The notes under the pieces are model-generated. The model was not told the origin of the DNA. It made no database searches and worked only from the letters and a program-made list of their open reading frames with translations. Source: a virus. From it: a stretch of 64,000 bases of DNA. Positions within the stretch are counted from its first letter, which is position 1; each line of letters opens with the position of its first letter. Both the position numbers and the translations under genes were made by a program. The stretch lies in IMG/VR virus record IMGVR_UViG_3300046816_000078. One strand, given 5' to 3'. Below are positions 1 to 64,000 of this stretch, one piece after another.

Positions 1-503
1 TGCACAGTTTCCTCTGCACGCTGCAATACCGGCTTACCGTTGATGATGCAGATAGCGTAAGTACCAACCGAAGACGGCGAGGTATGAATGCCGAAAGGCT
101 CCATCTGTGGCAAGGTAGTCCACTGACCAGAAGGCAGAACCTTATTCTGCTTGTTACCCACTACCTGTTCAGGATTGGAAAGCTGAGCGCTATCCGGTAC
201 CGCATTACCCAGTGAAGTACACACTAGAATCGGGTCCTGAACTCCGAAGTTGAAGAAAAAGCTAGTGGACTGATCGCCCTGCGCCGATGCTACTTCGGCG
301 TCAATAAGGATCTGACGCTCAAGACTCCACTTGAAATAGGGGATGGGCTGCGACTGGGTGTACTGCGTTAGCTGGTTATTCGACTGACGTTGCTCGACAT
401 TGGTACCTACCGTGCTGCTAGAAGTACATGCAGCTAGGCCGAGGCCCATTGCAGTAACAGAGCTAATGACGATAGCAGACTTGATCCTACGACTGATATT
501 CAA
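1..503 (-). CDS. Putative lipoprotein, C-terminus beyond window edge
   Basis: TTG start at 503 with AAGGAAA SD upstream. N-terminus MNISRRIKSAIVISSVTAMGLGLAAC gives a signal peptide plus LAAC lipobox. Frame stays open to nt 1, so it is absent from the track as unterminated. Confidence 0.55.
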   Translation of the reverse strand, partial: MNISRRIKSAIVISSVTAMGLGLAACTSSSTVGTNVEQRQSNNQLTQYTQSQPIPYFKWSLERQILIDAEVASAQGDQSTSFFFNFGVQDPILVCTSLGNAVPDSAQLSNPEQVVGNKQNKVLPSGQWTTLPQMEPFGIHTSPSSVGTYAICIINGKPVLQRAEETV

Positions 504-513
504 TTGATTTCCT

Positions 514-945
514 TTACTGTCCGGGCTGACTGGTTACTGCGTAAACGCTAGTGGCGGAAAGTTCTCCACCGACACAGTTAGTTGTGACCCACGACTGATC
601 AGCCGGGGCGATTTCGGTGAGAGAGTTAAGCTGGGCGGCGTCTCCGCAAACGAGCTGAGCAGCATAAGACCGGCTTTGCTTAATATCGTTCTTCATGTTA
701 GCATAAGCGGGATTGTCAATCTGCAATGTATAGCGCTGAACATCCGCGATCTTCTGCGGAATCTCGCTTACCATTGCGGACTGATTACCTACGCCGTGCT
801 GCCGTAGCGTTGCGTCGCGGTTAGTATTGGCCGTGTGGAAAATCCAGCCCACCTGCCACATACCGACAACGGTCCCAACTACTACCGCGATGCCAAGCAG
901 CACACCGGGCACGGAGCGCCAGAATGAGCTATTGAATAGAAACAT
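514..945 (-). CDS. Membrane-anchored hypothetical protein
   Basis: 143-aa ORF with one N-terminal hydrophobic helix (VPGVLLGIAVVVGTVVGMW). Packed 10 nt from the next gene. Confidence 0.6.
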   Translation of the reverse strand: MFLFNSSFWRSVPGVLLGIAVVVGTVVGMWQVGWIFHTANTNRDATLRQHGVGNQSAMVSEIPQKIADVQRYTLQIDNPAYANMKNDIKQSRSYAAQLVCGDAAQLNSLTEIAPADQSWVTTNCVGGELSATSVYAVTSQPGQ

Positions 946-1036
946 TTAATCCTTTTCCTTTTCGTGAACTACACAGATAGGTCGTTTTCGTTGCCCTCGC
1001 CAGAATTCGGGGCAAGTGCAGAGTGCGTCGAGTAGG

Positions 1037-1153
1037 TTAGCCATTAGTGGACCTTGCCAGATCCGCGATTATCATAATGGTAAGGATCAAACCCAGACCG
1101 CCCGCCAGATAAATGAGCGCTACCGCGATACGGGTTTTCCATTTATCATACAT
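1037..1153 (-). CDS. Small membrane protein (38 aa)
   Basis: Hand-translated MYDKWKTRIAVALIYLAGGLGLILTIMIIADLARSTNG. ATGTATGA overlap with the upstream small ORF. Below the track size cutoff. Confidence 0.4.
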   Translation of the reverse strand: MYDKWKTRIAVALIYLAGGLGLILTIMIIADLARSTNG

Positions 1154-1262
1154 AGAGCCTTTCCACCATCCCCACATACCAACCGAACCACCAGCCCATG
1201 AAGTAAAGCAGTGTCACGGAATTCCTGTGGCCTGTATTAAAGCCATACGTGAATTCGTCCAT
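1146..1262 (-). CDS. Small Trp-rich hydrophobic protein (38 aa)
   Basis: MDEFTYGFNTGHRNSVTLLYFMGWWFGWYVGMVERLYV. TAATG overlap with the upstream ORF. Confidence 0.4.
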   Translation of the reverse strand: MDEFTYGFNTGHRNSVTLLYFMGWWFGWYVGMVERLYV

Positions 1263-1378
1263 TATGAGTCTCCCGGTTCCGCTTCGTGGTCCGTGCTATT
1301 GTTAACATGGTACCATGGATTGCCGTTGCGGGTAATGTCTAGGCGGATTTGCCGTCCGCATTCTTGGCAGAAGGTCAT
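1262..1378 (-). CDS. Small hypothetical protein (38 aa)
   Basis: MTFCQECGRQIRLDITRNGNPWYHVNNSTDHEAEPGDS. AAGGAAA SD lies directly after the polymerase stop codon. Confidence 0.45.
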   Translation of the reverse strand: MTFCQECGRQIRLDITRNGNPWYHVNNSTDHEAEPGDS

Positions 1379-1387
1379 TCAGTTTCC

Positions 1388-3148
1388 TTACTTAGCGCAA
1401 GTTGCGCCCCACGAATTCGCAGGACCGGCGATGTCGCATTCAATAGGAATGATAAGCCCGCTGGGCGAATGCCATTCCCAAGTCATTGCAGCCTTTACGA
1501 CTCGCATAACGTCTTCGACAATATCGATCGGGCAGCAGAACACGATCTCGTCGTGAACTGTCACTCGCACATATGGCCGCACGCTAGCAGGCAATCTAAG
1601 AATGCACTGCTTTAGAATATCAGCGGCGCAGCCCTGACCCATTAGCGCGGGTGCCTGAGTGTAAACGCGATCGGGATCGCATTTCATCAAGCGACCCCAG
1701 CCATTGTTAATCAGCCCGGCTCGCGCCTCTGCACGAATGTTCCGCTGCCAATTCATCAACGTCTGAAACTGCATTTCGCGTTCGCGGAAGTAGTCGTTAA
1801 CTACCTTCGGATCGTGGCCCTGCTTAATCAGCTTATTCTTACCCAGACCGTAGTTAGCACCGTGAGTAATAGGCTTGATCTTATCGCGGAATGCAACGCT
1901 GCCAAAGAACTTCATCGCAATCTCAGAGTGAGGATCGCGGCCATTCTCGAACAACGCCGCATAATTCCTGTCACCACTAAGCCCTGCAATTCCCCGCATG
2001 TCAACCTGGCTAAGGTCACAAGTGAATACTACCCAGCCCGGTTCACCAATGAACACATCGCGTTCGTGGTACCTCAAGCCCTTCTTACCGAATACGGTTA
2101 GCCCCGGCTTAGTAACGCTGGAACGTCCTGATGCCTGGCCCATATTGATATGGGGGAATACTCTATCACCGACTAGGTAATCGTCAACCGTCTGATAAAC
2201 CGTGCGACTGGTTGTAACGATCATCATTAGTTCAAGGACATTGACTAGATCAGGATGCAAGATATCCGTTTCGATCATTTCCCGCAGAGCGTCGGCACCT
2301 GTGGCCAGTTCTTTAGTTTCCGTAACGGGAGGATTGACAACTCCGAATGAATGCCACGCATCGGCAAGCCATTCCTTACCTTCTTGCGTTCGGAAGGGGG
2401 CCTTGAATTCTTCCCATACTTCCTTCTTGTTAGGTTTGCGCCCGGTCCAACCCAAACGGCCCAGTGGCAATCCGTAATCATTGGCCAAGGCGTGCATAGC
2501 CCGCTGCTTACGAGCCTCGGTTTGTTTAATGCGCTTAGCCAGCAATTCCTGATCGACGCGGAAACCATTCAGCGTCATTCGGCCTAGCCAAGACTCAACC
2601 TCGAATTCTCGCTTGGCATACTTCTTGCTAGGTATCCGATCGAATACCCTGTCAAACAAAGCTTGCCCTGCTACCAAATCACCTTCCAGATATGAAAGGT
2701 ACTCGGGATCGTCCAAGGGAATCTGATCTAGGCCGCCATGCTTAGCGGCCAATTCCTTAAGATTGTCGGTCTTGCCCTCGACGCCGTTATTCCGGCAGCT
2801 TTCGGTAAGGTCGTAGCGGTCCTTAGATCCGCCCACATCCCTAGCTTCTGGTGGACGCCTTAGCCTTTCGAGAACCATTGTGTCCAGTGACTTAGCGGCC
2901 AGCTTTTCCCAGTCTACTTGTTCCGGGTAATGATACGCCAGCGCCAAGCCGTCGAAACCAAAGAAGTTGTGAGCGTGAATGTACTCCGCTTTGTCCAGCG
3001 CGGGAATCAATTCGCCCTCAATATCGGCCGTAGTCTTCGGACCATTGTCGGTCATCCAACCACCGACCCTAACGAATTCGCCTACCGGGTCTTTAAATAG
3101 CTGGGAAGCGTCGTTAGTTTCAAGGTCGAATCCTACGAACTTCGGCAT
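1388..3148 (-). CDS. DNA polymerase I-like (family A) with 3'-5' exonuclease domain
   Basis: 586 aa. N-terminal exo motifs FDLETN and HNFFGFD. Polymerase motif B-like KPITHGANYGLG and motif C VTVHDEIVF. GGAGG SD. Confidence 0.9.
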   Translation of the reverse strand: MPKFVGFDLETNDASQLFKDPVGEFVRVGGWMTDNGPKTTADIEGELIPALDKAEYIHAHNFFGFDGLALAYHYPEQVDWEKLAAKSLDTMVLERLRRPPEARDVGGSKDRYDLTESCRNNGVEGKTDNLKELAAKHGGLDQIPLDDPEYLSYLEGDLVAGQALFDRVFDRIPSKKYAKREFEVESWLGRMTLNGFRVDQELLAKRIKQTEARKQRAMHALANDYGLPLGRLGWTGRKPNKKEVWEEFKAPFRTQEGKEWLADAWHSFGVVNPPVTETKELATGADALREMIETDILHPDLVNVLELMMIVTTSRTVYQTVDDYLVGDRVFPHINMGQASGRSSVTKPGLTVFGKKGLRYHERDVFIGEPGWVVFTCDLSQVDMRGIAGLSGDRNYAALFENGRDPHSEIAMKFFGSVAFRDKIKPITHGANYGLGKNKLIKQGHDPKVVNDYFREREMQFQTLMNWQRNIRAEARAGLINNGWGRLMKCDPDRVYTQAPALMGQGCAADILKQCILRLPASVRPYVRVTVHDEIVFCCPIDIVEDVMRVVKAAMTWEWHSPSGLIIPIECDIAGPANSWGATCAK

Positions 3149-3285
3149 TCCTCCGACCCCTTTTCCAGTAGTGCTGCGTAAGCCGCCATCATGCGGCGGT
3201 GTCTGCGTGACGAAATCAAGTTGAGAGTTGCGCAGATGAAATTGACCACTGCACCAATCGTAAAGACGATGATCGCGATATGCAT
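3133..3285 (-). CDS. Small membrane protein (50 aa), alternative to the 3' end of 3216-3449
   Basis: MHIAIIVFTIGAVVNFICATLNLISSRRHRRMMAAYAALLEKGSEECRSS: a TM helix plus basic tail. It ends just inside the polymerase start and conflicts with the overlapping ORF. Confidence 0.3.
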   Translation of the reverse strand: MHIAIIVFTIGAVVNFICATLNLISSRRHRRMMAAYAALLEKGSEECRSS

Positions 3286-3449
3286 AAGCTCCCCAGAGTC
3301 ACGTGACCGTCGAAGTTCCCATTGTAACGATCGATGGTACTAGTCGATCCGTCATTCTCAACTACTACAATTGTGTTAGAGAACAGGAATACTGCCGCTA
3401 CCTCATTCATGGTGGTGACCAGAAAATTCTCTTTATCACGTTCAGCCAT
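3216..3449 (-). CDS. Hypothetical protein (77 aa, internal Met of track ORF 3216-3653)
   Basis: ATG at 3449 overlaps the MazG stop (ATGGCTGA). The longer track start would lie inside the MazG gene. Confidence 0.35.
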   Translation of the reverse strand: MAERDKENFLVTTMNEVAAVFLFSNTIVVVENDGSTSTIDRYNGNFDGHVTLGSLCISRSSSLRLVQWSISSAQLST

Positions 3450-3720
3450 TTTGTGCAAGCCTCCTAGCACGCTTCGTATTCCAGCGGATTTCCTTTTCGT
3501 TGGACCTGTCAGCGATCCGGCCCCAATTGATATCGGGGTTATGATCGATGAAGAATCGCAGCGCGGCGTAAACGTCGCCCATTTCTTCCTCAAGGTGCGC
3601 GAGCTGATCGGGGCTATCACAGCCACCGATAATCTTCGCAGCGGACTGCGCAACCTCAGAGCATTCTTCCGCCAGCTTAGCTAGGCCCGGCAAGTCCTGA
3701 CTCGTAATCCGGTAAGACAC
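3442..3720 (-). CDS. MazG-like nucleotide pyrophosphohydrolase
   Basis: 92 aa with LAEECSEVAQ...HLEEEMGDV, the paired EExxE/ExxD helices typical of all-alpha NTP-PPase. Paralog of 42475-42768. GTG start overlaps the upstream stop. Confidence 0.7.
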   Translation of the reverse strand: MSYRITSQDLPGLAKLAEECSEVAQSAAKIIGGCDSPDQLAHLEEEMGDVYAALRFFIDHNPDINWGRIADRSNEKEIRWNTKRARRLAQNG

Positions 3721-3947
3721 TATACCCTCGCATACTCTCGAACGTCGCCGCTTTCCGTGACAATAACAACCTTCGTATTGAACACGATTACGGTGTTGCC
3801 GTTCTGCTCTGACGTGTATTCGTGTTCGGTTGCGGGAAGACCAAAGGCTTCCTCATAAAGCCGCGTGGTTTCAGACACGTCGTGATCCAGATAGGCTTTC
3901 ATGTGATCTAGCGGCGAATAACCACGCCGATAAAATTCGTCACCCAT
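3720..3947 (-). CDS. Hypothetical protein
   Basis: 75-aa ORF, coupled to neighbours by overlapping start and stop codons. Confidence 0.55.
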   Translation of the reverse strand: MGDEFYRRGYSPLDHMKAYLDHDVSETTRLYEEAFGLPATEHEYTSEQNGNTVIVFNTKVVIVTESGDVREYARV

Positions 3948-4152
3948 TTACAAAACCTCCACTGCGTGAGCGATCGAACGCCCGGATCTCTGACATTTCA
4001 TCAGGGCCGATTTGCTCGATAGCTTCCTTGAACTTTACCTTGTCAGTGCTGTTCGGTGCTGCAACTTCCGCGCCGGGACCAGAGTCAGCCCAGAGAGCGT
4101 CGAAGTCTTTACCGCGCCGAATGGTAGTTCGCGCTTCGTAGTAACTTTCCAC
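3940..4152 (-). CDS. Hypothetical protein
   Basis: 70-aa ORF with GTG start and AAAGGG SD. Overlaps the upstream gene by 44 nt. Confidence 0.45.
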   Translation of the reverse strand: MESYYEARTTIRRGKDFDALWADSGPGAEVAAPNSTDKVKFKEAIEQIGPDEMSEIRAFDRSRSGGFVNG

Positions 4153-4342
4153 TGTCGCCAGCCCTTTCCTTGAGTAGCGCGGAAATGCGCCACAACGTGT
4201 TAGCTACGCCGTGGCCGTCAAGACCGATTTCTTCCAGGCAAAGACCCGAAGCACGGTTACCCGCGTCATCGAAGAACGCCGCGTTAATGCGGTTAATGCC
4301 TTGTGCAACAGTTTCTTCGTTGTCATGGTTCTCAATTGTCAT
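4109..4342 (-). CDS. Hypothetical protein (77 aa)
   Basis: Internal Met MTIENHD chosen because its ATG overlaps the upstream stop as ATGA. Confidence 0.5.
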   Translation of the reverse strand: MTIENHDNEETVAQGINRINAAFFDDAGNRASGLCLEEIGLDGHGVANTLWRISALLKERAGDSGKLLRSANYHSAR

Positions 4343-4557
4343 CGGGTCTTCCCTTCCTTTTCCTTGGCGCACTTCTTGCAAGTCAAGATGACAGCCTTAC
4401 GACGGCGGTTCTTGCGATAACGGTGCATACAGAAAAACTGCTCCCATGCAGAAGCATTCTTAACTTTCTTGTTACCGCACTTCTTGCAAGTCTTGCGCTT
4501 CTTACCGGCGATAAGCTTGGACCACTTACCGTAATCGTGGAAGCAGAAAAACGGCAT
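4339..4557 (-). CDS. Small basic Cys-rich (zinc-finger-like) protein
   Basis: 72 aa, very Lys/Arg rich, with two CKKC pairs plus additional Cys/His. Confidence 0.55.
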   Translation of the reverse strand: MPFFCFHDYGKWSKLIAGKKRKTCKKCGNKKVKNASAWEQFFCMHRYRKNRRRKAVILTCKKCAKEKEGKTR

Positions 4558-4563
4558 GGGATG

Positions 4564-4815
4564 CTACCTGCTGACCTTCCTAGGATTCATGGAACCAGGG
4601 CGATTGTAGCCCTTCATAAGCCTAGCCTCACAGTCGCTAGCACGAGGCTCGAAATGCGCTGCCCTGATAGCTGCCCTGCGAGCAATGCCAGCAGGGGAAT
4701 GCACACGGGGCCGACCATTGCGAACGTGCTTCTTACCAGTAGACTTACGACCACTGGCCATAGTATTCCTGGTAAGAGCACCATTCGTCTTAACGCCTGT
4801 TTCGGTGTCAGACAT
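4564..4815 (-). CDS. Hypothetical basic protein
   Basis: 83-aa ORF in the same-strand gene train. Confidence 0.5.
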   Translation of the reverse strand: MSDTETGVKTNGALTRNTMASGRKSTGKKHVRNGRPRVHSPAGIARRAAIRAAHFEPRASDCEARLMKGYNRPGSMNPRKVSR

Positions 4816-5044
4816 CTTCCGCGATCTTCTCGGCTGCGGCCAGCTTCACCTTAGCAAGATAGACGATACCGGCAAAGGCCAGGTCGAGAACGTCGGACGG
4901 TGGCGTGATAGCCAGCGCCAGAGAAAGAGCCGCGAAAGTATCCGTATGGTCGTCTTCCTCCCGCATGAATCGCGCCACATTCTCGGCCTTGAAATCCAGC
5001 TCGGCGGTTACGGCTTCGAGAATGGCTTCGAGTTCTGCATTCAT
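4808..5044 (-). CDS. Hypothetical acidic protein
   Basis: 78-aa ORF with an 8-nt overlap with the downstream gene. Confidence 0.5.
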   Translation of the reverse strand: MNAELEAILEAVTAELDFKAENVARFMREEDDHTDTFAALSLALAITPPSDVLDLAFAGIVYLAKVKLAAAEKIAEDV

Positions 5045-5071
5045 TAATCTATTTCCTTTTCGTTTGGTTAC

Positions 5072-5242
5072 TTACAGGTTAGTGAATCCGGGGACCTGGC
5101 TGCCGCGCTGATCGGCGGGAGTAATTCGCCAGCCCTTCTTGGACTCGCCATTCCGCAGCTTGCGCATAACGAAGTCCTTCGTAGCAGCCGGGAGCGAATC
5201 GAAGTATCCGCCTACGGTGATGATTACCCTAGCGTCGTTCAT
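5072..5242 (-). CDS. Hypothetical protein (56 aa)
   Basis: Hand-translated MNDARVIITVGGYFDSLPAATKDFVMRKLRNGESKKGWRITPADQRGSQVPGFTNL. Fills an otherwise empty 200-nt gap. Confidence 0.45.
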   Translation of the reverse strand: MNDARVIITVGGYFDSLPAATKDFVMRKLRNGESKKGWRITPADQRGSQVPGFTNL

Positions 5243-5250
5243 TAAAACTC

Positions 5251-5496
5251 CTACTCGTTTACGGTTACGTTGACAGCGGCAAGGTTAGTGCCCTTACCAA
5301 TTCGCGGAAACCCCACGATTGTCACGTTCTGGCCTTGGTGCAATTCAGGTGCGAATAGCTGCTGGTATTTCAGCGTGCTAACCCAGCCTGTTGCAGTCTC
5401 TACGCGGACGGTATGGAACTGAAAGCCGCGCTGATCTGATCGATGTCGAAATGATTGGACAATGCCGGTTACGGTAATCGGCGTCGGCTGCTTCAC
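5251..5496 (-). CDS. Hypothetical protein
   Basis: 81-aa ORF with an ATGA-type overlap with the upstream HNH gene. Confidence 0.55.
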   Translation of the reverse strand: MKQPTPITVTGIVQSFRHRSDQRGFQFHTVRVETATGWVSTLKYQQLFAPELHQGQNVTIVGFPRIGKGTNLAAVNVTVNE

Positions 5497-5969
5497 TGTC
5501 CTAGTCTTTCTAGCAGGTATTCCATACCGCGATCATTCTTAACGGCGTTGCAGGACTGACAAAGCCATTGCACGTTACCTGGTACGTAACCCAGCTCAGG
5601 AACTATCCTGTCGATCGAGGGAGAATTAGGCTGAATCCGTCCTTCACCTCGCTGCATGGTTACACTACAGGCAGGACAGTTGGCGGGACATTCACCAACC
5701 GAATCCATAAACGACTCGTCAAAAGAAACGCCCGATTGTGATGCCCTGCGCTCAGCCATACGAATCATAATCGCTCGCAGATATTGCTCAGGGTTATCCT
5801 TCTTCCATTGCTCAGTAGCCTGTTTGTGTTCATCGTACTTATCAGGTTCAATTACGTACCTGACCGTACTGTGATCACAACCGATAATCCTAGCAATGGC
5901 TCGATAGCTAAGTTCTTCCTCTTGCCGGTAGTAGCGAATTCGCGCCCTGTCGCCGTCAGTGAGCTTCAT
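5493..5969 (-). CDS. HNH / endonuclease VII-type nuclease with N-terminal HTH
   Basis: HTH-like SYRAIARIIGCDHSTVRY. C-terminal CPACS...SIDRIVPELGYVPGNVQWLCQSCNAVK is a typical HNH/EndoVII zinc core. Confidence 0.75.
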   Translation of the reverse strand: MKLTDGDRARIRYYRQEEELSYRAIARIIGCDHSTVRYVIEPDKYDEHKQATEQWKKDNPEQYLRAIMIRMAERRASQSGVSFDESFMDSVGECPANCPACSVTMQRGEGRIQPNSPSIDRIVPELGYVPGNVQWLCQSCNAVKNDRGMEYLLERLGQ

Positions 5970-6130
5970 TACTGAATCAAATCCTTACCTTCGCGCCAAT
6001 CGAGAAAGGTCTGATCGCTCAGTATCTCCATTGGGTCACGCGGGTCATCGAGGTAACTATGCTCTGTTACTCCGGGCACATACTCGGGATCGTCATCTCT
6101 CCATTCAAAATTTACGTCACACATTTGCAT
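5969..6130 (-). CDS. Hypothetical acidic protein (53 aa)
   Basis: MQMCDVNFEWRDDDPEYVPGV... with TAATG overlaps at both ends. Confidence 0.45.
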   Translation of the reverse strand: MQMCDVNFEWRDDDPEYVPGVTEHSYLDDPRDPMEILSDQTFLDWREGKDLIQ

Positions 6131-7035
6131 TACCTCCCAACCGCGAATAGGTTCGTCTTAGCTTCTACTAGGTCTTCTAGGTCTTCGTCGCCCTCTACAC
6201 AAAGCAGGTCAACTCGCCCGTTGTCAGTGATCTTTTCGCATACCTCAAGAACAAGATAATCGTAAAGACCGCTGTTACGAATCTTGGTCAGCTCGACTCG
6301 GGTCAAGGTCTTGAGCCAGTCACCGAATAGCGAGTCTTCATAATCCCATACTGGGGTCAGCAACTCACGCTCTTGAGCGAGCCGGTACATTACCGTTCGC
6401 CTAGATACCTTAGCTGCCTTTCGGATCTCATCCACGGTAAGCTCACCGATAGCCTGCATCGCCAGGAATGGGAATTCCTTTACGAATCGGCGCAGGTAAC
6501 GAGATCCAGGATCAGCCAACGAAGCCATGATTTCATCGTAGTTTACGCTTGGCTCATCGGGAGGTGATATCGTGTTAAAGGTTTCACCTGGACCACACTG
6601 CGGCTCAGCACTCCATTCCTCTTGGATACGATCCAATGAGTCATGCATCGACTTGTCACCGTTACGATGAATCATCCTGCTAACGTTCTTAGCTAGGTTG
6701 ATCCGTAGATTGTAAGCAAGGATAGACTTAACCCTACTCTCATCCTTAGCTACCTCAAATTCCCACCTAACGAGTTGACCGGAGTAAGCTACATTAACGT
6801 CTAGCAAGCTTGCATAAGTGATTACCAGTATGTCAGCTTCTTGCTTAACGTCATCACGAAAATGCTGTTCGAGATCAAAGCTCTGCATAACCGAATCAGT
6901 CACCCAACGAATCTGTGGGGCGAAACGGTCGAGAACGCTGATAGCATCGATGTCCTTGGTCACTGTCTTCCCTTCTGTAAGTAGCTGGTAACAGTGCGGA
7001 TCTCTCAAGTTTTGATCGACGCGGTGAATCTTCAA
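6130..7035 (-). CDS. Putative DNA-binding / sigma-like regulator with C-terminal HTH
   Basis: 301 aa. LTVDEIRKAAKVSRRTVMYRLAQ resembles a sigma-70 region 4 type HTH. First gene behind its own promoter. TTG start without a clear SD, so the start is uncertain. Confidence 0.5.
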   Translation of the reverse strand: MKIHRVDQNLRDPHCYQLLTEGKTVTKDIDAISVLDRFAPQIRWVTDSVMQSFDLEQHFRDDVKQEADILVITYASLLDVNVAYSGQLVRWEFEVAKDESRVKSILAYNLRINLAKNVSRMIHRNGDKSMHDSLDRIQEEWSAEPQCGPGETFNTISPPDEPSVNYDEIMASLADPGSRYLRRFVKEFPFLAMQAIGELTVDEIRKAAKVSRRTVMYRLAQERELLTPVWDYEDSLFGDWLKTLTRVELTKIRNSGLYDYLVLEVCEKITDNGRVDLLCVEGDEDLEDLVEAKTNLFAVGR

Positions 7036-7132
7036 TATTTAGGACGGGCAGACGACGCGGCGCTAGTGCAAAACACCAGGTCAGCAGCTTTCAAGATCCA
7101 CTGCACTGTCACGATTTTCAGTTGTTAAGTCA

Positions 7133-7161
7133 ACTTTACCATACTTCCCCGCGAACGTCAA
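7133..7161 (-). promoter_or_regulatory. Sigma70-like promoter for the 7035-to-1 operon
   Basis: On the minus strand: TTGACG, 17-nt spacer, TAAAGT. Located between the upstream terminator and the 7035 start. Confidence 0.5.
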
Positions 7162-7180
7162 ACGCTCCCTAGTCCCAGAT

Positions 7181-7220
7181 ACACAAAAAGACCCCAGCCC
7201 GCCGAAGCAGACTAGGGTCT
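7181..7220 (-). terminator. Intrinsic terminator after the lysis cassette
   Basis: Minus strand reads AGACCCTAG-loop-CTGGGGTCT followed by TTTTTGTGT, 34 nt downstream of the endolysin stop. Confidence 0.75.
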
Positions 7221-7253
7221 TCCTGATGAGTTACTAGTAGTTTAAGATAGAAG

Positions 7254-8231
7254 TTAGGCGGTAACTATCGTCTCAGCATGTGGGGGAGCAGTAGCGCCAC
7301 CGTTAGCCCAGACATAGAATTTATACTGCCATCCTGGTACAAGCAGATCAAACCTGGCCGACGTTCCGGTAACAATCTGATCGGCTGCGCCCCGAACACC
7401 GTTCATCTGGTAGCACTGCACTGTGTAGCCGGTTGGCAGGTTTCCGTTAACCTTCGCGGTAACTGCATTCCAGCGAATACTTACAGATGTACGCTTACCC
7501 GACATGGACAGATTAGTCGGAGCAGGGTAAGCAGTAGTGCTCGGCGGCGTAATGATTTCTACGGGAGGCTTAACAATTCCTGCCCGCCAACCCATCGCCG
7601 CAAGCTCAGACACGGAGTGATGCGCAATCGAAGTGTCACACCTTCCCGCGCCTGCCCAGTTAGTGATGTTAGCACCGACTACTCCATTGGTACTCTGCCA
7701 CAGAGTATGAGGCAGAAGCCCAGTTTCAGTAGCCTTGTAAGAAGCTACCCACGTATGACGTGCGGAGTTAAAGATAGGCGTTAGCCCCTGAGTCTGCGCG
7801 AAACTATTTCCGCTGTAAAGCCACGACCGCATATTAAGCGGCAGCTTGTCCAGCCCGTAGAAATGATCCACGTAACCCAGCCACGCATTAGCCCGGCTCG
7901 ACTGATTACCCGAACCTTCTTCCAGGTCCAGCATAAAAACTGTACCGGGGAAGACGGCCGATGCGGGACCAATCCACGCGCAGAATGCCTTAGCCTGCGA
8001 CACTGCATCTTGGCCTGCTACCAGGTAATGATAAAGACCGATGAACGGGAAATTGTTAGCCTTTAGGGAAGTGTAGTTAGATACGAACATATGGTCAAGG
8101 TGAGCATTGCCATATCCAACGCGGATAATTCCAGCACCACCATTCTGCTTTTTAATTCCAGCCCAGTTAGGAGCGCTGCCACTTGATACAGTCTGGAACT
8201 CGCTAACGTCGGGCATCTTAGTATCGGTCAT
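7254..8231 (-). CDS. Endolysin, GH25 muramidase domain plus C-terminal Ig/FN3-like domain
   Basis: N-terminal PDVSEFQ...GIIRVGYG...LDLEEG pattern typical of glycoside hydrolase family 25. C-terminal beta-rich about 90 aa. Confidence 0.75.
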   Translation of the reverse strand: MTDTKMPDVSEFQTVSSGSAPNWAGIKKQNGGAGIIRVGYGNAHLDHMFVSNYTSLKANNFPFIGLYHYLVAGQDAVSQAKAFCAWIGPASAVFPGTVFMLDLEEGSGNQSSRANAWLGYVDHFYGLDKLPLNMRSWLYSGNSFAQTQGLTPIFNSARHTWVASYKATETGLLPHTLWQSTNGVVGANITNWAGAGRCDTSIAHHSVSELAAMGWRAGIVKPPVEIITPPSTTAYPAPTNLSMSGKRTSVSIRWNAVTAKVNGNLPTGYTVQCYQMNGVRGAADQIVTGTSARFDLLVPGWQYKFYVWANGGATAPPHAETIVTA

Positions 8232-8259
8232 GTTAAACCTTTCGGTCGTTTTACTTTAA

Positions 8260-9186
8260 TTAGCTGTAGCCCTTATCCTTTTCCCACGCGGCCAGTGCAT
8301 CAGTAAGATACTTCTTAGGTCGCGAAGAATCGCCGTACCTTGCCGCTGCCCTGATTAGAGCAAGCTCCGCAGCATCCGGTCCATTAGCAGGGGGCGGAGG
8401 CGGTGGAGGCGGTGGAGTGACAGTGGGGAATGGATTCGGAAGGTTAGTGAGAGCTGCGAACTGGGCACCGAAATCGTACTTGTTCACACCCTCTGGGTCC
8501 TTACCAGAAGCCGCGTTAATCCAGTCTTCCGAGATAAGCGCCCACGCTTCTACGAAGTACTTCTTGAAGAACGCATAGGTTACCTTCTGGATTCCGCCCC
8601 ATGTTGCCACATACAGATAAGCGTCAGAGTAACCGACGAGCAGGACGCAATGCCCGCCCTCGATCTGGGTATTCGTGGAAGAAACATCCCAAGGCTTGCC
8701 CTGATTAAACTGATCCATAGCGAACGCGGGGAAATTCAGAGCCAGATCAACAGCGCCAAACTCCGCAACAGCGTTCTTGATATCGTTCATATTATTGATA
8801 TCGAGCTGCGCGAATGCCGCGATCTTATGGCCACCGAATCCGTACTTCATCTGGTAGCCCAGACCGTTCTGTAGCGTGTCGCCCTGGTCAGTGTTCGGGT
8901 CGGACGGGTCGAAGCCTGTCATCTGCGAATAAGCCCCAAGTGCTTGCTGTTCACTGACAACGTAAGCTGCACCCTGACCAAAGAATGTCTGCTGTACGGT
9001 AATGTGCCCGTCCGCTGCGTAAACGCAATCTCCGTAGTTGTCGTTGCCTAGCATGTCATTCGGAATGAAGGCCGTATAGTCAACGGTAGACGGTGGAATT
9101 ACACCAGCCTTTGCGAACATGCGGTAATAGAGTCGGGGCTTACTCGGATCATTGGGCTTTACACCGGGAGTAAACTGAATAGTCAT
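8260..9186 (-). CDS. Endolysin, papain-like cysteine peptidase with poly-Pro linker and C-terminal domain
   Basis: Candidate catalytic Cys (NYGDCVYAADGH) and His (EGGHCVLLVGY). PPPPPPPPP linker. Adjacent to the GH25 lysin. Confidence 0.65.
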   Translation of the reverse strand: MTIQFTPGVKPNDPSKPRLYYRMFAKAGVIPPSTVDYTAFIPNDMLGNDNYGDCVYAADGHITVQQTFFGQGAAYVVSEQQALGAYSQMTGFDPSDPNTDQGDTLQNGLGYQMKYGFGGHKIAAFAQLDINNMNDIKNAVAEFGAVDLALNFPAFAMDQFNQGKPWDVSSTNTQIEGGHCVLLVGYSDAYLYVATWGGIQKVTYAFFKKYFVEAWALISEDWINAASGKDPEGVNKYDFGAQFAALTNLPNPFPTVTPPPPPPPPPANGPDAAELALIRAAARYGDSSRPKKYLTDALAAWEKDKGYS

Positions 9187-9191
9187 TTAAG

Positions 9192-9536
9192 TTACCCTTC
9201 ATTCGGGATTTGTTCAACGGTTCCTGCGGCCACACACGCATCAAATCCTTGGGTGGCCAATGTCAATTGTGTTTGTCGCGGAGGATGATCCAGCAAATTC
9301 TGCTGATCGGCAGTTAGCGTACCGCCAAGATGCAGCGCTCGCATATACCACATCATCCGATGGATTGTGTAATGGCAGCTATCGCAAAGGCTCGCAAGGT
9401 TTTCCTGAACGGTTGGCCCGCCTGCCTCGTGCGGCTGTATGTGATGCAAAACAAATCGCACCACATAAGGGACGTGGTAAGTAGTTACCTGACAGGACGT
9501 TGGCTTAGGAAACGCTGCCAGTAGTTGATCATCCAT
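9192..9536 (-). CDS. HNH endonuclease
   Basis: HHIQPHEAGGP...NLASLCDSCHYTIH motif. Sits between the holin and the endolysins. Confidence 0.75.
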   Translation of the reverse strand: MDDQLLAAFPKPTSCQVTTYHVPYVVRFVLHHIQPHEAGGPTVQENLASLCDSCHYTIHRMMWYMRALHLGGTLTADQQNLLDHPPRQTQLTLATQGFDACVAAGTVEQIPNEG

Positions 9537-9898
9537 TACTTAGGCGATCCGAAAGGATTACGTGTCGTAGGCGGAAGCGGATCAGCCGGTTTGGCGTTAA
9601 CCATCTTGGCATCACTCTGCCCTGCCATAGGCGTATCTAGCACAGAAGCCTTACCCTTGATAGTAGGCACAAGTCCCGCCTTAACGTTATCGACCTTGGT
9701 AACAGGGATAACGCCTGCGTGAACCAGGATGCCGAAGATACCTGCGACAATTGCTGCCGTCGCTGCAAGCTGATCGACGCTGAAATGCAGACCGAACGAA
9801 GCGGCCAGCACTACTACGATATTTCCGATAGCCGCTGCTGCGGCCGGGTACTTGGCAATCAGCGTCCAGATTCCAACTACCGCATTGAGTATTTTCAT
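9536..9898 (-). CDS. Holin-like membrane protein
   Basis: 120 aa with 2-3 predicted TM helices followed by a charged C-terminal tail. Position is immediately upstream of the lysins. Confidence 0.55.
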   Translation of the reverse strand: MKILNAVVGIWTLIAKYPAAAAAIGNIVVVLAASFGLHFSVDQLAATAAIVAGIFGILVHAGVIPVTKVDNVKAGLVPTIKGKASVLDTPMAGQSDAKMVNAKPADPLPPTTRNPFGSPK

Positions 9899-9899
9899 G

Positions 9900-10259
9900 T
9901 TAACTTCCTTCTAGGTCATCATTGTATTTGCGCAGCCGGTCAACTTCACTAGCGAGCGAGCGATTGCTAATTGTGAGGTGGGCAAGCTGTCCGTCGAGAG
10001 CGTAATTTGCATCCGTCAAAGACTGTACCTTGGATTCCAGCAAATTAACACGCACTCGCAATCCTTCCACCTGCTGTTCCGAAACCCGTAGGGCACTTTC
10101 GTAAATCAACTGAGCACGTTCGTAAGCCTTCTGGTCAATCGCATCTCTTGCCGTTACTTCACTGGAGCGATTAGCTCGCGCAGCACCAAGGTAGGCACCG
10201 ACTCCAATCATTACTGCTAGTACACCTAGCAGAACTTCAACGATTAGTGACTGATTCAT
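9900..10259 (-). CDS. Membrane-anchored coiled-coil protein (lysis accessory?)
   Basis: N-terminal TM (LIVEVLLGVLAVMIGVGAYLG) followed by heptad-like helical sequence. Confidence 0.5.
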   Translation of the reverse strand: MNQSLIVEVLLGVLAVMIGVGAYLGAARANRSSEVTARDAIDQKAYERAQLIYESALRVSEQQVEGLRVRVNLLESKVQSLTDANYALDGQLAHLTISNRSLASEVDRLRKYNDDLEGS

Positions 10260-10714
10260 TCCCTATCACCCGCTCCATTAATTAGTTCGGAAGGCGGCGG
10301 GGGCAATTTACGAAAGCGAACGCGGGACCTTTCGGGCCACGTGCTAACCATAAATACCGTCAGCGCAAATGAGATCCAGATAAGCCCTTGAAGCGCCGCA
10401 TAAGGTACGACGGAACTGTGGAAGATGCCCAAGTTGAACCACTCAAAAGCAAAGCCTACCTTAACAGCACAGGCTGCGCCGTAAGCATATTTGTCACCTC
10501 GCTTAAGGAACGCTCCGACAAATGTAATGATGGCAACAGCAAACCAGATGTACGCCCAGTCGTGAATGGGCAGAAACAAATCAAACCCAATCTTGGGGCT
10601 ATGGAGAAAAGTCCACCCGTAAGTGATATCGATCACAGTGAGGAATAGCAAGAATGCGCCGCGATGACCAATCCTGTGTACTAGATTATCTAGGTATTTC
10701 ATCGGGCCTATCAT
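10256..10714 (-). CDS. Integral membrane protein (about 4 TM)
   Basis: 152-aa hydrophobic ORF with an ATGA overlap with the downstream gene. Confidence 0.55.
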   Translation of the reverse strand: MIGPMKYLDNLVHRIGHRGAFLLFLTVIDITYGWTFLHSPKIGFDLFLPIHDWAYIWFAVAIITFVGAFLKRGDKYAYGAACAVKVGFAFEWFNLGIFHSSVVPYAALQGLIWISFALTVFMVSTWPERSRVRFRKLPPPPSELINGAGDRE

Positions 10715-11222
10715 CCTCGCTGTCTTTGTCTTCGTCGTCAGTAACTAGCTCGGAACTAGTAATGATGTATAGCGTCTGTTTGTACGTCTTAACTACGCTT
10801 GGCGTTACTTCTGTCACAGGTTCCGGCCAGATGGTGCAAACCAATTGAACGAAGCCAAGCCCCAGCCACGACATAGACGCAACCCAGCCAAAGGGAGCAG
10901 CCCAGAACCCTGTCAGGATAAATGCCCAGAAGAAGGATACTGACGCTGCTATGGCAGGCGGAAACCTGCCCCATTTAAGCAAAGCGCCCAACGTTAGAAG
11001 TGTGCCATCTATGATAAACATCAGCCCGAAACCGAAATTCGGAATTCCAAGAGCCGAAGTAAAGGTAGGCTGATATCCGGCAACTAGGCCGAATCCATAA
11101 CCCAGTGTGGTAAAAGCGAACGCAAGAAGCAATATGCCCCTTTGGCCAAGACTTTGGGGCAGCTTGCGCAACATCTGCACAATAGCCATAACCCTGTTAT
11201 TCATGTTATACCTTCTCATCAT
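10686..11222 (-). CDS. Integral membrane protein (about 5 TM)
   Basis: Start moved to MMRRYNMNN (11222) because the track start overlaps the upstream tail gene. Highly hydrophobic with an acidic C-terminal tail. Confidence 0.5.
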   Translation of the reverse strand: MMRRYNMNNRVMAIVQMLRKLPQSLGQRGILLLAFAFTTLGYGFGLVAGYQPTFTSALGIPNFGFGLMFIIDGTLLTLGALLKWGRFPPAIAASVSFFWAFILTGFWAAPFGWVASMSWLGLGFVQLVCTIWPEPVTEVTPSVVKTYKQTLYIITSSELVTDDEDKDSEDDRPDEIPR

Positions 11223-11250
11223 AACGGGCTGTTCCCCAACGCCCCGTACA

Positions 11251-11796
11251 TTAGTTCGGACCAAGCCAGAGAATGCTAATCCTCGGGCAGTTATTAAGAG
11301 CGCTGAGAGTGAGAGCATCCACACCTGATCCGTTCCAAGAGTTGAGCTGAATGTAATCGCCAACGCCCAGTGCTACGGTACCATTCAGAGAATGGCCAAA
11401 GTCAACAGTCGCGCCAAATCCACCATCGCGCTTTTGCTGGCGGTAAAGGAGAAAGGCGCTATTGCCGTTTAGCCACAATCCAAGGCCATACGTGTTAGCG
11501 GCACCGGGGTTACGATAATCCACATTCGCCCAAACATGATAAATGCCGGGGCGCTGTGCATAGAAGTTAGTAGTAGGCAAAGTTTCCTGAACCATACCAT
11601 CGTCATCATTATCGATTGTGTTAAAAGTTACCGCGTGCCAGCTATTAATTGCGCTTGTTTGGTCAACGGAGGAATGAGCTGTCAGCAAAGGTCGCCGCAA
11701 CAGTACGATATTCTGATCTCTAATTCGAGCATTAAGCGTAGCCGCGTCTAGTTTGTCGCCCACCTTCCACGAGTCAGGATATTTCCACCCATCCAT
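11251..11796 (-). CDS. Minor tail protein (paralog 3)
   Basis: Start at MDGWKYPDSWKVGDKLDAATLNARIRDQN. Shares the N-terminal W-x-G-x-x-I/L-x-A-x-x-LN-x-x-IRD motif with the two upstream genes. Confidence 0.6.
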   Translation of the reverse strand: MDGWKYPDSWKVGDKLDAATLNARIRDQNIVLLRRPLLTAHSSVDQTSAINSWHAVTFNTIDNDDDGMVQETLPTTNFYAQRPGIYHVWANVDYRNPGAANTYGLGLWLNGNSAFLLYRQQKRDGGFGATVDFGHSLNGTVALGVGDYIQLNSWNGSGVDALTLSALNNCPRISILWLGPN

Positions 11797-11804
11797 AATG
11801 ATCC

Positions 11805-12944
11805 TTACTTGTAGTAGGTGAAGTGCAATGAGGCTGGCGCACCAGCAGCACCGTACATGAATCCGTAGTACGTTAGGCTTGTACTCGGACCTGGACCAAA
11901 AGCCATTCCTGTAATCGTACCATTCTGGAATGCCCAGCAATGCCAGGGAGTTAGGTTCACGCTATAGGTACGACCAGCTACGCAAGAGCCGCGCCGAATC
12001 TGATTCGTAAATACGTGATTCGACGCCCATGTAGCAGGCTTCGATGCATAGTTATGAGAACCGATAACGGCGGTAAGTCCTGCATTGTAGTAACTGTGCT
12101 GAACCTTAAACGTAAAGTAACCCGTGATATTGGTCGCTCCTGCCAGGGTGCTTTCGATAGATGCGAAGTTGAACCCAACGAGAGATTTCGTGTTACCTCG
12201 GTTACTATCATAACGACCTTGGTAACAATAACTGGAATCATCCCAGGTAGTAGTATTATCCCCATCGTAAGTACGACTATACGTAGCACCGAATGCAGCC
12301 GTATGCTGAGTTGGCGTATGCGCTGTTGGAGGCGTACTCTTAGGCGGCGTTGGCGAAGATCCTGTGCTAGTTCCAGTAGTCGGATCAAAGGTCAAATTCA
12401 ATGCTGCGGTAGAAATCAGCCTAATAGCAAGCCTGGTTTCCGCGACGACATTTAGCGCAGCGCCCGACACTTGAAGAACATTGGTAGTAATTACATCGCC
12501 AGCGTTCATCGCGAGAACAACGGAACAGCCCTGATTCGTAACACTCGTCGTAGACGCCTGACCGCCAGTTGCCGCAACCTCGGTACCATTAACAGCAATA
12601 TGGGTAGCTCGCAAGTCTGTAGCATTAGCAGCAAATGACGCAGTATGCTGAATGGAGTAAATGCCGGGGCGCTGAATTGTTACATTAGCAGACGGCGCGG
12701 TAAACATATTGTCCGTGTCAATAATCTCGGTATCGTAAATGACGTTTACGGAGGTGTTATTCGCAATCGACTGGTTAGCCGTTCTGGTAACAATAGTGGT
12801 AGGCGCATAAGCTAGGAATTTCTGCACGTCTCGAATATTCCTGTTGAGCGCATCGGCAGTAATGGGCTGACCAGCAACCCAAGTATCGGGCACCGGATAT
12901 CCATAGATATCGCTTACGTCCTGGCTATCGCTGGTACCTGTCAC
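11805..12944 (-). CDS. Minor tail protein / tail fibre (paralog 2)
   Basis: 379 aa with the same N-terminal motif (TWVAGQPITADALNRNIRDV), a Thr/Pro-rich linker and a beta-rich C-terminal domain. Confidence 0.6.
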   Translation of the reverse strand: MTGTSDSQDVSDIYGYPVPDTWVAGQPITADALNRNIRDVQKFLAYAPTTIVTRTANQSIANNTSVNVIYDTEIIDTDNMFTAPSANVTIQRPGIYSIQHTASFAANATDLRATHIAVNGTEVAATGGQASTTSVTNQGCSVVLAMNAGDVITTNVLQVSGAALNVVAETRLAIRLISTAALNLTFDPTTGTSTGSSPTPPKSTPPTAHTPTQHTAAFGATYSRTYDGDNTTTWDDSSYCYQGRYDSNRGNTKSLVGFNFASIESTLAGATNITGYFTFKVQHSYYNAGLTAVIGSHNYASKPATWASNHVFTNQIRRGSCVAGRTYSVNLTPWHCWAFQNGTITGMAFGPGPSTSLTYYGFMYGAAGAPASLHFTYYK

Positions 12945-13489
12945 GCTCCACGCCTCCTAGTAACTGAGAACAACGGAGTAAGCCCCGTCGCTGTAATTGT
13001 CTGACTCGCGCCCGCATTCTGCCATAGCATAAATTCAACATAGTCGGAGGTAGCTAGCTTAATCAAAACGGATACGGTGGCGTTAAGCGTCACTACCGGC
13101 GATCCGCAATTTTGCGATCCGCCGAAATAGAAAACAGAACCATTAACGCGCATTGCCGCTGTTAGAATCACGGCAGCCGTAGGAGTTGTGCATCTGGCCG
13201 TACCAATACATTCGTACCATCCGGGGGACTGAGCAGTTACCTTAGTGTTTGCACCCGAACTCCATTGCGGACTAGTGTCAGTACTCAAGGTATCGTACAA
13301 TAGCGTATCGAATCCTACCGCCGTCCAAGTGATATTCGTCAACGTAAGGTTAGTTGTCCGCTGCAAGCCTACGGCGGGAGGATTGAGCAGCAGAAGATAG
13401 GCATCACGAACCTCAGCATTAAGGTTCGCGTCCGTCAAATCTGCTGACCCATCCGCCCAAGTCATCGGCGTAATGTCCGTAACCGGCAT
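12941..13489 (-). CDS. Minor tail protein (paralog 1)
   Basis: 182 aa with N-terminal TWADGSADLTDANLNAEVRDA motif. Confidence 0.6.
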   Translation of the reverse strand: MPVTDITPMTWADGSADLTDANLNAEVRDAYLLLLNPPAVGLQRTTNLTLTNITWTAVGFDTLLYDTLSTDTSPQWSSGANTKVTAQSPGWYECIGTARCTTPTAAVILTAAMRVNGSVFYFGGSQNCGSPVVTLNATVSVLIKLATSDYVEFMLWQNAGASQTITATGLTPLFSVTRRRGA

Positions 13490-13500
13490 TTAATCCTCCA

Positions 13501-16500
13501 TTACCAGGCAACTACGACGGTTCCAGTCGTATCCCTGCTCGTATTGTTCAAAATCCCAAACGGAATAGCGGCCGAAGTATCGTAAGTGACGTTCCATTCG
13601 TCATCAGTAATCTCATAGGACCAGCCCTCAATGTAAAGATCCAGCGTTGTAACTTGCTCGATCGACGGCAGCCCGGTAATGTGAATGATATTCCACATTT
13701 GCTGCGTAAACAACGTCGTCCAGTTCTGCAAGAAATGAGCCCGGATCAGAACTGAATCACAGCGCTGTACGGGATCGGCATAAAAGGCCGTCAGGTATTC
13801 ACCATTGTATCTTGCGTCATCCACGTTGAGTTGAATGGTATCGACATCCTTATTGTAAACTCCATGAAGAAGCTGCGAATTCAGATCATTAGACACCTGC
13901 GTAGAATTAGCACCTAGCCGTTTAATGTTAGCCTGGTTGATAAGCAACTGATCGTCTGTTATCTCGGTCATGCCAACGTCAACCTGCCCGGCTGTAACCG
14001 TGAGCCATGCGGTCGCCGTATCTTCCTTATTGATTCTGGATTTGAATGTAACCGATCCATCATCATCGATAAATAGGGTACCGCCATCAGTCCTGCTAGC
14101 TTGCTGAACAGCATTAAGCGCGGTCTGATTATCAGGCAAATGCCTATCACAGATCGTATCGCTCGGGTCCAAGTTAACGTCTGCGATACCAGCCCACTGA
14201 CAAATACGTGCAATCCGTTCATCCACCTTATCGCCAGAGAAAGCAGTACTACCCGCTTCGTAAATGTTAGCAATGGTATCTGCGTCAACCGCGTAATCGA
14301 ACAGCGCGACATGGCTGAAAGTACCAGACATGATGTGCTTTGTCGGGGATGCGTTAGCAATGCTGAGTGTCGTAATGTCGGGGAAAATCGTGGCCGTGGT
14401 TGCAACCGCGTTAGTCGCAACTTGTACGCCGTCAACATACAACGTAGAAGTAAGATTACCTCCGTCGATCTCGATTGTCGCAACTGCGAAGTGAGTCTTA
14501 CCGTTAAAGTAATTAGCCGCGCTCGTTGCGGTAGCAGTAGAATTCAATATTTCCGACTTCACCGCACCGTTAGCTTGCAGGTTGGTTCCCGAAGTGCCCC
14601 GGATTTCAGCATAAGCATATTCCATTGAACCGGCATTAGTGGGGGAAGCCTTAACCAGCGTAAGCGTGCTGCTTGTGTCAGTATCGGTCGAAGTAAACCA
14701 CGTCATAATCGTAATCGCATCAGCGTTAGTAACAGGGTTAGTCAAGGTAGTTTGCAGTACAGCGCCGTTATTGATATCGCTCTTGGTTACTACTACTGCG
14801 GGCAACCCGTCAACTGGCGGGCCTACGCCTGATCCCCATCCCAGCGTACCGCCTGCACCAAGCTGCAATAGCTTAATGCCAGCCTGCGGAGTAAGCGAGG
14901 AATTAGCACCTTCGGTAGTACTCGGATCACCGGATTCACCCAGCATATAGTAAGCTACTGGAAGTGCAGCCTTGATAGATTCCATAACAGCCGGGCCGAC
15001 GTTATTAGCGGCTAGCTGCTTAGACCTGTCTGTGGCCGCAACCTGCATAAGCGACATTTCGCCTGCCCAAGTCTTAGTCCACGAGTCTGTCAGACCTGTG
15101 AATAGATCCTTCCAATGTCCGCCGCTGACCCATGCTGACGCACTTGCAGCCTGTTCAAACTGCCATGCGCCCGCATGTACCATTACAGAACCGGGACCTG
15201 TACCAGTAGCGGGAGCAATTGCTACCCTGGCCATACTGGCGAACTGAGACTTCACATTAGAAGTGAATGCCGCTCCCACGTAAGTACCGATAGCAACTGC
15301 CGCGTTATTGTCGGTCATAACACCTGTAGCTGCATTACCGCTAGTGCAAAACGCATTAGTTCGCAGCGTAACGCTACCAGGGATAGTCCATACCGACGTG
15401 GTAGAGCTGGTGTCGAATACCACACTTTGAATCCAGCAGTTAGCTGACGTGGTTGTAATGCTAGGGGGCGTGTGCGCGAACTGGAATACTGTTTCAGTAG
15501 TCTTCGTATGCGCGTTAATCGGAGTAGCCTGGTTAGCACCTGAATAGGTCGTCATCATAGCAAGCCAGTGTTTGCCCGTCTGGTTAATGGTCCATTCGGT
15601 AACTAGGCCAATATCGTCCTGCTTAAGAATCTTCCAATATCCGGCAGCCTCGCCGCGCAAGTCAGTGATAGTCTCGAAGTTTGTCCAAGTTCCATCGGGA
15701 GCTGTAAACGTGGGCTGAGAGCCAGCATAAAGCCAAACAATCGCCAAGTCTCCGACGTTAGTTTCCTTCTGAATTGTCAGGTGGGTTTTAGTGCCGCCCC
15801 TGTTAACTCGATCGGAAGTAAAACCAGTTACCGCAATAGCTGCCGTAGCAGGACCGACCAGAGTATCATTAGCGATTGCTAGCCTAGCTGTATATGCCGT
15901 AGCAGGCGAGGTAGCCGTAACCGAGACTGTGGCGTAAGAAGTGGTGAGAGTAGTAGATGTTCCGGTACTCTCGGAAATAAACTGCCCCTTATTGTCATAC
16001 CAGAGAATACGCCCGCTAACCTTAAAGGTAATGCCAGTACCGGCTGCATCGCATTTGACCTTGACACTTCCAGTGTACTGCGTGCTAGGGCTGACATACA
16101 TGGGAATATCATCATCAGCCGACCGCGCTGAGAAATCTCCGATAATGATCCGGTTATTCACAGTGGCCAGAACACCCGTGTTCCAAATCAGAGACGAATC
16201 CTGGCCTGCTGGAAAGTCCACAAGATCCAGATCGGTTGTGCCCTGCTCAACGGCAAAGAAGTCCGCGCCATTTGTGGCAGACTGGTCATCGCTAAGCATG
16301 TTGATTGTGTCGGTAGGAACGCGAGGGTATCGCGCCCTGAATCGCACGGGTACGTCAATATTGATCAAGCCGAAATAAGGCAGGTCCGACCTGTCATTGT
16401 TAAAAGTTCCTAGAGTGTTATCAAGAGACAGTTGCATTGACCCCGAAGATACGTCATCGAAGATAACCGATCGACGCCTGGAAATTTGGATACCCTGGTT

Positions 16501-16599
16501 CGCCTCGACGTAACTGGAAAGATCCGTCCACGCTGAGCCGTCATCGGTGTTGAAAAAGCTTGCCTCGAATATCGTGTCAGGTCGCACCATAAGGGCCAT
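13501..16599 (-). CDS. Large minor tail protein (distal-tail N-terminus, lectin/LamG-like insertions)
   Basis: 1032 aa directly after the tape measure. N-terminus resembles siphophage distal tail proteins. Internal LTSTLYVDGVQVATN resembles the ConA/LamG fold signature. Confidence 0.65.
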   Translation of the reverse strand: MALMVRPDTIFEASFFNTDDGSAWTDLSSYVEANQGIQISRRRSVIFDDVSSGSMQLSLDNTLGTFNNDRSDLPYFGLINIDVPVRFRARYPRVPTDTINMLSDDQSATNGADFFAVEQGTTDLDLVDFPAGQDSSLIWNTGVLATVNNRIIIGDFSARSADDDIPMYVSPSTQYTGSVKVKCDAAGTGITFKVSGRILWYDNKGQFISESTGTSTTLTTSYATVSVTATSPATAYTARLAIANDTLVGPATAAIAVTGFTSDRVNRGGTKTHLTIQKETNVGDLAIVWLYAGSQPTFTAPDGTWTNFETITDLRGEAAGYWKILKQDDIGLVTEWTINQTGKHWLAMMTTYSGANQATPINAHTKTTETVFQFAHTPPSITTTSANCWIQSVVFDTSSTTSVWTIPGSVTLRTNAFCTSGNAATGVMTDNNAAVAIGTYVGAAFTSNVKSQFASMARVAIAPATGTGPGSVMVHAGAWQFEQAASASAWVSGGHWKDLFTGLTDSWTKTWAGEMSLMQVAATDRSKQLAANNVGPAVMESIKAALPVAYYMLGESGDPSTTEGANSSLTPQAGIKLLQLGAGGTLGWGSGVGPPVDGLPAVVVTKSDINNGAVLQTTLTNPVTNADAITIMTWFTSTDTDTSSTLTLVKASPTNAGSMEYAYAEIRGTSGTNLQANGAVKSEILNSTATATSAANYFNGKTHFAVATIEIDGGNLTSTLYVDGVQVATNAVATTATIFPDITTLSIANASPTKHIMSGTFSHVALFDYAVDADTIANIYEAGSTAFSGDKVDERIARICQWAGIADVNLDPSDTICDRHLPDNQTALNAVQQASRTDGGTLFIDDDGSVTFKSRINKEDTATAWLTVTAGQVDVGMTEITDDQLLINQANIKRLGANSTQVSNDLNSQLLHGVYNKDVDTIQLNVDDARYNGEYLTAFYADPVQRCDSVLIRAHFLQNWTTLFTQQMWNIIHITGLPSIEQVTTLDLYIEGWSYEITDDEWNVTYDTSAAIPFGILNNTSRDTTGTVVVAW

Positions 16600-16725
16600 T
16601 TAATTCTCCAAATTCTGCCTCACATACAGAAGCGGCGGTGATCCACCAAGGGCTAGTGTCCTTAGCGAGAACCACCGCCGCGTCCATTCGTATTAGCGCC
16701 AACGGCGCACGTGCGACTTTAGTCG

Positions 16726-19700
16726 CTATTTCCAGGGCACACTACCGCCGTGCCGTTCGAGATTCGCTAGGCCATCAGAGACAGCCTTAGAGATTTCCCT
16801 ATCGGTGCTGAGTGCGCCGCGTACATTGACATTCACAATCGTAGTACCTCCACCAGAACGCCCGCCAAGACTTCCGCCAGGAACGATAGATTCCCCGCCC
16901 CGAAGGTTAATCAGTTCAGGTCCGTTCTCTCCAACGACCGCCCAACCGGACGGTGCGTGAGAGGTTCCACCAGCGAAATGAGGAACCTTAGATTTAGGCA
17001 CCCTGAAAGCAGTAACCGCTTCGTGAGCAAGACTCTTTCCCAGTCGGCGCATAAGTGCGTGAAGTGATGCTTCCTGTGACTTAAGCCCCTTAGCAATGTT
17101 AACACCGTAAACGGTAAACGCTGCCGTATTTCCTAGACTTGTGGCCGCAGTATTAATCGCGGAAGTCGTCCTATTAACGGACGAAATAGTACCAGCCGTT
17201 GCACCTACGAGCGCAGCCGCATATGCGTAACCTGTATCAGGTCCCATATCGATAATCTGCTGGATAACACCCGCACTTACACCACGCTTCTTAAGCTGGG
17301 TAATCATAGACGCGAAAGCCTTAAGCTTGCTCAGCTTATTACTAAGACCGCCTGCAATACCCAGCCCGGAATTCAGGTCTACGTTAGAAAGAGCGCCAAA
17401 TCCAATAGCATTAGATTTGACGGTGCCTGCGTAAGACTGTGCCGCTGCAAAGTTCTTTTGAAGCGACGTTAGCTGGTTGGCTGCCGCGATCATTGCCTGA
17501 GTCTGCTTATTGACAGAATCGTCAAGATGCCTAGCGGTAGAGCCGCTGTAATACTTGGAGATATCCTTCAAGAATGTAATCTGCGAACTATGCAGTTTTG
17601 CAACTGTCAGTAGATCGCCATGAATGTACTTGAGGTACAGGGAGATACCGGCATTAATTTCTGCCGATGGCGTTCCCTTGGCATATCCGGTCATGCCACC
17701 ATTAGGCACAACTGTTTCGCCGCCGTTGAACAGAACCATTTCAGGTCCGCGTTCACCGACCATAGCCCATCCGGCCGCAGCGCCGCCTGTTCCCATAGCA
17801 TATCCGTGACCAGAACCAAGGCCACCTCCACCACTCATAAGTGAGGGACCGTAAGTATGCTTTGCATAATTGATAGCGGCAGCTACGTTAGCGAGCGGGT
17901 CATAAATGTTGTTACTAGTTCCCGCCACATGGTAAGCCGCAAAAGTTGCACCGATGGTCTGCAACAGGCCACGCGAAGGATCTCCGTGCTGAGCATTAAT
18001 GTCGGTAAGGTTAATGGCATTTGGATTTCCACCAGATTCCGTAGAAATCTGCCGCAATACCTGATTCGCAAGGGATGCAGGCAATCCGTTCAATGCGAGC
18101 GCTTGCAATACTACGCCCATCCACTGACCTACGCCACCGCCTCCACCGCCACCGAATAGCTTAGCAAAGAAACCGCCAATCTTACTACCCAAACTACCCA
18201 AAGCCTTCATAGCCTTAGCGGGCAGATGGGATAGAGCAACCAAACCCTTACCTACAATTGAACCGAGAGCTTCCGGCAATCCGCCAAAGATCTTCCCGAT
18301 AAACTTAGTAGGATCGGCATTAAGAATTCCTCGGAACAGACCGCCGATAAGGTGGCCACCAATTCCCGCCATAACTGTTGACGGAGAATGGATTCCAAAG
18401 AAGCCCTTAACAGCATTGACAATAGGGTCAACCAGATTAGATTTAATCCAGCCACCTACATTCGCCAATGCCTGCTTGATACCATTAAACAGACCGCCGA
18501 TAACATTCCTGCCGACGTTTAGCAGCAAAGTACTAAGGCTGCCAATGGCGTTCAGGATTTTACCGGGTATTGTACGGAAGAAAGCAATGACAGTATTCCA
18601 AACGGACACAATTGTATTCCACATTCGGGTCATTGTGCCCTGCAAGAAGGACCGCATTGCATTCCAGATCTGGATAAACATATTTCGGATGCTATCCCAC
18701 GCTGCGCCCCAACGTCCGGTCAGGAGATTTAGAGCCGTGGTCCATATACCGACAATAATGTCCCATCCGATTTTCACGCTGGTACGGATTATCGCCCATG
18801 CCTGCTCGAAAACCAGCTTAATTACTGCCCAAGCTGTTTGCCAGATCGCTAGTACTACCGATGCGCCAATCTGGAATACTGTTTTGATAATCACCCAACC
18901 GGCTTGTAGTACAGTGGTGATAACTGTCCAAGCAGCCTGGAAGATAGCCTTTACAAGTGGCCAGATTGCGCCCCAGACTCCGAGAATGATAGTCTTTCCA
19001 GTCTGAAATATAATTGCAAGAGCGCCAATGAATCCTTGTGCGGCAAGTACAATACCATTCCAAATGGTTGTGGCAATTTCCTTTATCTTTATCCAGACGC
19101 CACTCCAAACGGCAATAACTGCTTCGCCGTTCTTTGCCCACCAGGCATCGAAATTGGTAGTGATGAAGCTCTTGATACCGTTGAAGATACCAATAACGAA
19201 ATTATAACCGGCCCTGAAAGGCCCGGTAATTGTCGTCCAGAATGCGCTGAGAAATCCAGCTCCGGTTGAAGTAGCGCTCTTTAGCGTGTTCCAAACACTG
19301 TCCCAAATCGTTTCGATCTGGTGTCCAACGTCAATGAAGAATCCGCGAGCGGCGTCAAGACCGATAGATACCGCATGAGGTAGACCACCGATAAGCCAGG
19401 CAGTAACGCGAGTTAGAGAGCCCATCGCGCCCGCCACAAAGCCAGGGATTTTAAGCAGGAAAGCGAGAACGCTGCCCATGCCCTTAATCAAACCAGGGTG
19501 ATCCGTAAAGGCCGAGGCCATACCGTTAATCCCGTTAGCAATTGCGTTAACAATGCCGGGAATCTGCGGGGCGAATCCCTTGAGGAATTCACCAAACGAT
19601 GTAGCCAGCCCCTTAACTGCCGTTACTACAGCAGGCGACGCCATCGAAGTTGCGAGGATTGTACCGACCTGCTGGAATGGTCCAGAGATAGTCTTTTCCG

Positions 19701-20751
19701 CAGTAGCGAATACGGGAGTGAGAGCACTAAGAGTTGTGTTAGCTGTCTTAAAAATGGTGGACATCACGGGAGCGAAAGAAGCACCGATAGTTTGGAGACT
19801 TTTCTTAGCGTTAGTGGCCAGGTTCTTAAATGCTGCCTGAGCCGCTATAGTCTGCTTGCTCATAGGCGGGCCAAGATCAGCGACCTTGCCCTGAGCGGCA
19901 GTCTGCGCCGCACGGGCACTTGCCAACGCGGCCTGAGCCGACGCTAGCTGTGAAGTGGTGGCCTTTCCGCTTGTTTGCAATGCGTTAAGCTTTGCCTGAT
20001 CGGCAATAACCCTGAGCGATGCCGCGTGCAGTAGGTTATTTGCCGCCGCTGCATCCCTTGGATTACTCTGACCAGCACCTAGCCCACCTGCAATTCCCAG
20101 ACCTGCTAGACCTGTACCGAGAGCACCCAGCGCACCGCCAGCGATACCTGTACCGATGAACGGAGCGGCAACAGCCGCAGCGCCAGCGCCTACCGGGCTA
20201 GTCAAAGCCTCAATAGCACCAGCACTAGCACCAGAACCTACACCCGCGATACCCTGGAATGGGCCAGAGAATGCACCGCCACCACCGGAACCGCCACCAC
20301 CGCCACCACGTAGAGCACGCGAAATAAAGTTACTGCTTTGATCAGTCCTAACCTTGACAGTAGCGGTAGCAGTTTTCCCGTTAACCTTATCCAGTGCTGC
20401 GTTAATGCGATAAATACCCAGCAGCGTGCTATCGAGTCCCTGTAGTTCAACGCCGGGACGAGCCATATATTTGTTAAGCTTGTCGAGACGAATGTCGATA
20501 GCCAGAAGCTTCGCCTTAGCCGCATTGTCGTTCGCGTCAACAGCGAATTCGGCACGCCTTTTGTTAAGCGCATCGACTTCGGCCTTGACCTTATCCATCG
20601 TGATATTGGCGGGCTTATCATCGGCATCAATGGGGATAGTAACAGGCTTAGATAGATCCTTCTTCTTAAGAGAGAGCTTATCCATAATGCCCGAGACGGA
20701 CTTATCTCCCTGCATAAAGAAGCGGAGAACTACGTTTGCTTGTGTAGTCAT
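16726..20751 (-). CDS. Tape measure protein with lytic transglycosylase motif
   Basis: 1341 aa with Gly-rich and helical repeats. ISTESGGNPNAIN...GLLQTIGATF is an SLT-like motif. Duplicated GWAxVGExGPE motifs. Lies downstream of the chaperone frameshift. Confidence 0.9.
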   Translation of the reverse strand: MTTQANVVLRFFMQGDKSVSGIMDKLSLKKKDLSKPVTIPIDADDKPANITMDKVKAEVDALNKRRAEFAVDANDNAAKAKLLAIDIRLDKLNKYMARPGVELQGLDSTLLGIYRINAALDKVNGKTATATVKVRTDQSSNFISRALRGGGGGGSGGGGAFSGPFQGIAGVGSGASAGAIEALTSPVGAGAAAVAAPFIGTGIAGGALGALGTGLAGLGIAGGLGAGQSNPRDAAAANNLLHAASLRVIADQAKLNALQTSGKATTSQLASAQAALASARAAQTAAQGKVADLGPPMSKQTIAAQAAFKNLATNAKKSLQTIGASFAPVMSTIFKTANTTLSALTPVFATAEKTISGPFQQVGTILATSMASPAVVTAVKGLATSFGEFLKGFAPQIPGIVNAIANGINGMASAFTDHPGLIKGMGSVLAFLLKIPGFVAGAMGSLTRVTAWLIGGLPHAVSIGLDAARGFFIDVGHQIETIWDSVWNTLKSATSTGAGFLSAFWTTITGPFRAGYNFVIGIFNGIKSFITTNFDAWWAKNGEAVIAVWSGVWIKIKEIATTIWNGIVLAAQGFIGALAIIFQTGKTIILGVWGAIWPLVKAIFQAAWTVITTVLQAGWVIIKTVFQIGASVVLAIWQTAWAVIKLVFEQAWAIIRTSVKIGWDIIVGIWTTALNLLTGRWGAAWDSIRNMFIQIWNAMRSFLQGTMTRMWNTIVSVWNTVIAFFRTIPGKILNAIGSLSTLLLNVGRNVIGGLFNGIKQALANVGGWIKSNLVDPIVNAVKGFFGIHSPSTVMAGIGGHLIGGLFRGILNADPTKFIGKIFGGLPEALGSIVGKGLVALSHLPAKAMKALGSLGSKIGGFFAKLFGGGGGGGVGQWMGVVLQALALNGLPASLANQVLRQISTESGGNPNAINLTDINAQHGDPSRGLLQTIGATFAAYHVAGTSNNIYDPLANVAAAINYAKHTYGPSLMSGGGGLGSGHGYAMGTGGAAAGWAMVGERGPEMVLFNGGETVVPNGGMTGYAKGTPSAEINAGISLYLKYIHGDLLTVAKLHSSQITFLKDISKYYSGSTARHLDDSVNKQTQAMIAAANQLTSLQKNFAAAQSYAGTVKSNAIGFGALSNVDLNSGLGIAGGLSNKLSKLKAFASMITQLKKRGVSAGVIQQIIDMGPDTGYAYAAALVGATAGTISSVNRTTSAINTAATSLGNTAAFTVYGVNIAKGLKSQEASLHALMRRLGKSLAHEAVTAFRVPKSKVPHFAGGTSHAPSGWAVVGENGPELINLRGGESIVPGGSLGGRSGGGTTIVNVNVRGALSTDREISKAVSDGLANLERHGGSVPWK

Positions 20752-20769
20752 GTTACTTCCCTGCTTCCC

Positions 20770-21120
20770 TTATCCCAGTTTATCTTTTGCCAGATCTTCG
20801 ATCCATGCCGCCATCTGCTGTTCCATGTCAGACTGCGTATCGCGCCAAGCCCACGTCATATAAGGCCGCTTAGGCGTAGGTGCCCAGTGCCTTTCACCAC
20901 CAGCCGTCTGACTCGGGTAGTTAAGCGGGTGACGAATGCCGCCCTGAAATGCGCGGGACTGCGGAGCAATAGCACTTTCCGTCTGCACGGATACCCTAGT
21001 GCCCTCGACCACTACGTGAGTAGCGCGGGGCATTCGGGTTGACCATACGCCAGAATAGCGGCGAGCAGCCCTAGCGGTAATCTCCGCACCGGCCTTAACA
21101 TATTCTACTAGGGTTTTCAT
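20770..21120 (-). CDS. Hypothetical protein between chaperone and tape measure
   Basis: 116-aa ORF. Its ATG overlaps the stop of the frameshift-extended chaperone (ATGA). Confidence 0.55.
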   Translation of the reverse strand: MKTLVEYVKAGAEITARAARRYSGVWSTRMPRATHVVVEGTRVSVQTESAIAPQSRAFQGGIRHPLNYPSQTAGGERHWAPTPKRPYMTWAWRDTQSDMEQQMAAWIEDLAKDKLG

Positions 21121-21616
21121 TTCTGCTTTTTAGCCTCTCGTCGCTGTGCGTCAACCTGATATGTCATCCCGAAGAAGACGTTAGCGGGCAGCTCCCAGAT
21201 ATCCAGAACATTAATTCCGAATAGGGACCAGATGTCGGCCGCGTAACTGAGAACCTGGGCCTCTAGCCCACCCTTTTTTAGAGGCCATTCACGATCTCTA
21301 CTTTTGGGTCCTCATCCGCGTCTTCTTCTACGGCTGCCAGTTCCTTAAGCTCCTGCTCGGTAGCTTCCATTGTGAACTTAGTAAAGTCCAGATCTACATC
21401 GTCAAAGGGAATGCTAATCTTATCCCGCTTGTGCAGTACGTAGATCAAAGCCGCAAGAGCCTCGGGATCGCCCTCATCGCCAGCTTCGGCAAAGGCTTTC
21501 TGACCCATGCCGGTAAGCTTCTTAATCACTCTCAGCTCTTTAAGAGTCATAGACTCGAAAAGCCACTGATGATCAATGTCGCAATTCAGGCAATCCCTGA
21601 TTGTTACTAGAGGCAT
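21117..21616 (-). CDS. Tail assembly chaperone, -1 frameshift-extended (G-T-like) form
   Basis: The -1 frame opens just upstream of the CCCAAAA site and stays open about 62 codons (..WPLKKGGLEAQVLSYAADIWSLFGINVLDIWELPANVFFGMTYQVDAQRREAKKQK) to TGA at 21117. Confidence 0.65.
21278..21616 (-). CDS. Tail assembly chaperone (short, G-like form)
   Basis: 112-aa acidic protein immediately downstream of the major tail protein. Carries a slippery heptamer near its 3' end. Confidence 0.75.
   Translation of the reverse strand: MPLVTIRDCLNCDIDHQWLFESMTLKELRVIKKLTGMGQKAFAEAGDEGDPEALAALIYVLHKRDKISIPFDDVDLDFTKFTMEATEQELKELAAVEEDADEDPKVEIVNGL
21302..21308 (-). other. Programmed -1 ribosomal frameshift slippery heptamer C CCA AAA
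   Basis: Minus strand GA C CCA AAA GTA in the zero frame, an X XXY YYZ pattern. Canonical position is 8 codons before the G-form stop. Confidence 0.65.
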
Positions 21617-21637
21617 AACCTCGTAGTCCTTTCTGGT

Positions 21638-22681
21638 TTACAGTGTCGTATCAGTGCTGACAATATGAATCTGAATGGGCGGGTTAGTGCCGTCGTCAGG
21701 ATCATAAACCATGAATTCTCCCGAGACAGATACCAGGCCGGGACCTGAAACAACAGCAGGTGCCTTAGTAATCTTCACGGTCGGTAGATGGATTTCCAGC
21801 GTATAGGGAGTAGTGCCCTCAATAAAGGTGGGGCTAGTTGACTTAATGTGCATTCCGGTAGTAGTACCCGCCCGGAAAGCCGACTGGAATTCAGATTCGT
21901 TATACTCCGCGTCAAACGTTCCGGTAATACCCGTAAAGTCTACCTGGAATTGTTCCTTCTTAGTTCCCGCATTTCCCAATCCGAACCGATCGGTTGACAG
22001 CGTATTCTTACCCGCAAGGGAAAGCTTACTGACTACCGACGTTACCGCAGTAGCGCTCGCTACCGTGGTTTTACCCGCAGCAGTACTAAAGGTTCCGCCC
22101 AGTTCAAACAGAGATACGTGACCAAAGTTGAACAGCGGGTTATTCGTAAGATACGAAGCCGCCGAAAGAGCAGGAGTGGTTGCTTCATTCCATGCGTCAA
22201 CCGACATAGAAAGCAGGGTGTTAGCATTATCCGCAAAGGTAATATCCCAGTCGGTAACCTTACAGCCATTGTAGTTAAACGGCTGGACAGTTCCCGAAAT
22301 AGGTTCTGGCTTACCAAGCTGGACTGAGAAGGATTTACCGCGAAGACCACCGGGAGTGAAATATCCCTCAAAGGCAAGAGTGCCGGTAGGGACAACCGCG
22401 AGAGTCTGAGTAGAACCCAGAACATGCTGCATCCACCAAGACATACCCTTGAACATGAATGGCAGTTCCATCTTACCCGTTGCGGACCTTCGGGAAATAG
22501 CGACCTGGTTAACAGACTTGAAAGTCTTAGTCGCCCGGATTCCGGTACCTTCCAGATAGGTCGGTTCAAAAGCCAGTTCTGCGGTATCGAACGTGAAGAA
22601 GTGGTCGGGTGCAACAACTGTACCAACTGTAGTTTCAGTCTTAGTACCTAGCTGGGCATCAAGCCCTGATCCGGTCGCCAT
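21638..22681 (-). CDS. Major tail protein
   Basis: 347 aa, beta-rich, directly upstream of the chaperone pair. Confidence 0.7.
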   Translation of the reverse strand: MATGSGLDAQLGTKTETTVGTVVAPDHFFTFDTAELAFEPTYLEGTGIRATKTFKSVNQVAISRRSATGKMELPFMFKGMSWWMQHVLGSTQTLAVVPTGTLAFEGYFTPGGLRGKSFSVQLGKPEPISGTVQPFNYNGCKVTDWDITFADNANTLLSMSVDAWNEATTPALSAASYLTNNPLFNFGHVSLFELGGTFSTAAGKTTVASATAVTSVVSKLSLAGKNTLSTDRFGLGNAGTKKEQFQVDFTGITGTFDAEYNESEFQSAFRAGTTTGMHIKSTSPTFIEGTTPYTLEIHLPTVKITKAPAVVSGPGLVSVSGEFMVYDPDDGTNPPIQIHIVSTDTTL

Positions 22682-22905
22682 TATTCACCACTCTTTTCGT
22701 CATTCTTATTGGTACTTGTGTCGGCAGTGCTGGCCTTGGACTGAGCCTTAGCAGCACCATCAGCCCAGTTTTCTTCGGGCCATGAAAGGGAGTTAGCCAG
22801 GTCGTCGGGAACCGCGATTGAATCGCCAGTTTCGACGTAACCAAAATCTTCGCCGCCGAGAATGACCGAAACCGGACTCTGGTGGCCGATGTAACGCTTA
22901 AGCAT
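22681..22905 (-). CDS. Hypothetical protein (head-tail region)
   Basis: 74-aa ORF with a TAATG overlap with the major tail gene. Confidence 0.5.
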   Translation of the reverse strand: MLKRYIGHQSPVSVILGGEDFGYVETGDSIAVPDDLANSLSWPEENWADGAAKAQSKASTADTSTNKNDEKSGE

Positions 22906-22917
22906 TATGTAAATCCT

Positions 22918-23394
22918 TTACGATAGATTGGCGCGAACAGTAATAACAAATTGCATCTGTACCACCGCACCACCAGGTACATTCAATGATCGTGTATCGA
23001 CAACATCCGAAACTAGGGCGTTCCAGGTATCGAGCGTGCCGGGATGAAAACCAATATTTGTAGCTACGTTATTAATAACGCTAACTGCCAAACCTCGCGC
23101 TGCTGCAATTGTGGTACTCTTTCCAACTGCCACACAATTGATGTTCATATCTTCTTCGCGAATTCTTCCGCCCAGACCCTTGTAAACCTGACTCATGTTT
23201 GCGGCATTAACCGGAGGGGCTTCCTCGCCAGTTTCCAAGGGCGATTCTGCCCCGATGGCTACAAACTGGAATTGATCCCTGTCAGGCATACTCGTCGGCG
23301 GCCCGTCAAATACCGGATAGCTTAGTGCTGCCGTAAGAGTCGCAACAATCCAGACAATTACATCATCGATAGCCGTAGAATGCGTTGAGGGCAT
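22918..23394 (-). CDS. Putative tail terminator / neck protein
   Basis: 158-aa ORF. Call is based on its position between the connector and the major tail protein only. Confidence 0.45.
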   Translation of the reverse strand: MPSTHSTAIDDVIVWIVATLTAALSYPVFDGPPTSMPDRDQFQFVAIGAESPLETGEEAPPVNAANMSQVYKGLGGRIREEDMNINCVAVGKSTTIAAARGLAVSVINNVATNIGFHPGTLDTWNALVSDVVDTRSLNVPGGAVVQMQFVITVRANLS

Positions 23395-24233
23395 TAGCGG
23401 AACCCCGGCCTTTCCTCACCCGACAACATCGCCATAGCGTGCGGCGGGATCTTATATGTATTAACCAGGATTTCCCAGTTAGCAGTAGCGTTTGGTCCGG
23501 GCTCAAGCTGGTCCGCACCATAAGGCCGCTGAGTCGCCCACATATCGTAGCAAATCTCAAGCGCGGCAAGCTGAATCTTCTGTGAAATCACCGCTCGCCC
23601 TGCCGTGAATGTAGCTTTCCACGGTCCGTAATAGAACGGCTGATAGGAAGCTAGCTCGACGGTGGCACTATCGGGGTAAACGACGAAATCGTTATTAGCC
23701 TGAGTCCACGTAGGCCCGTTCAATCGAACAGAACTAATCGAAGTAATAGACGTTTCACTAAGCAGCGGACCGTGAGGCAGCTTCAATACCATCGAAGTAT
23801 ATCCACCGGGAACCCTTTCGTTAGTAAAGGTTCTGATGACACAAACTCCCACCACTTCTTCAACCAGTTCCGTTACTGCCATCATCACCTGACGAAGCAG
23901 AGATTCCTTTTCGTTAGATGTACTAGAGCCGTAATTGATGAACGTCTTAACGTCATCGATACTTACGATAGACCTGAATGCTACAACGGGAACGTAGTCG
24001 GTCTTGGAGGTAGATGGTCCTGTCGAAACCCACTGAAATTTATACAGCCCTTCCAGCGCCAATGTGTAATCGACGTGGTAGTGACCTAGGCTGTCATGCG
24101 TAACGCTTGGCGTTGCAGTAGTTTGATTGGGCAAGGTAACGGTGAGCACAACCGTAGCATCGATATAGTTCCCGTTTACGTCCGTTAGAACAAATGTGGA
24201 AGTATAGGATTCTCCCATTTCGATCGCTGCCAT
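23394..24233 (-). CDS. Putative head-tail connector/adaptor with N-terminal Ig-like domain
   Basis: 279 aa. The central SIDDVKTFINYGSS...LLRQVMMAVTELVE resembles gp6-like head-tail connector sequences. Assigned by synteny. Confidence 0.5.
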   Translation of the reverse strand: MAAIEMGESYTSTFVLTDVNGNYIDATVVLTVTLPNQTTATPSVTHDSLGHYHVDYTLALEGLYKFQWVSTGPSTSKTDYVPVVAFRSIVSIDDVKTFINYGSSTSNEKESLLRQVMMAVTELVEEVVGVCVIRTFTNERVPGGYTSMVLKLPHGPLLSETSITSISSVRLNGPTWTQANNDFVVYPDSATVELASYQPFYYGPWKATFTAGRAVISQKIQLAALEICYDMWATQRPYGADQLEPGPNATANWEILVNTYKIPPHAMAMLSGEERPGFR

Positions 24234-27200
24234 TATGTCTCACCCGCTACCTTACTCGATGTCTTAGATTTACCGGACACAGCGCCCCTTGCCTTATCTG
24301 TTTCGGTCACGGTCGTATGGGATTTAGCACCGTGGGTTACAGTCGCGCCCTTTTCACCGCTGCCTGCAACAATGGCGTGGTAAGGGTGAATAACTCCTAG
24401 CGTGCCAGTTCCGAACGCTAGTGAAATCGCGGAGATTTGAGGCTTCTTAGCCCTCGAACTACCAGAGCCCAAGAATTGCTGAGATCCCGTAGCAAGCAAC
24501 GTAGCCTTTTTGACGATAACGCCGCCAGCACCAGACCAGGATTCGCTACCCGTACCGTTAGGCGCAGGCTTCTTAGCTGTTACCGAACCAGTTCCGGCCA
24601 GCCCACCCGCGTTGCCTGTTCCGTTAGCAGCAGGCTTCTTAGCCCTGCTACTTCCAGTTGCAGTAAACTGCTCGACGCCTGTACCATTAGCGGCTGGCTT
24701 CTTAACAGAGGTAGAACCGCTACCAATAGCTCCCGCCAAACCTGTACCGCTTGCGCTAGGCTTTTTAACCGTCGCGCTGCCAGTAGCAGAGTTGCCCGGA
24801 ATCGAGCCAGTGCCCGAAATCGCAGGCTTCTTCGCGTTAACGGCTGCGGTAGCCGTGTAGACTTCGACGCCAGCACCAGAAACACTAGTCTTTTTACAAG
24901 TAATCTGGCCGGTACCCGTCAATCCTGCGGGAGTGTTAGTCCCGGTACCGCTCGCAGCAGTTTTCTTGATAGAACTACTACCGTTTGCGGTGAAGGTTTC
25001 GACGCCGGTACCAGATGCAGCGGGCTTTTTGAGAGCCGAACTGCCAGAACCATAGAAGTTTGTACCTGTTCCAGAAGCGCTAGGCTTCTTAACGTTAGAC
25101 GAACCTGTCGCCGTAAACGTTTCGACGCCAGTTCCAGATGCGGCAGGCTTCTTAACAGAAGAACTGCCAGTAGCCGAAATGCCTGGAATTGAACCAGTAC
25201 CATTAGCCGCAGGCTTCTTAACGCTAGAACTTCCCGAACCGTTAAAGTTCGTTCCCGTTCCATTGGCCGCAGGCTTCTTGACGTTACTCGAACCAGTAGC
25301 AGTAAATGTCTCTGTACCAGATCCGCTAGCCGCAGGCTTCTTAACAGCACTACTGCCAGTAGCCCAGAAGTTAGTCCCAGTACCAGAAGCGCTAGGCTTC
25401 TTAGCACGCGGAGCACCCGTAGCTGTGAATACTTCTACGCCTGTTCCATTAGCCGCAGGCTTCTTAACGCTAGAACTACCAGAGCCCCAGAAGTTTGTTC
25501 CAGTTCCGGCTGCTGCTGGCTTCTTAACGTTCGATGAACCTGTTGCAGTAAATGTCTCGGTACCGCTACCAGATGCGGCAGGCTTCTTAAGTGAAGAACT
25601 TCCAGTAGCCCAGAAGTTTGTACCTGTTCCATTAGCTGCTGGCTTCTTAGCGCGAGGTGCGCCAGTAGCCAGGAATTGCTCAGTGCCGGTACCCGATGCA
25701 ACCATTTTCTTAACAGTGCTGCTGCCCGAACCGTTAAAGTTCGTGCCTATTCCTGCCGCTGCTGGTTTCTTAGCGAGTGATGAACCTGTCGCTAGGAATT
25801 GCTCGGTACCACTACCAGAAGCGCTAGGCTTCTTGGCAGATGGTGCGCCCGTAGCGGAGAATTGCTCTGTACCAGAGCCATTAGCGCTAGGCTTCTTACA
25901 CTGTACTGAACCAGATCCAGAAGCTCCTGATGCGGGCAGCGTTACAGTCGTATCCAGCTTTATCGGATAGGGACTTGACGTTGTATCCGTATACAAAATA
26001 GGCAATGCATCAGCGAGTCTATCTTGCGTCTGAGATATTGCGGGCACATGAGGCCACCTAGGATTAGATGAACCGCCACCCGCAACTAGAGTTGTGCTGC
26101 CACTCGCTGACGTAAACGGAGATACAAGCGTGGCATACTTAAGGTTGCCCGATGCAACAGCATCGGTCCAAAGTACCCAAACCTTGTTAGACACATCTAC
26201 CGCAAGTGCGATATCTACGGGAGCTGTTGATGATCCGGCAGAATCTACGATAACGCGAGTTGCAAAACTCATCGTAGGCGGGGAACCAGCCGACCAGGTA
26301 CCGTGCCAGTAAGTTACGCCGAACCAGGTAGGACCGCCCGAATTCTGGCAGGCCCTCGATACGTGAACATCGCCGGTATTCTCATTGATTACAATTTGAG
26401 GACCACCGAAGCCACCGGCATCCGAAAACTGATCGAAGACAGTCCTTCCGCCCCAGTTAGCCAGGGCCGGTGTGGACGAATCAGAAAGTGCGGCATAGTG
26501 CAACTGAGAATTAGCGCCGTAAACGACAACAGTTCCGCCCAGTGCAGTACTATGACGTGCAGCCACCTGGACAATAGTTGACCAAGTAGCCGATTCAGAG
26601 AACGTTGCTGTCGTAGCCCATCCGGTAGTAGCAGTCTTATCGGTAGTGTAAGAATAGGATATCCGGTCTGTGCCCGAAATCCCATCCCACCAGAACACGA
26701 TAACATACGTACCATTATAGACGATAGTGCTCTGAATGGTGGCCGCGTTAGTGGTACCGGCAATTAGCGTTGCGGTATCCCATGTAAAAGTAGACCCGTT
26801 ATACGTACCATGCCGTACATGCAAGGCAGGTCCCGCGCCACCGGATGCATCATCATAAGAACTGGAAATCCAGATATCAGATGAGGTTCCCGACGAGTTA
26901 TCCGTCCAGATACTAATAGCGTCTTCGGCGGTCGTGATAAGGTTGGTAGTGACAGGTGCAGTTAGCGGATTAGTAACCTGCGCTATCTGCCCCGTCGTGC
27001 CATTCCAGTAACCGATAATCGCAGAACCATCGAATAGGTACGCGATCTTATCCGCAGAGGGACGCTGCAAAGCCTTAGCCGACGTACTTGTAGCCAGCGG
27101 ACCGGGAATAGATCCCGAACCAGAAGCGCTAGGCTTCTTAACAGTCGCGCTGCCAGTGCCCGTAATAGGAACAACAACTAGTGTATTAGAATAACCAGCA

Positions 27201-27943
27201 GGTTGCTGGAATGGGGCACCAGGACCAAGCTTGCGCATCAATGGCGCGAATCGTACTGGCGGGAAACGGAGTGCCTGCCCCGGAGTCAACATAATGGCTT
27301 CGGTAACATCGACACCGAAGTCGTTTTGGTCCAGCGCTAGTACAGCCGTAGCCGTGCCGGGAGCCGTGACATTGACGCCCCAGCCTATGCCAAATGACCC
27401 GCCGTTTCCCCAGGTTTGCCCTGCGGACGTTGCAGTATTACTCAACGTTCCTGGCATGGTGATAGCTGTAGAGACGCCACCGTTACCGGATGGCTGTCCA
27501 CCATAACCCCAGATAGTAGCATCCCCGGAACCGGCGACAGTCAGCGCGGGAGCGGTAAGAACCGTATTGCGGGTAGCATTGGTGAACTCAGCGCTGTTCG
27601 CTACCGACCCGACACCCAGAGAGCTGCGAATGACATAAACGAATCCGCCAGCCCAGGTTGTTGTACCAAAGGTAACTGTCCACTGGGATGGGTCGGTGGT
27701 AGCTGAGCCGGGAGTGCCCGCCGCGATCCGGTAACTCAGCAGGAAGTTGTCATTAGCCGACGCGGCACCGCTTGTATTCCGCAGCGTGGTGAAACTAGCC
27801 TGCGTGATGGTGCTGGCGAAAGCGGAAACGACCAGGATTATCAGGTCGCCGCCCTGCACCCCAGCCGGAAGGGCGGGTGTGTTACCAGTTAGGGCACTGT
27901 TGGCGATCTGCCCCGAATTAGATCCGACAAACGACCAGCTCAT
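24233..27943 (-). CDS. Giant repeat-containing virion-associated protein (N-terminal domain, propeller-like core, about 24 x 20-aa KKPAASGTG repeats)
   Basis: 1236-aa ORF. The C-terminal roughly 490 aa are tandem repeats of consensus KKPAA[SN]GTG[TV]E.FTATGSS.V alternating with KKPAA.GTGTNF.GSGSS.V. Confidence 0.8.
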   Translation of the reverse strand: MSWSFVGSNSGQIANSALTGNTPALPAGVQGGDLIILVVSAFASTITQASFTTLRNTSGAASANDNFLLSYRIAAGTPGSATTDPSQWTVTFGTTTWAGGFVYVIRSSLGVGSVANSAEFTNATRNTVLTAPALTVAGSGDATIWGYGGQPSGNGGVSTAITMPGTLSNTATSAGQTWGNGGSFGIGWGVNVTAPGTATAVLALDQNDFGVDVTEAIMLTPGQALRFPPVRFAPLMRKLGPGAPFQQPAGYSNTLVVVPITGTGSATVKKPSASGSGSIPGPLATSTSAKALQRPSADKIAYLFDGSAIIGYWNGTTGQIAQVTNPLTAPVTTNLITTAEDAISIWTDNSSGTSSDIWISSSYDDASGGAGPALHVRHGTYNGSTFTWDTATLIAGTTNAATIQSTIVYNGTYVIVFWWDGISGTDRISYSYTTDKTATTGWATTATFSESATWSTIVQVAARHSTALGGTVVVYGANSQLHYAALSDSSTPALANWGGRTVFDQFSDAGGFGGPQIVINENTGDVHVSRACQNSGGPTWFGVTYWHGTWSAGSPPTMSFATRVIVDSAGSSTAPVDIALAVDVSNKVWVLWTDAVASGNLKYATLVSPFTSASGSTTLVAGGGSSNPRWPHVPAISQTQDRLADALPILYTDTTSSPYPIKLDTTVTLPASGASGSGSVQCKKPSANGSGTEQFSATGAPSAKKPSASGSGTEQFLATGSSLAKKPAAAGIGTNFNGSGSSTVKKMVASGTGTEQFLATGAPRAKKPAANGTGTNFWATGSSSLKKPAASGSGTETFTATGSSNVKKPAAAGTGTNFWGSGSSSVKKPAANGTGVEVFTATGAPRAKKPSASGTGTNFWATGSSAVKKPAASGSGTETFTATGSSNVKKPAANGTGTNFNGSGSSSVKKPAANGTGSIPGISATGSSSVKKPAASGTGVETFTATGSSNVKKPSASGTGTNFYGSGSSALKKPAASGTGVETFTANGSSSIKKTAASGTGTNTPAGLTGTGQITCKKTSVSGAGVEVYTATAAVNAKKPAISGTGSIPGNSATGSATVKKPSASGTGLAGAIGSGSTSVKKPAANGTGVEQFTATGSSRAKKPAANGTGNAGGLAGTGSVTAKKPAPNGTGSESWSGAGGVIVKKATLLATGSQQFLGSGSSRAKKPQISAISLAFGTGTLGVIHPYHAIVAGSGEKGATVTHGAKSHTTVTETDKARGAVSGKSKTSSKVAGET
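24445..25910. repeat. Tandem array of about 60-nt coding repeats (about 24 copies)
   Basis: Recurrent GGCTTCTTAAC/GGCTTCTTAGC every 57-66 nt on the plus strand. It generates many spurious alternative-frame ORFs in the track. Confidence 0.85.
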
Positions 27944-27972
27944 AGCTCACCGCCTTTCCAGTAAACGGCGGT

Positions 27973-28548
27973 TTATGCTGTCAATTCAACCCACACATCG
28001 GAAATGGTGACAGAGGGAGTACCCGTGACGCTGCTTAGCGTAACGCCAACATCAATCTGTTGCGGCTGCTGCGTCGGGAATGTACTTACCGTGCGCCCGG
28101 CAGCCGTAATGCCCAGCGGGTAAACAACTCCCGTAGCCGTCAAGCCCGTGTTCATAAACGAGAACACTTCGCCTGAGCCATGGATAATACCATTAGCCGA
28201 AACGCCTGTTGCCAGTGCTCGGAACGTGCCATTGTAAACAGCAGTAAAAGCCCAGGCGGTTGCAGATGCAGACACGGCCATACCTGTAGTAGCGCCAAGC
28301 AAAGTTTCAGAACCAATTGCGGCACCAAGTGCGCCGAAGTAAAAACCGATAGCACATGTAGGGGTTGCCGAAGTCGAGGTAATTTCTCCGTGACACCGGA
28401 TACTAAGCCTAGCCCCTGGCTGATAAACAGAAGCAGGGATAACGGGGAAGTTACTTCCGATAAGCCCCGAAGTCAGGGCAGCGGCAGTTACCGCTGTACC
28501 AGCATTATATGCTTGCGGCTGAGCGGGAAACCTGTAAAGTACAGCCAT
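27973..28548 (-). CDS. Hypothetical structural protein
   Basis: 191-aa Ala/Thr/Gly/Ser-rich beta-type ORF in the head module. Confidence 0.55.
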   Translation of the reverse strand: MAVLYRFPAQPQAYNAGTAVTAAALTSGLIGSNFPVIPASVYQPGARLSIRCHGEITSTSATPTCAIGFYFGALGAAIGSETLLGATTGMAVSASATAWAFTAVYNGTFRALATGVSANGIIHGSGEVFSFMNTGLTATGVVYPLGITAAGRTVSTFPTQQPQQIDVGVTLSSVTGTPSVTISDVWVELTA

Positions 28549-28567
28549 GCCGTTCCTTTCTTAAAAA

Positions 28568-29011
28568 TTATTCAGGCATTACAAGCGTGAAGCTGGAAAG
28601 CGTGATGTTAGCACCAGAGCTGAATGCAACGGAGTTGAAGTTAATGTCTGCGCCAGAGGTTCCGACCGAACCGGCCGCGAGTAGCACCGCACCAGAACTG
28701 ACAAGGCCAAATGTGGCAGCAGTTCCCGACGCTAGCGCCGTAACGGTCGAGGCTGAAAAGCTTGCGGTAACCGTCCAGATCTTAGAAGGAAAAGATCCCG
28801 TCAGTGAGCCAGTACCCGCCGAACCAAAGGCGGTAGCGCTGAATGTAAACTCCGCTAGCTTAGTTCCTGAGAATGCTACATCTGGGTCCTTACCACTCGA
28901 CACCTGGGCATCCGTCCAAATCTGTAGCTTGCCAGCATTGAACATTGCCTTTAGCGCATCGTTCTGTGTAATCACCGCACCAGCAGCAGCGGTATTAAAG
29001 TATGTCGTCAT
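28568..29011 (-). CDS. Hypothetical structural protein
   Basis: 147-aa ORF of similar composition to the downstream neighbour. Confidence 0.55.
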   Translation of the reverse strand: MTTYFNTAAAGAVITQNDALKAMFNAGKLQIWTDAQVSSGKDPDVAFSGTKLAEFTFSATAFGSAGTGSLTGSFPSKIWTVTASFSASTVTALASGTAATFGLVSSGAVLLAAGSVGTSGADINFNSVAFSSGANITLSSFTLVMPE

Positions 29012-29016
29012 TTAAA

Positions 29017-29190
29017 TTATTCCTTTTCTGCCATAGTTGCGGAAACAGACGGAAGTGTAATGCTGCCAGAACCGACGATATCCATAATAGGCTGTTCCTT
29101 GTATTCATGCGGCAGCGGGCGCTTACGTGCCTTTCGCTGATCTTCGCGCTTAGGCGTAGGCTTACCCTTCGGCGGTGTCGTTGCTGCCAT
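29017..29190 (-). CDS. Hypothetical protein (57 aa)
   Basis: MAATTPPKGKPTPKREDQRKARKRPLPHEYKEQPIMDIVGSGSITLPSVSATMAEKE. TAATG overlap with the upstream gene. Confidence 0.45.
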   Translation of the reverse strand: MAATTPPKGKPTPKREDQRKARKRPLPHEYKEQPIMDIVGSGSITLPSVSATMAEKE

Positions 29191-29471
29191 TACTTGTCCG
29201 CGCTCTTAGCGGCTGGCTTAGCGGCTGGCTTAGGAGCGGCCTTGCTAGCTGCGGGCCTAGCAGGACGCTTAGCCGGTTCGTCGGGCTTAGATTCGGTAGT
29301 CTGCTGCTTGGGTACTGAGCGCCCCTTGGGAGCCGCTGTAGCTTCGTCTGCGGCGTCAGGATCGAATCCTAGACTACGGAGCACCACGGCAAGTTCTGCC
29401 CTCTTAGCGGGCTCCTGAGTGGCTGCGAGCTTGCGCCGTAGCGGCGCGATACGTGGGTCTTCGTTTGCCAT
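29190..29471 (-). CDS. Hypothetical protein with Ala/Lys/Pro-rich tail
   Basis: 93 aa. The C-terminus AKRPARPAASKAAPKPAAKPAAKSADK is histone H1-like low complexity. Confidence 0.55.
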   Translation of the reverse strand: MANEDPRIAPLRRKLAATQEPAKRAELAVVLRSLGFDPDAADEATAAPKGRSVPKQQTTESKPDEPAKRPARPAASKAAPKPAAKPAAKSADK

Positions 29472-29475
29472 GTTC

Positions 29476-29979
29476 TTATCCTAGCTTGAGTAGATCGGCT
29501 GTATTAGTAACGTTCGTGTTCAGGGAGTAAGTGACCTTGATGTATCGGTAACGCTGACCGACAGGAATCACCTTAACTGCCGTAGTTGCAGTAGTGATTA
29601 CAAACGGAGCCGCTGTAACGGTGCCCAGTGATCCGATATCCGCATAGTTAAGCGGGGCGAAAGACGAGTTATCTACCGAACCGTTAATGGTATAGGTACA
29701 AGTTGGAGTAGCACCGATTGTTGTCGTAACTCGCACAAGAACAGGCAGGCTCTTTACTTCCGCGACGCCAGAATCCCAAGTATTGGTCGTGTCTGCGTTA
29801 GTTGCCTGACCAGTTCCCAGTACAAATGCAGTAGGGAACCCAGTAAGCGTCGGAGTAATGGCGTTCAAATTAAGGAACTGCACAATCTCGGTAAACTTGC
29901 CGGGATTGTTCACAAGTGGAGTGCCGTAAAGTGACATTTCCAGCCACTTTTCGTAAAGGTTGTCAGTGTAAGCGGTCAT
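29476..29979 (-). CDS. Hypothetical virion protein
   Basis: 167-aa ORF in the head module. Confidence 0.55.
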   Translation of the reverse strand: MTAYTDNLYEKWLEMSLYGTPLVNNPGKFTEIVQFLNLNAITPTLTGFPTAFVLGTGQATNADTTNTWDSGVAEVKSLPVLVRVTTTIGATPTCTYTINGSVDNSSFAPLNYADIGSLGTVTAAPFVITTATTAVKVIPVGQRYRYIKVTYSLNTNVTNTADLLKLG

Positions 29980-29990
29980 CTAGTGTCCTT

Positions 29991-30617
29991 TCAAGATATC
30001 ATTTCTTTGTTAATTTCATCAATACCAGGGAATCGAGGATACGCCCTAGCATGAATTTCCCTGAGCCGGGCGTCGGTATCTTGAAGGAAATCCCAGTCTT
30101 TCCGCCATTCCTGCCACCATGCAAGATCGTAAGTATGGTGGTGCTTAATAACCCCGTGAGTGTGGGGAAAGTCTACGCCGTGCGCTTCAAAGGCTCGTAC
30201 CATTCGCACGTCTAGCTGATTCCAGCAGCCCTTATTGGCACAGTGACGACAAGGTTGCCACGGTACATCTTCGCAGATGAATTCCTTGGGCTTAACCACC
30301 TGCTGCAACTTCACGGAAAACTTTGCGCACGAAAGACCGTGATAAACTAGCTTCCGGTAAGGCGACGGCAAAGTCTTACAACCGAAAGTACACCACGGTT
30401 CGTCACAATCGAGAAACGAAGGAATCACCTCTGCGGTAATTTCCTTATCGCCCTCGATATTTACGAGAGTTTCTTCGCCGGTCCAGTGCGCGGTGATAAC
30501 TTCACCGTAACCATACAATCCTTTTGTTTCGATGAATTCACAATCGGGTGCGAACTTATCGATTGCTTCCACAGTCTTCGGGTGAGGTTCGCTGGAATAG
30601 CAGCAAATAATTTTCAT
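29991..30617 (-). CDS. Cys/His-rich hypothetical protein
   Basis: Start at MKIICCYSS, 4 nt after the GH5 stop. Clusters CDEPWCTFGC, CRHCANKGC and HTHGVIKHHH suggest metal binding. Confidence 0.55.
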   Translation of the reverse strand: MKIICCYSSEPHPKTVEAIDKFAPDCEFIETKGLYGYGEVITAHWTGEETLVNIEGDKEITAEVIPSFLDCDEPWCTFGCKTLPSPYRKLVYHGLSCAKFSVKLQQVVKPKEFICEDVPWQPCRHCANKGCWNQLDVRMVRAFEAHGVDFPHTHGVIKHHHTYDLAWWQEWRKDWDFLQDTDARLREIHARAYPRFPGIDEINKEMIS

Positions 30618-30621
30618 TGAA

Positions 30622-31716
30622 TTATCCCTGGTTTTGAAGTGCCCTGAGTTGACACATAACATCTAGGTTGGTCGGATTAGTCCAGTCAGCTTTAAGCAAG
30701 CCGAATCCTTCTCTGGCCCCTTCTGCTTCTTTAAGGACGTTAGTTGTTGGCTGATGCCCGACATGAGCTGTTCCGTCAAGAAGCCACCAGCACACGTCTA
30801 GGTCACGCTCGCGGGCATATGTAAAGAAGTGCCCCACCCACGTATCACCCAGACCCAGAGGATTAACGATATCAATGCCGAACTCACCAATCCATACCGG
30901 AGCGATATTATCCCTAACGAGATATCCGCCGTTAGCATCCATTGCGGCCTTGTAATCGTCGTAGGTCATGCCGCCAGTATGAAACCAGGCGTAGTCATGC
31001 ATCGAGTAAACTGTCTTGTTCGCTGACATAACAGGCTGAGACGCCGCGTTTTTAAGATTCGTAGCATAACTCAGACCTTCGCAGAAAAGAAGTGAGGTTG
31101 GGTCAACACTATGGATCATTAGGCCAGCTTTTTCGTAGGCTAGGCGGAAATCAGTTTTAGAATTCTGGTCACCCCACGTTGGCTCATATGTCACACCGGC
31201 CGTAGTTGTATTGCGAGGCTCATTCTTTAGATCGTATCCAATGACCAGCGGATTACCCTTAAAGGTCATTGCCATTTTAACCCAGCCATTGTAAAACTTT
31301 GACGCGGGCCAGTTGCTATTCCACCACAAACCGTTACCGTCAATATCAGCGCAACATACGCCGGGAAAGAGCAGACTACAATTGGGGATAACCATGATGC
31401 CATGATTCGTCAGAGACTTAACACAAGCCTGATATACCTGGAAAGGATTAGCACCGCTAAGATCAGGATTAGCCTTAATAAATGTATCGTCTACTGGAGT
31501 AGACACGTCGAACATCTTAAGGGCGAAAGTAAGACGGATAGAGTTAAGCCCATATGATGCAATTGTATCGGCTAGCTGGTCACGGTGCCGAAGGTGAAGA
31601 CCGCCCGGAACCATTACATCATTATGAGCATTCCAGTTCGCGCCAATAAGCTTTACGCGCTGACCAGCAGAATCAACAATGTACCGGCCACTGACAGAAA
31701 GCGGGGTCTTAACCAT
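30622..31716 (-). CDS. Glycoside hydrolase family 5-like (cellulase/mannanase superfamily)
   Basis: GYDLKNEPRN (acid/base NEP) and VWIGEFG (nucleophile) motifs at GH5-like spacing. Start at MVKTPLS with GGAGG SD. Confidence 0.7.
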   Translation of the reverse strand: MVKTPLSVSGRYIVDSAGQRVKLIGANWNAHNDVMVPGGLHLRHRDQLADTIASYGLNSIRLTFALKMFDVSTPVDDTFIKANPDLSGANPFQVYQACVKSLTNHGIMVIPNCSLLFPGVCCADIDGNGLWWNSNWPASKFYNGWVKMAMTFKGNPLVIGYDLKNEPRNTTTAGVTYEPTWGDQNSKTDFRLAYEKAGLMIHSVDPTSLLFCEGLSYATNLKNAASQPVMSANKTVYSMHDYAWFHTGGMTYDDYKAAMDANGGYLVRDNIAPVWIGEFGIDIVNPLGLGDTWVGHFFTYARERDLDVCWWLLDGTAHVGHQPTTNVLKEAEGAREGFGLLKADWTNPTNLDVMCQLRALQNQG

Positions 31717-31805
31717 AATCCTCCAATTATCATTTCTTTGAGCCACACGGAAATGCTGGGATTTCTCCCAGCACAACCGAATGATTCCAAGAACCAAAAT
31801 ACAAC

Positions 31806-33260
31806 TTAGAATCCCGCAGGCGCAGCAAGTGCAGCACCGTTGATCTTCTGAATTGCCAGGCCGTAGCGCTGGTAGGTATATGCAAAGTAGCCATAAACCA
31901 CAAGCAACACGCCAAGGGACGCTGCTGCGGGCTGTTCGGCCCTAATGTAAACGGGGTTACCGGCATCTTCCCAAAGGTGACATTCCTGCTGCGGAACCAC
32001 GAAAATGTGGTCCTGGGTACCACCCGTAGGGGCACCAGCCAGTCCAACAGTAGTCACGTTAGCGTCGGTTACAACCTGCATACCGTTAGGCATAACACCG
32101 CTAGAGCCCTGATTGTACGGGGCCGCGGAGTTAGCACCAGCAGCCTTAGCGTCGGGGGCGACGCCCGGCTGAGTAAACGCAGGCCAGGTGCTAGTCAGAA
32201 GCGACTGGAGCCAGAACCACCGGCGAGGGTGCATAATGACGTGAGTCGGATGGGCCAGCCCACGGGTCGCAGTATCACTCTGCGATGCCGCACCCATAAT
32301 CGCGGGATACAGCGTAGGCAGGTCAGCAGTGGTAATCGCTGTAGTAGCGTTACCTACTGCGTCAAGACCCGTAGTAGCCTGGTTCAGCAGAGTGCTGTCA
32401 AGGCTAGTTGCGTACTGACGGAAAAGGTCCTGCATTACAACGTCTTCGATACCAGTTCCACGCTCAATTGCCTGACGTGAAATAGTCTGCTGGCCAGCAG
32501 CAGTCTGCACGTTAAAGGTCAGCAGAGTGTCGTCCATAGGCGTTGCCTGGACGGCGTTAGATTCTGATGCCTGTAGTGCGGTACCCGAAGCGGTCGTAAT
32601 ACGCGAGATATTCAGCGACATACCCGAAGCAGGCAGAGGGTGCTGATTACACATGTCCGCGAATGGACGCAGGTTGGCTACTGCCGGTGCAACCATATCG
32701 ATAAGGTACTGGGGAACAACCAGACCGGAGAAAGCCGAAGTTCCGACTTCACCGACACGCAGTTCCATACCCGCACTGGCGCGGTTAATCTGTTCCTCGC
32801 GCATGTGCTGCTGTAGACGACCAGCGGCGCGAACGTCGTTAGTCGTGTACTGGCGTACAACGTCGTTCAGGAACATCTTACCAGTCGGGTCATTGCCCTT
32901 GTGATAAGTGGTTTCCTCATGGCCGACGCTAACGCTAGCACGCTGGGTAGTAGCGTCACGCTGCGGGAGTCCCGCTGGCGTAGTAGCCTTAAGCAGGTCA
33001 TCATCGGTACGAGACTCATCGGCCTGTACCTGACGTGCCTTAGCCAGCTTACGCCCAATGGACGCCTGGTCAACGCGAGAATTCTGCACAGTATCCTTGA
33101 GCGAGTCAAAGCGTGCATCTTCCTCGGGAGACAGGTCGGTGCGCATTTCCTGCTGAGTGGTAGCTAGAATAAGCTCCATCTCCTTGCGGGCGCGCATTTC
33201 CCGCTGCTGAGCCGCTTCCAGCTCAATTTCCATGGAAGCGACAAGTTCCTTAATATTCAT
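31806..33260 (-). CDS. Major capsid protein, HK97 fold with N-terminal coiled-coil delta domain
   Basis: 484 aa. N-terminal about 100 aa helical and charged, scaffold-like. Follows the protease and portal. Confidence 0.85.
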   Translation of the reverse strand: MNIKELVASMEIELEAAQQREMRARKEMELILATTQQEMRTDLSPEEDARFDSLKDTVQNSRVDQASIGRKLAKARQVQADESRTDDDLLKATTPAGLPQRDATTQRASVSVGHEETTYHKGNDPTGKMFLNDVVRQYTTNDVRAAGRLQQHMREEQINRASAGMELRVGEVGTSAFSGLVVPQYLIDMVAPAVANLRPFADMCNQHPLPASGMSLNISRITTASGTALQASESNAVQATPMDDTLLTFNVQTAAGQQTISRQAIERGTGIEDVVMQDLFRQYATSLDSTLLNQATTGLDAVGNATTAITTADLPTLYPAIMGAASQSDTATRGLAHPTHVIMHPRRWFWLQSLLTSTWPAFTQPGVAPDAKAAGANSAAPYNQGSSGVMPNGMQVVTDANVTTVGLAGAPTGGTQDHIFVVPQQECHLWEDAGNPVYIRAEQPAAASLGVLLVVYGYFAYTYQRYGLAIQKINGAALAAPAGF

Positions 33261-33437
33261 AAGAGCGAATACCTTTCATGGTTAGACATTAAACCTAAAT
33301 AAGCAGGTTGCTTATTAAGGGATTGAACGCGCATTCGCTCTGATTTGCGTGTATGTCGTCCAGAATGCCGGTATGATCTGTACCGGCCAACGGTCTGAGT
33401 GCCGTTTAAAACAAGCGGTCTGATTGCCACTTCAAAA

Positions 33438-34652
33438 TTAGTCAATCTCGGCGGATCGGTCAAGCTGGTCGAGCTGCCTGCGGTAATCTTTGTTAATCGA
33501 CTTAAGCTCGCGCATAGCTGCGGCTGCCGAACGGGTGTGAGTAGGCTCGGGAGCCGACGCCAGTTCTTCTTCTGCATCGTCAAGAACGCGCTGGGCATCT
33601 GAATGTGCCTGAGCTACGTTTGCGTACAGTTCTGCATTGCGCCTGATCACTGTTTCGGCCGCATCCCTAATCTCGGGGACTAGCGTCACGGAATCTCCGC
33701 GCCTATGCAGTCGGTTAAAAGCCTCACGCACGACAACTTCGGGCATGTGCTCAAGATCCTCAAGCCAGTCAGCAGCGCGAGCTGCAATGCTGGTAAACGG
33801 ATTAGCCCCGAAGTTAACTGCCGAGACATCGCCGCGATTAATGTTAAGTTGCTTAAGGGTAAGCTGCGTGTAATCGTCATCCCAGACGTGATCCTCAATG
33901 CGGAATGCAAACGACATTTCATCGACAATCCCGTCATCAATGGCGGATGCCAGATCCTTAACGTCCTGCCTCTCGGCATTCAGCCAGCTTTGGATATGCA
34001 TACCTGTAGTATCGCTGCGAAGGACCAGAGTCGGATTACCATTACGGGACCTCGACCGCGCCATTGCGACGCCCAGGTGATTCACCAAGAATGCTACATC
34101 GGGAGTCTGTGCGAGAGAACGGTCTAGGGAATGCTGGTCAACCACTTCCATATACGGACCGGCCATATCCCACATTTCGTAACCGCGATTGTAAATGGTG
34201 GCGTATCCTTCAACCTCATAAACCGATCGGCCATCCTGCTTAGTGTACTTGCCTCGAAGCTCAGACGGGAATCCCCTGCGGCGCATTTCTCCACCGGGAA
34301 CATCCCGGTAATGCTCTAGCCGGAAGTTACGCATTTCGTCAAGAGTTGACATGCGATTCTTTTCCGCAGCCTGCACCTTTGTCAGAAGACCGTCCAGCTT
34401 TGTCTGAGCGTCAGCCTTGTTTGTGAGTCCGTCAGTCTGAGAAAGCCTAGACAGCGCGGCCTTTACGCCAGCGGCATTAGGTGGGCTCGACGGGGAGTAG
34501 CGGTAAGGCAAAGCATGGGCTGCCTGAGTCTTCGGGTCGCCCGCTTTCTTGCCCGCGCAAATACCGTCGTAAAATGCTGCGGGATCGTCTGAGCTTGCGC
34601 CTGCCGCCCACGCCTTATTAGCGTCCCACGTACTGAAATCAATAGTAGCCAT
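33438..34652 (-). CDS. Capsid maturation (prohead) protease, HK97 family, with C-terminal helical extension
   Basis: VEGYATIYNRGYEMWD...VAFLVNHLG core resembles the S78 prohead protease. Lies between the portal and the capsid gene. Confidence 0.75.
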   Translation of the reverse strand: MATIDFSTWDANKAWAAGASSDDPAAFYDGICAGKKAGDPKTQAAHALPYRYSPSSPPNAAGVKAALSRLSQTDGLTNKADAQTKLDGLLTKVQAAEKNRMSTLDEMRNFRLEHYRDVPGGEMRRRGFPSELRGKYTKQDGRSVYEVEGYATIYNRGYEMWDMAGPYMEVVDQHSLDRSLAQTPDVAFLVNHLGVAMARSRSRNGNPTLVLRSDTTGMHIQSWLNAERQDVKDLASAIDDGIVDEMSFAFRIEDHVWDDDYTQLTLKQLNINRGDVSAVNFGANPFTSIAARAADWLEDLEHMPEVVVREAFNRLHRRGDSVTLVPEIRDAAETVIRRNAELYANVAQAHSDAQRVLDDAEEELASAPEPTHTRSAAAAMRELKSINKDYRRQLDQLDRSAEID

Positions 34653-34679
34653 TTAGAATTTTCCTTTCACCGTGGCTCA

Positions 34680-35984
34680 TTATGGAGTGGAGCCGCTAGG
34701 CGGTGGGTTATTAGCTCCACCTTCGATTTGAGTGTCGATTGCAGGGTTGACGTTGGGGTCGCCGGGATCTCCGGGCAATATGGCCGAAGCCTTACCGTGG
34801 ACAAGTCCTGCCTTAAAGTATTCTTCGTAGTCGTCATCACTTGCCGGATCGCGGCCGAATACGGCGCGTGCCTCGGTAACTGTGATTGCACGACAATCGA
34901 TCTGGGTCTTAACCCATTCAGCCCTAGTAACCGGGTCCATTCGCATAAGATAGTCAGTGTCAAACTCAAAGAACCTCGGGCGCGGAAGAATGTCAGTTAG
35001 CTTTGCTTCACGCCGGGTAATTGTCGGTCCCAGGTGCATGACCAGGAATTGCAGGTTACGCTGAATGATGTTGGAATAGGTGATGTGCGAACCGCCCGAG
35101 ATAATAGCGTCGATCATATCCGCAGGTACGTTAAAGAACCTGGCAACGTCAACGCTGTTAAGCTTTGCGCCCTCGATCCAGTCATTAGATGCACCTTGCG
35201 CAGACAGCAACGTGTATTCCCAGTCATTGCCGTGAATGAAAGGTTCATCCATAGCCTGCGATGCACGCCACGATTCTGCGACGATTGCCGCTTCCTTGTC
35301 GTTGATCTTTTTCTGGGTATTCTGCAAGCTGGCGCGGGGTCCTTGACCAGACGTAAAGAACTCAGTCGCAAATTCCTGAATGGAATTGTACTGCCCTAGT
35401 GTGTAAGCCGCGTATGTAACGGGGCTCAAGCCCACGGGCAGGCCCGCGACGGTGTACTGCTTTTCATGCCAGATAAACTTAGGGTCGAACTCAGTGCCGT
35501 TAATCCGGTAACTGGTGATATTCATACCCTTAGCACTAATGACTACCGACGAACTTGGCACTAGCTCAATAACGGCCGGTGTCCTAGTTCGCTCGTCCCA
35601 CTGGTTAATGATGCCGATAGCGTTACCTGTTCGGTCCAGCTCCACCTGGCTCGAATAAAGGAAATGGATAAAATCAATTCCGCTCATCATCGGAGTAGGT
35701 GCAGCATCGATCTTGTAAGGAACCTTAGTATCAGGCAAATTCAGCTCGCTGTAAACTCGCCAAGGCAACGTCGAAATCAGGTCGGCCCTGATTCGGATCG
35801 CAGCCCATACTGCGGAGTTACGCATTGCGGTATCGAGATTAACGGGGGCGCTACCGCTAGCGCCGTTATTGTAAACCCTGCGAGGAATTAGATCTGACGA
35901 CTGAGAAATTCCCCACAGCGGGGTATTACTTACACCAGTTCCAAGCGAACCCCGTTCTTCTTTACTTCGGAAAACTAGTCCCAT
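34680..35984 (-). CDS. Portal protein
   Basis: 434 aa downstream of the large terminase. NSAVWAAIRIRADLISTLPW is typical of HK97-type portals. Confidence 0.85.
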   Translation of the reverse strand: MGLVFRSKEERGSLGTGVSNTPLWGISQSSDLIPRRVYNNGASGSAPVNLDTAMRNSAVWAAIRIRADLISTLPWRVYSELNLPDTKVPYKIDAAPTPMMSGIDFIHFLYSSQVELDRTGNAIGIINQWDERTRTPAVIELVPSSSVVISAKGMNITSYRINGTEFDPKFIWHEKQYTVAGLPVGLSPVTYAAYTLGQYNSIQEFATEFFTSGQGPRASLQNTQKKINDKEAAIVAESWRASQAMDEPFIHGNDWEYTLLSAQGASNDWIEGAKLNSVDVARFFNVPADMIDAIISGGSHITYSNIIQRNLQFLVMHLGPTITRREAKLTDILPRPRFFEFDTDYLMRMDPVTRAEWVKTQIDCRAITVTEARAVFGRDPASDDDYEEYFKAGLVHGKASAILPGDPGDPNVNPAIDTQIEGGANNPPPSGSTP

Positions 35985-35985
35985 T

Positions 35986-36282
35986 TCATCGCCTCATATC
36001 AATAGCAGCCAGAATGATAAACAGTCCCCACAAGATACCGCCAGCGGGACGGTAAATAGCTGCTACACTCAGGGAGACAATTGCAGCGCCAACGGTTACC
36101 AGTACTGCGGCACCGTTAAACCTACGGGCGAAAAACACCTTAACGGCACCACCGCCTCTTGCGCCTACGGCGCGAACGTTTCTACTGATGAGAACACTTG
36201 CACGGGTAAGAAACCTCTGAGTGTTCTTTCGGGCTTTAGATAGTGATGCCCTTTTCGGCCAAGGCTTCCAGGTCATCTGCAT
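35986..36282 (-). CDS. Small membrane protein, start uncertain
   Basis: The track ORF overlaps the terminase by 47 nt. An internal GTG start (MFFARRFNGAAVLVTVGAAIV...) would give a 2-TM 50-aa product. Confidence 0.3.
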   Translation of the reverse strand: MQMTWKPWPKRASLSKARKNTQRFLTRASVLISRNVRAVGARGGGAVKVFFARRFNGAAVLVTVGAAIVSLSVAAIYRPAGGILWGLFIILAAIDMRR

Positions 36283-37882
36283 CTATAATCCCTCTTTCGT
36301 AAAGACGGCGGATATCTTCCAGACCGTAATGTCCTGATCGGTACATTTGAACGACCCGCTTAAGGTCGAAGTAAACTGAATCAGCGGCGTCGTAGTCGCC
36401 TTCATCACCAAATTCCATAAAGCCCCAATACGCGAACGCTGCGGCCATCAGCGGAGCTTGTTCCGAACCGGCGTTAACACGATCGAACGCCCTCGACTCG
36501 CTAAGCTTCCGCCAGTCCGCACCCGCGATAGCGGTGCGCCAGCTAGCCTGACCATAATGCCTCAAGGTATCATCCCTGAATGCATCATACAGCAGCCCGG
36601 AAGCGTGCGCGACTTGTGAAGCCTGCAACGTTTCTACGGGAATCCCGGCCTTTTCCATATCGGTGATTAGCGAACCTGCTGCGGCCCTCTTATCGATGAT
36701 CCACTTGATAGGCTTCCACCTTTCGTGGATCTCCTTAATTCGAGCAAGCAGCCAACCCGTACCCGACCTGAATTCGATGATCTGAATTCCAGTTCGATTA
36801 TCAGAACCTCGGAATCCCGCGACAGAAATAGCGGCACAACTGCGGTCAAGCGCAATGTCAACGGCGAACACGGGGCGCTGTACGCGCTCTGGTTCGGCCC
36901 TCTTATCCTTTGTGAGCTTCCACCATTTCTCAGGGATAACTGCCCAGCCCTCGGAATCAGCAGGCCACTGTCCGACGCCTAGACGTTCGCGCCACCATTC
37001 AGGTTCATCGCCCTCGAACGCATCGCGTTCCTTTTCGATAAAGCGCTTAGTGATGCGAATGCCGTAACCTGGGTTGGCTCGGGCTACTGCTTCCTCACTG
37101 TCAGGATCATCATGCTTATCGCAATCAAATTCACAGTATTCGTCGCATATGTCAGCGGAATACTCAATATACAGCAGGCTATCGCTGGTGCCTGCAAGCC
37201 CTCGACGCCTGACCTTAGCGGCCTGCGTAGAAGTTTTAAGACCGGCTGAGCCAGCGTAAAATACTTGGGGGTTTGGTCGTGCTGAAAGGGAAGGGAGCGA
37301 AGCTCCGATTTTCCCCGCATCAAGAATCATGTCTTCGTCGTAGGCGATAAAGTCTCCGGTGAATCCTCGACCGGAACCGGCGCTACGTGCAATAAAGATG
37401 AGTCGCTTTCGTGCATCTTCTAGGACATGCTTGCCACCGGAACCAATGATAATGGTGGGCTTTGGTTTTGTTTCGATGAACTCGCGCCCATAGGCTGACG
37501 AGTGACGACCGATCTGCATATACAAATCGTGGTTGTTTTCGATCAAGCGCCACACTCGCTGATAGTGTTCGCTAGCAGTTTTGTGTTCGTGCGCGGTATG
37601 AATGAGCAGGCGGTCGGACTTAATGCAGAATAGGCCGAACAATTCCCTAGCTTCGTAGATCGAGCCTTTACCATTCTGCCTTGGTACGGTAAGCTTAACT
37701 TCAAACGCAGACCACAGCCCATCGGCATCCCTGGCCAGCGCATGTTTCAGTGAATATCGCTGCCAGTCATCGAGATCTAGGCCGTGCTGCTTTGCATAAT
37801 CAACAGCGTCGTTGCCTGCATCCAAATTGTGGTGCTTCGGGATATGGTAAAGGCGGGGGCGCTGGTCGCCAATTAGCGCCAT
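36236..37882 (-). CDS. Terminase large subunit
   Basis: 548 aa with a Walker A-like PRQNGKGS, an ATPase N-domain and a nuclease C-domain. Flanked by the HNH and portal genes. Confidence 0.9.
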   Translation of the reverse strand: MALIGDQRPRLYHIPKHHNLDAGNDAVDYAKQHGLDLDDWQRYSLKHALARDADGLWSAFEVKLTVPRQNGKGSIYEARELFGLFCIKSDRLLIHTAHEHKTASEHYQRVWRLIENNHDLYMQIGRHSSAYGREFIETKPKPTIIIGSGGKHVLEDARKRLIFIARSAGSGRGFTGDFIAYDEDMILDAGKIGASLPSLSARPNPQVFYAGSAGLKTSTQAAKVRRRGLAGTSDSLLYIEYSADICDEYCEFDCDKHDDPDSEEAVARANPGYGIRITKRFIEKERDAFEGDEPEWWRERLGVGQWPADSEGWAVIPEKWWKLTKDKRAEPERVQRPVFAVDIALDRSCAAISVAGFRGSDNRTGIQIIEFRSGTGWLLARIKEIHERWKPIKWIIDKRAAAGSLITDMEKAGIPVETLQASQVAHASGLLYDAFRDDTLRHYGQASWRTAIAGADWRKLSESRAFDRVNAGSEQAPLMAAAFAYWGFMEFGDEGDYDAADSVYFDLKRVVQMYRSGHYGLEDIRRLYERGIIDADDLEALAEKGITI

Positions 37883-37890
37883 AGTTTTCC

Positions 37891-38124
37891 CTACTTAAGA
37901 TCGTACTCCCTGGTTGAATTACACAGGTCGTGGGCTGGTTTAAGATTATCGTAAGCATGAGTGCCGCCTAGGAATATCGGTATAACGTGGTCGGCGGTGA
38001 TATCGCCCTTGTATCGGAAAGGTTTCAGGCAGAGCCAGCAAGGGAGCTGGTGACGCCAAGCGTGATAAACCATCTTCTTCTTGTTACGCTGATATTCCGG
38101 GCTCTTATAGTGCCCGTTCGGCAT
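37891..38124 (-). CDS. HNH endonuclease (terminase-associated)
   Basis: CWLC...DHVIPIFLGGTHAYDNLKPAHDLCN. Classic position next to the terminase in cos-type phages. Confidence 0.85.
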   Translation of the reverse strand: MPNGHYKSPEYQRNKKKMVYHAWRHQLPCWLCLKPFRYKGDITADHVIPIFLGGTHAYDNLKPAHDLCNSTREYDLK

Positions 38125-38125
38125 A

Positions 38126-38407
38126 TCAATATTTGTTCTCTAGCGACTCTTTATCGGTTGCCTTAGCTCGTGGCATTGCCTCGACCTTTTCTAGTGTTAG
38201 GCGAAGCTCGCGGTTGACGCTCGCTACTGCCACTTTGTCATCCTTGCCGTACTTAGCGTCACCGCTCATCTTGAAAGTAGCATTAGTTCCGTCGAGAACC
38301 TGCGCCAGATTGATCGCCATGACTTCCCATGCGCCGGTAGGTTCGAGAATGCCCCACTCGGTCAGCGTAGTCCTGACAGCTTGTTCGACTTGTCCGGGGT
38401 CCATCAC
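38126..38407 (-). CDS. Hypothetical protein, positional candidate for small terminase subunit
   Basis: 93 aa upstream of the HNH and large terminase genes. Start is either GTG 38407 or ATG 38404, overlapping the Pup stop. No motif evidence. Confidence 0.35.
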   Translation of the reverse strand: MMDPGQVEQAVRTTLTEWGILEPTGAWEVMAINLAQVLDGTNATFKMSGDAKYGKDDKVAVASVNRELRLTLEKVEAMPRAKATDKESLENKY

Positions 38408-38580
38408 TGCCCGCCCTTCTGCACATAGCCGCGAACGAATTCTTCTGCGTTTTCTTCGAGCACTCCGTCAATCTCGTCAAGCAGCGCGTCAATAGCATCG
38501 AATTCCTTGGGAGCTGGAATCGAAGTATCCTCGGTATCCTCGGTATTCTTGGGAGTTGGCTTATTCTTTTGCTCTTTCAT
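38404..38580 (-). CDS. pup: Prokaryotic ubiquitin-like protein (Pup) homolog
   Basis: 58 aa: MKEQKNKPTPKNTEDTEDTSIPAPKEFDAIDALLDEIDGVLEENAEEFVRGYVQKGGQ. The C-terminal 28 aa nearly match mycobacterial Pup as recalled (DDLLDEIDDVLEENAEDFVRAYVQKGGQ), including the terminal GGQ. ATGA overlap with the upstream gene. Confidence 0.8.
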   Translation of the reverse strand: MKEQKNKPTPKNTEDTEDTSIPAPKEFDAIDALLDEIDGVLEENAEEFVRGYVQKGGQ

Positions 38581-38885
38581 TTGGCAGCTACTTTCTCCTG
38601 AATGTCGTGGATCGGATAACCCCTGTCGAGGAAGTTTGTCGAGTACTCTCGGAAGTGGTGAGCGCAGAAATACAGGTCGCCGCCCGGAACCTCGATCTGG
38701 TACTTTGCGTGAGAGATAGGCTTGCCATCTACCTGCGAATATCCGCACTTGTCACAAGCTCGCCAAACCCTTTTTACGACCACGGATACGACTTCTTTGA
38801 CCTTCTTTGTCGCAGGTGTCATAATGCCCATAGACTGATGAGGCTGTGGGCGGGGGCGGTCATCATCGCTGCTGAGTCTGCCCAT
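38577..38885 (-). CDS. Zinc-ribbon-like hypothetical protein
   Basis: Start at MGRLSS (AGGAGG SD 9 nt upstream). CDKCGYSQ...LYFCAHHFREY is a pattern common in small actinobacterial and phage proteins. Confidence 0.6.
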   Translation of the reverse strand: MGRLSSDDDRPRPQPHQSMGIMTPATKKVKEVVSVVVKRVWRACDKCGYSQVDGKPISHAKYQIEVPGGDLYFCAHHFREYSTNFLDRGYPIHDIQEKVAAK

Positions 38886-39054
38886 GCCGATCAGCCTCCT
38901 AATGAGTTTGTACGGGTTCCAGATCATTGTTACGACATCTCTGCGTGTAATTCCACGCCATTATTTAATGGCTTAATTGGGTCCAATCATGTGATGGGAA
39001 AAGGCTCTAATCACTTCGGGTTTGTTCGAGTAGATGATAGGGTTCGCAGCGCTC

Positions 39055-39115
39055 TGACCTGCGGTTTTGTGTGTGTGAGGGGGTCTGGTGTTCGACTTAA
39101 GCCTGTGACCTGCGG
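39055..39115 (+). repeat. Two copies of the TGACCTGCGG motif
   Basis: tgacctgcgg at 39055-39064 and 39106-39115. The same 10-mer recurs at 41091, 41146 and 41173, and in reverse upstream of three promoters. Confidence 0.7.
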
Positions 39116-39178
39116 AAACTCGAGAAATTCAAGGTCTATAGAAAATGAAATGGGGACCAAGAGGGTCGGCAAGAATCG

Positions 39179-39209
39179 AATAAAAAATGGGCAAGGTAGT
39201 TAGCCTTGC
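39179..39209 (-). terminator. Intrinsic terminator downstream of the HNH gene
   Basis: Minus strand GCAAGG-CTAACTA-CCTTGC followed by CCATTTTTTATT. Confidence 0.55.
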
Positions 39210-39362
39210 TAATGGTGTGTGATTGCGCAATTATAGGCAGATGATTAGGGCAGATGATTAGGATTCCCCCAATTGCCAGGCATTAGGCGAGCTATTACCC
39301 TCCCATTGCATCGCTTTATCAGTCGCTATTCCAGCGCATATGTAGGACCCATACCCTCCGCT

Positions 39363-39815
39363 TTACCACTTAGGCAAGCGGGTATTAGTAGGCGAGCTAT
39401 CACGCTTTACCCGGCCATCCCTACCATATCCCCCACCATCCTGGGCAGGCATTCCTTGATAGCCCCTATCACTACTAGGCTTACTACCCATAGCACTAGG
39501 CATAGGCACACCACTACTAGACATAGCACCATTGGTCCTATCACCTAGGCTAGGCATACCCTTACCACGCTTACGCCTTATAGCCTTAAGCCTATTACCC
39601 AACCGCGCACCCGCACTCTCATTGCACGTACCATGTTCAATGCGGGTAGGCCCATTGCTGCCACCCATGGCGACGCTTATCACATGGCCTAGCTGTAGTC
39701 GCTGCCATTTGTACATAGGGCGATTACAACGTGGGCAGGGTGAGCCATTAACCATTGCGTCAATAGCCCTAGTCCTGTCCTTTCTATGCTCATATCCATA
39801 TTGCGGCTTACCCAT
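39363..39815 (-). CDS. HNH endonuclease
   Basis: CPRCNRPMYKWQRLQLGHVISVAMGGSNGPTRIEHGTCN motif. Start set at MGKPQYG (GGAG SD). The longer track start runs into the repeat array. Confidence 0.7.
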   Translation of the reverse strand: MGKPQYGYEHRKDRTRAIDAMVNGSPCPRCNRPMYKWQRLQLGHVISVAMGGSNGPTRIEHGTCNESAGARLGNRLKAIRRKRGKGMPSLGDRTNGAMSSSGVPMPSAMGSKPSSDRGYQGMPAQDGGGYGRDGRVKRDSSPTNTRLPKW

Positions 39816-39836
39816 GGGTACACACTCCATATCAGA

Positions 39837-39899
39837 TAGGCAGGCTGAGAGGCTAGGCAGGCTAGCTCCATAGGCAGGCTGAGAGGCTAGGCAGGCTAG
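39837..39899 (+). repeat. Two 29-nt direct repeats TAGGCAGGCTGAGAGGCTAGGCAGGCTAG
   Basis: Copies at 39837-39865 and 39871-39899. Member of the GCTGAGAGGCT motif family. Confidence 0.85.
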
Positions 39900-40134
39900 G
39901 CACATAGGTATCGTTACCTAACCGTGACATACTGGGTATGTAACGAGTGAACACCGTTAACTTTTGAAAAGATTTAGTCAGTCAGGATTCCAGACTTACC
40001 GCTGTATGGGCCTGAGAGCAACGCTGGCACTCTGAGAGTAAGCGTGTGCAATGCTAGCTACACGGTGCTGCCGCACCGGGCGCACAGACCGTCTGAGAGC
40101 CGCGCACCCGCTGAAAAGAAGTTTCCGAGATCCC

Positions 40135-40163
40135 TTGACAAACCCCAAAATCCTGACTAAGAT
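40135..40163 (+). promoter_or_regulatory. Sigma70-like promoter
   Basis: TTGACA (40135-40140), 17-nt spacer, TAAGAT (40158-40163), 40 nt upstream of the 40203 start, which has a GGGAGG SD. Confidence 0.6.
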
Positions 40164-40202
40164 GGTGCGTAGCACCACTTAGACAGCCGGGAGGCACACA
40201 GA

Positions 40203-40748
40203 ATGACTCGCATCGAAACTCTAGCCCAGAACATCCGCGATGCATGGAACGCCGCGAATGATGACCAGAAAGCACGCGGAGCGGTTTGGTACACGGTCGC
40301 AAACCAGCTAGCGGAGCAAGTGGGGAATGGCGACGTTCGCAAGGGTGCCGGAATCATAAGCGCACTCTCACCGCGTATGCGCTGGGAGCGCAACGTGCAA
40401 CTCGCAATCGACGCAATGAATGGCAAAGAGGTTCGCGGCCTAGGTGCCAGCATCCGTAAGGTCGAAGCCATTCTGAATGGTGCCGACCCGGAATACGTTC
40501 TGCCAATGGGTTCCAAGACGGGCCATTTCTACCGCAACATGGTTGACCCCACGGACACGGATGCCGTTACCGTCGATTGCTGGGCATACCGCGTGGCAAC
40601 TCGCGAATGGAATGCCGCTGGCCCCAAATCAGCCAAGGATTACTCAGAGGTTGCTACGGCTTACCGTATCGTCGCGAGTGAGCTAGACATGATCACAAAC
40701 CACGTGCAAGCGGGCACATGGAATTGGGCACGCGAGAATTCGCACTAG
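40203..40748 (+). CDS. Hypothetical protein
   Basis: 181-aa ORF with a strong SD, its own promoter and its own terminator (monocistronic unit). Confidence 0.75.
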   Translation: MTRIETLAQNIRDAWNAANDDQKARGAVWYTVANQLAEQVGNGDVRKGAGIISALSPRMRWERNVQLAIDAMNGKEVRGLGASIRKVEAILNGADPEYVLPMGSKTGHFYRNMVDPTDTDAVTVDCWAYRVATREWNAAGPKSAKDYSEVATAYRIVASELDMITNHVQAGTWNWARENSH

Positions 40749-40765
40749 TCCAAAACGTCACAAGG

Positions 40766-40798
40766 TGCCCCGGTAGCGATACCGGGGCATTTTGCGTT
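40766..40798 (+). terminator. Intrinsic terminator
   Basis: TGCCCCGGTA-GCGA-TACCGGGGCA followed by TTTTGCGTTTC. Confidence 0.75.
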
Positions 40799-40803
40799 TC
40801 TGG

Positions 40804-41060
40804 GCTGAGAGGCACCTAGGCAGGCTGGCAGGCTGAGAGGCTAGCTGAGAGGCACCTAGGCAGGCTGGCAGGCTGAGAGGCTAGCTGAGAGGCACCTAGG
40901 CAACGCTGTGAGGCTGAGAGGCTGGCACGACGTACCCTCTAGAACGCGCTGAGAGCGACGCTAACGGCATAGAACCTAGGTCTAGGCACATTGTCTAGGG
41001 TCGCACGTTTCAAGCGCTTAGAACGCTGTGAGGCTGGCAGGCTGAGAGGCTAGGCAGAGT
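40804..41060 (+). repeat. Array of GCTGAGAGGC / GGCAGGCT motifs including 2.5 tandem 40-nt units
   Basis: gctgagaggcacctaggcaggctggcaggctgagaggcta at 40804-40843 and 40844-40883 plus a partial third copy. More copies run to 41060. Confidence 0.85.
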
Positions 41061-41081
41061 GACCGATGCAACCAGGTACGA

Positions 41082-41188
41082 AACGCTGTGACCTGCGGTT
41101 ATGTAAATCCCCAGAGTATTTTCAAGATTCTTTTTAACGCTGTGACCTGCGGTTATGTGGTGGATAACGCTGTGACCTGCGATTATAT
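41082..41188 (+). repeat. Three 23-nt iterons AACGCTGTGACCTGCGGTTATGT
   Basis: Copies at 41082-41104 and 41136-41158, plus 41166-41188 (the last with 2-3 changes). Immediately upstream of promoter P0. Confidence 0.8.
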
Positions 41189-41202
41189 ACCCGATAAAGG
41201 AT

Positions 41203-41231
41203 TTGACCGATCCCTTGCCAGGGCTTACATT
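41203..41231 (+). promoter_or_regulatory. Promoter P0 (member of the conserved promoter/leader family)
   Basis: TTGACC, 17-nt spacer, TACATT, followed by TATGAATGTAAGGCA, matching the GTGAATGTAAGGCA box downstream of P1-P3. An ATTTTCAAGATTCTTTTT box lies upstream as at P3. Confidence 0.5.
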
Positions 41232-41434
41232 TATGAATGTAAGGCAGTGAGGCGCCGGGCAGGTTGCAAGAGCCGGAGCTAGAACCGAAAGGCCAGCAAT
41301 GGCGCGTCGGATGCTCCCAGACTTTGACCTTAGATGGGTGGCCAGTATCCAATCGCTAACCTTATGGGGTAAGTACAAAGAGGTTGTCTGGTTTACTAAA
41401 CCTGAATGCAGTCTTAGGACGTAAGTTACAAACG

Positions 41435-41495
41435 GGTAAGGGATGCTAGCAATAGCGCATTAATGACCGGGCTGGTTCGATTCCAGCGCTTACCG
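41435..41495 (+). ncRNA. tRNA-like module (T-arm plus acceptor-like stem, no canonical cloverleaf)
   Basis: GCTGG-TTCGATT-CCAGC T-arm followed by GCTTACC, which pairs with GGTAAGg 5' strand. The 28-nt interior cannot form D and anticodon arms. Confidence 0.4.
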
Positions 41496-41618
41496 CTAGG
41501 CGGAATATCCGCACCTAAGTCCCAAACCTAGTTATCTGTCGGATGTAATTCTAGGGGCGTAAAACGGGTTCCGATATTCCGCTGAAAGTGTCCGCACTCA
41601 AGTAAAGGAATTCGCGTA

Positions 41619-41801
41619 ATGCGTAGTGCTCACCTCCATCCGCGAGGTTTGAACAGTACCCACTACATGACTAAGGTTATGGAATTGGTCGAAGATTCCC
41701 GGCCATGCATCCATATCTTCGTCAACAATTTCCCGCTGGCAGTTCTCATAAGCATCATGGTTATGGGAACACTCGGAATCTTCATTCCTGCTAAGCACTA
41801 A
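41619..41801 (+). CDS. Possible small hydrophobic protein
   Basis: 60-aa ORF with AAAGGA SD. An antisense ORF of similar size exists and the region may instead be non-coding RNA. Confidence 0.25.
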   Translation: MRSAHLHPRGLNSTHYMTKVMELVEDSRPCIHIFVNNFPLAVLISIMVMGTLGIFIPAKH

Positions 41802-41880
41802 GGATTGGCAGCGCGTGGTTACGTAGGCTGTAAGCGTTGCGACGCTTACGACATTCTAGCGTCTGCCAAGTAAGCATTAC

Positions 41881-41934
41881 CGGGCTAACGGTTCCTCGCA
41901 ATTTGAGGATTGGGTTCGATTCCCAATAGCTCAC
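41881..41934 (+). ncRNA. tRNA-like module within a larger hairpin-rich region (about 41806-41934)
   Basis: TTGGG-TTCGATT-CCCAA T-arm. TAGCTCA pairs with cGGGCTA. One 5-bp/7-nt hairpin (TCCTC-GCAATTT-GAGGA) lies between and there is no D-arm. Confidence 0.35.
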
Positions 41935-41964
41935 TATCCCAATCCACCTAACTAAGGAAACACA

Positions 41965-42081
41965 ATGTCCGCTAGCGAATGGAATGCCAAAATGCAGCGC
42001 GATGAAATGCGCCGTGTTTTCTCTGCCAAGTTCGTTATGGCCAATGGCCGTTACCCGACCAATGACGAGTACCCGGTCTAA
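41965..42081 (+). CDS. Hypothetical protein (38 aa)
   Basis: MSASEWNAKMQRDEMRRVFSAKFVMANGRYPTNDEYPV with AAGGAAA SD. Confidence 0.5.
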   Translation: MSASEWNAKMQRDEMRRVFSAKFVMANGRYPTNDEYPV

Positions 42082-42254
42082 TGGGTGCCAGCGTCGTAAA
42101 CTACGTCAAGTCGCATAGCGACGTTATCGACTGGGCAGAGGTTAATCTGTCCAGTACGCCCAGCGAAATTCTCTGGCAGGCATTCAATTGCACGCCTACC
42201 GGGGATGCCAAGATCGCTATTCGCAAAGAGCTTTCAAATCGAAAGGAATTCTGA
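42081..42254 (+). CDS. Hypothetical protein (57 aa)
   Basis: MGASVVNYVKSHSDVIDWAEV... with a TAATG overlap with the upstream ORF. Confidence 0.5.
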   Translation: MGASVVNYVKSHSDVIDWAEVNLSSTPSEILWQAFNCTPTGDAKIAIRKELSNRKEF

Positions 42255-42257
42255 CAG

Positions 42258-42362
42258 ATGGAGTACGTCGAATTCTGGGCTACCGGGCGTAATGCTCTGG
42301 TCCTGGTTATTCCGGTAGTGCTGACGGCAGTGCTAGTCATTCTGGCATTGGTGATCCTGTAA
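42258..42362 (+). CDS. Small membrane protein (34 aa)
   Basis: MEYVEFWATGRNALVLVIPVVLTAVLVILALVIL. Confidence 0.45.
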   Translation: MEYVEFWATGRNALVLVIPVVLTAVLVILALVIL

Positions 42363-42469
42363 TGTCCACCGCTATTGTCGGCGCGATATCCGGCCTAGTT
42401 ATGCTCATAGGCTGGATATCGATTATCATCACACTCCGTAAGCCTGCCAATTCAACAGAAGAGGGTTAG
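42362..42469 (+). CDS. Small membrane protein (35 aa)
   Basis: MSTAIVGAISGLVMLIGWISIIITLRKPANSTEEG with a TAATG overlap. Confidence 0.45.
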   Translation: MSTAIVGAISGLVMLIGWISIIITLRKPANSTEEG

Positions 42470-42474
42470 TCAAA

Positions 42475-42768
42475 ATGTCGAATTCATTCCGTGTCCAGAG
42501 TGACGTTCTTCCCGGCGCGGCTAAGCTGGCCGAGGAATGCAACGAAACTGCGCAAGTGCTTATGAAGATCGTAGGTGGCGACAATTCCGTCAAAACGTGG
42601 GCGCACCTAGAGGAAGAAATCGCGGACACCCTCGCCGCCATCGCGTTCTTTCAGCAGCACAATGCGACCGACGTTAAGGGAATTTCCCGGCGCGTCGAAA
42701 TGAAGCTGACGCGCTGGAATGCGCGTCGCACGGTACGGCGTTCCCGTAAGCAGCGCGTTAGCGCGTGA
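42475..42768 (+). CDS. MazG-like nucleotide pyrophosphohydrolase (second copy)
   Basis: 97 aa. LAEECNETAQ...HLEEEIADT aligns with the 3442-3720 product. Confidence 0.7.
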   Translation: MSNSFRVQSDVLPGAAKLAEECNETAQVLMKIVGGDNSVKTWAHLEEEIADTLAAIAFFQQHNATDVKGISRRVEMKLTRWNARRTVRRSRKQRVSA

Positions 42769-42820
42769 GAATTGGCCCATATCCGGGTAATCCGGGTATG
42801 GGTCATTTTTTATGCCCTCG

Positions 42821-42857
42821 GTGTCAACCAAAGTTGACAGTCAACCTACGTTGACAC
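42821..42857. promoter_or_regulatory. Four GTTGAC half-sites in nested dyad symmetry
   Basis: GTGTCAAC-caaa-GTTGACaGTCAAC-ctac-GTTGACAC, downstream of the MazG stop. Operator-like, or a terminator hairpin. Confidence 0.45.
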
Positions 42858-42859
42858 GG

Positions 42860-43125
42860 CAACGCTGGGCAGGCTGGCACGCTGGCAGGCTGTAAGCCTC
42901 TCAGATCGATTCTAAGCCTCTCAGAGATCCGACCCTAGCAACCACACCAGGAAGGCTCCGAACGCCCGTTAGCGTTGCTCTCAGAGCGTTCTAGAGGGTA
43001 CGTCGTGCCATGCGACCCTAGCGGGTAGCGCTGTGAGGCTGTCAGAGCGACGCTGGCAGGCTGGCACGCTGTGAGCTAGGCAGGCTGAGAGGCTAGGCAG
43101 GCTGGCACGCTGTGAGGCTGGCAGC
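42860..43125. repeat. Second array of GGCAGGCT / GCTGAGAGGCT / AAGCCTCTCAGA motifs
   Basis: Contains aagcctctcaga twice (42895, 42913) and ggcaggctgagaggctaggcaggct (about 43080). Mirrors the 40804-41060 array. Confidence 0.85.
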
Positions 43126-43127
43126 GA

Positions 43128-43541
43128 TTACGTAATGCCCCGATGCAATAGAGTTAGCGAATTACCAAACTGTCCCAATGCATCTTCGATAGTTGGCGGA
43201 ATGACATTCTGTCCGCTGAATTCTCTGCGGATATTCGCGGCAGTCAGGAAAAAGAGTTTTCCTGTACCTGACGCAACGACAAATGCCGGTTGGGTTACTC
43301 CCGGCACAATCCAAGTATCATTTTCAAGCGGTGGCCAATTAGGCGGCGCAACTTGAGTAATGGTTGTGTTTGCGTTAGTGGTCGGCAACCACGTTTTAAT
43401 TAGAACGTGGTTACCGTCACCGTCAATTGTTACGCCGTCCCATGGGAGCGATACGAGTACATAACTACCATCAGTGCTTAGCTGTTCAATTAGAACATTG
43501 TGCATTGCTACGTCTGCATGATTACCAACCGCTAGTGCCAT
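43128..43541 (-). CDS. Hypothetical protein
   Basis: 137-aa ORF with AAGAAAGG SD. Confidence 0.6.
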   Translation of the reverse strand: MALAVGNHADVAMHNVLIEQLSTDGSYVLVSLPWDGVTIDGDGNHVLIKTWLPTTNANTTITQVAPPNWPPLENDTWIVPGVTQPAFVVASGTGKLFFLTAANIRREFSGQNVIPPTIEDALGQFGNSLTLLHRGIT

Positions 43542-43559
43542 AGCAATACGACCTTTCTT

Positions 43560-44114
43560 TTATCTACGTTTACTGGCAAGCAAATTGTGAAGACTTCCCG
43601 GCATTACGTATCCCGGCCAACGTTCATCATTAAACAAATGATATTCAGCATCGTTGTAAGTCTGGTCCACTAGTTGAGAACAGATCATGTGTTTTGTACT
43701 AGCTACATAATCCTTGAGACTATTAGTTGCTGGCAATAGGTTAAGCTTCTTAGCCGCAATAGCCGCATAATCTGGCCACGAATAGGGCGTACCTACATAA
43801 CCATATGCCGCATTGACAATGCGAATACGTTGCGCAGCGGTGGGATTGATGATTCCACTCGACCATTCAACGTCTTCATTGTCATAATGCCAATCGGTTA
43901 GAACCGTGCCACCATTGGAAGCCTCGATTACCTTACCGTCACCAACATAAATTCCCGCGTGTTCATATTGACTGAAACCCTCACCCGCTGCCAATTGTGC
44001 TAGGCGGATAGCACCGCCATGCTTAAGCCACTTGCCAGTATTGCGGATGTTGGGATTCTTACCGTCGAAACTGACTAGAAAGAAATCACCGGGTTTGGCG
44101 TTGGGTGGAATCAT
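43560..44114 (-). CDS. Permuted papain-like amidase (YiiX/C92, NlpC/P60 superfamily)
   Basis: His-first order: YEHAGIYVGDGKVIEASNGG, then ...YSWPDY...MICSQLVDQTY, which is the permuted NlpC/P60 signature. Confidence 0.55.
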   Translation of the reverse strand: MIPPNAKPGDFFLVSFDGKNPNIRNTGKWLKHGGAIRLAQLAAGEGFSQYEHAGIYVGDGKVIEASNGGTVLTDWHYDNEDVEWSSGIINPTAAQRIRIVNAAYGYVGTPYSWPDYAAIAAKKLNLLPATNSLKDYVASTKHMICSQLVDQTYNDAEYHLFNDERWPGYVMPGSLHNLLASKRR

Positions 44115-44346
44115 TAGCGGTCCTTTGTGTATTAGTGGCCGGGCGAATTTGGGGAACGGTTACCACGCGGGTATTTAGATCCGGCGTTGCTTTCATTCCC
44201 GGTTCATTTGCGTATAGCGCGGCTAGCTGTTTATTGGCCGCTGATTTACTTGGATGGCAACCCATTTTCGATCCGTCAGAATCTTTAATCACGCCCCACG
44301 GTTTACCCGCTGGACATTGTTTAGTCTTGGCTACGTGATACGGCAT
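44086..44346 (-). CDS. Hypothetical protein
   Basis: 86-aa ORF with GAGGTG SD. Its C-terminus overlaps the next gene by 29 nt. Confidence 0.5.
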   Translation of the reverse strand: MPYHVAKTKQCPAGKPWGVIKDSDGSKMGCHPSKSAANKQLAALYANEPGMKATPDLNTRVVTVPQIRPATNTQRTANDSTQRQTR

Positions 44347-44485
44347 TACAGATCACCTCTCAATTGGATCACTACGCCTGGAATGTGCAGCCATGCGGAA
44401 TGTCCTTTAACGTAGAACAGACCTATCCTTAGATCGTGCGAGTCAATTACGACGCGCCGATTAAGTGAATGCCATCGAATATGTT

Positions 44486-46558
44486 TCATCGTTTGATTTC
44501 ACAAACATCTGTTGAGCAATACAACTCACCTTCGGCCGCAGGCATTCCCGCGCTAGGTGAATACAGCAAATTCCAGTCAATAGGCTTTACGTTAGCTCGC
44601 ATAGATTCCCATACTTCCCGCGATACGCGCTGATATGGTGCCTGCGCATAAACGCCATCCGCCATAGGCATAACGGACAGACTTTTAAGCTGTCCATCGA
44701 ATGTCGCTAGCAATGCTGGAATCTGTGATTTCTCAGCTTCGCTAAACGTTACCGTTACCGACACAGAATTATCGGACCAATAGCGTTGGCACAGTTGCGC
44801 CAGATGCGTTTTTTCCCATATGGATACGTCGCGTTCCGATCGCATTTCCGGTCCTTCTACGGGAAGTGAAATAACGACGGTCGTGTCTGGATTCATTTGT
44901 GACGGTTCTACAGGATATCCGGCATCGCGCATAATCTGCACAATCGGGTTAGTAACATTTTCCCTAACGGTCCTAACGTAGTAGCCGGATTCACGCGGCC
45001 AATGACAGCCGGGAGTTACGCCAAACAATAGGCTAACGGTTCCGCTAGGCTTTACGGTAGTTACCTTAATGGATTCCCTAACACCCAACCATTCAGAGTA
45101 TGTTTTGTCCCAATCGCGGATAGCCTGGTATCCGGCATTCTGCCACATTCGCAATTCAGACCAACCGCGAGACTCTACGAATTGTGCGAGTCCAGTCATG
45201 CTAGTTCCGATACGCGCATTGCGCCGCATTACCGCATTGGTTTCTGGCCATTGCGTCATTAGCAGAGTTACGCTCTTGCCATAGAGGTAAGCGAATTTGA
45301 GTGTACGTAGGTAATCGTCCATTGAATCATGGTGCGTTGGGTACGTTTCGACCAATGTGCAAAGTTCATTGTTTTCTAGCGGTTGCTCACCGCACGGATT
45401 GACGCCCATTGCGCGCTGATCACGATTATTAGGTTCGTCTGCCAGCCTGCCATACTTGCGTACAACGTCCAACCAGATAATTCCCGGTTCGCCATTAGAC
45501 GCCATGCGTTCGGCAAGGTGTGAATAATCCTGCCCAGACTCCGCGATAACGGAATTGTTAGATGTGTATCCCCATCCGTCAGGTCCCATTCGCTCGGGGT
45601 TAATTTCCCAATCCTTTAGATCCAAGAATGCGATATCGTTAGCGTCACCCAAAGCGATTTCTGCGGATGATCGAACATTGGCGGCGACAACGCATTTACC
45701 AATCATGTTCATAACGTCCACGATATCGACAGATGACAATAGTTCGCCAGCCCGGTTATCGAGCATATCGCGAATTCGAGTGTGCAATTTGATTAGCGGT
45801 TCCGGCCCTGCCGACGTTCCGCCAAATCCAATGATAGGTTCACCCTCTGCGCGGATAGCGGAGTAATCAAATACCGGCCTGCGTTTTCCGCTTGTGAAAT
45901 AGGAATCAAGCAATACGTCAAGAGACTTACACCATCCCTCGCGACTATCCTCAATTGTGCGAGTAAAGCCGCTAGGTGAATCCGGGTGATTCAATGTAAT
46001 TTGGTTTGCGCCTCTTGTGTCGAATCCTACGCCTACGCCCAGCATTGACATATTCATCAAACGGCTAAACGGACTCGATAGCTCGTTATGCAAATCGTAG
46101 GTAGAAATGAATCCGCAATTCTGCAAAGCGCTGGAATCATTACGACCGTTAACGAATTCGGTGCCCATCATCCATAGACCGCGCCCCGGAGGTGACCACT
46201 TGCCATCGAATACGCGCTGATATGCTTCCTGTGCGCTTATCTGTGCCTGTTCTTCATTCCATGGGAGTCGCAAACGTCGCGTATGGTCTTTTTGAATGCT
46301 ATACATTCCTTCGATAACGCGGCGCAATCCTTCGTAGAATCGTTCCTTAGCTCCATTGGCCTTGAGTCGAGAATACTTAGTAACCCAGGAATGTTCGCCC
46401 AATGTATTACCCGCACCCATAGGGAATCCCCAAGATGGTGTCTTATTCGCATAGGGCTTTACGAATTCGTCATGCAGTCGAAAACTTAGATATGGAAATT
46501 CATTGTCGCGTTCCCTGGATTCGCAATCCTTTGTGCGCTGCTTTGACCAATCCTTCAA
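44486..46558 (-). CDS. nrdJ: Ribonucleotide reductase, class II (B12-dependent) type
   Basis: 690 aa with the NPCGEQPLENNELCTLVE active-site region and overall length typical of monomeric class II RNR found in actinophages. Confidence 0.8.
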   Translation of the reverse strand: MKDWSKQRTKDCESRERDNEFPYLSFRLHDEFVKPYANKTPSWGFPMGAGNTLGEHSWVTKYSRLKANGAKERFYEGLRRVIEGMYSIQKDHTRRLRLPWNEEQAQISAQEAYQRVFDGKWSPPGRGLWMMGTEFVNGRNDSSALQNCGFISTYDLHNELSSPFSRLMNMSMLGVGVGFDTRGANQITLNHPDSPSGFTRTIEDSREGWCKSLDVLLDSYFTSGKRRPVFDYSAIRAEGEPIIGFGGTSAGPEPLIKLHTRIRDMLDNRAGELLSSVDIVDVMNMIGKCVVAANVRSSAEIALGDANDIAFLDLKDWEINPERMGPDGWGYTSNNSVIAESGQDYSHLAERMASNGEPGIIWLDVVRKYGRLADEPNNRDQRAMGVNPCGEQPLENNELCTLVETYPTHHDSMDDYLRTLKFAYLYGKSVTLLMTQWPETNAVMRRNARIGTSMTGLAQFVESRGWSELRMWQNAGYQAIRDWDKTYSEWLGVRESIKVTTVKPSGTVSLLFGVTPGCHWPRESGYYVRTVRENVTNPIVQIMRDAGYPVEPSQMNPDTTVVISLPVEGPEMRSERDVSIWEKTHLAQLCQRYWSDNSVSVTVTFSEAEKSQIPALLATFDGQLKSLSVMPMADGVYAQAPYQRVSREVWESMRANVKPIDWNLLYSPSAGMPAAEGELYCSTDVCEIKR

Positions 46559-46594
46559 TGCGACTCCCGATCTTCTTTAGTTGTGTATTGCATG

Positions 46595-47473
46595 TTATTC
46601 GTAGAAACTCTCCGGCGTCTCAATTGGCGGAACTATCTTATGACTCTCAACGAGATCTTGCATAATCCCGGCATCACCCATAGCGCGATGATAACGCGAT
46701 GCGAGATTGCTATTAGAGCCGGGCTTTTCCTGTCCAACCCATTTGCGATCCTTGGCACTACTGCCAATACTCGGATGCCACAAATGAATTACGCCACTGG
46801 GCACAGTTTTATGCGGAACGTATAGCGTGTCTAGCGCGTGCATAAATGCTACATCCTCGCCACCCCAACCGTAGAAACGAATATCCATTTTTCCGGCAAT
46901 GGTGAAAGCTTCTTTGGGCATGATCTGAATAAGTGCGCCGAACCAGTGACCGATATCGGTTGCGGTGGATTGCTCCAATTGATATTTGGAAGGCTGCGCC
47001 GCAAAGAATCGCGGAGGGTCGGCCGGGTTAGAATTCAGAATTTCAAGTGACGCTGTTTCTGTCAATCGGTAGAAATGACGGTAAGGCATAAACCACAAAC
47101 GATTACCGCGCTTGATTTCTTTTCTGATTTCCTTAGCACAGTACTCGATTACATCACCGGCCAAATAGCAATCGGCATCGAGAATTACAATTACGTCGCC
47201 TTTAGCTTTTTCCGCTGCTTTGTTTACTGCGGCAGTTTTGCAGAAAGGAATGTGATCATCGGAGCTGACGATAATTTCCGCGCCGGGTAGTTCATTCTCC
47301 CAATAGCACCTAAGCCAATTCCAGGTTTCTGCGCGGCGTGCATTATCGGCTCGGAATGGGACTAGCAAAGAAATTCCGTGGCCAGGCTTGCGCCGCCTAT
47401 TGACAAAGACGTATGCCAGGATTATCAGGGTAATGATCATCCCGATGATTCCCGCTAGCTGTTCCCATGTCAT
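46595..47473 (-). CDS. GT-A fold glycosyltransferase (GT2 / galactosyltransferase-like) with N-terminal TM
   Basis: N-terminal TM helix. VIVILDADCY is a DxD motif. YGWGGEDVAF matches the Glyco_transf_7C-type signature. Confidence 0.7.
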   Translation of the reverse strand: MTWEQLAGIIGMIITLIILAYVFVNRRRKPGHGISLLVPFRADNARRAETWNWLRCYWENELPGAEIIVSSDDHIPFCKTAAVNKAAEKAKGDVIVILDADCYLAGDVIEYCAKEIRKEIKRGNRLWFMPYRHFYRLTETASLEILNSNPADPPRFFAAQPSKYQLEQSTATDIGHWFGALIQIMPKEAFTIAGKMDIRFYGWGGEDVAFMHALDTLYVPHKTVPSGVIHLWHPSIGSSAKDRKWVGQEKPGSNSNLASRYHRAMGDAGIMQDLVESHKIVPPIETPESFYE

Positions 47474-48222
47474 AAGCTGCCAATCAATTTATCTAGTGTG
47501 CGGTAAGCGTCCCAAAGCTCATGTTTGCGATTCCCCACGTTTCTGTTATTCGCGTGGTAAGTCTCACCGACAACGAGTTTCGCGCCGATCGCTGCGGAGT
47601 AATCCTCGAATTTGAATAGGCCACCCTCTTTGTCGAATCGCGGCGTGTATTCAAATCTGCGAGGTATCCCGAATGAGTCAGCAACGATAATCCCGTGTAG
47701 TGAGCTTGAAACGATCTTCTTACATCTGCCTATAAGTTTGATCACAGTTAGCGGATCATCCTCGGGACGTATCACCTTGGTAGTCCAACGTGAGTTGTAC
47801 CAAGTTTTATTGATTGAAAGACTAGAATCTGACCAGTGAGGCACTATCCCTAGATCGATGTCTCGACGTTGCGGACCAACTAGCTCATTCGCGAGCAAAC
47901 CAGGATCACCCAAAGCTACATCATGCGGCCACGCCTTAGCGCTTAGCGGACCGCGTAGGGCTAGAACGCGCTGAGATCCACCGTAAAGCCTTAGAACGCT
48001 GTCCGGGTACAACCTGCCCGCCCCTAGGATGAAACCGTCGTACAGAGGCGGCAAGTGCTCTAGCACGCTACCGACAGAAACCACGTCAGACTTACCAATG
48101 CGTTCCCATTGCGCGGTATGTGATGTGAAGTGATTTATCAAGAGAGGCACCATTGCATCCCCGAAATTTTCACGTCCTGTCCACCAATACGCTTTCACAA
48201 TTGACGGAGCTTTGCGGCGCAT
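47470..48222 (-). CDS. Polysaccharide pyruvyl transferase-like protein
   Basis: N-terminal WWTGRENFGDAMV and C-terminal VSSSLHGIIVADSFGIP resemble PS_pyruv_trans signatures. Start moved to MRRKAPS (AAAGGA SD). Confidence 0.55.
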   Translation of the reverse strand: MRRKAPSIVKAYWWTGRENFGDAMVPLLINHFTSHTAQWERIGKSDVVSVGSVLEHLPPLYDGFILGAGRLYPDSVLRLYGGSQRVLALRGPLSAKAWPHDVALGDPGLLANELVGPQRRDIDLGIVPHWSDSSLSINKTWYNSRWTTKVIRPEDDPLTVIKLIGRCKKIVSSSLHGIIVADSFGIPRRFEYTPRFDKEGGLFKFEDYSAAIGAKLVVGETYHANNRNVGNRKHELWDAYRTLDKLIGSL

Positions 48223-48371
48223 AGTGATATCCTTTATGTAGAGACGCCAAAACGCACTAATGCGGTGAGGCATTAGCGCGATTGGGTTGTTCAATTGTCA
48301 TGTTTTGAAGAGAACTCTTCAAATTGCGGAGATTACCGCGAACGCGAATGCGTTTTATGAATTTTTATGAG

Positions 48372-48444
48372 CTGACTAGATTGGACTCGAACCAATAACC
48401 CTCGCCTTAACAGGGCGGTACTTTGCCGATTAAGCTACTAGCCA
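48372..48444 (-). tRNA. tRNA-Asn (GTT)
   Basis: Acceptor TGGCTAG/CTAGTCA, anticodon loop CTGTTAA, T-arm ATTGG-TTCGAGT-CCAAT. Confidence 0.8.
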
Positions 48445-48456
48445 ATGTAAAACTAG

Positions 48457-48530
48457 TACCCCTTATTGGATTTGAACCAATAACCTCTAGGATCTAAGCC
48501 TAGCGCCTCTGCCAATTGGGCTAAAGGGGC
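48457..48530 (-). tRNA. tRNA with Leu anticodon TAG but short (5-nt) variable loop
   Basis: Acceptor GCCCCTT/AAGGGGT (G1-U72), A73, Leu-type D-loop AATTGGCAGA. Anticodon stem CTAGG/CCTAG with loop CTTAGAT. T-arm ATTGG-TTCAAAT-CCAAT. Confidence 0.65.
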
Positions 48531-48627
48531 ATTAAAGATTGTAGCCTTTCCGCCGTACTGTAGGCGCGGAATTAAGAATACGTCTATTCATAGGTAGTGG
48601 TCTGCACACCGCATTCGTACAATCTAG

Positions 48628-48701
48628 CGCATCTAATCGGACTCGAACCGATAATTCAGGTTTCGTAGACCTGTGTGTTATCCGATTACTACTATAGATG
48701 C
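48628..48701 (-). tRNA. tRNA-Arg (ACG)
   Basis: Acceptor GCATCTA/TAGATGC, anticodon stem CAGGT/ACCTG with loop CTACGAA, T-loop TTCGAGT. The D-stem is weak. Confidence 0.75.
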
Positions 48702-48795
48702 ATTGTAAAACTGTGCCAATGCCTCACCGTCAATGTCTGCGACATTCCCCGTAGGGCACACTAGCTTGAGCTTAGGTTATCGGCACTGGCACTAG

Positions 48796-48870
48796 TAGGC
48801 GTAAAAGGATTTGAACCTCTGATCTTTTCCTTATCAGGGAACTGCTTTTACCGGACTAAGCTATACGCCT
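48796..48870 (-). tRNA. tRNA-Ile (GAT)
   Basis: Acceptor AGGCGTA/TACGCCT, anticodon loop CTGATAA, T-loop TTCAAAT. Confidence 0.8.
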
Positions 48871-48874
48871 AAAG

Positions 48875-48949
48875 CGGGACTAACGGGATTTGAACCCGTG
48901 GCTTCTACCGTGACAAGGTAGCACTCTAACCTAACTGAGTTATAGCCCC
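48875..48949 (-). tRNA. tRNA-Asp (GTC)
   Basis: Acceptor GGGGCTA/TAGTCCC, anticodon stem CTACC/GGTAG with loop TTGTCAC, T-arm ACGGG-TTCAAAT-CCCGT. Confidence 0.85.
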
Positions 48950-48970
48950 ATTGTATTAAATTGTAAGTGG

Positions 48971-49042
48971 AGGCGGAAACGGGATTTGCACCCGTCTGGA
49001 AAGGTGTTGCAAGCCTTCGCCTAACTGCTCAGCCATTCCGCC
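48971..49042 (-). tRNA. tRNA-Cys (GCA), CCA encoded (48968-48970)
   Basis: Acceptor GGCGGAA/TTCCGCC, U73 discriminator, anticodon loop TTGCAAC, T-loop TGCAAAT. Confidence 0.75.
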
Positions 49043-49046
49043 ATAG

Positions 49047-49120
49047 TGGGACCGAAAGGAATTGAACCTATGGCCTATTGGATTTCACCCAATCGCTCTA
49101 CCTAGCTGAGCTACAGCCCC
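49047..49120 (-). tRNA. tRNA-Phe (GAA)
   Basis: Acceptor GGGGCTG/CGGTCCC, D-arm TAGCTCAGCTAGGTAGAGC, anticodon stem ATTGG/CCAAT with loop GTGAAAT. Confidence 0.85.
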
Positions 49121-49146
49121 ATGTAATTCGTATTTAATTGTATTAG

Positions 49147-49218
49147 TCGGGATGGAAAGAATCGAACTTTCTATCTCCTGGTTCCAGGCCAGGCACGCTA
49201 CCATTACACCACATCCCG
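49147..49218 (-). tRNA. tRNA-Pro (TGG), apparent C33
   Basis: C1-G72 and A73 (Pro-like). Anticodon stem CCTGG/CCAGG with loop CCTGGAA. T-arm GAAAG-TTCGATT-CTTTC. Confidence 0.65.
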
Positions 49219-49259
49219 TTATATCGCTCAATGGCGATATCGATCAATTGTAATACTAG

Positions 49260-49330
49260 AGCGGGTAGCCGGTATCGAACCGGCAAAATCTGCTTGGAAG
49301 GCAGATGGTTTACCGTTAGCCTATACCCGC
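49260..49330 (-). tRNA. tRNA-Gly (TCC)
   Basis: Acceptor GCGGGTA/TACCCGC, U73, anticodon stem TCTGC/GCAGA with loop CTTCCAA. Confidence 0.85.
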
Positions 49331-49417
49331 GTGACTTAAACGGTCAGCAGTCGCGTAGCGTGCTGCTGTCCTATTCAGTTGTTTATTTAATTGTATCATA
49401 CGGTACTGACATTCTAG

Positions 49418-49491
49418 AGCCCAGTATCGGAATTGAACCGATGACCTGCCGATTACAAAACGGCTGCTCTCCGCATCTGAGCTAACCGGGC
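49418..49491 (-). tRNA. tRNA-Thr (TGT)
   Basis: Acceptor GCCCGGT/ACTGGGC, D-arm TAGCTCAGATGCGGAGAGC, anticodon loop TTTGTAA, T-arm ATCGG-TTCAATT-CCGAT. Confidence 0.8.
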
Positions 49492-49698
49492 ATGTGCGGT
49501 TTTACCTATACAACCGCCAAGGTGACAAACTAATCCAGGTAGTGAAGTAACCCGCTACCCTTTAGATATCGGATCACCGCCTAGGTAATCAAACCCCAAT
49601 ACGACCAAACTCTTGAATAAGATTGCATATCGTTCACATAATCCCCATTCTGTAGTCTAGCTATTGGATAGATTCCTAGGTTGTTAAATTGGTAATGG

Positions 49699-49770
49699 CT
49701 CCCGCGTCTAGAGTCGAACTAGAATTGGCAGGTTCAGGGCCTGCTGTCCTTCCATTTGAACGAAACGGGA
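49699..49770 (-). tRNA. tRNA-Gln (CTG), apparent C33, CCA encoded (49696-49698)
   Basis: U1-A72 and G73 (Gln-like). Anticodon stem GCAGG/CCTGC with loop CCCTGAA. T-arm TCTAG-TTCGACT-CTAGA. Confidence 0.65.
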
Positions 49771-49785
49771 TTAGGCGTTAAAGAA

Positions 49786-49917
49786 TTAACGCCGCGTTAC
49801 AGCAGAAACTACGATTACAACCAGCAGAATAATAGCAACCCACCATAGGACGTGAAGCGCAAATCCTGCGCCTGCAAATAGCAGCAGCAATAGCAGCAGT
49901 AGAATTAGAAGTAGCAT
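49786..49917 (-). CDS. Small Leu-rich membrane protein (43 aa)
   Basis: MLLLILLLLLLLLFAGAGFALHVLWWVAIILLVVIVVSAVTRR with AAAGGGGGG SD. Preferred over the overlapping 70-aa track ORF in another frame. Confidence 0.45.
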   Translation of the reverse strand: MLLLILLLLLLLLFAGAGFALHVLWWVAIILLVVIVVSAVTRR

Positions 49918-49931
49918 ATTTCCCCCCTTTC

Positions 49932-50147
49932 TTAACGCCTAGGTGGCAAAGGACAAACAGCAGGCAGCAACTCGGGTGCAATGAAATCAACTAGATCCGT
50001 CCACTCTGTTCCGCCATCGTCAACATTTCCGTTGATTGGATTTCCGTCCATCTTTCGCCTGTTAGCAAAGAATGCGGCAGACATCATATCATCGGTGTCC
50101 ATATCGTTCTGTTCACAATAGCTCACATAATCTTGTACCGTGGTCAT
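49932..50147 (-). CDS. Hypothetical acidic protein
   Basis: 71-aa ORF with a strong GGGAGG SD, embedded in the tRNA array. Confidence 0.6.
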   Translation of the reverse strand: MTTVQDYVSYCEQNDMDTDDMMSAAFFANRRKMDGNPINGNVDDGGTEWTDLVDFIAPELLPAVCPLPPRR

Positions 50148-50169
50148 GTGATACCTCCCTTATCAATAG

Positions 50170-50240
50170 CTGGAAATGTAGGAATCGAACCCACGTCAAC
50201 GGGTTTGGAAGCCGTTGTGTTACCACTACACCAATCTCCA
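50170..50240 (-). tRNA. tRNA-Trp (CCA)
   Basis: Acceptor TGGAGAT/ATTTCCA, D-stem GTGT/ACAC, anticodon loop TTCCAAA, T-arm GTGGG-TTCGATT-CCTAC. Confidence 0.8.
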
Positions 50241-50362
50241 ATGCGGATTACACTTAGCTCTTTACCGGCCGGATTATCTGCACCGTGTAATCCTTCCCTG
50301 TATGGTCGTGAGAATCATACAGGGATCTTAGACCTAGATCACGAGGAAATAGGTGGTCTAAA

Positions 50363-50512
50363 TTAGTACCGCGAGCGGCGCTTTGCCGGGGTTTCCTTAG
50401 CCTTATCGGCCTTGTAATGCTTAAGGAAATTCAGTTCACCCCAGGTAAGTGTTACCTCATTGCCATCACTAACGAACGTAATGGTCCTATCATCAAAATC
50501 TACAACAGTCAT
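50363..50512 (-). CDS. Hypothetical protein (49 aa)
   Basis: MTVVDFDDRTITFVSDGNEVTLTWGELNFLKHYKADKAKETPAKRRSRY with AGGGAG SD. Confidence 0.45.
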   Translation of the reverse strand: MTVVDFDDRTITFVSDGNEVTLTWGELNFLKHYKADKAKETPAKRRSRY

Positions 50513-50682
50513 TGCGACTCCCTAACGGGCATCCCTTAATTAATGTGCCCTAGGTAGTAAAGGGATTCATACCTACCCAGGATTCTAAAAGTTTATGGGT
50601 CGTTTGCCCTCGACCTAATTGCCGCCTCGCTAGTTTATAGTCTGCCTATCTCAAGACGTTCCGCCCAGACTTATTCAATTAG

Positions 50683-50755
50683 TAGCGGGTACCGGCTTTG
50701 CTCCGGTGGTTTCAGTTTATGAGGCTGACGTGTTACTGAACTACACTAACCCGCG
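50683..50755 (-). tRNA. tRNA-Met-like (CAT), atypical
   Basis: Anticodon loop CTCATAA. C1-U72 mismatch, T-loop AGCAAAG instead of TTCRANY, and a D-loop without GG. Confidence 0.45.
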
Positions 50756-50818
50756 ATGAGGGGATTTCCTATTTAGATTATAGTAGTTTTTGGAGATCCC
50801 TTAAAGTCTAACTACTCG

Positions 50819-50900
50819 GGTGTCCTACGAGATTCGCACTCGCTATTGCATTACGCACGGATTCACAGTCCGATCCCTCAGCTATTTGGGTCAAGACACC
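50819..50900 (-). tRNA. tRNA-His (GTG) with encoded G-1 and enlarged (about 13-nt) variable region
   Basis: 8-bp GGTGTCTT/AGGACACC acceptor (G-1:C73) closely resembling E. coli tRNA-His as recalled. Anticodon loop CTGTGAA, T-loop TGCGAAT. 82 nt long. Confidence 0.6.
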
Positions 50901-50968
50901 ATAGCGTCCAACGGACGCGATAATGATTACCAATCGTAAGATGGTAATCAGCATTACTTAAAGATTAG

Positions 50969-51145
50969 TTAGTCAGAACTGATAAGAACTAGCAACCCAA
51001 AACCAGCCGGGGCTATCTTAATAGATGTTACTGGCATCTCTCCGCGATTCCTGATAATCTCTGATGTAAGGTCAGGAACCTTAAGGAATACGTCTAGGTC
51101 ATCTGGCAGCTTGTGAACTGCTGCTTTGAATTCTGCCATATTCAT
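50969..51145 (-). CDS. Hypothetical protein (58 aa)
   Basis: Start at MNMAEFKAAV (GGAAG SD). The longer track ORF would overlap tRNA-Ala. Confidence 0.4.
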   Translation of the reverse strand: MNMAEFKAAVHKLPDDLDVFLKVPDLTSEIIRNRGEMPVTSIKIAPAGFGLLVLISSD

Positions 51146-51237
51146 ATCTGGACTTCCAATCTGTAATAGGTGATAGTTTCTCTGGGTATCAATCTGATAC
51201 CTCGGACAGTCACTAACAAACATCCTGTTTTTATTCG

Positions 51238-51311
51238 TGGAGCATAACGGATTTGAACCGATGACATTCTGATTGCAAATCAGACGCTCTACCAAGCTGA
51301 GCTAATGCCCC
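51238..51311 (-). tRNA. tRNA-Ala (TGC)
   Basis: Acceptor GGGGCAT/ATGCTCC with the G3-U70 identity pair. Anticodon stem TCTGA/TCAGA with loop TTTGCAA. Confidence 0.85.
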
Positions 51312-51409
51312 ATTGAAAGAACTATTTCACTATCATTCTAGTCCGTTGGCACGGTGGATAGTTTCGTTTGGCTGCCAAACCTCTACGCGATTAATCCATA
51401 GTTCTCAAG

Positions 51410-51491
51410 TGCCGGATACTGGATTTGCACCAATGAAACCAGAGGTAACGGTTTTACAAACCGCGAGCTTTGTCTACTTGCATAATCCGGC
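51410..51491 (-). tRNA. tRNA-Tyr (GTA), class II with long variable arm
   Basis: Acceptor GCCGGAT/ATCCGGC, anticodon loop TTGTAAA, variable arm TACCTCTGGTTTC, T-loop TGCAAAT. Confidence 0.8.
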
Positions 51492-51552
51492 GTGTCGTAC
51501 AACGATCGTAACAGTCGCCACTGTCATTTTCTCGAAGTATCTTCACCTACTA

Positions 51553-51647
51553 GGACGGGCAAGCACATCGAAAAAAGTGCAAAACACCAGGTCACAAGCT
51601 GTCTACCTGCGACGTTGCACCTTACCGCCGCGTCGTGCCCGTCCTAA
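51553..51647. other. About 95-nt nested inverted repeat at the divergence point of the minus and plus blocks
   Basis: AGGACGGGCA...TGCCCGTCCT encloses GTGCAA...TTGCAC and CAGGT...ACCTG. Its arms are related to sequence at 7036-7090. Confidence 0.6.
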
Positions 51648-51683
51648 ATAGTAACGATCGCTTCACCTCCCCAAAACTAGGGC

Positions 51684-51726
51684 TTGACATCTGCCCCAAA
51701 CTCGACTAAGCTGATCTTAGATCAGC
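51684..51726 (+). promoter_or_regulatory. Sigma70-like promoter plus overlapping 8-1-8 palindrome (operator candidate)
   Basis: TTGACA (51684-51689), 17-nt spacer, TAAGCT (51707-51712). GCTGATCT-T-AGATCAGC at 51710-51726. Confidence 0.55.
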
Positions 51727-51750
51727 AAACAACCTAGTCAGGGAGTCAAG

Positions 51751-52074
51751 ATGAGGGCAGGCGGCGAAATCCGGGGGAGCGCAGCGGACCGACGTGCGCG
51801 GCGTATCAAGCTCATCTGCACCTATGGCGACGGCGTAAAGGTTGCCTGCGTACACTGCGCCAAGCTGGTTACGGACACTGGCATGGAGGTTGACAAGATC
51901 ATTCCCGGTAGCCAGGGCGGGCGTTACGTCTGGGCAAACATCCTTCCTAGCTGCTGCGACTGCAACCGTAAGCGCAGCGACAAGACGACAGTTGCGGAAA
52001 TTCGCAAACTGCAAGGAATGCTGATTCTTTCCTCCGCTCGCGAGCGTGCGCAGTTCGCGGAGCTGGCACTATGA
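51751..52074 (+). CDS. HNH endonuclease
   Basis: CVHC...VDKIIPGSQGGRYVWANILPSCCDCNRKR motif with GGGAG SD. Confidence 0.75.
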   Translation: MRAGGEIRGSAADRRARRIKLICTYGDGVKVACVHCAKLVTDTGMEVDKIIPGSQGGRYVWANILPSCCDCNRKRSDKTTVAEIRKLQGMLILSSARERAQFAELAL

Positions 52075-52265
52075 GGCGGCTAGTGGTCACCGCACCTAAG
52101 CGGGCAATGCACATTTACATAATGACATCGGACGGGCGCATTATGGTCCGTAAGGCGAACACAGGATTTAAGCAGCGCGGAATCGTTGCCAATCCAGCGA
52201 TGCGAAACACGCAGACGCTAGTAGACATCGCATGGCGCGATGGTATGCGAAAGGTCGTGAAGTAA
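52071..52265 (+). CDS. Hypothetical protein
   Basis: 64-aa ORF with an ATGA overlap. Shares the M-x-SDGR-x-x-x-R core with the next gene. Confidence 0.55.
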   Translation: MRRLVVTAPKRAMHIYIMTSDGRIMVRKANTGFKQRGIVANPAMRNTQTLVDIAWRDGMRKVVK

Positions 52266-52495
52266 TGGCGAAGATCTCAGCCAACGGTGCGCATGAGATT
52301 GCGCGTATCCGCGTAGCTAGCCCTGCTGGGTATCCTTACCTCTGGGTGATGTGCAGCGATGGCCGTGTTCTTACCCGCGCTACCGGCGAGCTAGGCGACG
52401 GCTACACGGTCGCGTATCGCGGTCTGCGGCGCAATCTGCGTACCCGTGAGGCACTGCTAAGGATCGCTCAGATTCGCGGCTACCGCGTGCTCTGA
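52265..52495 (+). CDS. Hypothetical protein (paralog of previous)
   Basis: Start at MAKISANG via a TAATG overlap. Contains WVMCSDGRVLTRA. Confidence 0.55.
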   Translation: MAKISANGAHEIARIRVASPAGYPYLWVMCSDGRVLTRATGELGDGYTVAYRGLRRNLRTREALLRIAQIRGYRVL

Positions 52496-52701
52496 GCGCT
52501 CTAGGCAGGCAGGACAGCCCGGATAGTGCCGTAGGCACACGTGCGGCTCTGCCGCTTGACACTAGGTCGCCGGGCTGGTATTGTTGTACTTGAGACACCG
52601 GCCACGGGACCGTGAAGGGCCGAAGCAACCCTAAAAATAGGGAGGTGTCCGGGCCTGCCGAAGCACCGAAGCACCCAAAGATTTTTCAAACTTTCTTAAA
52701 C

Positions 52702-52756
52702 CCGCAGGTCAGAGGCACCACCGAAATTTGACAAGCGGGCCGAACTGCCGTAATGT
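52702..52756 (+). promoter_or_regulatory. Promoter P1 with upstream CCGCAGGTCA site
   Basis: CCGCAGGTCA (52702-52711), 16-nt gap, TTGACA (52728-52733), 17-nt spacer, TAATGT (52751-52756), then AGTGAATGTAAGGCA. Confidence 0.7.
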
Positions 52757-52971
52757 AGTGAATGTAAGGCACCGGGGAGCAAGCGGGAACCGGGAGCGCA
52801 CGGATCTTGAAAACTCAAAAGTGGCTGGTGTACCGGCAAGGGGTTGCGGTAGCGATGGTTCTCAGATTCGCGATGAAAGCTCCGAGGGTTGATAAATCCA
52901 GCAAATGATTTTAGCTGAATTCGCGCTAACGCTAGATGCAAGCGCTCCAAAGGCTAAATGAAAGGCTCACA

Positions 52972-53256
52972 ATGTTCGATGCAATGACCGTTCGCGACCA
53001 AATCGGAATGATGAACGTGCTCGCAATATCGGGCGGTCGGTGGTTTTACGACAATTCGGAATGCACGGTAATTCTCCCCGTGCGCTACGGCTATAAGGTC
53101 GTCGTCAAGTACAATGAGGGCAGCGACGATTACACCGTTACCCGTCTGCACGTTCGCGGAACCAAGGTCACCGATAAGGGAACCAAAACCGGCATCTATT
53201 GCGACAATCTGGGCGAGGTTGCCTATCGCGCTAGCTGCTATCGTGACGAATTCTGA
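52972..53256 (+). CDS. Hypothetical protein
   Basis: Start at MFDAMTVRDQ (GAAAGG SD). 94 aa. Confidence 0.6.
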   Translation: MFDAMTVRDQIGMMNVLAISGGRWFYDNSECTVILPVRYGYKVVVKYNEGSDDYTVTRLHVRGTKVTDKGTKTGIYCDNLGEVAYRASCYRDEF

Positions 53257-53265
53257 GAGGGAACA

Positions 53266-53487
53266 ATGGTTATAGGTGTCGCGCTTGTAGAGCGCAACGA
53301 TAGCGGCGGCGTCAAATTCAGCCTCACCGATGATGATAGCCGTATTCGCGCTTACGTCGAAAAGGCTATGGGCATTTACGCGGTGCGCGATTCGCACGAT
53401 GAGCCGGTGCATGTCGGTTCCGCTCTTTACCGCAGCGCACTAGCGGCCACTCGCCGTTATGAGGAATGGGCAAAGGCGCATGGTTAA
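53266..53487 (+). CDS. Hypothetical protein
   Basis: 73-aa ORF with GAGGGA SD. Confidence 0.6.
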   Translation: MVIGVALVERNDSGGVKFSLTDDDSRIRAYVEKAMGIYAVRDSHDEPVHVGSALYRSALAATRRYEEWAKAHG

Positions 53488-53731
53488 AAGGACCGCGTTG
53501 CCATTCGAGGAACAGCGCTCATATAACGGGGCGCTTTTCCTCATTCAGATAAACGTCGAGCAACTAGAAAGGCTCTTTATTGAGGTAATCGGATTTGATG
53601 AAAGGCGTGCTAGGCTAATCCCTTTCATCGTTAACCAGTATGGCCTTTCCGCGCAGCCTGCTAAAGGTGGCCGCGTGGTTGTGCTAATGAATCCCGATCA
53701 TGGATATGACGTAGCACTAGACGTTTTTTAG
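53480..53731 (+). CDS. Hypothetical protein
   Basis: Start at MVKRTALPF, overlapping the upstream stop (ATGGTTAA). Confidence 0.5.
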   Translation: MVKRTALPFEEQRSYNGALFLIQINVEQLERLFIEVIGFDERRARLIPFIVNQYGLSAQPAKGGRVVVLMNPDHGYDVALDVF

Positions 53732-53739
53732 GAGACGCA

Positions 53740-53895
53740 ATGAATAGCCCGGCGACCCGCGACTTTCTGTGCAACCTGGAAAAGGATGAAATCGCACAGG
53801 AATTCTGGGTAATGAATTACCGCCACGCGCTGACCTTGGCCGTGCCATTCGTGGCCGCGCTGCTTATGGTCATTGCCGCCATCGTCGTTAGCTAA
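53740..53895 (+). CDS. Small C-terminally anchored membrane protein (51 aa)
   Basis: MNSPATRDFLCNLEKDEIAQEFWVMNYRHALTLAVPFVAALLMVIAAIVVS with AGGAG SD. Confidence 0.5.
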   Translation: MNSPATRDFLCNLEKDEIAQEFWVMNYRHALTLAVPFVAALLMVIAAIVVS

Positions 53896-53911
53896 GAAAG
53901 GACAAACGCAA

Positions 53912-54130
53912 ATGACCACCTACGTTTATCACGCTTATCTCGGTATTAAGTGGGAGTCCGGTTATGACTTCGGGCTATTCCATAAGAAGGCGGACGCTAA
54001 GAAGGCGTGCCAAGACGAGCAGGGCGATACGGTAATTGTCTGGAACAATTCAGACCGGCACCGTTCATTCGCTCCGTCGTCACTATTCAGCGACGGTACG
54101 TGGACCGTTACGCGCCGTCCTGTTCACTGA
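53912..54130 (+). CDS. Hypothetical protein
   Basis: Start at MTTYVYHAY (AAGAAAGGA SD). 72 aa. Confidence 0.6.
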   Translation: MTTYVYHAYLGIKWESGYDFGLFHKKADAKKACQDEQGDTVIVWNNSDRHRSFAPSSLFSDGTWTVTRRPVH

Positions 54131-54316
54131 CGAATAACCATTCACGTTAAAGATACCGTATTCCGATTGGGGTCCTGGCGGAAAGCAATGCAAGTTGCTG
54201 ACCATATCAGTGCAGACTTTGGCCAGGAAATAAGGATGATCACCGGGAGGGCGAGCGCAATACTTGGCCTTTGTGCCAAGCAAACGGCGATCGGATAATG
54301 CGGGAGTGAATAACAA

Positions 54317-54389
54317 GCGCCGTTAGCTCAGAGGATAGAGCAACGGTTTCCTAAACCGTGTGTCATAGGTTCAAGTCCTATACGGCGCG
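54317..54389 (+). tRNA. tRNA-Arg (CCT)
   Basis: Acceptor GCGCCGT/ACGGCGC, D-arm TAGCTCAGAGGATAGAGC, anticodon stem ACGGT/ACCGT with loop TTCCTAA. Confidence 0.85.
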
Positions 54390-54407
54390 CTCTGAAATTC
54401 AAGCACA

Positions 54408-54500
54408 ATGAAAGGGCATCACATGCTCATCGTCTTTATTCTTATGATCGTGGTTATCGTCGCGGCGTGTGGCGTCGCCATTCTGGAATGCGGGAGGTAA
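54408..54500 (+). CDS. Small membrane protein (30 aa)
   Basis: MKGHHMLIVFILMIVVIVAACGVAILECGR. Its 3' end supplies the GGGAGG SD of the next gene. Confidence 0.35.
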   Translation: MKGHHMLIVFILMIVVIVAACGVAILECGR

Positions 54501-54503
54501 ACA

Positions 54504-54899
54504 ATGATCAGTTGCGCGGTTAAGCAAATCGCTTACAAGAGGGCACAGGGACCGTGGGGTGGCGCGACAATTAGCGCCGATGGTTTCATGGTGCCCGATG
54601 GTGCCGACGCTTACGCGGTCGCAATTAGCGGCACGCTTTCCATTCACGAGAATGCCAGCTTTGCGACATTCGTCGCGGCATTCGATATGATAATGGCTGA
54701 CATGGGCGAGGCGGATTATGTCGGTGTCTTCCATGACGATGTTAAGCTGACCATTGATTTCAACGTGGTTGCCGTGGTCGATTCGACCGATGAGGTTGAC
54801 GCGCTGTACGCCGCTGGCAATCCTGTCACGGGTGGCGCGTATTACTTCGCCACGGGTGACGGGTACTGGCCGCAGGGAACGCCGTCAGAGTACGCCTGA
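54504..54899 (+). CDS. Hypothetical protein
   Basis: 131-aa ORF with GGGAGG SD. Confidence 0.65.
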   Translation: MISCAVKQIAYKRAQGPWGGATISADGFMVPDGADAYAVAISGTLSIHENASFATFVAAFDMIMADMGEADYVGVFHDDVKLTIDFNVVAVVDSTDEVDALYAAGNPVTGGAYYFATGDGYWPQGTPSEYA

Positions 54900-55007
54900 G
54901 ATCGATTCTAAGCCTCTCAGACCGCTAGGGTAGGCGATCATACCGGGTCGCCTGCCAAACGCCGTCAGCGTGGCTGTGAGGGCCGCGCAGACAGACAGGA
55001 TCGCATC

Positions 55008-55202
55008 ATGCAGACACAGACTCTCACCCGCGCAGAGCGTGACGAGCTTACCAAGGTTCACCGCGCTATCGCCCGGATTCACAAGAGGGTTAACAAGATC
55101 ACGACCGCGCAGCACGCACGGAATGAGCTGTCAACCGCACTAGACGCGCAGCTCGCAATCTCTGACGCGCTGGTTGCCGTCAGCAAGGCAATGGAGGTTT
55201 AA
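55008..55202 (+). CDS. Hypothetical protein
   Basis: 64-aa helical ORF. Confidence 0.5.
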   Translation: MQTQTLTRAERDELTKVHRAIARIHKRVNKITTAQHARNELSTALDAQLAISDALVAVSKAMEV

Positions 55203-55207
55203 TCACA

Positions 55208-55558
55208 ATGGTCAGCTACGCGCAGGCTCGCGCAATGGACCCGAATTACAACGCGGATGAAAGCTCCTATGCATGGCGCATTACCCGCGATCACCTCGAA
55301 TCCGAGACTGTTAGCATTCACGGTCCGCACAATGCGACCGATGCGCAGCTCGCAATTCTCGCGCACCCAATCAAGAATGCGGATCAGCTTACGCGATTCC
55401 GCATTTACGATGATGATGACGAGCTGTATTTCTCGGGCGTATTCCTGGGCGATTCCGAAAGTGAGGAAGCGTTCGGCCCGTTGGATGATTTCGGTGCCCC
55501 GGACTCTGGCGCTACTCGGATCGATTACCTGCGAGGCGAGGTGTGGGAGACGCTGTAA
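55208..55558 (+). CDS. Hypothetical acidic protein
   Basis: 116-aa ORF with GGAGG SD. Confidence 0.65.
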   Translation: MVSYAQARAMDPNYNADESSYAWRITRDHLESETVSIHGPHNATDAQLAILAHPIKNADQLTRFRIYDDDDELYFSGVFLGDSESEEAFGPLDDFGAPDSGATRIDYLRGEVWETL

Positions 55559-55600
55559 CAGGCTGGCGAGGCCAGAGTTTTTCTCAAAGTTTTTCGTTTG

Positions 55601-55654
55601 CCCTGGTCAGGGGCTTGCTCACGATTTGACAAGCTCCCGGCCAGCCTGTAATGT
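55601..55654 (+). promoter_or_regulatory. Promoter P2 with degenerate upstream site
   Basis: CCCTGGTCA ends at 55609, 16-nt gap, TTGACA (55626-55631), 17-nt spacer, TAATGT (55649-55654), then AGTGGATGTAGGGCA. Confidence 0.7.
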
Positions 55655-55798
55655 AGTGGATGTAGGGCAGAACGGGCAGGTCGGGACTGAGAACCGAAGG
55701 ATTCCTAAGTCGGAATCGCGTGGTCAGAAGTCCACCTTTGATGGTTCTGCGAATTACCTACCAAGATCGGCCAGCCTCGCATGAAAGGCTGGCAACGC

Positions 55799-55872
55799 AG
55801 GCGATTAGCTCAGTTCGGTAGAGCGCTGCTCCTACAAAGCAGATGCCATCGGTTCAAATCCGATATCGCCTA
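55799..55872 (+). tRNA. tRNA-Val (TAC), apparent C33
   Basis: Acceptor AGGCGAT/ATCGCCT, D-arm TAGCTCAGTTCGGTAGAGC, anticodon stem CTGCT/AGCAG with loop CCTACAA. Confidence 0.7.
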
Positions 55873-55912
55873 CTCAAACAAGACAACGGCATAGACCGAA
55901 AGGCAAAGCAAA

Positions 55913-57064
55913 ATGAGCACTCGCGAAATCGATCTCACTCCTGCTGAATTCGCACTCACCTCCAACAAGATCGCCAAGCTTAACGCCCGCGCCGCTAAGC
56001 GTGGCTGGACTGGAATCCTTACCGTTAGCGGCGAGGCTTTCACCGAAGTTACCGACAATGGCGTTGGCCTCAAGCGTGAGCGTCAGATGGTACACGTTAC
56101 CATTTCCGGCAATCCCCCGAAGTACGACGGCTGGACTTTCCTCGCTCGCGCCGATTGGGCCGATGGCGGAATGGTCCTGTTCACCGCGCCCGGTGTCGAT
56201 GGCATCGATCGCTCGGGAATTACCGAAGGTTCGTGCGATCACTGCGGAATCAACCGCTATCGCAAGAGCACTTACATTGTCCGCAGTGACAATGGTGAGC
56301 AGGTCCAAGTCGGATCTACTTGCCTAAAGGATTTCCTCGGGTGGAACACTAACCCGGTGTGGGTCATGCCGCCGTCCGACAATGACCTGTTTGGCGAGGG
56401 TGGCTTTGGCCATTCGGCCCCGGTCTATTCCGTCGATACCATTCTGGCCGCTGCCTGGGCTTGCATTGAGCAGTTCGGTTATGTTCGCTCCGGTGATGAG
56501 GGCGCGACTAAGGGAACGGTGCTTGCCGTACTCGATCCGCGTACCCCTGCTGAGCGTGAGCTTGCCCAGAAGATTCTGCCGCACGTTGCGGAGTCTGCCA
56601 GTGCGGCCACCATGATTCGCGAATTCATTCTGTCGGATGAATTCTCGGGCTATGGCGAGTACGTCACGAACCTTAAGAACATCGCTCGCAGCGAATTCGT
56701 TGAGCCGCGCTTTGTCGGCTTCCTCGTTTCCGCTCCGCAGGCATGGGCCAAGTCTCGCGAGCGTTCGCTTATCAAGCAGCGCGAGAATAACGAGCTTACC
56801 AATGAATTCCTTGGCGAGATCAAGGATAAGTTGGAGCTTCCCGTGACGCTCAAGTCCATTCGCTTTATCGAAGGACAGTTCGGCGTTACCTCGCTCTATT
56901 CCTTCGTGACCGATGATGGCCACCTGGTTAAGTGGTTCTCAAGTCGCGCCGTGTTCCGCGATGGTGACGTTGACCGCAGCTTCACTCTCAAGGGTACCGT
57001 GCGTAAGCATGACGAGTACAACGGGACCAAGAGTACCGTTCTTACCCGTTGCTCGGAAGTCTGA
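55913..57064 (+). CDS. Hypothetical protein with central Cys cluster
   Basis: 383-aa ORF with GAAAGG SD. CDHCG...STC suggests a zinc site. The two antisense track ORFs were rejected. Confidence 0.7.
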   Translation: MSTREIDLTPAEFALTSNKIAKLNARAAKRGWTGILTVSGEAFTEVTDNGVGLKRERQMVHVTISGNPPKYDGWTFLARADWADGGMVLFTAPGVDGIDRSGITEGSCDHCGINRYRKSTYIVRSDNGEQVQVGSTCLKDFLGWNTNPVWVMPPSDNDLFGEGGFGHSAPVYSVDTILAAAWACIEQFGYVRSGDEGATKGTVLAVLDPRTPAERELAQKILPHVAESASAATMIREFILSDEFSGYGEYVTNLKNIARSEFVEPRFVGFLVSAPQAWAKSRERSLIKQRENNELTNEFLGEIKDKLELPVTLKSIRFIEGQFGVTSLYSFVTDDGHLVKWFSSRAVFRDGDVDRSFTLKGTVRKHDEYNGTKSTVLTRCSEV

Positions 57065-57116
57065 CACGTCTTGCGTCCGTAGGACGCTGAGAGCAACGCT
57101 AAGCCGTCCGAACGGG

Positions 57117-57143
57117 CCGACCCTAGCAACCATGTAGGGTCGG
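57117..57143 (+). terminator. Stem-loop without U-tract (possible I-shaped terminator)
   Basis: CCGACCCTA-gcaaccatg-TAGGGTCGG, 53 nt after the 57064 stop. A second hairpin GCGTCC-gta-GGACGC lies at 57073-57087. Confidence 0.35.
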
Positions 57144-57229
57144 CCCTGATATCCGCTCAGAATCTATCTGAGAGCTGTCTAGCGCCATAGGTGCGCGACG
57201 CAGCCACGTAAACCAGAGGGAGACAGATC

Positions 57230-57415
57230 ATGCAGCCCACCGTTCCTAGCCCTGCCACCGTCCGCGCCAGCCTCACCATGGCCCGTATCAAGCGGGACAA
57301 TGATCGCCGTAGCGCTCTGCGCCGTGCTGGCGTCTCGGGTGCGCTCACCCGCGCAGAGCTGGCCGCGCTGCCCATCCTTCGGGACAATGCGCCCCACGCT
57401 AGGCGCGTGCGGTAA
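57230..57415 (+). CDS. Hypothetical basic protein
   Basis: 61-aa ORF with GGGAG SD. Confidence 0.5.
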   Translation: MQPTVPSPATVRASLTMARIKRDNDRRSALRRAGVSGALTRAELAALPILRDNAPHARRVR

Positions 57416-57627
57416 TGCCCACGTTCACAGCGGGTGATACCGTCGAGTTTGAACACGTCAAGTGGGCGGCTGACGGTAACGGCGAGCTTACGATCTTCGT
57501 TTCATGGATCGTTGAGCCTGCCACGATCACGCGGGTATGGACCCGTGGCCCTAACGTCACTCTCCGTACTCTCAGCGGGAAGATCTTCGTTCGGAGGGTA
57601 GATTCCAAGTCGATCCGATGGAAGTAA
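57415..57627 (+). CDS. Hypothetical protein
   Basis: 70-aa ORF with a TAATG overlap. Confidence 0.55.
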   Translation: MPTFTAGDTVEFEHVKWAADGNGELTIFVSWIVEPATITRVWTRGPNVTLRTLSGKIFVRRVDSKSIRWK

Positions 57628-57646
57628 TTTTCAAGATTTTTCATCG

Positions 57647-57701
57647 TCGCAGGTCAGCGGCCTGGCCAGGATTTGACAACCGGGTCGCCGCCCTGTAATG
57701 T
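57647..57701 (+). promoter_or_regulatory. Promoter P3 with upstream CGCAGGTCA site
   Basis: TCGCAGGTCA (57647-57656), 16-nt gap, TTGACA (57673-57678), 17-nt spacer, TAATGT (57696-57701), then TAGTGATGTAAGGCA. Confidence 0.7.
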
Positions 57702-58649
57702 TAGTGATGTAAGGCAAGACGAACGGGCAGGTCGGGACTGCGGCCGAAGGATCTCTAAGTCGGGATCTCGCGGTGAGAAGTCCACCTTTGATGGTTCGTC
57801 GCAGTAAGCCGAAACGAACGGCTAACCTCGGTAGTGGGGCCAGGGTGCGATTGGGCACCGCCACGGGAAAGGTTAGCAACCATAAACTAAACCACAAGCC
57901 AAAGCGGAACACGTGGCTAAGGGAATTCGCATGGTGGATTCCCGGCCCGGCGAGGTGACTCAATGGGCTTAGCAAGTGCCAGGTCTTGTGGATTGCGGCT
58001 AGTTTCGATTGTCCATAGGGTAATCGTGTTTCGGGACTTAGCCGCGTAAGCCAAACTGAGAAAGTCCTTCTTCTTTATCTAGCTTTAGCGGCCTACGGGC
58101 ATCGCACATAGTAGAGACAGAGACTAGCTCAATGGCCGGTGATAACGGTTGTACGTGGATTGTTAGGGACGCTTAGGCTCGGGCTTCCGCCCGGATAGCA
58201 ACCGAAACAATGACGATTACGCGGGTTCGATTCCCGCATTCACCGCTAGTGCGGGCAGGCAAAGAACCGGGAGCCGTCGCTGAATGCGATAACGGCAGGG
58301 GGTTTGTCCGCACATAAAGTTGGACAATGGGAACCGTCAAGAGCCTTTAGCCATAGATTAACCCTAGGCTGGCAGCTACGGCACATAAGCGCGATAAGCA
58401 GACAGCAACCGAAAGGGCCTGTTTGCTGCCTTGCGTGAGCGGTGTTTATGAACTGTATTCAGTGGGCGAATGGTGAAAGATCCGCGTTAGAGCGGGCGCG
58501 TTTATCGCAAGGGAGCGAAGCGGTTAAAACGGCTGACAATAGCTGACGGTATCCGGGGCGTGCGCACAATCCGGGGAGAATAAATAAGACGATAGGTCGG
58601 CCCATTGTTCTCAACTCTTATCCACCACACAGCAGAAAGGACAGGCTAA
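57702..58649 (+). ncRNA. About 950-nt ORF-poor, hairpin-rich transcribed region downstream of P3
   Basis: No SD-led ORF. Contains a conserved leader (57702-57810), the tRNA-like module at 58138-58245 and long hairpins such as GTGCGG...CCGCAC at 58249-58312. Confidence 0.5.
58138..58245 (+). ncRNA. tRNA-like / tmRNA-TLD-like module
   Basis: 5' GGTGATAACGGTTGTACG resembles a tmRNA 5' end. T-arm GCGGG-TTCGATT-CCCGC followed by ATTCACC-G. Interior hairpin CGGGC-TTCC-GCCCG. No anticodon arm and no G3-U70. Confidence 0.4.
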
Positions 58650-58799
58650 TGATGCAAGAGATAAAGACCACTTACACCACAGTTTGTAAAGACTGCGGCG
58701 AGACTTTCACCGAAACTACTACTACGGGTCCTGTCAATATCTGCCAGCCCTGCGCCAAGGTGCGGAGTGCCGCGATATTCGCGATGCCCAGTGAGTAAA
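58650..58799 (+). CDS. Small zinc-ribbon protein (49 aa)
   Basis: MMQEIKTTYTTVCKDCGETFTETTTTGPVNICQPCAKVRSAAIFAMPSE with two CxxC pairs and GAAAGGA SD. Confidence 0.55.
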
Positions 58800-58807
58800 A
58801 ATTCTGT

Positions 58808-58881
58808 GGGCCGGTATTCCAATAGGCAGAGAAACCGGATTCAAACCCCGGACAGTGAGGGTTCAAATCCCTCCCGGCCTA
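58808..58881 (+). tRNA. tRNA with Leu anticodon CAA but short variable loop
   Basis: Acceptor GGGCCGG/CCGGCCT (G1-U72), A73, Leu-type D-loop AATAGGCAGAG. Anticodon loop TTCAAAC with an A31-C39 mismatch. T-arm GAGGG-TTCAAAT-CCCTC. Confidence 0.6.
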
Positions 58882-58893
58882 CTATAAAAACTT

Positions 58894-59035
58894 GACCGCT
58901 GCCGATCATAGGGTTCGCGCCCGAAGCTGGCGAATGATTGGACTAGGTATCATGGGTTGCAAACCTGGCCTAGTGCGTGTATCGGATGGGTTAACACATT
59001 CGTTACGGGTTGGGGTTCGATTCCCCCAGCGGCCT
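58894..59035 (+). ncRNA. tRNA-like module with long internal irregular hairpin
   Basis: 5' GACCGCTG pairs with 3' CAGCGGCC after the T-arm GGGG-TTCGATT-CCCC. Internal helices CGAATG/CATTCG and ACTAGG/CCTAGT. Too long (142 nt) for a tRNA. Confidence 0.4.
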
Positions 59036-59077
59036 CTAATTCAAATCAAATCCACCACACGAAAGGCCCGATTCCAA

Positions 59078-59212
59078 ATGGACCCGGACTACGTTTTCAA
59101 CCTTTACAAGCTCGCGGTGCGCGATGGTGACAAGGCTCTTGCCGCCGATTACATGGCGAGCCTGCGTCAGTACATGGCGAATGGCGGGTATGCTCCGCTC
59201 GGTTGGAGGTAA
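59078..59212 (+). CDS. Hypothetical protein (44 aa)
   Basis: Start at MDPDYVFNLYK. The longer track ORF would run through the tRNA-like RNA. Confidence 0.5.
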   Translation: MDPDYVFNLYKLAVRDGDKALAADYMASLRQYMANGGYAPLGWR

Positions 59213-59217
59213 TCAGA

Positions 59218-59733
59218 ATGGCCCGGCGCACAATTCATCTACCCGCCGACGTGAACCTAGCGCACCTTAAGCGCATTCACGATGATGCCACCGCGCTGCT
59301 AGACAAGTATGGTCTAGCGGCTAGGGGCTGGACAGCCGTTTACGACAATACGAAAAGGCGGGGCGGGCAGTGCCGTTACGCCGCTAAGGAAGTCGGGTTT
59401 AGCGTTCACCTGTTCGCTATCTGGACTTACAAAGCAGCAATGAATACCGTGCTGCATGAAATAGCCCACGCACTTTGCCCGAACCATGGGCATGACAAAG
59501 TGTGGAAAGCTAAGGCTATCGAGATTGGCTGCACTGGTGCGCGTCAATACGATGGCGCGGCGCAAGGTAGCTACCCTAGCCAAAGGCACGCACGCAACTG
59601 GGTTGGTACCTGCCCGAATGGCCACACTCAGACTCGCGCCCGTCAGCCATTGACAGGTCGTAAGTATAGCTGTGGCAGGTGCTCGCCCGGCGTATTCAGT
59701 TACGCCGCTATTATCACATGGAGGAAAAAGTGA
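59218..59733 (+). CDS. SprT-like zinc metalloprotease domain protein
   Basis: HEIAHAL (HExxH) followed by a C-terminal zinc ribbon CPNGH...CGRC. GGAGG SD. Confidence 0.6.
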   Translation: MARRTIHLPADVNLAHLKRIHDDATALLDKYGLAARGWTAVYDNTKRRGGQCRYAAKEVGFSVHLFAIWTYKAAMNTVLHEIAHALCPNHGHDKVWKAKAIEIGCTGARQYDGAAQGSYPSQRHARNWVGTCPNGHTQTRARQPLTGRKYSCGRCSPGVFSYAAIITWRKK

Positions 59734-59885
59734 GCGCTCTATTCGGAGTCGGCAGTGATCGCGAAAAGGACGATCTTGCCGCGCAGGAATTGGATCAACT
59801 CGAAACTGTCGAAGAACTGCGGCAACTAGCGGCCGAGGATTTGGCCGCTGAATTCGGCACCGACGTTTCAGAATGGCTGGTATGA
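59718..59885 (+). CDS. Hypothetical acidic protein
   Basis: Start at ATG 59718 or GTG 59730. Product about 51-55 aa. Confidence 0.45.
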   Translation: MEEKVSALFGVGSDREKDDLAAQELDQLETVEELRQLAAEDLAAEFGTDVSEWLV

Positions 59886-59888
59886 CCT

Positions 59889-60098
59889 GTGTGCAATCGT
59901 CACGCCCAGCATGAGGTAATGCTACGGTGCGAGCATAAGCGTCAGATCTGGCGCTGCCTTTTCTGCGGCCACCGCACACAGGAAAACGGAAAGCTGCCCA
60001 TCGCTTCACGCTATATGCCTTGGCGATGGTACACAGAACTTCGGAACCGGCAACGTGCCATAGGTTCCTATCTAGTAGTCATAAACCGGGAGGTATAA
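59889..60098 (+). CDS. Possible Cys/His-rich small protein
   Basis: 69-aa ORF with a GTG start and weak SD. Confidence 0.35.
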   Translation: MCNRHAQHEVMLRCEHKRQIWRCLFCGHRTQENGKLPIASRYMPWRWYTELRNRQRAIGSYLVVINREV

Positions 60099-60313
60099 TG
60101 ATTCAGTCCACGCTAGTTAACATTCGCGGAGATTCTTCCCCGATCGCTTTGGACGTTGGGCCGATGCCCGACAATACCTACGCCTACGGATTCACCGATT
60201 CGGATGGGTGGGTCATAAGTGAGGCTCGTTATGCGAATGCGGAGAGCGCTAAGCACGATGCGCGGCGTCCGCAGCAGATGAACCTTAAGGCTAATTTGGA
60301 GCCTCTACCGTGA
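60098..60313 (+). CDS. Hypothetical protein
   Basis: Start at MIQSTLVN with GGGAGG SD. Confidence 0.6.
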   Translation: MIQSTLVNIRGDSSPIALDVGPMPDNTYAYGFTDSDGWVISEARYANAESAKHDARRPQQMNLKANLEPLP

Positions 60314-60519
60314 CACCGGATGAATCCGAATATGCCTGGGCTCATTTCGATCTAGGCTACGGCGCGGATGGTCAGTGGCGCTACGCGATAGGTGATCACC
60401 TTAGCAAGAATGCTTTTGCTAACAAGGTCGATGCCTACCGCTACGCCACTAGGCCGCAGCGTCTAACTGATGATGGTCAGCTAATCCCCGATATTAGGTG
60501 GTCGCCGGAACTCAACTAA
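60310..60519 (+). CDS. Hypothetical protein
   Basis: GTGA overlap start. 69 aa. Loosely similar to the previous product (...A.A..YA.RP). Confidence 0.5.
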   Translation: MTPDESEYAWAHFDLGYGADGQWRYAIGDHLSKNAFANKVDAYRYATRPQRLTDDGQLIPDIRWSPELN

Positions 60520-60593
60520 GACAGCCGTCCGATCGAAACTACTAGTAAACAAACCATAAAACGCAGCACAACATCCTATGGAGGATAACTACC

Positions 60594-60824
60594 ATGGCTC
60601 AGGCTAAGACTCTTACTCAGGTCGGCTCTAACGTTGCTTACAGCGTGGCCGGTTCCAAGCTTACGATCGTGGTTGACCTTGACCAGGTTGCCGACGCTCC
60701 CGCGCCCGGTAAGAAGATGAGGCAGGTCGCCAACTCGGGTGGCTTTAGCGAGCTTCCCGACGTACAGGTCGATGGGCTGAACGTGCGGCTGAATCTGTAC
60801 GCTGGCGTCTACCCGGCGCGGTAA
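60594..60824 (+). CDS. Hypothetical protein
   Basis: 76-aa ORF with GGAGGA SD. Confidence 0.65.
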   Translation: MAQAKTLTQVGSNVAYSVAGSKLTIVVDLDQVADAPAPGKKMRQVANSGGFSELPDVQVDGLNVRLNLYAGVYPAR

Positions 60825-60992
60825 GCTCTCAGATCGATTCTAAGAGCCTCACAACCTAGACCCACCCAACCCTACCAGGGATGTACCAAAGGCCGCTCAG
60901 CGTTGCTCTCAGAGCCGCACACGGCACGACAAGGCAGACGCCCCCGGTAGGGATCGATCACGAGCCATGTATGAGGCGGCTCGTGGTCGGCT

Positions 60993-61066
60993 GGTCCACT
61001 AGCTCAGTCCGGTAGAGCAGCGGGCTCTTAACCCGCGTGTCATAGGTTCAAATCCTATGTGGATCA
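60993..61066 (+). tRNA. tRNA-Lys (CTT)
   Basis: Acceptor GGTCCAC/GTGGATC, D-arm TAGCTCAGTCCGGTAGAGC, anticodon stem GCGGG/CCCGC with loop CTCTTAA. Confidence 0.85.
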
Positions 61067-61071
61067 CTCAA

Positions 61072-61144
61072 GGATCGCTAACTCAATGTGTAGAGTAACC
61101 GACTTTTAATCGGTAAGTTCTGGGTTCGAGCCCCAGGCGATCCA
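61072..61144 (+). tRNA. tRNA-Lys (TTT)
   Basis: Acceptor GGATCGC/GCGATCC, anticodon stem ACCGA/TCGGT with loop CTTTTAA, T-arm CTGGG-TTCGAGC-CCCAG. Confidence 0.85.
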
Positions 61145-61175
61145 CTTTGCTGACGCAAATAAGAAAGGAACACAC

Positions 61176-61373
61176 ATGATCCGTTATCCAGGCGGTAAGC
61201 GAATTACCGTGCATCTATCCGATGGCACCGATCGTAAGATGGTCGTGTCGCTAATCCAGATCGTAAGTGATCCATCCGGTAACGGTATCATCGCTAGGTT
61301 TGGTCGCGACGATGGTAACGGCTGGAATGAATTCCTCGCCGCTCCGCTCACAAGCATTGTCAGTTGGGACTAA
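61176..61373 (+). CDS. Hypothetical protein
   Basis: 65-aa ORF with AAGAAAGGA SD. Confidence 0.6.
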   Translation: MIRYPGGKRITVHLSDGTDRKMVVSLIQIVSDPSGNGIIARFGRDDGNGWNEFLAAPLTSIVSWD

Positions 61374-61531
61374 TGACAAGGCTGACAATCTACGGACGGT
61401 GGGCGGTTTACAACGCCGACATTAAGACAGTCGAAACTCGTCTCGATCAATTCGAGGTTGAACTAATGCCGGATGAAAGCTGGAAAGCACCGGCAGGATT
61501 TAACGTATCCGTGGTTAAGGTGAACACATGA
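61373..61531 (+). CDS. Hypothetical protein (52 aa)
   Basis: MTRLTIYGRWAVYNADIKTVETRLDQFEVELMPDESWKAPAGFNVSVVKVNT. TAATG overlap upstream and ATGA overlap downstream. Confidence 0.5.
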   Translation: MTRLTIYGRWAVYNADIKTVETRLDQFEVELMPDESWKAPAGFNVSVVKVNT

Positions 61532-61737
61532 AAGATCATCGTGTGACAGCGTGGGTTAAATTCCTGGCTAAAGTTTCCGATCGGGAATTGATCCGATACA
61601 TCACCTCATGGGAACAAGCCCTAACGTGGTACGAGATCAAAACCTATTCGCACAATTCCAATGCTCGCGCACTAGCGGGAGCGTATGAAGTGCTGGACAT
61701 TCGTGCCAGAAAGCGGGAGAAAAATGCGCGAACGTAA
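61528..61737 (+). CDS. Hypothetical protein
   Basis: 69-aa ORF coupled to its neighbours. Confidence 0.55.
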   Translation: MKDHRVTAWVKFLAKVSDRELIRYITSWEQALTWYEIKTYSHNSNARALAGAYEVLDIRARKREKNART

Positions 61738-61891
61738 TCCCTGTGAAGTAGACAGGGCCGATATCGATGGTGCTGCATCACAGGCGCTATTCGAGTCAAC
61801 CTTTCCGGCTAAGCATGTGGTTAAGTACACTGCCCCGGTTGAAGAAGTCAAACAGCTAGAGCGTGAATTGTCCGCTCTGGAAAACAAGTAG
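61724..61891 (+). CDS. Hypothetical protein (55 aa)
   Basis: Start at MRERNPCEV with GGGAG SD. Confidence 0.5.
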   Translation: MRERNPCEVDRADIDGAASQALFESTFPAKHVVKYTAPVEEVKQLERELSALENK

Positions 61892-61903
61892 AAGGGTAAG
61901 TAA

Positions 61904-62164
61904 GTGAGTCAGAGCAGGAGTCATTACCAGGAGCGGTCAGGGCTTTTCGGTACGAGCGGAAAGCTCGCCGGTATCGAGGGCCGCACGGGTCTTAGGATCA
62001 GGCAGGAAAGGCGCATTGCCAATAGCTGCACGATCACCGATGAGCATAGCCACGGGGTTTGGCTATTCGACTCCGGTCGGCGCGACCTTTCCAAGTGCAA
62101 CGGTGCCCCGTGGCCTACCGCTGCGAGCCGTAAGGCTGATGCCAGTTCGGAGGTAAGCGTATGA
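61904..62164 (+). CDS. Hypothetical protein
   Basis: 86-aa ORF with a GTG start. Confidence 0.4.
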   Translation: MSQSRSHYQERSGLFGTSGKLAGIEGRTGLRIRQERRIANSCTITDEHSHGVWLFDSGRRDLSKCNGAPWPTAASRKADASSEVSV

Positions 62165-62421
62165 TGGATGACGAATATCGCGGTTACGATCCCGCCCATT
62201 ACGCAGGAGGGGCAGAGCCGTTTGATGCTCCCATTCCCCCATTCAATCCGCCCCCGGTAAACGTGTTCCTTTCAGCGGCTCAGCTTCGCAGGCTTTTCGG
62301 CTTGCTGAATTCGCTGGACATTCACAAGGTGAAATTTACCGGCAACCTGGAATTCGACGGCCATAACTTCATGGTCGGATACGATGTTACGAACGAAGAA
62401 CACTTCGTTTCGTTCAATTAA
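62161..62421 (+). CDS. Hypothetical protein
   Basis: 86-aa ORF with GGAGG SD and an ATGA overlap. Confidence 0.6.
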   Translation: MMDDEYRGYDPAHYAGGAEPFDAPIPPFNPPPVNVFLSAAQLRRLFGLLNSLDIHKVKFTGNLEFDGHNFMVGYDVTNEEHFVSFN

Positions 62422-62439
62422 GAAAGAAAGGAAACACCT

Positions 62440-62655
62440 ATGGCCACCGATGGAAAGGCTTCTGTTCCCGAGGTAAAGGCGTATTTCGCTAGCGATGATG
62501 TTGCCGAGGATGGCACCGTCATTCGTGAAGGAAAGCCGCTCACCGCTCGGGACCTCATCGCCCTTAAGCGTGGCGAATCGGCGGAAGGTTCCGATAACGC
62601 TAACGCTTATGACGACCTGGCTATCGGTATCGGTAACGGTACCCTGACTTACTGA
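62440..62655 (+). CDS. Hypothetical protein
   Basis: 71-aa ORF with AAGGAAA SD. Confidence 0.6.
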   Translation: MATDGKASVPEVKAYFASDDVAEDGTVIREGKPLTARDLIALKRGESAEGSDNANAYDDLAIGIGNGTLTY

Positions 62656-62696
62656 CCTACTCATGGAGGGCTGCGCATTCCTTACCACGCAGACTC

Positions 62697-62849
62697 GGGG
62701 CTGAAAGGCTATCGACGTAATTCCTAATGCGGGTCCGAATCCCGCCGCGCTGATCGAGAATGAAATGGTGCTTGTCGCCTATCAAAGCGCGATCGTTTAA
62801 CAGGCAAGACTGGGAATTGCGGACTACGGTTCAATTCCGTACAGCTCCA
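62697..62849 (+). ncRNA. Miniature tmRNA-like RNA (tRNA-Ala-like domain, P2 helix, short tag-like ORF)
   Basis: 5' GGGGCTGAAAGGCTATCGACG and 3' TACGG-TTCAATT-CCGTA-CAGCTCC-A give a 7-bp acceptor with G3-U70. 9-bp helix CGTAATTCC/GGAATTGCG. Internal frame GCC...TAA (62744-62800) encodes AALIENEMVLVAYQSAIV. Confidence 0.6.
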
Positions 62850-62928
62850 CAGGTCACCCACCGTCATATCGGGACGCTGATATGATCAGGTCCGTAAGTG
62901 GGTTGCGGGTAACGACGGTTACCCTAAA

Positions 62929-63010
62929 GGGACAAGTACGCGGTGTCTCGCATTACTTAAATCCGTACATCGGCCGGTAATGCGGCAGGGTTCGATTCCC
63001 TGTTGTTCCA
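62929..63010 (+). ncRNA. tRNA-like module (acceptor plus T-arm, interior 8-bp hairpin or pseudoknot)
   Basis: GGGACAA/TTGTTCC acceptor (G3-U70), A73, T-arm CAGGG-TTCGATT-CCCTG. The interior CGCATTAC...GTAATGCG helix crosses GTACG...CGTAC. No 5-bp/7-nt anticodon arm could be found. Confidence 0.4.
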
Positions 63011-63082
63011 CTATAAGAATTCTCGGGAGTGACTAACGGGTAACCCTAGTCGGGCTATGTGTGCCTCTCCTGCTCCCGCGAA

Positions 63083-63143
63083 TGTGGCTAGGGGTTGATC
63101 TCCATTAAGCGTGGTGGCTTAGTGATGTTGATCCCCCTAGCCA
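63083..63143 (+). other. Long perfect-stem hairpin in the RNA island
   Basis: GTGGCTAGGGG...CCCCTAGCCAC (11 bp) enclosing ATTAAGC/GCTTAGT. A second long hairpin at 63285-63323 (CTCCCTG...CAGGGAG) abuts tRNA-Glu. Confidence 0.5.
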
Positions 63144-63326
63144 CTCAATTTAAAGACGTTGCAAATGGCAGTTGGGATTACGGTTTATATCCCTATCGGT
63201 AACGAGTGTCGCCCGACAATAACCGTTAAGGGCGATCACTGATGTTTGCACGCGGTGAATACCGATGCGAGATTCGGTAAAACTCCCTGGCTGATTAGCT
63301 TGATCACTAATTGGTCAGGGAGTCAA

Positions 63327-63401
63327 GGCCCTTTCGTCTAGTCAGGATTAGGATACGAGGTTTTCACCCTCGCGACACGGGTTCAAATCCCGTCGGGGTC
63401 A
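63327..63401 (+). tRNA. tRNA-Glu (TTC)
   Basis: GGCCCTTTCGTCTAG... closely parallels bacterial tRNA-Glu. Anticodon stem CGAGG/CCTCG with loop TTTTCAC. T-arm ACGGG-TTCAAAT-CCCGT. Confidence 0.85.
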
Positions 63402-63425
63402 CTATGAATTAGCAGAAAGGAAAAC

Positions 63426-63788
63426 ATGGCCAGCGTAATCTGCACAACCGCCGATAACGACGAACAGCTCTTTACACGCGGTGCGTGTTTCATTCTTGGC
63501 GTTGTTCTTCACGGCCTATCCGGCTATGAGCTTGTCGAGGTTTGCCGCCGTCACGATATCGATTGTCACATCATGGTTAAGCGTGACGATGGAATGTATC
63601 TTGATATCCGTGGCTGGCAGACAGAGGAACAGGTAAGGGAAACGTGGGGACGGAATGTCAATATCATTCCCGCTGATCTTAACGAGCTGCTGACTGAATG
63701 GCATAACCCATTCGACTCCACCGACTGCTATAGTCGAGCGCTGGAAATTGCGCAAGACCTGATAGAGGGAACATATGAAAGTGAATGA
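63426..63788 (+). CDS. Hypothetical protein
   Basis: 120-aa ORF with GAAAGGAAAA SD. Confidence 0.65.
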   Translation: MASVICTTADNDEQLFTRGACFILGVVLHGLSGYELVEVCRRHDIDCHIMVKRDDGMYLDIRGWQTEEQVRETWGRNVNIIPADLNELLTEWHNPFDSTDCYSRALEIAQDLIEGTYESE

Positions 63789-64000
63789 CATACTCCCGGT
63801 GCCCGGTGATCGTGTAGTTTGCGGTCTGCGTTTCGAGCTGCCCAAGAATGAGCGCGGCCACACATGGGCATCGCTGGGAATCGACACGCGGCACAGTGGC
63901 GCATTCGGCGCATTCGTAGACATGGAAGTCTTCGCTTGCCTGGAATGCGGAAGGGATAAGCAGAAGACGATTCACGTTCCTCGGGTCACGGTCGATGAGG
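63775..64000 (+). CDS. Hypothetical protein, 3' end beyond window
   Basis: ATG at 63775. MKVNDILPVPGDRVVCGLRFELPKNERGHTWASLGIDTRHSGAFGAFVDMEVFACLECGRDKQ... stays open to the window edge. Absent from the track. Confidence 0.5.
   Translation, partial: MKVNDILPVPGDRVVCGLRFELPKNERGHTWASLGIDTRHSGAFGAFVDMEVFACLECGRDKQKTIHVPRVTVDE

Follow-up and report, generated by a model that had tools for sequence, protein, structure and literature searches.

The element considered here is a discrete RNA unit of 108 bases on the plus strand (58138–58245), encoded by a soil phage within a stretch of 64,000 nucleotides that we refer to as the window. As the preliminary description had placed them, GGTGATAACGGTTGTACG stands at 58138, and the T-arm GCGGG-TTCGATT-CCCGC, the strand ATTCACC and a single G followed by CTA make up the 3′ end (Table 1). 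The two terminal strands pair at five of the seven acceptor positions (G1-C72, G2-C71, U3-A70, G4-C69 and A5-U68), without a G3:U70 pair, and U6·U67 and A7·A66 are unpaired. The arm comprises about 25 bp, with the helices GUA/UAC, CGU/ACG, AUUGUU/AACAAU, GG/CC, GCU(U)/(U)AGC and the apical CGGGC-UUCC-GCCCG (58180–58193); the ATTGTT/AACAAT helix and the CGGGC-TTCC-GCCCG cap, which had already been pointed out, are both paired in the minimum-free-energy fold. Folding of the single sequence is mildly unusual (z = −1.9). The interior is one continuous hairpin (57–82 nt across orthologues), and in the element itself the gap between arm and T-stem is 0 nt. The 7 + 5 register of acceptor on T-stem is kept, with five pairs and two conserved mismatches on a canonical T-arm. 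As first claimed, the module is tRNA-like, its acceptor stem and consensus T-arm being present and an anticodon arm missing; judged from its sequence, it retains the top half of a tRNA, and a long capped arm takes the place of the anticodon.

Table 1. Coordinates of the 58138 element, its neighbours and the other tRNA-like modules of the window.
Feature	Position	Strand	Evidence or remark
Sister module with short GCAA-capped hairpin (GGUAAGG...GCUUACC-G-CUA)	41435..41495	+	single sequence
Sister module GGGCUA-ACGGUU-short hairpin-T-arm-UAGCUC-A-CUA	41881..41934	+	
Putative promoter for RNA operon	57673..57701	+	inferred by direct reading of the sequence
Acceptor 5′ strand GGUGAUA, positions 1–7	58138..58144	+	pairs 1–5 in 8/8 distinct orthologues (one G-U)
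Linker ACGGUU, predicted surrogate D-loop	58145..58150	+	invariant across all orthologues
Long irregular arm, ~70 nt	58151..58220	+	10/11 compensatory pairs located in arm
T-arm GCGGG-UUCGAUU-CCCGC	58221..58237	+	identical to Rfam tmRNA and tRNA consensus T-arm
Acceptor 3′ strand AUUCACC	58238..58244	+	read from sequence, orthologue alignment
Discriminator and CUA trailer	58245..58248	+	discriminator G here, A in three orthologues
Hairpin spacer	58249..58321	+	window (73 nt) and L005 (62 nt) only
Partner structured RNA, unannotated, 255–300 nt	58322..58610	+	10-bp closing helix GAACAAUGGG/CCCAUUGUUC; one variable-length hairpin
Larger tRNA-like module directly past tRNA-Leu (GACCGC...UGGGG-UUCGAUU-CCCCA-GCGGCC-U-CUA)	58894..59035	+	
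tmRNA tRNA-like-domain-only RNA with G3:U70, A73	62697..62849	+	Rfam tmRNA 52.1 bits
82-nt tRNA-like RNA with G3:U70 and A73	62929..63010	+	acceptor and inner helix covary (L002, L003, L004, L007)

Related contigs were reached via protein homologues and the contigs encoding them. A search with the covariance model R1 gave a single copy in each related contig (window, L002, L003, L004, L005, L007, L016 and L023/L033), and the orthologue set comprises only eight distinct sequences, all from closely related phages (uncultured actinophage-like contigs). At the proposed register 87.8% of the cells are paired, compared with 29–50% in slid controls, and 11 pairs carry compensatory changes; none of 500 shuffles reached the observed values. 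In the arm, GUA/UAC changes to CGG/CCG, and one pair occurs as U-A, C-G and G-C, and four orthologues have U-A instead of G-C as the middle pair of the T-stem. Neither the sequence nor the length of the apical hairpin is constant, L005 having 12 bp more, but it is always a helix with a tetraloop cap, read as UUCC, UUCG, AUUC or GCGA. Acceptor positions 6 and 7 are unpaired in every orthologue, and the internal-loop purines of the arm are invariant. A k-turn in the subapical internal loop was considered and dropped, as the window sequence did not fit. The plus strand is assigned because of the conserved G-U pairs, and a minus-strand reading, in which these would become C-A mismatches, was rejected. 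Conservation begins exactly at G58138 and stops at ...CACC-N-CTA. These comparisons are the strong part of the evidence and establish the boundaries and the predicted fold.

Could the element be a decaying, functionless pseudogene of a tRNA or tmRNA? Its imperfect acceptor, its narrow distribution and a slight decay in two orthologues, with a UCCGAUU T-loop in L023 and a G·A mismatch in the T-stem of L016, would fit. However, compensatory changes in four separate helices, invariant single-stranded motifs and sharp boundaries indicate that the fold is under purifying selection, and we regard a pseudogene as highly improbable. An attP-type tRNA fragment was likewise rejected; it would have no 5′ acceptor strand and no covariation, nor would it come as five modules.

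Searches by megablast and blastn with 57000–60000 and 57900–59100 returned zero matches in 50,697 phage records, and a locus search of IMG/VR with the SprT-like neighbour and the one of 383 aa as queries yielded nothing close. The pattern GGTGAYAACGGTTNNNCGTGG had 21 matches in 185,579 genomes, none carrying the full element, so that no bacterium or prophage among them was seen to have it. In a pattern scan of metagenomes, 3 were real among the 31 matches listed. The 383-aa neighbour (phrog_2319), without a match in Pfam or PDB, is a widespread hypothetical phage protein and offers no clue to the element.

ARAGORN calls a tRNA-??? at 58154–58246 of the window and a 92-nt tRNA-Arg(tcg) in both L002 and L004, as it might for a genuine but odd tRNA, e.g. 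an intron-containing tRNA-Arg. The supposed anticodon, however, is the arm's capping tetraloop UUCG, which reads UUCC, AUUC or GCGA in other orthologues. The alternative acceptor that the call uses (CGUGGAU, 58154) is broken in L003 and L007 and its bases covary within the arm instead. ARAGORN is silent on L003, L005 and L007, and the Rfam tRNA model (RF00005) gives no reportable match. A cloverleaf whose anticodon arm ends in a 7-nt loop is absent from the element. Since the element lacks an anticodon and “Arg-TCG” is a tetraloop, it is not a tRNA, and the odd-tRNA reading is effectively refuted.

The relation to tmRNA, which the preliminary description had raised, holds for the layout but not for membership. 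Acceptor, GG-containing linker, long P2-like helix and directly adjoining T-arm follow each other as in the tRNA-like domain (TLD) of tmRNA, and covariation supports this order. The Rfam tmRNA model (RF00023) aligns over its full length with 20.3 bits, mostly due to the T-arm (15.3 bits alone). U3-A70 is present in all eight distinct orthologues in place of G3:U70, and the discriminator is G or A instead of a constant A73. Both sequence determinants for SmpB binding and for charging by AlaRS, G3:U70 and the UUCGAC/GGAC junction, are absent. A resume codon, a tag frame and pseudoknots are also absent from the single-hairpin interior. Lacking G3:U70 and a tag, and scoring 20 bits against a gathering cut-off of 47, the element is not a tmRNA. 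The parallel drawn between its 5′ end and the tmRNA-like RNA at 62697 is a loose one, with about 12 of 21 positions agreeing by eye.

An affinity to Y RNAs, as suggested earlier, did not withstand comparison, since the YrlA model (RF02553) matches the T-arm only (model positions 31–47; 12.3 bits against 69). A YrlA-type Y RNA would tether the Ro60 (Rsr) protein. The tRNA-like T-arm and the elbow mimicry are common to both, and YrlA RNAs are tRNA mimics, some of them phage-associated (PMC4201824). The order of the elements differs, however: here the T-arm adjoins the 3′ acceptor strand as in tRNA, while in YrlA it is internal. The Ro-binding terminal stem is absent; the 5′ and 3′ ends form the acceptor itself. 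A comparison of 30 window ORFs with Pfam yielded no TROVE/Ro60 domain, the window covering about two thirds of the ~96-kb genome. The window has no unexplained ORF of ~500 aa, no rsr was seen, and Ro60, SmpB, RtcB and CCA-enzyme had zero matches among the window ORFs scanned. The probability of a Y RNA is practically negligible.

The phage carries several tRNA-like modules, as had been noted. An exact 11-mer of the T-loop region, GGTTCGATTCC, occurs five times on the plus strand outside canonical tRNAs (41474, 41913, 58224, 59014 and 62989), and with up to one mismatch 14 matches were observed against 1.1 expected, so its recurrence exceeds chance. The proposal of a single five-module family is borne out for the architecture and the identical T-loop; outside the T-arm, however, the modules do not align, and the hairpins at 41435 and 41881 are short. 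Of the module at 58894, the 3′ part alone is conserved in relatives. Orthologues of the RNA at 62697 measure 72–95 nt, with the interior reduced to a short hairpin, and are 72 nt in total in L002, L004 and L007; blastn of a TLD-only tmRNA against phages returned nothing useful.

A second kinship, missed by the preliminary description, leads to mini tRNA-like hairpins of other phages. The motif A7-ACGGUU is common to the 58138 element, the module at 41881 and these hairpins, which combine A7, ACGGUU and UUCGAUU with a 5-bp acceptor. An exhaustive parse yielded at least 44 strict mini-elements from 27 sources, among them IMG/VR contigs and the Mycobacterium phages Cuke, Fowlmouth and MrMiyagi. 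They occupy one intergenic gap after another on the gene strand, with six of them within 2.7 kb of the contig L133. The isolated phage Cuke has seven strict and about seven degenerate hairpins, i.e. some 14 copies in its early operon. This placement is the pattern expected of a transcript punctuation signal. The element shares with them the 5-bp acceptor, the unpaired A7, the A(C/U)GGUU linker, the UUCGAUU T-loop, the location on the gene strand in non-coding gaps and a weak Rfam tmRNA score of ~20 bits; in the element, the module at 41881 and the mini-hairpins alike, the 3′ acceptor strand directly follows the T-stem. The Rfam tmRNA model places the GG.UU of the mini-hairpins on the D-loop analogue of tmRNA. 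The mini-hairpins differ in being 43–48 nt long and armless, with a 6-bp T-stem and an A-CGA instead of an N-CUA trailer, and they lie in many copies per genome between protein-coding genes, whereas the 58138 element is 108 nt long, has a conserved 70-nt arm and is single-copy between RNA genes. On these shared motifs we consider the two akin. Literature searches found neither described.

Downstream of the element lies a second RNA (hereafter the 290-nt RNA) with 72 predicted pairs (98.3% paired, 10 pairs compensatory), which none of 500 shuffles matched. It has zero matches in Rfam, contains no conserved ORF, and an exact 21-mer taken from it had zero matches in IMG/VR. From its sequence it is a new and well-supported structured RNA. 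All 11 copies were found directly 3′ of either the element or a genuine tRNA, with a gap of 1–4 nt in nine of them. Conversely, every copy of the element lies directly upstream of the 290-nt RNA and never alone. Only in L008 and L067 is the element missing, and there the 290-nt RNA starts ~4 nt after tRNA-Val and tRNA-Leu-CAA, respectively. In L002, L003, L004, L007, L016 and L023, the next RNA begins 1–2 nt past CUA. This adjacency, which the preliminary description had overlooked, is obligatory; it could mean only shared transcription, tight spacing of RNA genes being common in tRNA islands.

The constant tRNA-shaped 5′ neighbour might also point to a composite RNA in which the element is a covalent domain, joined to the 290-nt RNA or reassociating with it, and the fact that the element never occurs apart from this RNA agrees with that. 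A comparison offers itself with GOLLD and ROOL, phage RNAs near tRNA islands, where tRNAs sometimes occur in the GOLLD linker (PMC12286853). Like these, the 290-nt RNA is a structured phage RNA directly beside tRNA or tRNA-like genes, but it matches neither in Rfam and is much smaller, and the comparison concerns the neighbour RNA only. The ordinary tRNAs that serve as neighbours in L008 and L067 would need to be released to function, and a hairpin of 62–73 nt between the two RNAs is tolerated in the window and L005. We therefore consider a composite RNA quite unlikely.

RNase P, RNase Z and the CCA-adding enzyme require only an acceptor/T minihelix and an elbow. Given the boundaries and the covarying fold on the plus strand, a trailer of tRNA type, the obligatory position beside the 290-nt RNA and the relationship to the mini-hairpins, we propose that the 58138 element is a functional, non-decoding tRNA surrogate that recruits these three enzymes, a reading whose chances we judge to be evenly balanced. 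The portion measured by the end-processing enzymes would be kept as a stack of ~12 layers (five acceptor pairs, two stacked mismatches and five T-stem pairs), ending in a tRNA elbow to which the T-loop (UUCGAUU) and the GG in the ACGGUU linker both contribute, with the anticodon and D half swapped for the long capped helix. The GG probably contacts the T-loop, a tertiary contact that we infer, as we do transcription, the three enzymatic steps and processing as the selected function. The element would be transcribed on the plus strand within a non-coding RNA operon from ~57.7 to 59.2 kb, in the order promoter, leader, 58138 element, 290-nt RNA, tRNA-Leu and another tRNA-like module. The putative promoter has a −35 box TTGACA (57673–57678), a 17-nt spacer and a −10 box TAATGT (57696–57701); a consensus scan did not flag it, and in L002 and L003 the block containing it (57628–57737) is present in three copies per genome. 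Host RNase P would cut at G58138, RNase Z or an equivalent past the discriminator at 58245, and the CCA-adding enzyme would complete the 3′ end to give a stable RNA of ~108 nt. Through the same 3′ cut the 290-nt RNA would acquire its 5′ end, its closing helix beginning 1–2 nt past CUA in most relatives; a genuine tRNA (Val or Leu) may take over this job in related phages. Encoded CCA blocks RNase Z, and none is present in the element. Of 16 canonical tRNA genes examined in the window, 15 are followed by an N73-CT(A) trailer, and only tRNA-Gln has an encoded CCA. The sharp boundaries, the N73-CUA trailer and the interchangeability with real tRNAs are indirect evidence for the proposed cleavage by RNase P and RNase Z and the proposed addition of CCA.

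Processing alone is insufficient to explain the selection, because the enzymes need no arm, yet its helices are compensated and its purines invariant. A second role, exerted in trans, is suggested by the conserved internal loops of the arm. They resemble a protein-binding surface, in line with the alternative of a decoy: a released RNA that titrates a host protein recognising acceptor, T-arm or elbow, for instance SmpB, EF-Tu, a tRNA-modifying enzyme or a defence toxin directed at tRNA 3′ ends. The idea is modelled on mycobacteriophage DS6A, whose tmRNA has been described as “TLD only”; strong inhibition of tmRNA is reported for a molecule of this kind, perhaps by titration of SmpB (PMC4131195, PMC11915505). 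The TLD-like architecture and the full-length tmRNA alignment at 20.3 bits are in line with it. A true domain-only tmRNA (72 nt in L002, L004 and L007) accompanies the element in these phages, as does the 82-nt RNA with G3:U70 and A73, and therefore a decoy strategy is plausible for the genome. On the other hand, the element itself lacks G3:U70, its discriminator varies between G and A, and the UUCGAC...GGAC junction with its G·A pairs is replaced by a Watson-Crick GUA/UAC helix that covaries to CGG/CCG. Moreover, the scan of window ORFs revealed no partner protein encoded nearby, and a decoy leaves the obligatory position 5′ of the 290-nt RNA unexplained. We consider a decoy unlikely.

Returning to the tRNA surrogate, the closest known relative in form is the TLD of tmRNA, especially in its CDS-less, TLD-only versions (DS6A, some plastids and jakobid mitochondria). 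There, too, the 5′ and 3′ ends close the acceptor, a short GG linker stands for the D-arm and a long helix for the anticodon arm, the T-arm follows directly, no anticodon exists, and the RNA is phage-encoded among tRNA genes. The element differs by its linker of 6 nt instead of ~10–13 nt, by the missing alanine identity of G3:U70, by Watson-Crick instead of G·A pairs at the base of the helix and by an Rfam score far under the cut-off, and its phages already hold a real TLD-only tmRNA (62697) besides it. In their presumed use, tRNA-like processing signals are closer: plant mitochondrial t-elements, mascRNA at the 3′ end of MALAT1 and the tRNA-like parts of the murine gammaherpesvirus-68 TMERs are anticodon-less or non-decoding tRNA mimics beside another RNA, whose ends are set by RNase P and RNase Z. 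These are eukaryotic, organellar or from an animal virus, and none is known to have an AACGGUU linker or a long arm; processing of the 58138 element is putative. We tentatively envisage, as a possible but somewhat doubtful reading, an undescribed and widespread phage class of anticodon-less elbows with an AACGGUU linker, inserted into transcripts so as to borrow RNase P, RNase Z and the CCA-adding enzyme of the host, with the 58138 element at its elaborate end. In this lineage, the element would have come to serve the maturation of, or to cooperate with, a new class of structured RNAs of 255–300 nt, and its arm would add a trans-acting function.

Phage tRNA islands are usually read as devices for codon supply or anti-defence. 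Our findings show that they also hold conserved RNAs that retain only the elbow and acceptor end of tRNA. For annotation, this accounts for spurious ARAGORN calls of “tRNA-???” or “tRNA-Arg” and for sub-threshold tmRNA matches in actinophage genomes. The 290-nt RNA, with its constant tRNA-shaped 5′ neighbour, adds a small and tractable relative to the puzzle posed by GOLLD- and ROOL-type RNAs. Mycobacterium phage Cuke can be cultured, which makes the idea of processing testable there. If the elements are indeed processing handles, phages would have a general, so far unannotated way to cut and stabilise their transcripts with host tRNA enzymes, and this would be a bacterial-virus version of tRNA punctuation.

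The 108-nt element at window 58138-58245 (+) is a validated, structured, anticodon-less tRNA-like RNA that lies outside every curated family. It runs from G58138 to the discriminator G58245, followed by CUA, and the sequence statements of the preliminary description were all correct. Its T-arm core GGTTCGATTCC has five exact plus-strand occurrences in the window outside canonical tRNAs, and 14 matches with ≤1 mismatch compared with 1.1 expected. Folded by itself, the sequence gives the acceptor, arm and T-arm as proposed but beats shuffles by a small margin only (z = -1.9), and the case is therefore based on comparison with relatives. No DNA-level similarity to the region was found in phage databases; a neighbouring 383-aa protein has many metagenomic homologues, and relatives were obtained via the contigs encoding them. 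The five phages with an 82-90% identical protein (contigs L002, L003, L004, L005/L006 and L007) all carry an orthologue of the element, and those of L016 and L023/L033 were added by a metagenome pattern scan. In the alignments, conservation sets in exactly at G1 and ends after N73-CUA.

The structure drawn from these alignments comprises an acceptor, a 6-nt linker, one long arm of six short helices and a T-arm. Covariation across related phages, which the preliminary description had suggested looking for, was found: pairing is seen in 87.8% of cells, and both sides have changed in 11 pairs. None of 500 shuffles matched the observed pairing scores, and pairing fell to 29-50% in control registers slid by 1-3 columns; set beside these values, a pseudogene is an unlikely reading. 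In L003 an arm helix GUA/UAC is replaced by CGG/CCG, another arm pair varies between U-A, C-G and G-C, and the middle T-stem pair is G-C in some orthologues and U-A in others. Both the sequence and the length of the apical hairpin vary, with 12 bp more in L005, yet in all it is a helix with a tetraloop cap. Because positions 6/67 and 7/66 are unpaired in every orthologue, the acceptor consists of five pairs plus two conserved mismatches, with the 7 + 5 register of tRNA kept. Conserved G-U pairs assign the element to the + strand.

A true tRNA is unlikely: the element lacks an anticodon loop and gets no hit from the Rfam tRNA model. ARAGORN calls tRNA-??? in the window and Arg-TCG in L002 and L004, taking the UUCG cap for an anticodon and relying on an acceptor whose pairing is disrupted in L003 and L007; it makes no call at the orthologues in L003, L005 and L007. 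The layout is that of the tRNA-like domain (TLD) of tmRNA, as had been remarked. Membership of tmRNA itself is rejected, with U3-A70 instead of G3:U70, no tag and an Rfam score of 15-20 bits against a cut-off of 47, most of it from the T-arm. The proposed kinship with Y RNAs did not hold either: the YrlA model scores 12.3 bits against 69 through a match confined to the T-arm, YrlA has its elements in a different order, and the window ORFs scanned revealed no Ro60, so that a Y RNA is unlikely.

The "family" of modules suggested earlier is real as an architecture, but heterogeneous. The 156-nt Rfam "tmRNA" at 62697 is a true TLD-only form (62697-62849, +) with G3:U70 and A73, retaining GGGGCUGA...UCGA...GAC and T-arm...CAGCUCCA. 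In L002, L004 and L007 its interior is cut to a short hairpin, giving a 72-nt RNA with no tag frame; the window version, of 150 nt, has a variable insert with an apparent ORF that lacks conservation. Mycobacteriophage DS6A is a known source of such CDS-less TLD-only forms, which inhibit tmRNA (PMC4131195, PMC11915505). A trans-acting decoy after this DS6A/SmpB model is a fairly unlikely role for the 58138 RNA, weakened by the absence of both G3:U70 and the tmRNA junction motif. An 82-nt tRNA-like RNA (62929-63010, +) follows the TLD-only form after 76 nt; comparison of four relatives shows covariation in its acceptor and inner helix, and because of G3:U70 and A73 it could possibly be charged with alanine. 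In more distant relatives, ARAGORN tmRNA calls with implausible tags, one permuted (L008 7421-8056, L010 12544-12870, L066 5921-6088), look like artefacts, as at least L008 (93 nt) and L010 (86 nt) hold the short TLD-only form.

The window (G+C ~52%) comes from an uncultured tailed phage and encodes a large terminase, portal, protease/capsid and tape-measure-size ORFs, a class II ribonucleotide reductase and a family A DNA polymerase. The terminase shares no more than 33-37% identity with its counterparts in Rhodococcus, Arthrobacter and Mycobacterium phages; this similarity and Lsr2 encoded on one related contig make an actinobacterial host likely. ARAGORN and Rfam give 20 canonical tRNAs. 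Among 16 tRNA genes checked (48371-63402), 15 are followed by N73-CT, often CTA, and CCA is encoded by tRNA-Gln only; the element has the same N73-CT(A) trailer. A long variable arm is usual for bacterial tRNA-Leu; the tRNA-Leu(CAA) and tRNA-Leu(TAG) genes here have 73-75 nt and none. The 383-aa protein (55913-57064, +; phrog_2319) has a Cys-rich motif, is common in phages with many different hosts, among them Streptomyces, Salmonella, Vibrio and Aeromonas, and here often lies near tRNA genes; JGI labels one homologue "ribonuclease P protein component", probably wrongly.

Directly 3' of the element lies a block whose conservation exceeds that of the surrounding proteins. It corresponds to an RNA of 255-300 nt (290 nt in the window) with a 10-bp closing helix and one hairpin of variable length, without Rfam match or conserved ORF. 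Its 72 predicted pairs are 98.3% formed, 10 with compensatory changes, in the same alignment from which the structure was predicted. A profile search returned 11 copies.

Coordinates of partner RNA copies from the profile search
Record	Position	Strand
Window	58322-58610	+
L002	12141-12426	
L003	12079-12335	
L004	2596-2881	
L005	12993-13293	
L007	6322-6586	
L008	1352-1608	
L016	2832-3084	
L023	3271-3568	-
L067	6474-6718	

Nine copies adjoin a 58138-type element, at 1-2 nt or across a 62-73-nt hairpin (window and L005). The other two come ~4 nt after genuine tRNAs, tRNA-Val (L008) and tRNA-Leu-CAA (L067), on contigs from which the element is absent; among the copies found, no element occurs without its partner. 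Upstream, TTGACA-17-TAATGT (57673-57701) is likely a promoter, judged by its sequence, which a consensus promoter scan did not flag. It lies in an intergenic repeat block (57628-57737, +) that the L002 and L003 genomes each carry three times; it recurs ahead of other gene blocks and is probably a phage promoter cassette. A 77-nt block (57812-57888, +) closed by the helix GGCUAACCU/AGGUUAGC is 98.7% identical in L005 and 79-86% in L016 and L023; it matches nothing in Rfam and is a possible further small RNA in the leader of the element's operon. More structured RNAs may lie in non-coding stretches (63011-63326 and 41496-41880, both +), 300-385 nt long, that separate a tRNA-like module from the tRNA or gene that follows.

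The linker A7-A8C9G10G11U12U13 is common to the 58138 element and its sister module at 41881. An IMG/VR scan for AACGGTT with the T-loop core downstream gave ordinary tRNAs, at spans of 47-51, and at least 39 distinct short-span matches (24-30 nt). The latter are hairpins of 43-48 nt: a 5-bp acceptor and AA(C/U)GGUU, then, after a short gap of a few nucleotides, a T-stem of 5-6 bp with UUCGAUU, the 3' acceptor strand and an A-CGA trailer. With the tRNA register fixed, about half form an unbroken run of ≥5 acceptor pairs, compared with about one expected by chance. They occur serially, in one intergenic gap after another of phage operons; contig L133 (75-2630) has six within 2.7 kb, each placed after a stop codon and ahead of the next ribosome-binding site. 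In an isolated phage, Mycobacterium phage Cuke (L188, MG757156, record 30000-39000), early-operon gaps contain seven strict and about seven degenerate ones. Known from ~27 sources in all (including L133, L188, L081 and L157), they lack annotation in Cuke, Fowlmouth and MrMiyagi, and we found no description in the literature. Their Rfam tmRNA score (19-20 bits) is weak as for the 58138 element, with GG.UU aligned to the D-loop analogue of tmRNA. Together they form a graded series in arm length: the mini-hairpins lack an arm, module 41881 has one of 5 bp and the 58138 element one of 25 bp.

The element and the mini-hairpins keep the elbow and the acceptor/T stack, which are the features that RNase P, RNase Z and the CCA-adding enzyme gauge. 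From anatomy, conservation and context, which are observed, we infer that the element is transcribed and, with an even chance of being right, that it is a tRNA surrogate: host enzymes would excise it, by the same cut defining where the 290-nt RNA begins. In favour of this are its sharp boundaries, a trailer of tRNA type and the ability of real tRNAs to replace the element. Processing leaves the conserved arm helices and internal-loop purines unexplained. A lasting partnership with the 290-nt RNA, by analogy with GOLLD RNAs and their linked tRNAs (PMC12286853), is slightly less likely than the decoy. Beyond the tRNA surrogate, the mini-hairpins may serve as transcript punctuation signals. The 58138 element is a new variation on known tRNA and tmRNA-domain mimics, and it leads to two more unannotated RNA classes.

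Follow-up and report, generated by a model that had tools for sequence, protein, structure and literature searches.

The tRNA islands of phages repeatedly hold large folded RNAs whose functions have remained unexplained for decades, as is the case for the stable RNAs of T4, GOLLD and ROOL. In T4 the stable RNA species 1 and 2 (rnaC and rnaD), about 120-140 nt in length, lie in the tRNA gene cluster and are non-tRNA molecules that are co-transcribed with the phage tRNAs and freed by tRNA-processing enzymes. The processing of the T4 stable-RNA precursor by RNase P has been reviewed (PMC11143913). GOLLD and ROOL occur in phage and prophage genomes, in many cases next to tRNA islands, and adopt multi-junction folds of unexplained function, with GOLLD having a variable 5′ part and a conserved 3′ part sometimes separated by a tRNA (PMC5737381, PMC12286853). 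RNase P cleaves model substrates consisting of an acceptor and T-arm as well as non-tRNA RNAs, including phage RNAs and pre-tmRNA (PMC11143913). In the case of plant mitochondrial t-elements and MALAT1/mascRNA, a tRNA-shaped cleavage signal defines the end of the neighbouring RNA, the tRNA-like t-elements marking longer transcripts for cutting by RNase P and RNase Z (PMC1920247).

The locus described here belongs to an uncultivated tailed phage of about 96 kb from soil metagenomes, of which a window of 64 kb (the whole stretch of DNA that was analysed, 64,000 nt, with a G+C content of about 55%) encodes portal, prohead protease, capsid, class II RNR and PolA proteins. The right third of the window is an RNA island with 21 ARAGORN calls and a mini-tmRNA at 62697-62852 identified by an Rfam search of the window, such that a long non-coding stretch, which the sequence-only reading had considered unusual in this genome, is not rare locally. 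Within this island positions 57702-58649 form a non-coding locus of separable RNA modules that have been reshuffled between phages. It is very probable that the locus is a structured non-coding RNA array. The whole reading, which draws on analogy with the systems above and which we would give a probability of about 0.6, is that of a promoter-driven modular RNA locus from which the largest module, E, would be processed to act with the phage tRNA set during infection. The features of the locus are the following:

57631-57975, antisense: ORF of 114 aa, from the ORF list
57673-57701, + strand: promoter-like motif P3, TTGACA-N17-TAATGT, an exact repeat
57712-57806, + strand: leader RNA, a paralogue of the P2 leader at 55663-55756
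57773-57958: ORF of 61 aa, from the ORF list
57821-57877, + strand: module B, a small predicted three-helix RNA of about 57 nt (alignment A8)
57889-58133, + strand: variable spacer X, 245 nt, defined by comparison with relatives
58138-58245, + strand: module C, a tRNA-like element of 108 nt (alignment A7)
58249-58313, + strand: module D, a stable hairpin (MFE -32 kcal/mol, z = -3.75)
58321-58611, + strand: module E, a predicted closed RNA of 291 nt with 12 helices (alignment A6)
58321-58331 with 58601-58611: helix P1 of E, 11 bp, joining both ends of the module
58395-58430: variable hairpin tip of E
58468-58480: invariant unpaired GAAUGGUGAAAGA of E
58552-58575, + strand: hairpin P12 of E, with a 12-nt loop
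58612-58648, + strand: linker holding a CCACCAC motif together with the SD for the 49-aa zinc-ribbon ORF
58649-58798: first SD-led ORF, encoding the 49-aa zinc-ribbon protein, from the ORF list

The sequence-only reading had found no credible ORF in 57702-58649, recording only the 114-aa antisense ORF and the 61-aa ORF ahead of an SD-led start at about 58650. The ORF list agrees, placing this start at 58649, and neither of the two ORFs is conserved as a protein, the tblastn fragments in the relatives' loci carrying stops and coinciding with RNA blocks that are conserved at the nucleotide level. The flanking 70-aa and 49-aa genes, by contrast, match the relatives full-length and without stops by tblastn. 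A further ORF of 28 codons at 57963 has no match in the relatives. Within E there is no open frame, with stops in all six frames among the homologues, the length of which ranges from 257 to 306 nt with indels that are not multiples of three, nor is there any 3-base periodicity (variable columns 15/23/20 by phase).

No close relatives of the window phage were found by BLAST, near or distant, among 50,697 deposited phage records, and the region itself likewise had no near or distant BLAST match in these records. The 383-aa protein encoded upstream and the SprT-like protein encoded downstream have many metagenomic homologues of graded identity, and it was via these homologues that the loci of relatives (30-odd, all metagenomic) were gathered. 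In at least seven relatives with 80% or greater protein identity the annotations stored with the public contigs have 0.8-1.5 kb without a called gene at this position. In L009 and L010 (77%) and L012 (71%) the array is absent and SprT lies almost directly next, indicating that such phages can dispense with the array or replace it. When the region was compared by BLAST with the relatives' loci, a mosaic emerged with no single conserved block. A Pfam screen of 20 window proteins identified no partners of the Ro, RtcB, SmpB or RNase P protein type.

A promoter, P3, had been proposed upstream of the region, in keeping with which a promoter-like motif is present there as one of three identical copies of TTGACA-N17-TAATGT in the window (at 52728, 55626 and 57673), all on the + strand and with none expected by chance. 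A generic sigma-70 scan gives this motif no score because TAATGT matches TATAAT at only three of six positions. The block 57628-57737 around P3 is conserved at several places per related locus, the motif and the start of the leader recurring several times in each genome. The leader that follows P3 and the P2 leader, which runs into a tRNA-Val, are related through the direct repeats D4, D7 and D12, with 20 identical nt and a 63-nt stretch of 84% identity. The leader hairpin has the arms GAUUCC/GGAAUC behind P2 and GAUCUC/GGGAUC behind P3, which differ yet remain complementary, such that pairing has been kept between the paralogues. The leader of the window is common to L027, with most other relatives having a different and longer leader. 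On the + strand no terminator-like sites were found within the region except for one inside the variable hairpin of E.

It is conservation together with compensatory changes, and not helix density or folding energy, that sets the region apart. The MFE z-score of the whole region is -1.85 on the + strand and -2.28 on the - strand compared with -2.51 for a coding control, while the folding z-scores of B and C (-1.1 to -2.0) are unremarkable. Folding energy was rejected as evidence for structure since the region does no better than the coding control. The description of the stretch as full of long helices is borne out only in part by the folding energy, although covariation shows that real structures are present. 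The proposal of one or more structured RNAs, such as sRNAs, decoys or processing substrates, is supported, in that there are at least three independently covarying structures (B, C and E) with a shared leader, all on the + strand and with no coding signal.

The predicted helices of module B are kept through compensatory changes across related phages, four of 17 pairs being compensatory and none broken in the seven sequences of A8, in which the pair cells comprise 114 Watson-Crick, 5 G.U, 0 A.C and 0 other combinations. B is 79-99% identical in L002, L008, L013-15 and L027 and has no match in Rfam. By comparison with the relatives, the 5′ part of spacer X (57889-58046) has no counterpart in any of them and the remainder (58047-58133) is common to L002 and L006 only, with an unrelated segment occupying this position in L004, L005, L007, L008, L013 and L015. 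Module D contains the helix that the sequence-only reading had singled out as its example. This hairpin does exist, and its z-score of -3.75 is quoted above, but it is a lineage-specific insertion and the least conserved part of the region. It is absent between C and E in L004-L008 and L013-L015, the L002-type phages carry a diverged insertion at the same site, and L008 has a 92.6% identical copy of D elsewhere (6502-6555). There is no U-tract after D.

Module C has a 5-bp acceptor-like stem (GGUGA/UCACC), a strand UAACGGUU that is unpaired in the consensus fold of A7, a long helix that replaces the anticodon arm and a T-arm (GCGGG-UUCGAUU-CCCGC), with G at 58245 as the discriminator followed by CUA and no CCA encoded. 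The long arm comprises about 25 bp and is capped by a tip loop of 4-7 nt of variable sequence. C was found in all array-bearing relatives, and its predicted helices are maintained via compensatory changes across these phages, with 11 compensatory among the 30 predicted pairs in the 12 sequences of A7. Covariation is seen in the T-stem (GCGGG/CCCGC vs GCUGG/CCAGC), in the long helix (AUUGUU/AACAAU vs UCUGUU/AACAGG and UCUGUA/UACAGG) and in a further set of pairs (GUA/UAC vs CGG/CCG).

As a canonical tRNA, C gives no match to the Rfam tRNA model and has no 5-bp anticodon stem with a 7-nt loop. ARAGORN calls it 'tRNA-???' with a 2-base anticodon in the window and a 92-nt 'tRNA-Arg(tcg)' in L004 and L005, showing how automatic annotation misreads such elements, C being labelled an odd tRNA-Arg in relatives. 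The Rfam tmRNA model (RF00023) gives a partial match of 20.3 bits, against a gathering score of 47, in which only P2 and the T-arm are aligned. Both the partial 20-bit match and the odd ARAGORN calls are explained by C having the layout of the tRNA-like domain of tmRNA. In common with this domain and with the phage 'TLD-only' tmRNAs, C has an acceptor stem, a D-loop-like strand without a D-stem, a long P2-type helix and a T-arm; the D-loop-like strand reads ACGGUUGUACGUGG in C and cuGGaUUCGACgGG in the tmRNA consensus (RF00023), and the T-arm carries GGUUCGAUUCC. C differs from tmRNA (RF00023) in being without G3.U70, CCA and the tag-coding part and in having only five acceptor pairs. In place of the G3.U70 alanine identity pair there is U3-A70 in 12 of 12 sequences, while a 7-bp acceptor stem was not found in C, positions 6-7, next to the T-stem, being mismatched. 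The mRNA-like domain of tmRNA, with its tag frame and pseudoknots, is absent from C, in which a short variable hairpin closes the end of the P2-type helix.

The covariance model of C (R1) scores 129 bits at C, its other matches being ordinary tRNAs at no more than 29 bits, apart from a diverged copy of C just upstream of E in L027. The phage's own mini-tmRNA is not found by R1, and a relationship of C to the phage's other tmRNA-like modules was rejected on the basis of this model. A permuted or two-piece tmRNA made up of C and E was also rejected, both acceptor strands being in C and E being without a tag frame. A role for C as a processing signal is plausible by analogy with the t-elements and mascRNA, the same role being proposed for C, and for a tRNA-Val in L011, upstream of E; these are organelle and eukaryote systems to which C is unrelated, and cleavage at C is a proposal.

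The main interest of the locus lies in E and its coupling to this tRNA-like element, rather than in the hairpin D. The alignment of E (A6) comprises 12 unique sequences from related metagenomic phages, with a curated structure of 64 pairs in 12 helices. In the predicted architecture P1 stacks on P2, and P2 encloses a long irregular arm (P3-P8) together with a side branch (P10, P9b). The arm ends in a hairpin, the tip of which is replaced wholesale between phages, while the 3′ domain is closed by P11 and holds hairpin P12. RNAalifold returned a closed multi-helix fold with 12 compensatory pairs for eight sequences and 15 for 11 sequences, and the same covarying helices emerged when every pair of columns was scanned without bias. 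One RNAalifold helix (GGUGAA/UUUAUC) was dropped, being broken in L027, which supports a small local hairpin instead, with the result that the invariant GAAUGGUGAAAGA is left unpaired.

In A6, 97.1% of the pair cells of E are canonical, compared with 31-44% after displacement of the 3′ partners by 1-3 columns. The number of pairs changed on both sides is 15, as against 6.8 +/- 1.3 in shuffles and 2-7 in the slid controls, and on all five measures used the observed value was attained in 0 of 500 shuffles. There are 128 G.U cells in the helices vs a single A.C cell, which shows that the functional strand is the + strand and that DNA palindromes cannot be the source of the signal. Across the related phages E keeps its helices by way of compensatory changes. 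Many helices, among them P5, most of P1 and P12, never vary because all 12 sequences of E belong to one narrow clade of about 80% identity or more.

E fits no described RNA family. With E alone as the query, Rfam at its laxest filters (E-value <= 10) returned nothing but a meaningless 16.7-bit snoRNA alignment, while a search of 57600-58900, both at gathering scores and at an E-value <= 10, gave only the weak tmRNA fragment. Homologues of E were searched for with nhmmer profiles, and no further copies were detected by pattern scans of IMG/VR, JGI metagenome contigs and 185,579 species genomes. The genome scan gave 31 matches, about the number expected by chance and none of them scored by nhmmer, while the scans of IMG/VR gave either nothing or a match that the E profile did not score; the pattern used on the JGI metagenomes was too strict, in that L013-15 differ inside it. 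E thus seems to represent a new RNA family, restricted to date to a single soil-phage clade.

Like GOLLD and ROOL, E is phage-encoded, lies beside a tRNA or tRNA-like element, has a complex multi-junction fold and has no partner protein gene. The layout also recalls that of GOLLD, in that the leader, B and X are variable, C is tRNA-like and E is conserved. E differs from both in having no sequence or Rfam-model similarity to them (E-value <= 10, with either 57600-58900 or E alone), in its size (291 nt vs about 580 and >800 nt for GOLLD/ROOL) and in being a closed, autonomous module whose movement does not involve the 5′ part. With the T4 stable RNAs E shares its setting and its proposed mode of release, although these RNAs are smaller and unrelated in sequence.

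E moves as a unit, usually starting a few bases after the 3′ end of a tRNA or tRNA-like element. It begins 3-6 nt after the C discriminator in L004-8, L013-15 and L027, while in L011 it has been relocated, lying at the same distance directly after a genuine tRNA-Val and upstream of the 383-aa gene, a natural swap in which the same RNA is found behind either a tRNA-like element or a true tRNA. The tight spacing of C and E is not universal because an insertion of 60-75 nt parts them in the window and in the L002-type phages. The placement of E also bears on the possibility that E, if not the whole region, serves as a cis-acting 5′ leader (a riboswitch, attenuator or translational operator) of the next gene, which would be in keeping with the distance of 29-39 nt between the end of E and an SD-led start codon at nine of the 12 loci, and with the recurrence of a similar CCACCAC-plus-SD linker. 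This linker, however, precedes different downstream genes in the relatives, the genes after E encoding a zinc-ribbon protein of 49-58 aa, an unrelated protein of 62-63 aa, a 44-aa protein or, at 142 nt, the 383-aa protein, such that E is not the leader of one particular gene, and in L014 and L027 it is another RNA module that lies 3′ of E. In addition, E is closed by its own terminal helix with no alternative terminator/antiterminator or SD-sequestering pairing and, at 291 nt and 12 helices, is far larger than typical leaders, making a cis-acting role improbable.

The array could alternatively consist of decaying remnants of tRNAs and tmRNA together with spacer, functionless and conserved by kinship alone. 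C does look like a degenerate tRNA or tmRNA end that ARAGORN calls as an odd tRNA, spacer X and hairpin D are not conserved, and L009, L010 and L012 do without the whole array. Set against this, the 15, 11 and 4 compensatory pairs of E, C and B, the 97% canonical pairing and the invariant junctions are not the product of neutral decay, and the helices of E hold while its hairpin tip is replaced wholesale. E is 79-88% identical in every array-bearing relative, its DNA being conserved at least as well as that of the adjacent protein genes, and it has been retained after relocation in L011. Decay is accordingly a quite unlikely account of the locus.

The invariant GGUGAAAG of E and the hairpin with a GUUAGAG loop that follows it resemble the J11/12-P12 region of E. 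coli M1 RNA, a likeness that would favour E being a highly diverged form of a known RNA, whether RNase P RNA, a group I or group II intron, a tmRNA body or GOLLD/ROOL, as would its genomic setting, which is like that of GOLLD and ROOL. In bacterial RNase P RNA the P4 pseudoknot core is formed by CR-I and CR-V. E is instead a three-way junction (P1/P2/P11) with two enclosed domains and not a P1-P2-P3-P4 pseudoknot core, has no match to RF00010, RF00011 or related models and contains no GAGGAAAGUCC or ACAGAA-type strands. The unpaired UGAAA and AGCGA of E also fit the UGNNA and AGNNA words of the tRNA-elbow docking module, in which the two T-loops act together with six invariant core residues (PMC3664808). 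UGAAA is invariant within 58468-58480, but such words are expected several times by chance in 290 nt and in E they lie on opposite sides of helix P3. No Rfam model of the named families reaches an E-value <= 10 on E even at the laxest filters, and an intron would be at odds with E having no exon context and following complete tRNAs. A known RNA in disguise is very unlikely.

An action of the palindromes and hairpins as DNA (an origin, packaging site, operator or recombination site), for which the 8-bp palindromes GTGCGCAC or GTGGCCAC, the mobile hairpin D and the shuffling of modules between phages might speak, is highly improbable given that an excess of 128 G.U over 1 A.C would have no meaning in a DNA duplex or in a cruciform, where both strands are read, and that the helices nest within one another over long distances, the partners of a pair being as much as 290 nt apart.

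In the reading of the locus as a processed RNA array, a transcript from P3 would run through the leader, B, the spacer, C, D where present and E into the next small gene. C would be cut by host tRNA-processing enzymes, with RNase P acting at its 5′ end and 3′-end processing taking place after 58245, and in L011 the real tRNA-Val standing in C's place would be processed likewise. In the RNA freed by this cleavage the closing helix P1 of E would lie only a few bases from the newly made 5′ end, and E would persist as a stable stand-alone RNA; that E is such a stand-alone processed RNA has, in our view, a little better than an even chance. Once released, E would most likely act in trans as a folded RNA particle, the invariant junctions suggesting tertiary contacts or a bound partner, and the palindromic loop suggesting loop-to-loop pairing of two copies. 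The more specific idea of E as a compact self-assembling RNA, released by tRNA enzymes and forming a symmetric dimer or larger RNA-only assembly that acts on or with tRNAs or host translation, is doubtful. If true, E would be a third, much smaller and unrelated class of 'ornate' phage RNAs beside GOLLD and ROOL. To these RNAs E adds a family, not related to them, whose fold is well supported and whose boundary is clear, and which has a loop that is a candidate for self-pairing. At 291 nt it is far easier to approach by probing, native gels and cryo-EM than GOLLD or ROOL, such that E could help to test the generality of self-assembly and of coupling to tRNA processing in such phage RNAs.

The loop of P12 carries the palindrome GUGCGCAC at 58560-58567. 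This state is seen in nine unique sequences and GUGGCCAC in the other three (L002, L005 and L014), the central dinucleotide being CG in nine and GC in three (GCGC -> GGCC) with no single-change intermediates. The two adjacent central columns co-vary, dividing the sequences in a way that no other column does. Because neighbouring bases of a single chain are unable to pair with each other, all that the switch preserves is self-complementarity between two copies. A GC/CG dinucleotide switch of the same kind supported the symmetric intermolecular kissing loops seen by cryo-EM at L21a of GOLLD and L9.3 of OLE (PMC12286853), multimers of E being only a candidate by comparison. Since these phages recombine, the palindrome switch may go back to one event only. 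Each of the two loop states is found with two different 3′-domain backgrounds, pointing to recombination or recurrence, which with two states is only suggestive. The P12 loop could also be modelled as closing by two extra pairs into a tetraloop. On this pattern of change the pairing of E with its own copies, loop to loop, is a tentative proposal with somewhat less than an even chance.

On the 3′ side of E, the segment 58611-58630 at the start of the linker resembles 59041-59060 (repeat D18).

The covariance model of module C (R1), the tRNA-like element at 58138-58245 (+), also matched the window at two sites some distance away, scoring 22 and 21.6 bits, respectively:

41433-41499, + strand, acceptor-plus-T-arm minihelix-like element
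41879-41937, + strand, acceptor-plus-T-arm minihelix-like element

Both carry the T-loop TTCGATT followed by a CTAG or CTAT trailer, and ARAGORN made no call at either site in the window. The only ORFs in the ~0.7 kb around them are short and overlapping, and this segment may constitute a second tRNA-like RNA island. In two related metagenomic phage loci the module C counterparts (L004 8046-8137 and L005 2501-2592) were called by ARAGORN as a 92-nt tRNA-Arg(TCG). In some phages the long arm of module C ends in a 7-nt loop that imitates an anticodon loop and carries UCG, GCG or UAG; the tip loop in the window has 4 nt with no such mimicry. Automatic annotation would over-count tRNAs at these counterparts.

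Hairpin D (58249-58313, +) has a 92.6% identical copy of its 58254-58306 portion at a different genomic place in the related locus L008 (6502-6555), flanked by the stop codon of the 383-aa gene on one side and a tRNA-Leu on the other. D thus has the behaviour of a small hairpin module that is either mobile or duplicated. Since it lacks a trailing U-tract, D does not stand out as a terminator.

In most relatives (L002, L008, L013-L015) the promoter and the three-helix RNA module B are separated by a ~170-nt leader unlike that of the window (e.g., L014 3810-3975). This leader is conserved among these loci with at least one compensated hairpin (GGUUCCC...GGGUAUC vs. GGUUAGC...GCUUAUC) and may represent a further structured RNA module absent from the window. 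Another related locus, L011, has an ARAGORN-predicted permuted tmRNA (tmRNA*) of 636 nt with a 30-residue tag (7421-8056), adjoining tRNA-Arg and tRNA-Glu.

The motif ATCCACCAC, with an AAGGA-type SD ~10 nt further on, recurs 5′ of several unrelated small ORFs:

58611-58630, window, motif
59041-59060, window, motif
Linkers following the folded RNA module E in L006, L007, L008 and L013, motif plus SD

It may be a translation-initiation or processing element common to this phage group. A 25-nt stretch of the 49-aa zinc-ribbon gene downstream of E (58695-58719) is 88% identical to 56028-56052 in the upstream 383-aa gene; the peptides specified by the two stretches are alike, GE(A/T)FTE, and the match may be a trace of inter-module recombination.

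Follow-up and report, generated by a model that had tools for sequence, protein, structure and literature searches.

The 82-nt element at positions 62929-63010 (+) of the analyzed sequence, a 64,000-nt stretch of viral DNA from IMG/VR record IMGVR_UViG_3300046816_000078 (hereafter the window), is likely to be a divergent member of the phage class of tmRNAs that are confined to the tRNA-like domain (TLD), comprising the TLD and a stub of helix 2 and acting as a stable 82-nt RNA that affects rescue or translation in the host. The layout of an acceptor stem, a 13-nt loop with GG, a helix of 8-9 bp, a linker of 0-1 nt and a T-arm is that of the tmRNA TLD and not of a tRNA, and by this architecture and by its score against a covariance model of canonical members, the element is placed by its sequence in the TLD-only family. 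Judging from its acceptor sequence, it is probably alanine-accepting. The original prediction had described a tRNA-like module with a pseudoknotted interior and missed that the interior is a remnant of tmRNA helices 2a and 2b and that the element is a relative of TLD-only tmRNAs.

Read from the 5' end on the plus strand, the element begins with the acceptor strand GGGACAA (62929-62935), which supplies the G3 of a G3:U70 wobble, followed by a 13-nt D-loop analogue (62936-62948) that is unpaired and lacks a D stem and whose GG at 62942-62943 is conserved, also in one lineage of relatives (L012) where the loop is 11 nt long. The helix 2a-like stem of 8 bp is formed by CGCATTAC (62949-62956) and GTAATGCG (62977-62984); its first base is C, like C21 of tmRNA, in six of seven lineages, and 62948 may pair with 62985 as a ninth pair (20:57), which is UG in five lineages, AU in one and a mismatch in one. 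The stem is closed off by an A-rich internal loop with TTAAAT on the 5' side (62957-62962), invariant save one A-to-C change, and an invariant CCG on the 3' side (62974-62976), and by a cap hairpin, CCG-TACAT-CGG (62963-62973), which represents a helix 2b remnant and whose apical 5-nt loop differs between lineages (TACAT, TACAC, TATAT and CACGT). G62985, which ends the 3' segment of the stem (62977-62985), serves as a linker of 0-1 nt (0 if 20:57 pairs), with no GGAC linker, and leads into the T-arm, CAGGG-TTCGATT-CCCTG (62986-63002), with a 5-bp stem and a 7-nt TTCGATT loop that are invariant in the seven lineages. The acceptor is completed by TTGTTCC (63003-63009) and the discriminator A73 (63010), after which CCA is not encoded and CTA stands in its place. 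No ORF of at least 40 aa runs across 62929-63010.

The window is a tRNA-rich phage contig encoding a major head protein, portal, terminase, RNR and DNA polymerase, and its terminase is nearest to those of actinophages (33-37% identity). The phage genome is at least 96 kb long with about 20 tRNA genes, none with an encoded CCA (21 ARAGORN calls in the window, 62929-63010 not among them), and the phage looks lytic from its size, tRNA genes, RNR and DNA polymerase. Sequence, protein and pattern searches found no close relatives of the locus in GenBank phages or IMG/VR: exact-pattern scans of IMG/VR with the 3' half of the element gave no match, blastn of 62600-63450 against GenBank phages matched solely at tRNA-Glu, tblastn with the neighboring 120-aa protein gave no match, and searches for related loci with three neighboring proteins yielded one distant contig or zero. 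Homologues of this downstream 120-aa protein, 62-79% identical, were found in soil and plant metagenomes, and the contigs encoding them, plus more from one metagenome pattern scan, were used as the relatives of the window. The element was present in every related locus that reached far enough upstream and was 86-99% identical between loci, compared with merely 62-79% for the flanking protein. These copies represent seven sequence lineages of related soil-phage contigs, a narrow sample from one soil-phage group. Similarity between lineages stops after A73, past a shared C or CT, and in the 5' flank a hairpin is kept but its sequence is not. In a more distant relative (L029), whose 383-aa protein is 34% identical, a 69-nt anticodon-less RNA was found inside a tRNA array (L029:1501-1569 (-), corresponding to IMGVR_UViG_3300037466_002533 47392-47460); it has the acceptor GGGGGAU/AUCCUCC with G3:U70, A73 and a short plain hairpin in place of the capped helix.

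The minimum-energy fold of the element was the nested structure described above (MFE z-score -2.6), which in the seven-lineage alignment was 98% paired compared with 36-49% in slid controls and showed compensatory changes in 6-7 base pairs. In the acceptor stem, double changes occurred at 4:69, 5:68 and 6:67 and pairs 1-3 were invariant, giving the variants GGGACAA/TTGTTCC, GGGACTA/TAGTTCC and GGGGTTA/TAACTCC. The 8-bp helix was 98% paired, with double changes at 22:55 and 23:54 (CGC.../...GCG, CCT.../...AGG and TTC.../...GAG), and the cap hairpin was 100% paired, its third pair having changed from G-C to C-G (CCC/GGG) in three of the seven lineages and in 19 of 47 aligned members of the wider family. 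Thus the 7-bp acceptor with G3:U70 and A73, the T-arm and the 8-bp helix of the original prediction were all borne out, and G3:U70 was invariant in 7/7 lineages. Among the 47 aligned family members, G1-C72, G2-C71 and G3:U70 never varied and each of the acceptor pairs 4-7 took 4-5 pair types; an invariant G3:U70 amid covarying pairs is what selection for recognition by AlaRS would be expected to leave. Across the seven lineages, the most conserved part of the element was the internal loop with the cap. The element is a real RNA gene, beyond what chance would produce.

The wider family was collected by two restrictive scans of IMG/VR. Scan 1, which combined a cap motif taken from the element with the T-loop, matched at least 119 loci; about a third of the unique elements among the matches listed were class II tRNAs, in which it is the anticodon loop and variable arm that match the motif, and at least 38 were unique RNAs of 77-82 nt, all with a perfect 7-bp acceptor, G3:U70 and A73. 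Seven of ten of these RNAs tested exceeded the Rfam tmRNA cut-off, with 51-70 bits. Scan 2 was independent of the cap and required the canonical TLD core GGTTTCGAC, 28-50 nt, GGAC and the T-loop; it returned 63 loci with 44 unique sequences. Inspected by eye, most of these show a helix of 6-7 bp followed by an A-rich bulge and then a short G+C-rich hairpin, often GCCG-N4-CGG, while a strict regex for the cap matched 5 of the 44. Together the scans gave at least about 80 distinct RNAs of 77-82 nt (loci L046-L223), and ARAGORN made no call for those on which it was run. Like the element, they have the overall architecture, invariant GGG...UCCA acceptor ends, a capped helix 2, the T-loop GGUUCGAUUCC and, in most cases, no encoded CCA. 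The AAA bulge of the element's internal loop recurs among these RNAs and in the TLD-only RNA of mycobacteriophage DS6A. Unlike the element, nearly all have GGU(U/A)UCGAC...G(G/N)AC, and each locus had one TLD-only RNA within the stretch examined, as opposed to two in the lineage of the window phage. TLD-only RNAs are thus common in uncultured phages, many with a capped helix-2 stub, and form a sizeable and under-annotated family.

Two members of this collection deserve separate mention. At L092:6307-6462, a TLD-only RNA scoring 70.2 bits on RF00023 ends 3 nt before a tRNA gene, a spacing that fits co-transcription and tRNA-type processing. A TLD-only-like RNA at L073:3690-3766 (-) is also without the tandem of G-A pairs found in canonical members, its 8-bp Watson-Crick helix abutting the T stem. 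Its discriminator is U and CCA is encoded, and it appears to represent another variant without this tandem, independent of the element.

Family membership was scored with covariance models. R1 was a model of the element itself, and R2 derived from an alignment that had been fitted to R1, so that its 70 bits for the element are not independent and were disregarded. R3 was built solely from 18 canonical IMG/VR TLD-only RNAs, with a MAFFT alignment and the structure entered by hand. R3 gave 60.3 bits to the TLD-only tmRNA of mycobacteriophage DS6A (positive control), 38.6-51.3 bits to the mini-tmRNAs encoded upstream of the element, 37.6 bits to the element in the window and 32-42 bits to those of the other lineages, compared with 24.9 bits for the best tRNA overall and 20.9 bits for the best tRNA in the window. 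In a model search of mycobacteriophage Wildcat, scores were at most 27 bits, no higher than known tRNAs reach elsewhere.

Several other explanations were weighed against that of a TLD-only tmRNA relative. The element could be a processing or punctuation signal of a polycistronic transcript, recognized by RNase P and a 3'-endonuclease or acting as a stabilizer, with the released RNA having no function. It does lie within a long transcription unit, a simple consensus scan having found no promoter- or terminator-like sites within 60500-64000, and the same phage has four other non-canonical T-arm modules. These have paired ends and a T-loop (GGTTCGATTCC) and are not normal tRNAs (41435-41495, 41881-41934, 58154-58246 and 58894-59035); ARAGORN's call at 58154-58246 was an odd tRNA-??? 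whose anticodon has 2 nt, and the other three were left uncalled. Many tRNA-like folds thus seem to be in use in this phage. G3:U70 occurs in none of the four, and cleavage signals do not need it, yet it is invariant in the element's family (47/47) beside covarying pairs; moreover, the most conserved part of the element, the internal loop with the cap, is common to distant phages. We therefore consider a mere processing element rather unlikely.

Further RNA-like sequence was noted downstream of the element. A conserved non-coding module at 63157-63309, upstream of tRNA-Glu, had no match to an Rfam family and may be another stable phage RNA; three plant metatranscriptome runs belonging to a single study contained RNA-library contigs of 169-184 nt that match it at about 93% identity. 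Metatranscriptome contigs of relatives in three runs match small parts of the window, outside 62929-63010.

A second alternative is a degenerate or unusual true tRNA, that is, a tRNA(Ala) pseudogene, a D-arm-less tRNA or a tRNA with an intron in the anticodon loop. ARAGORN made no call on the element in default, intron, tmRNA or mitochondrial modes, and Rfam gave no match at gathering thresholds and none to the tRNA model RF00005, in agreement with the predicted absence of canonical D and anticodon arms; a conventional class II tRNA fold was likewise absent in the ARAGORN runs. When the element was searched alone in clan CL00001, its best match was the tmRNA model RF00023 over the whole model, at 10.5 bits compared with a cut-off of 47. 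With thresholds lowered to 70-80%, ARAGORN did propose a tRNA with a 4-nt anticodon or a tRNA-Pro(CGG) with an 11-nt intron, but both models depend on a D stem of GCG/CGC and on columns 54-56 being unpaired, which is contradicted by the double changes at 22:55 and 23:54 that back the 8-bp helix. The apical loop is too variable for an anticodon, the strong conservation of the element argues against a pseudogene, and R3 scored it well above tRNAs; taken together, a true tRNA is very unlikely. A reading by eye of CUUAAAU as an anticodon loop was also discarded, the motif being absent in DS6A and position 37 being C in L012.

The interior had originally been predicted to form an H-type pseudoknot, making the element a tRNA(Ala) mimic and possibly one half of a two-piece RNA with the tmRNA-like RNA just upstream. 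GTACG and CGTAC are indeed complementary in the window, and the two RNAs are always adjacent, the upstream one lying 5' of the element in 14/14 loci. Across the seven lineages, however, the crossing helix (columns 8-12 with 36-40) is 73.5% paired, with two pairs broken, in 3/7 and 4/7 lineages, and the change that compensates for G-to-C at column 37 lies within the nested hairpin and not in the D-loop, which led us to reject the pseudoknot. The constant tandem does link the two RNAs, but the two-piece form is not supported, since the acceptor stem is complete and covarying in both of them, and a permuted-tmRNA model gave only weak and partial matches (E = 0.066 and 0.66). We regard this combined reading as highly improbable. 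Three further candidate motifs noted by inspection were dropped: AGUACG as a sarcin-ricin loop, which is absent in 4/7 lineages, a k-turn, and pairing of the D-loop CGG with the CCG bulge, for which the bases are invariant, so that there is no covariation signal.

Finally, it is extremely unlikely that the element is an attP-type copy of the 3' end of a host tRNA or tmRNA gene used for integration. Genes for tRNA and tmRNA are common targets of actinophage integrases, which bring along the 3' half of their target (PMC10865867). The element, however, also has the 5' strand, which covaries with the 3' strand, and DS6A with its analogous RNA is listed as integrating at tRNA-Lys and not at tmRNA (PMC10865867). 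A lytic phage is also suggested by the size of the genome (at least 96 kb) and its content of about 20 tRNA genes, RNR and DNA polymerase.

As a divergent TLD-only tmRNA, the element differs from the canonical members mainly at the site of SmpB contact. The tandem 19-GA-20/333-GA-334 pairs are a confirmed feature of the TLD (PMC1168896), in which G19 packs on SmpB, and binding of SmpB is reported to be lost when G19 is changed to C (PMC8363625). In canonical members the order is ...GGUUUCGAC-helix...helix-GGAC-T stem (UCGAC...GGAC). The element reads ...GGUGUCU-CGC.../...GCG-G-T stem, with both GA dinucleotides gone and Watson-Crick pairs instead. Lacking the G-A pairs as well as the GGAC linker, it may not act in the canonical way.

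The upstream RNA (62697-62849 (+); RF00023, 52.1 bits) is a canonical mini-tmRNA, composed of a TLD with UCGAC...GGAC and an insert, and is separated from the element by 79 nt, confirming the predicted position of the element just downstream of a tmRNA-like RNA. Both RNAs have G3:U70, A73 and a T-arm and lack an anticodon, and they are located in one transcription unit and co-inherited. In contrast to the element, the mini-tmRNA keeps UCGAC...GGAC and has neither an A-rich bulge nor a CCG cap, a pattern that is reversed in the element, and the tip of its helix 2 varies from a 4-nt loop to an 83-nt insert. The spacer (62850-62928 (+)) has the same length of 79 nt in nine of the 14 loci and is structured, with an outer stem CACCCAC/GTGGGT, for which other lineages have compensatory variants (CACCTGC/GCAGGT, CCGCAC/GTGCGG and ATCCAC/GTGGAT), and two hairpins with GACG-containing loops. 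The contexts of GACG, e.g. AUCGACGG and AACGACGG, resemble UCGACG of the TLD D-loop.

Other conserved modules accompany this cassette. It is preceded at 62655-62696 by a conserved leader, GGAGGGCTGCGCATTCC-N-CACGCAGAC with a hairpin CTGCG/CGCAG, which is also located upstream of the mini-tmRNA in L002, L006, L012, L015 and L016 and is duplicated in L015. An additional RNA-like module of about 150 nt, not present in the window, occurs in some relatives (L002:2966-3113, L012 ~2910-3068, L016 ~2722-2868 and L019 ~3141-3316). Its ends, GGUGGAG and CUCCACC(A), pair with each other, and its interior has a long helix and, at the place of a T-arm, a hairpin GGCG-ACGCUACG-CGCC. In three lineages this module precedes the mini-tmRNA, and in L012 it separates the two tRNA-like RNAs.

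For its mode of action, we propose that the element would be transcribed within a long polycistronic transcript together with phage tRNAs and cut out of it, with RNase P cutting the 5' end, the 3' end being trimmed after A73 and a host enzyme adding CCA. AlaRS would then charge it with alanine via G3:U70 and A73. With neither an anticodon nor a tag-coding region, the charged RNA should be unable to decode or to tag. A DS6A-like molecule inhibits the cell's own tmRNA in E. coli (PMC4131195; PMC11915505), and by analogy the element most likely disturbs or redirects ribosome rescue by host tmRNA-SmpB or competes for factors that handle tRNA(Ala) or tmRNA. Loss of the SmpB-contact motif suggests that it does not simply titrate SmpB, and the near-invariant internal loop and cap suggest a sequence-specific partner of helix 2. 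On these sequence features, the element probably works through the partner of the cap and not through canonical SmpB binding.

The lineage of the window phage carries two TLD-only RNAs, the second of which has lost the SmpB-contact motif coordinately and kept its alanine identity. The opposite patterns of G-A pairs and cap in the two RNAs, with their constant tandem, indicate that they are probably non-redundant. A possible, though doubtful, origin is that they are subfunctionalized duplicates of an ancestral TLD-only tmRNA, the upstream copy keeping the SmpB core and the element keeping the cap. Were this true, the A-rich bulge and CCG cap would be a separate functional module with its own partner, and the element would be an SmpB-independent alanyl-RNA, e.g. 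a decoy, alanine donor or sensor, and not a simple SmpB sponge. Independently of this origin, the tandem offers a natural separation-of-function pair for studying what role TLD-only RNAs have in infection and whether helix 2 has one of its own.

Compared with known systems, the element has the connectivity of the bacterial tmRNA TLD as modeled in RF00023, namely acceptor, about 10 nt, P2, 1 nt and T-arm. In tmRNA, 10-13 unpaired nt separate helices 1 and 2a, and helix 2a has 8 bp starting with the conserved C21 and is followed by a variable internal loop before helix 2b (PMC1168896); in the element, 13 nt are followed by 8 bp beginning with C, an internal loop and a 3-bp stub. Alanine identity elements are present in both. 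Differently from bacterial full-length tmRNA, the element has no pseudoknots, mRNA-like domain, resume codon or tag ORF; just 28 nt lie between the helix strands, and changes there track stem pairing and not codons, for which reason a tag reading frame through the hairpin, considered by eye, was rejected.

The closest known counterpart is the TLD-only tmRNA of DS6A (JN698994.1 28478-28560; tmRNA Website 11587), the one phage tmRNA without a CDS that is listed in the tmRNA database papers PMC4131195 and PMC11915505, which scored 43.2 bits on RF00023 and 31.6 bits on R1. Like the element, it is about 80 nt long with G3:U70, A73 and a T-arm and without a D stem or tag ORF, and its lower module GAAAA-CCG-CACG-CGG-UAC has the same succession of helix, A-rich bulge, CCG-N4-CGG cap and 3-nt 3' bulge. 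The host context is also similar, DS6A being an actinophage and the terminase of the window being nearest to those of actinophages. The two differ in that DS6A keeps UCGAC in the D-loop, whereas the element has Watson-Crick pairs and a linker of 0-1 nt, and in that a model search found one such RNA in the DS6A record, whereas in the window phage a canonical TLD is followed by the element as a second copy.
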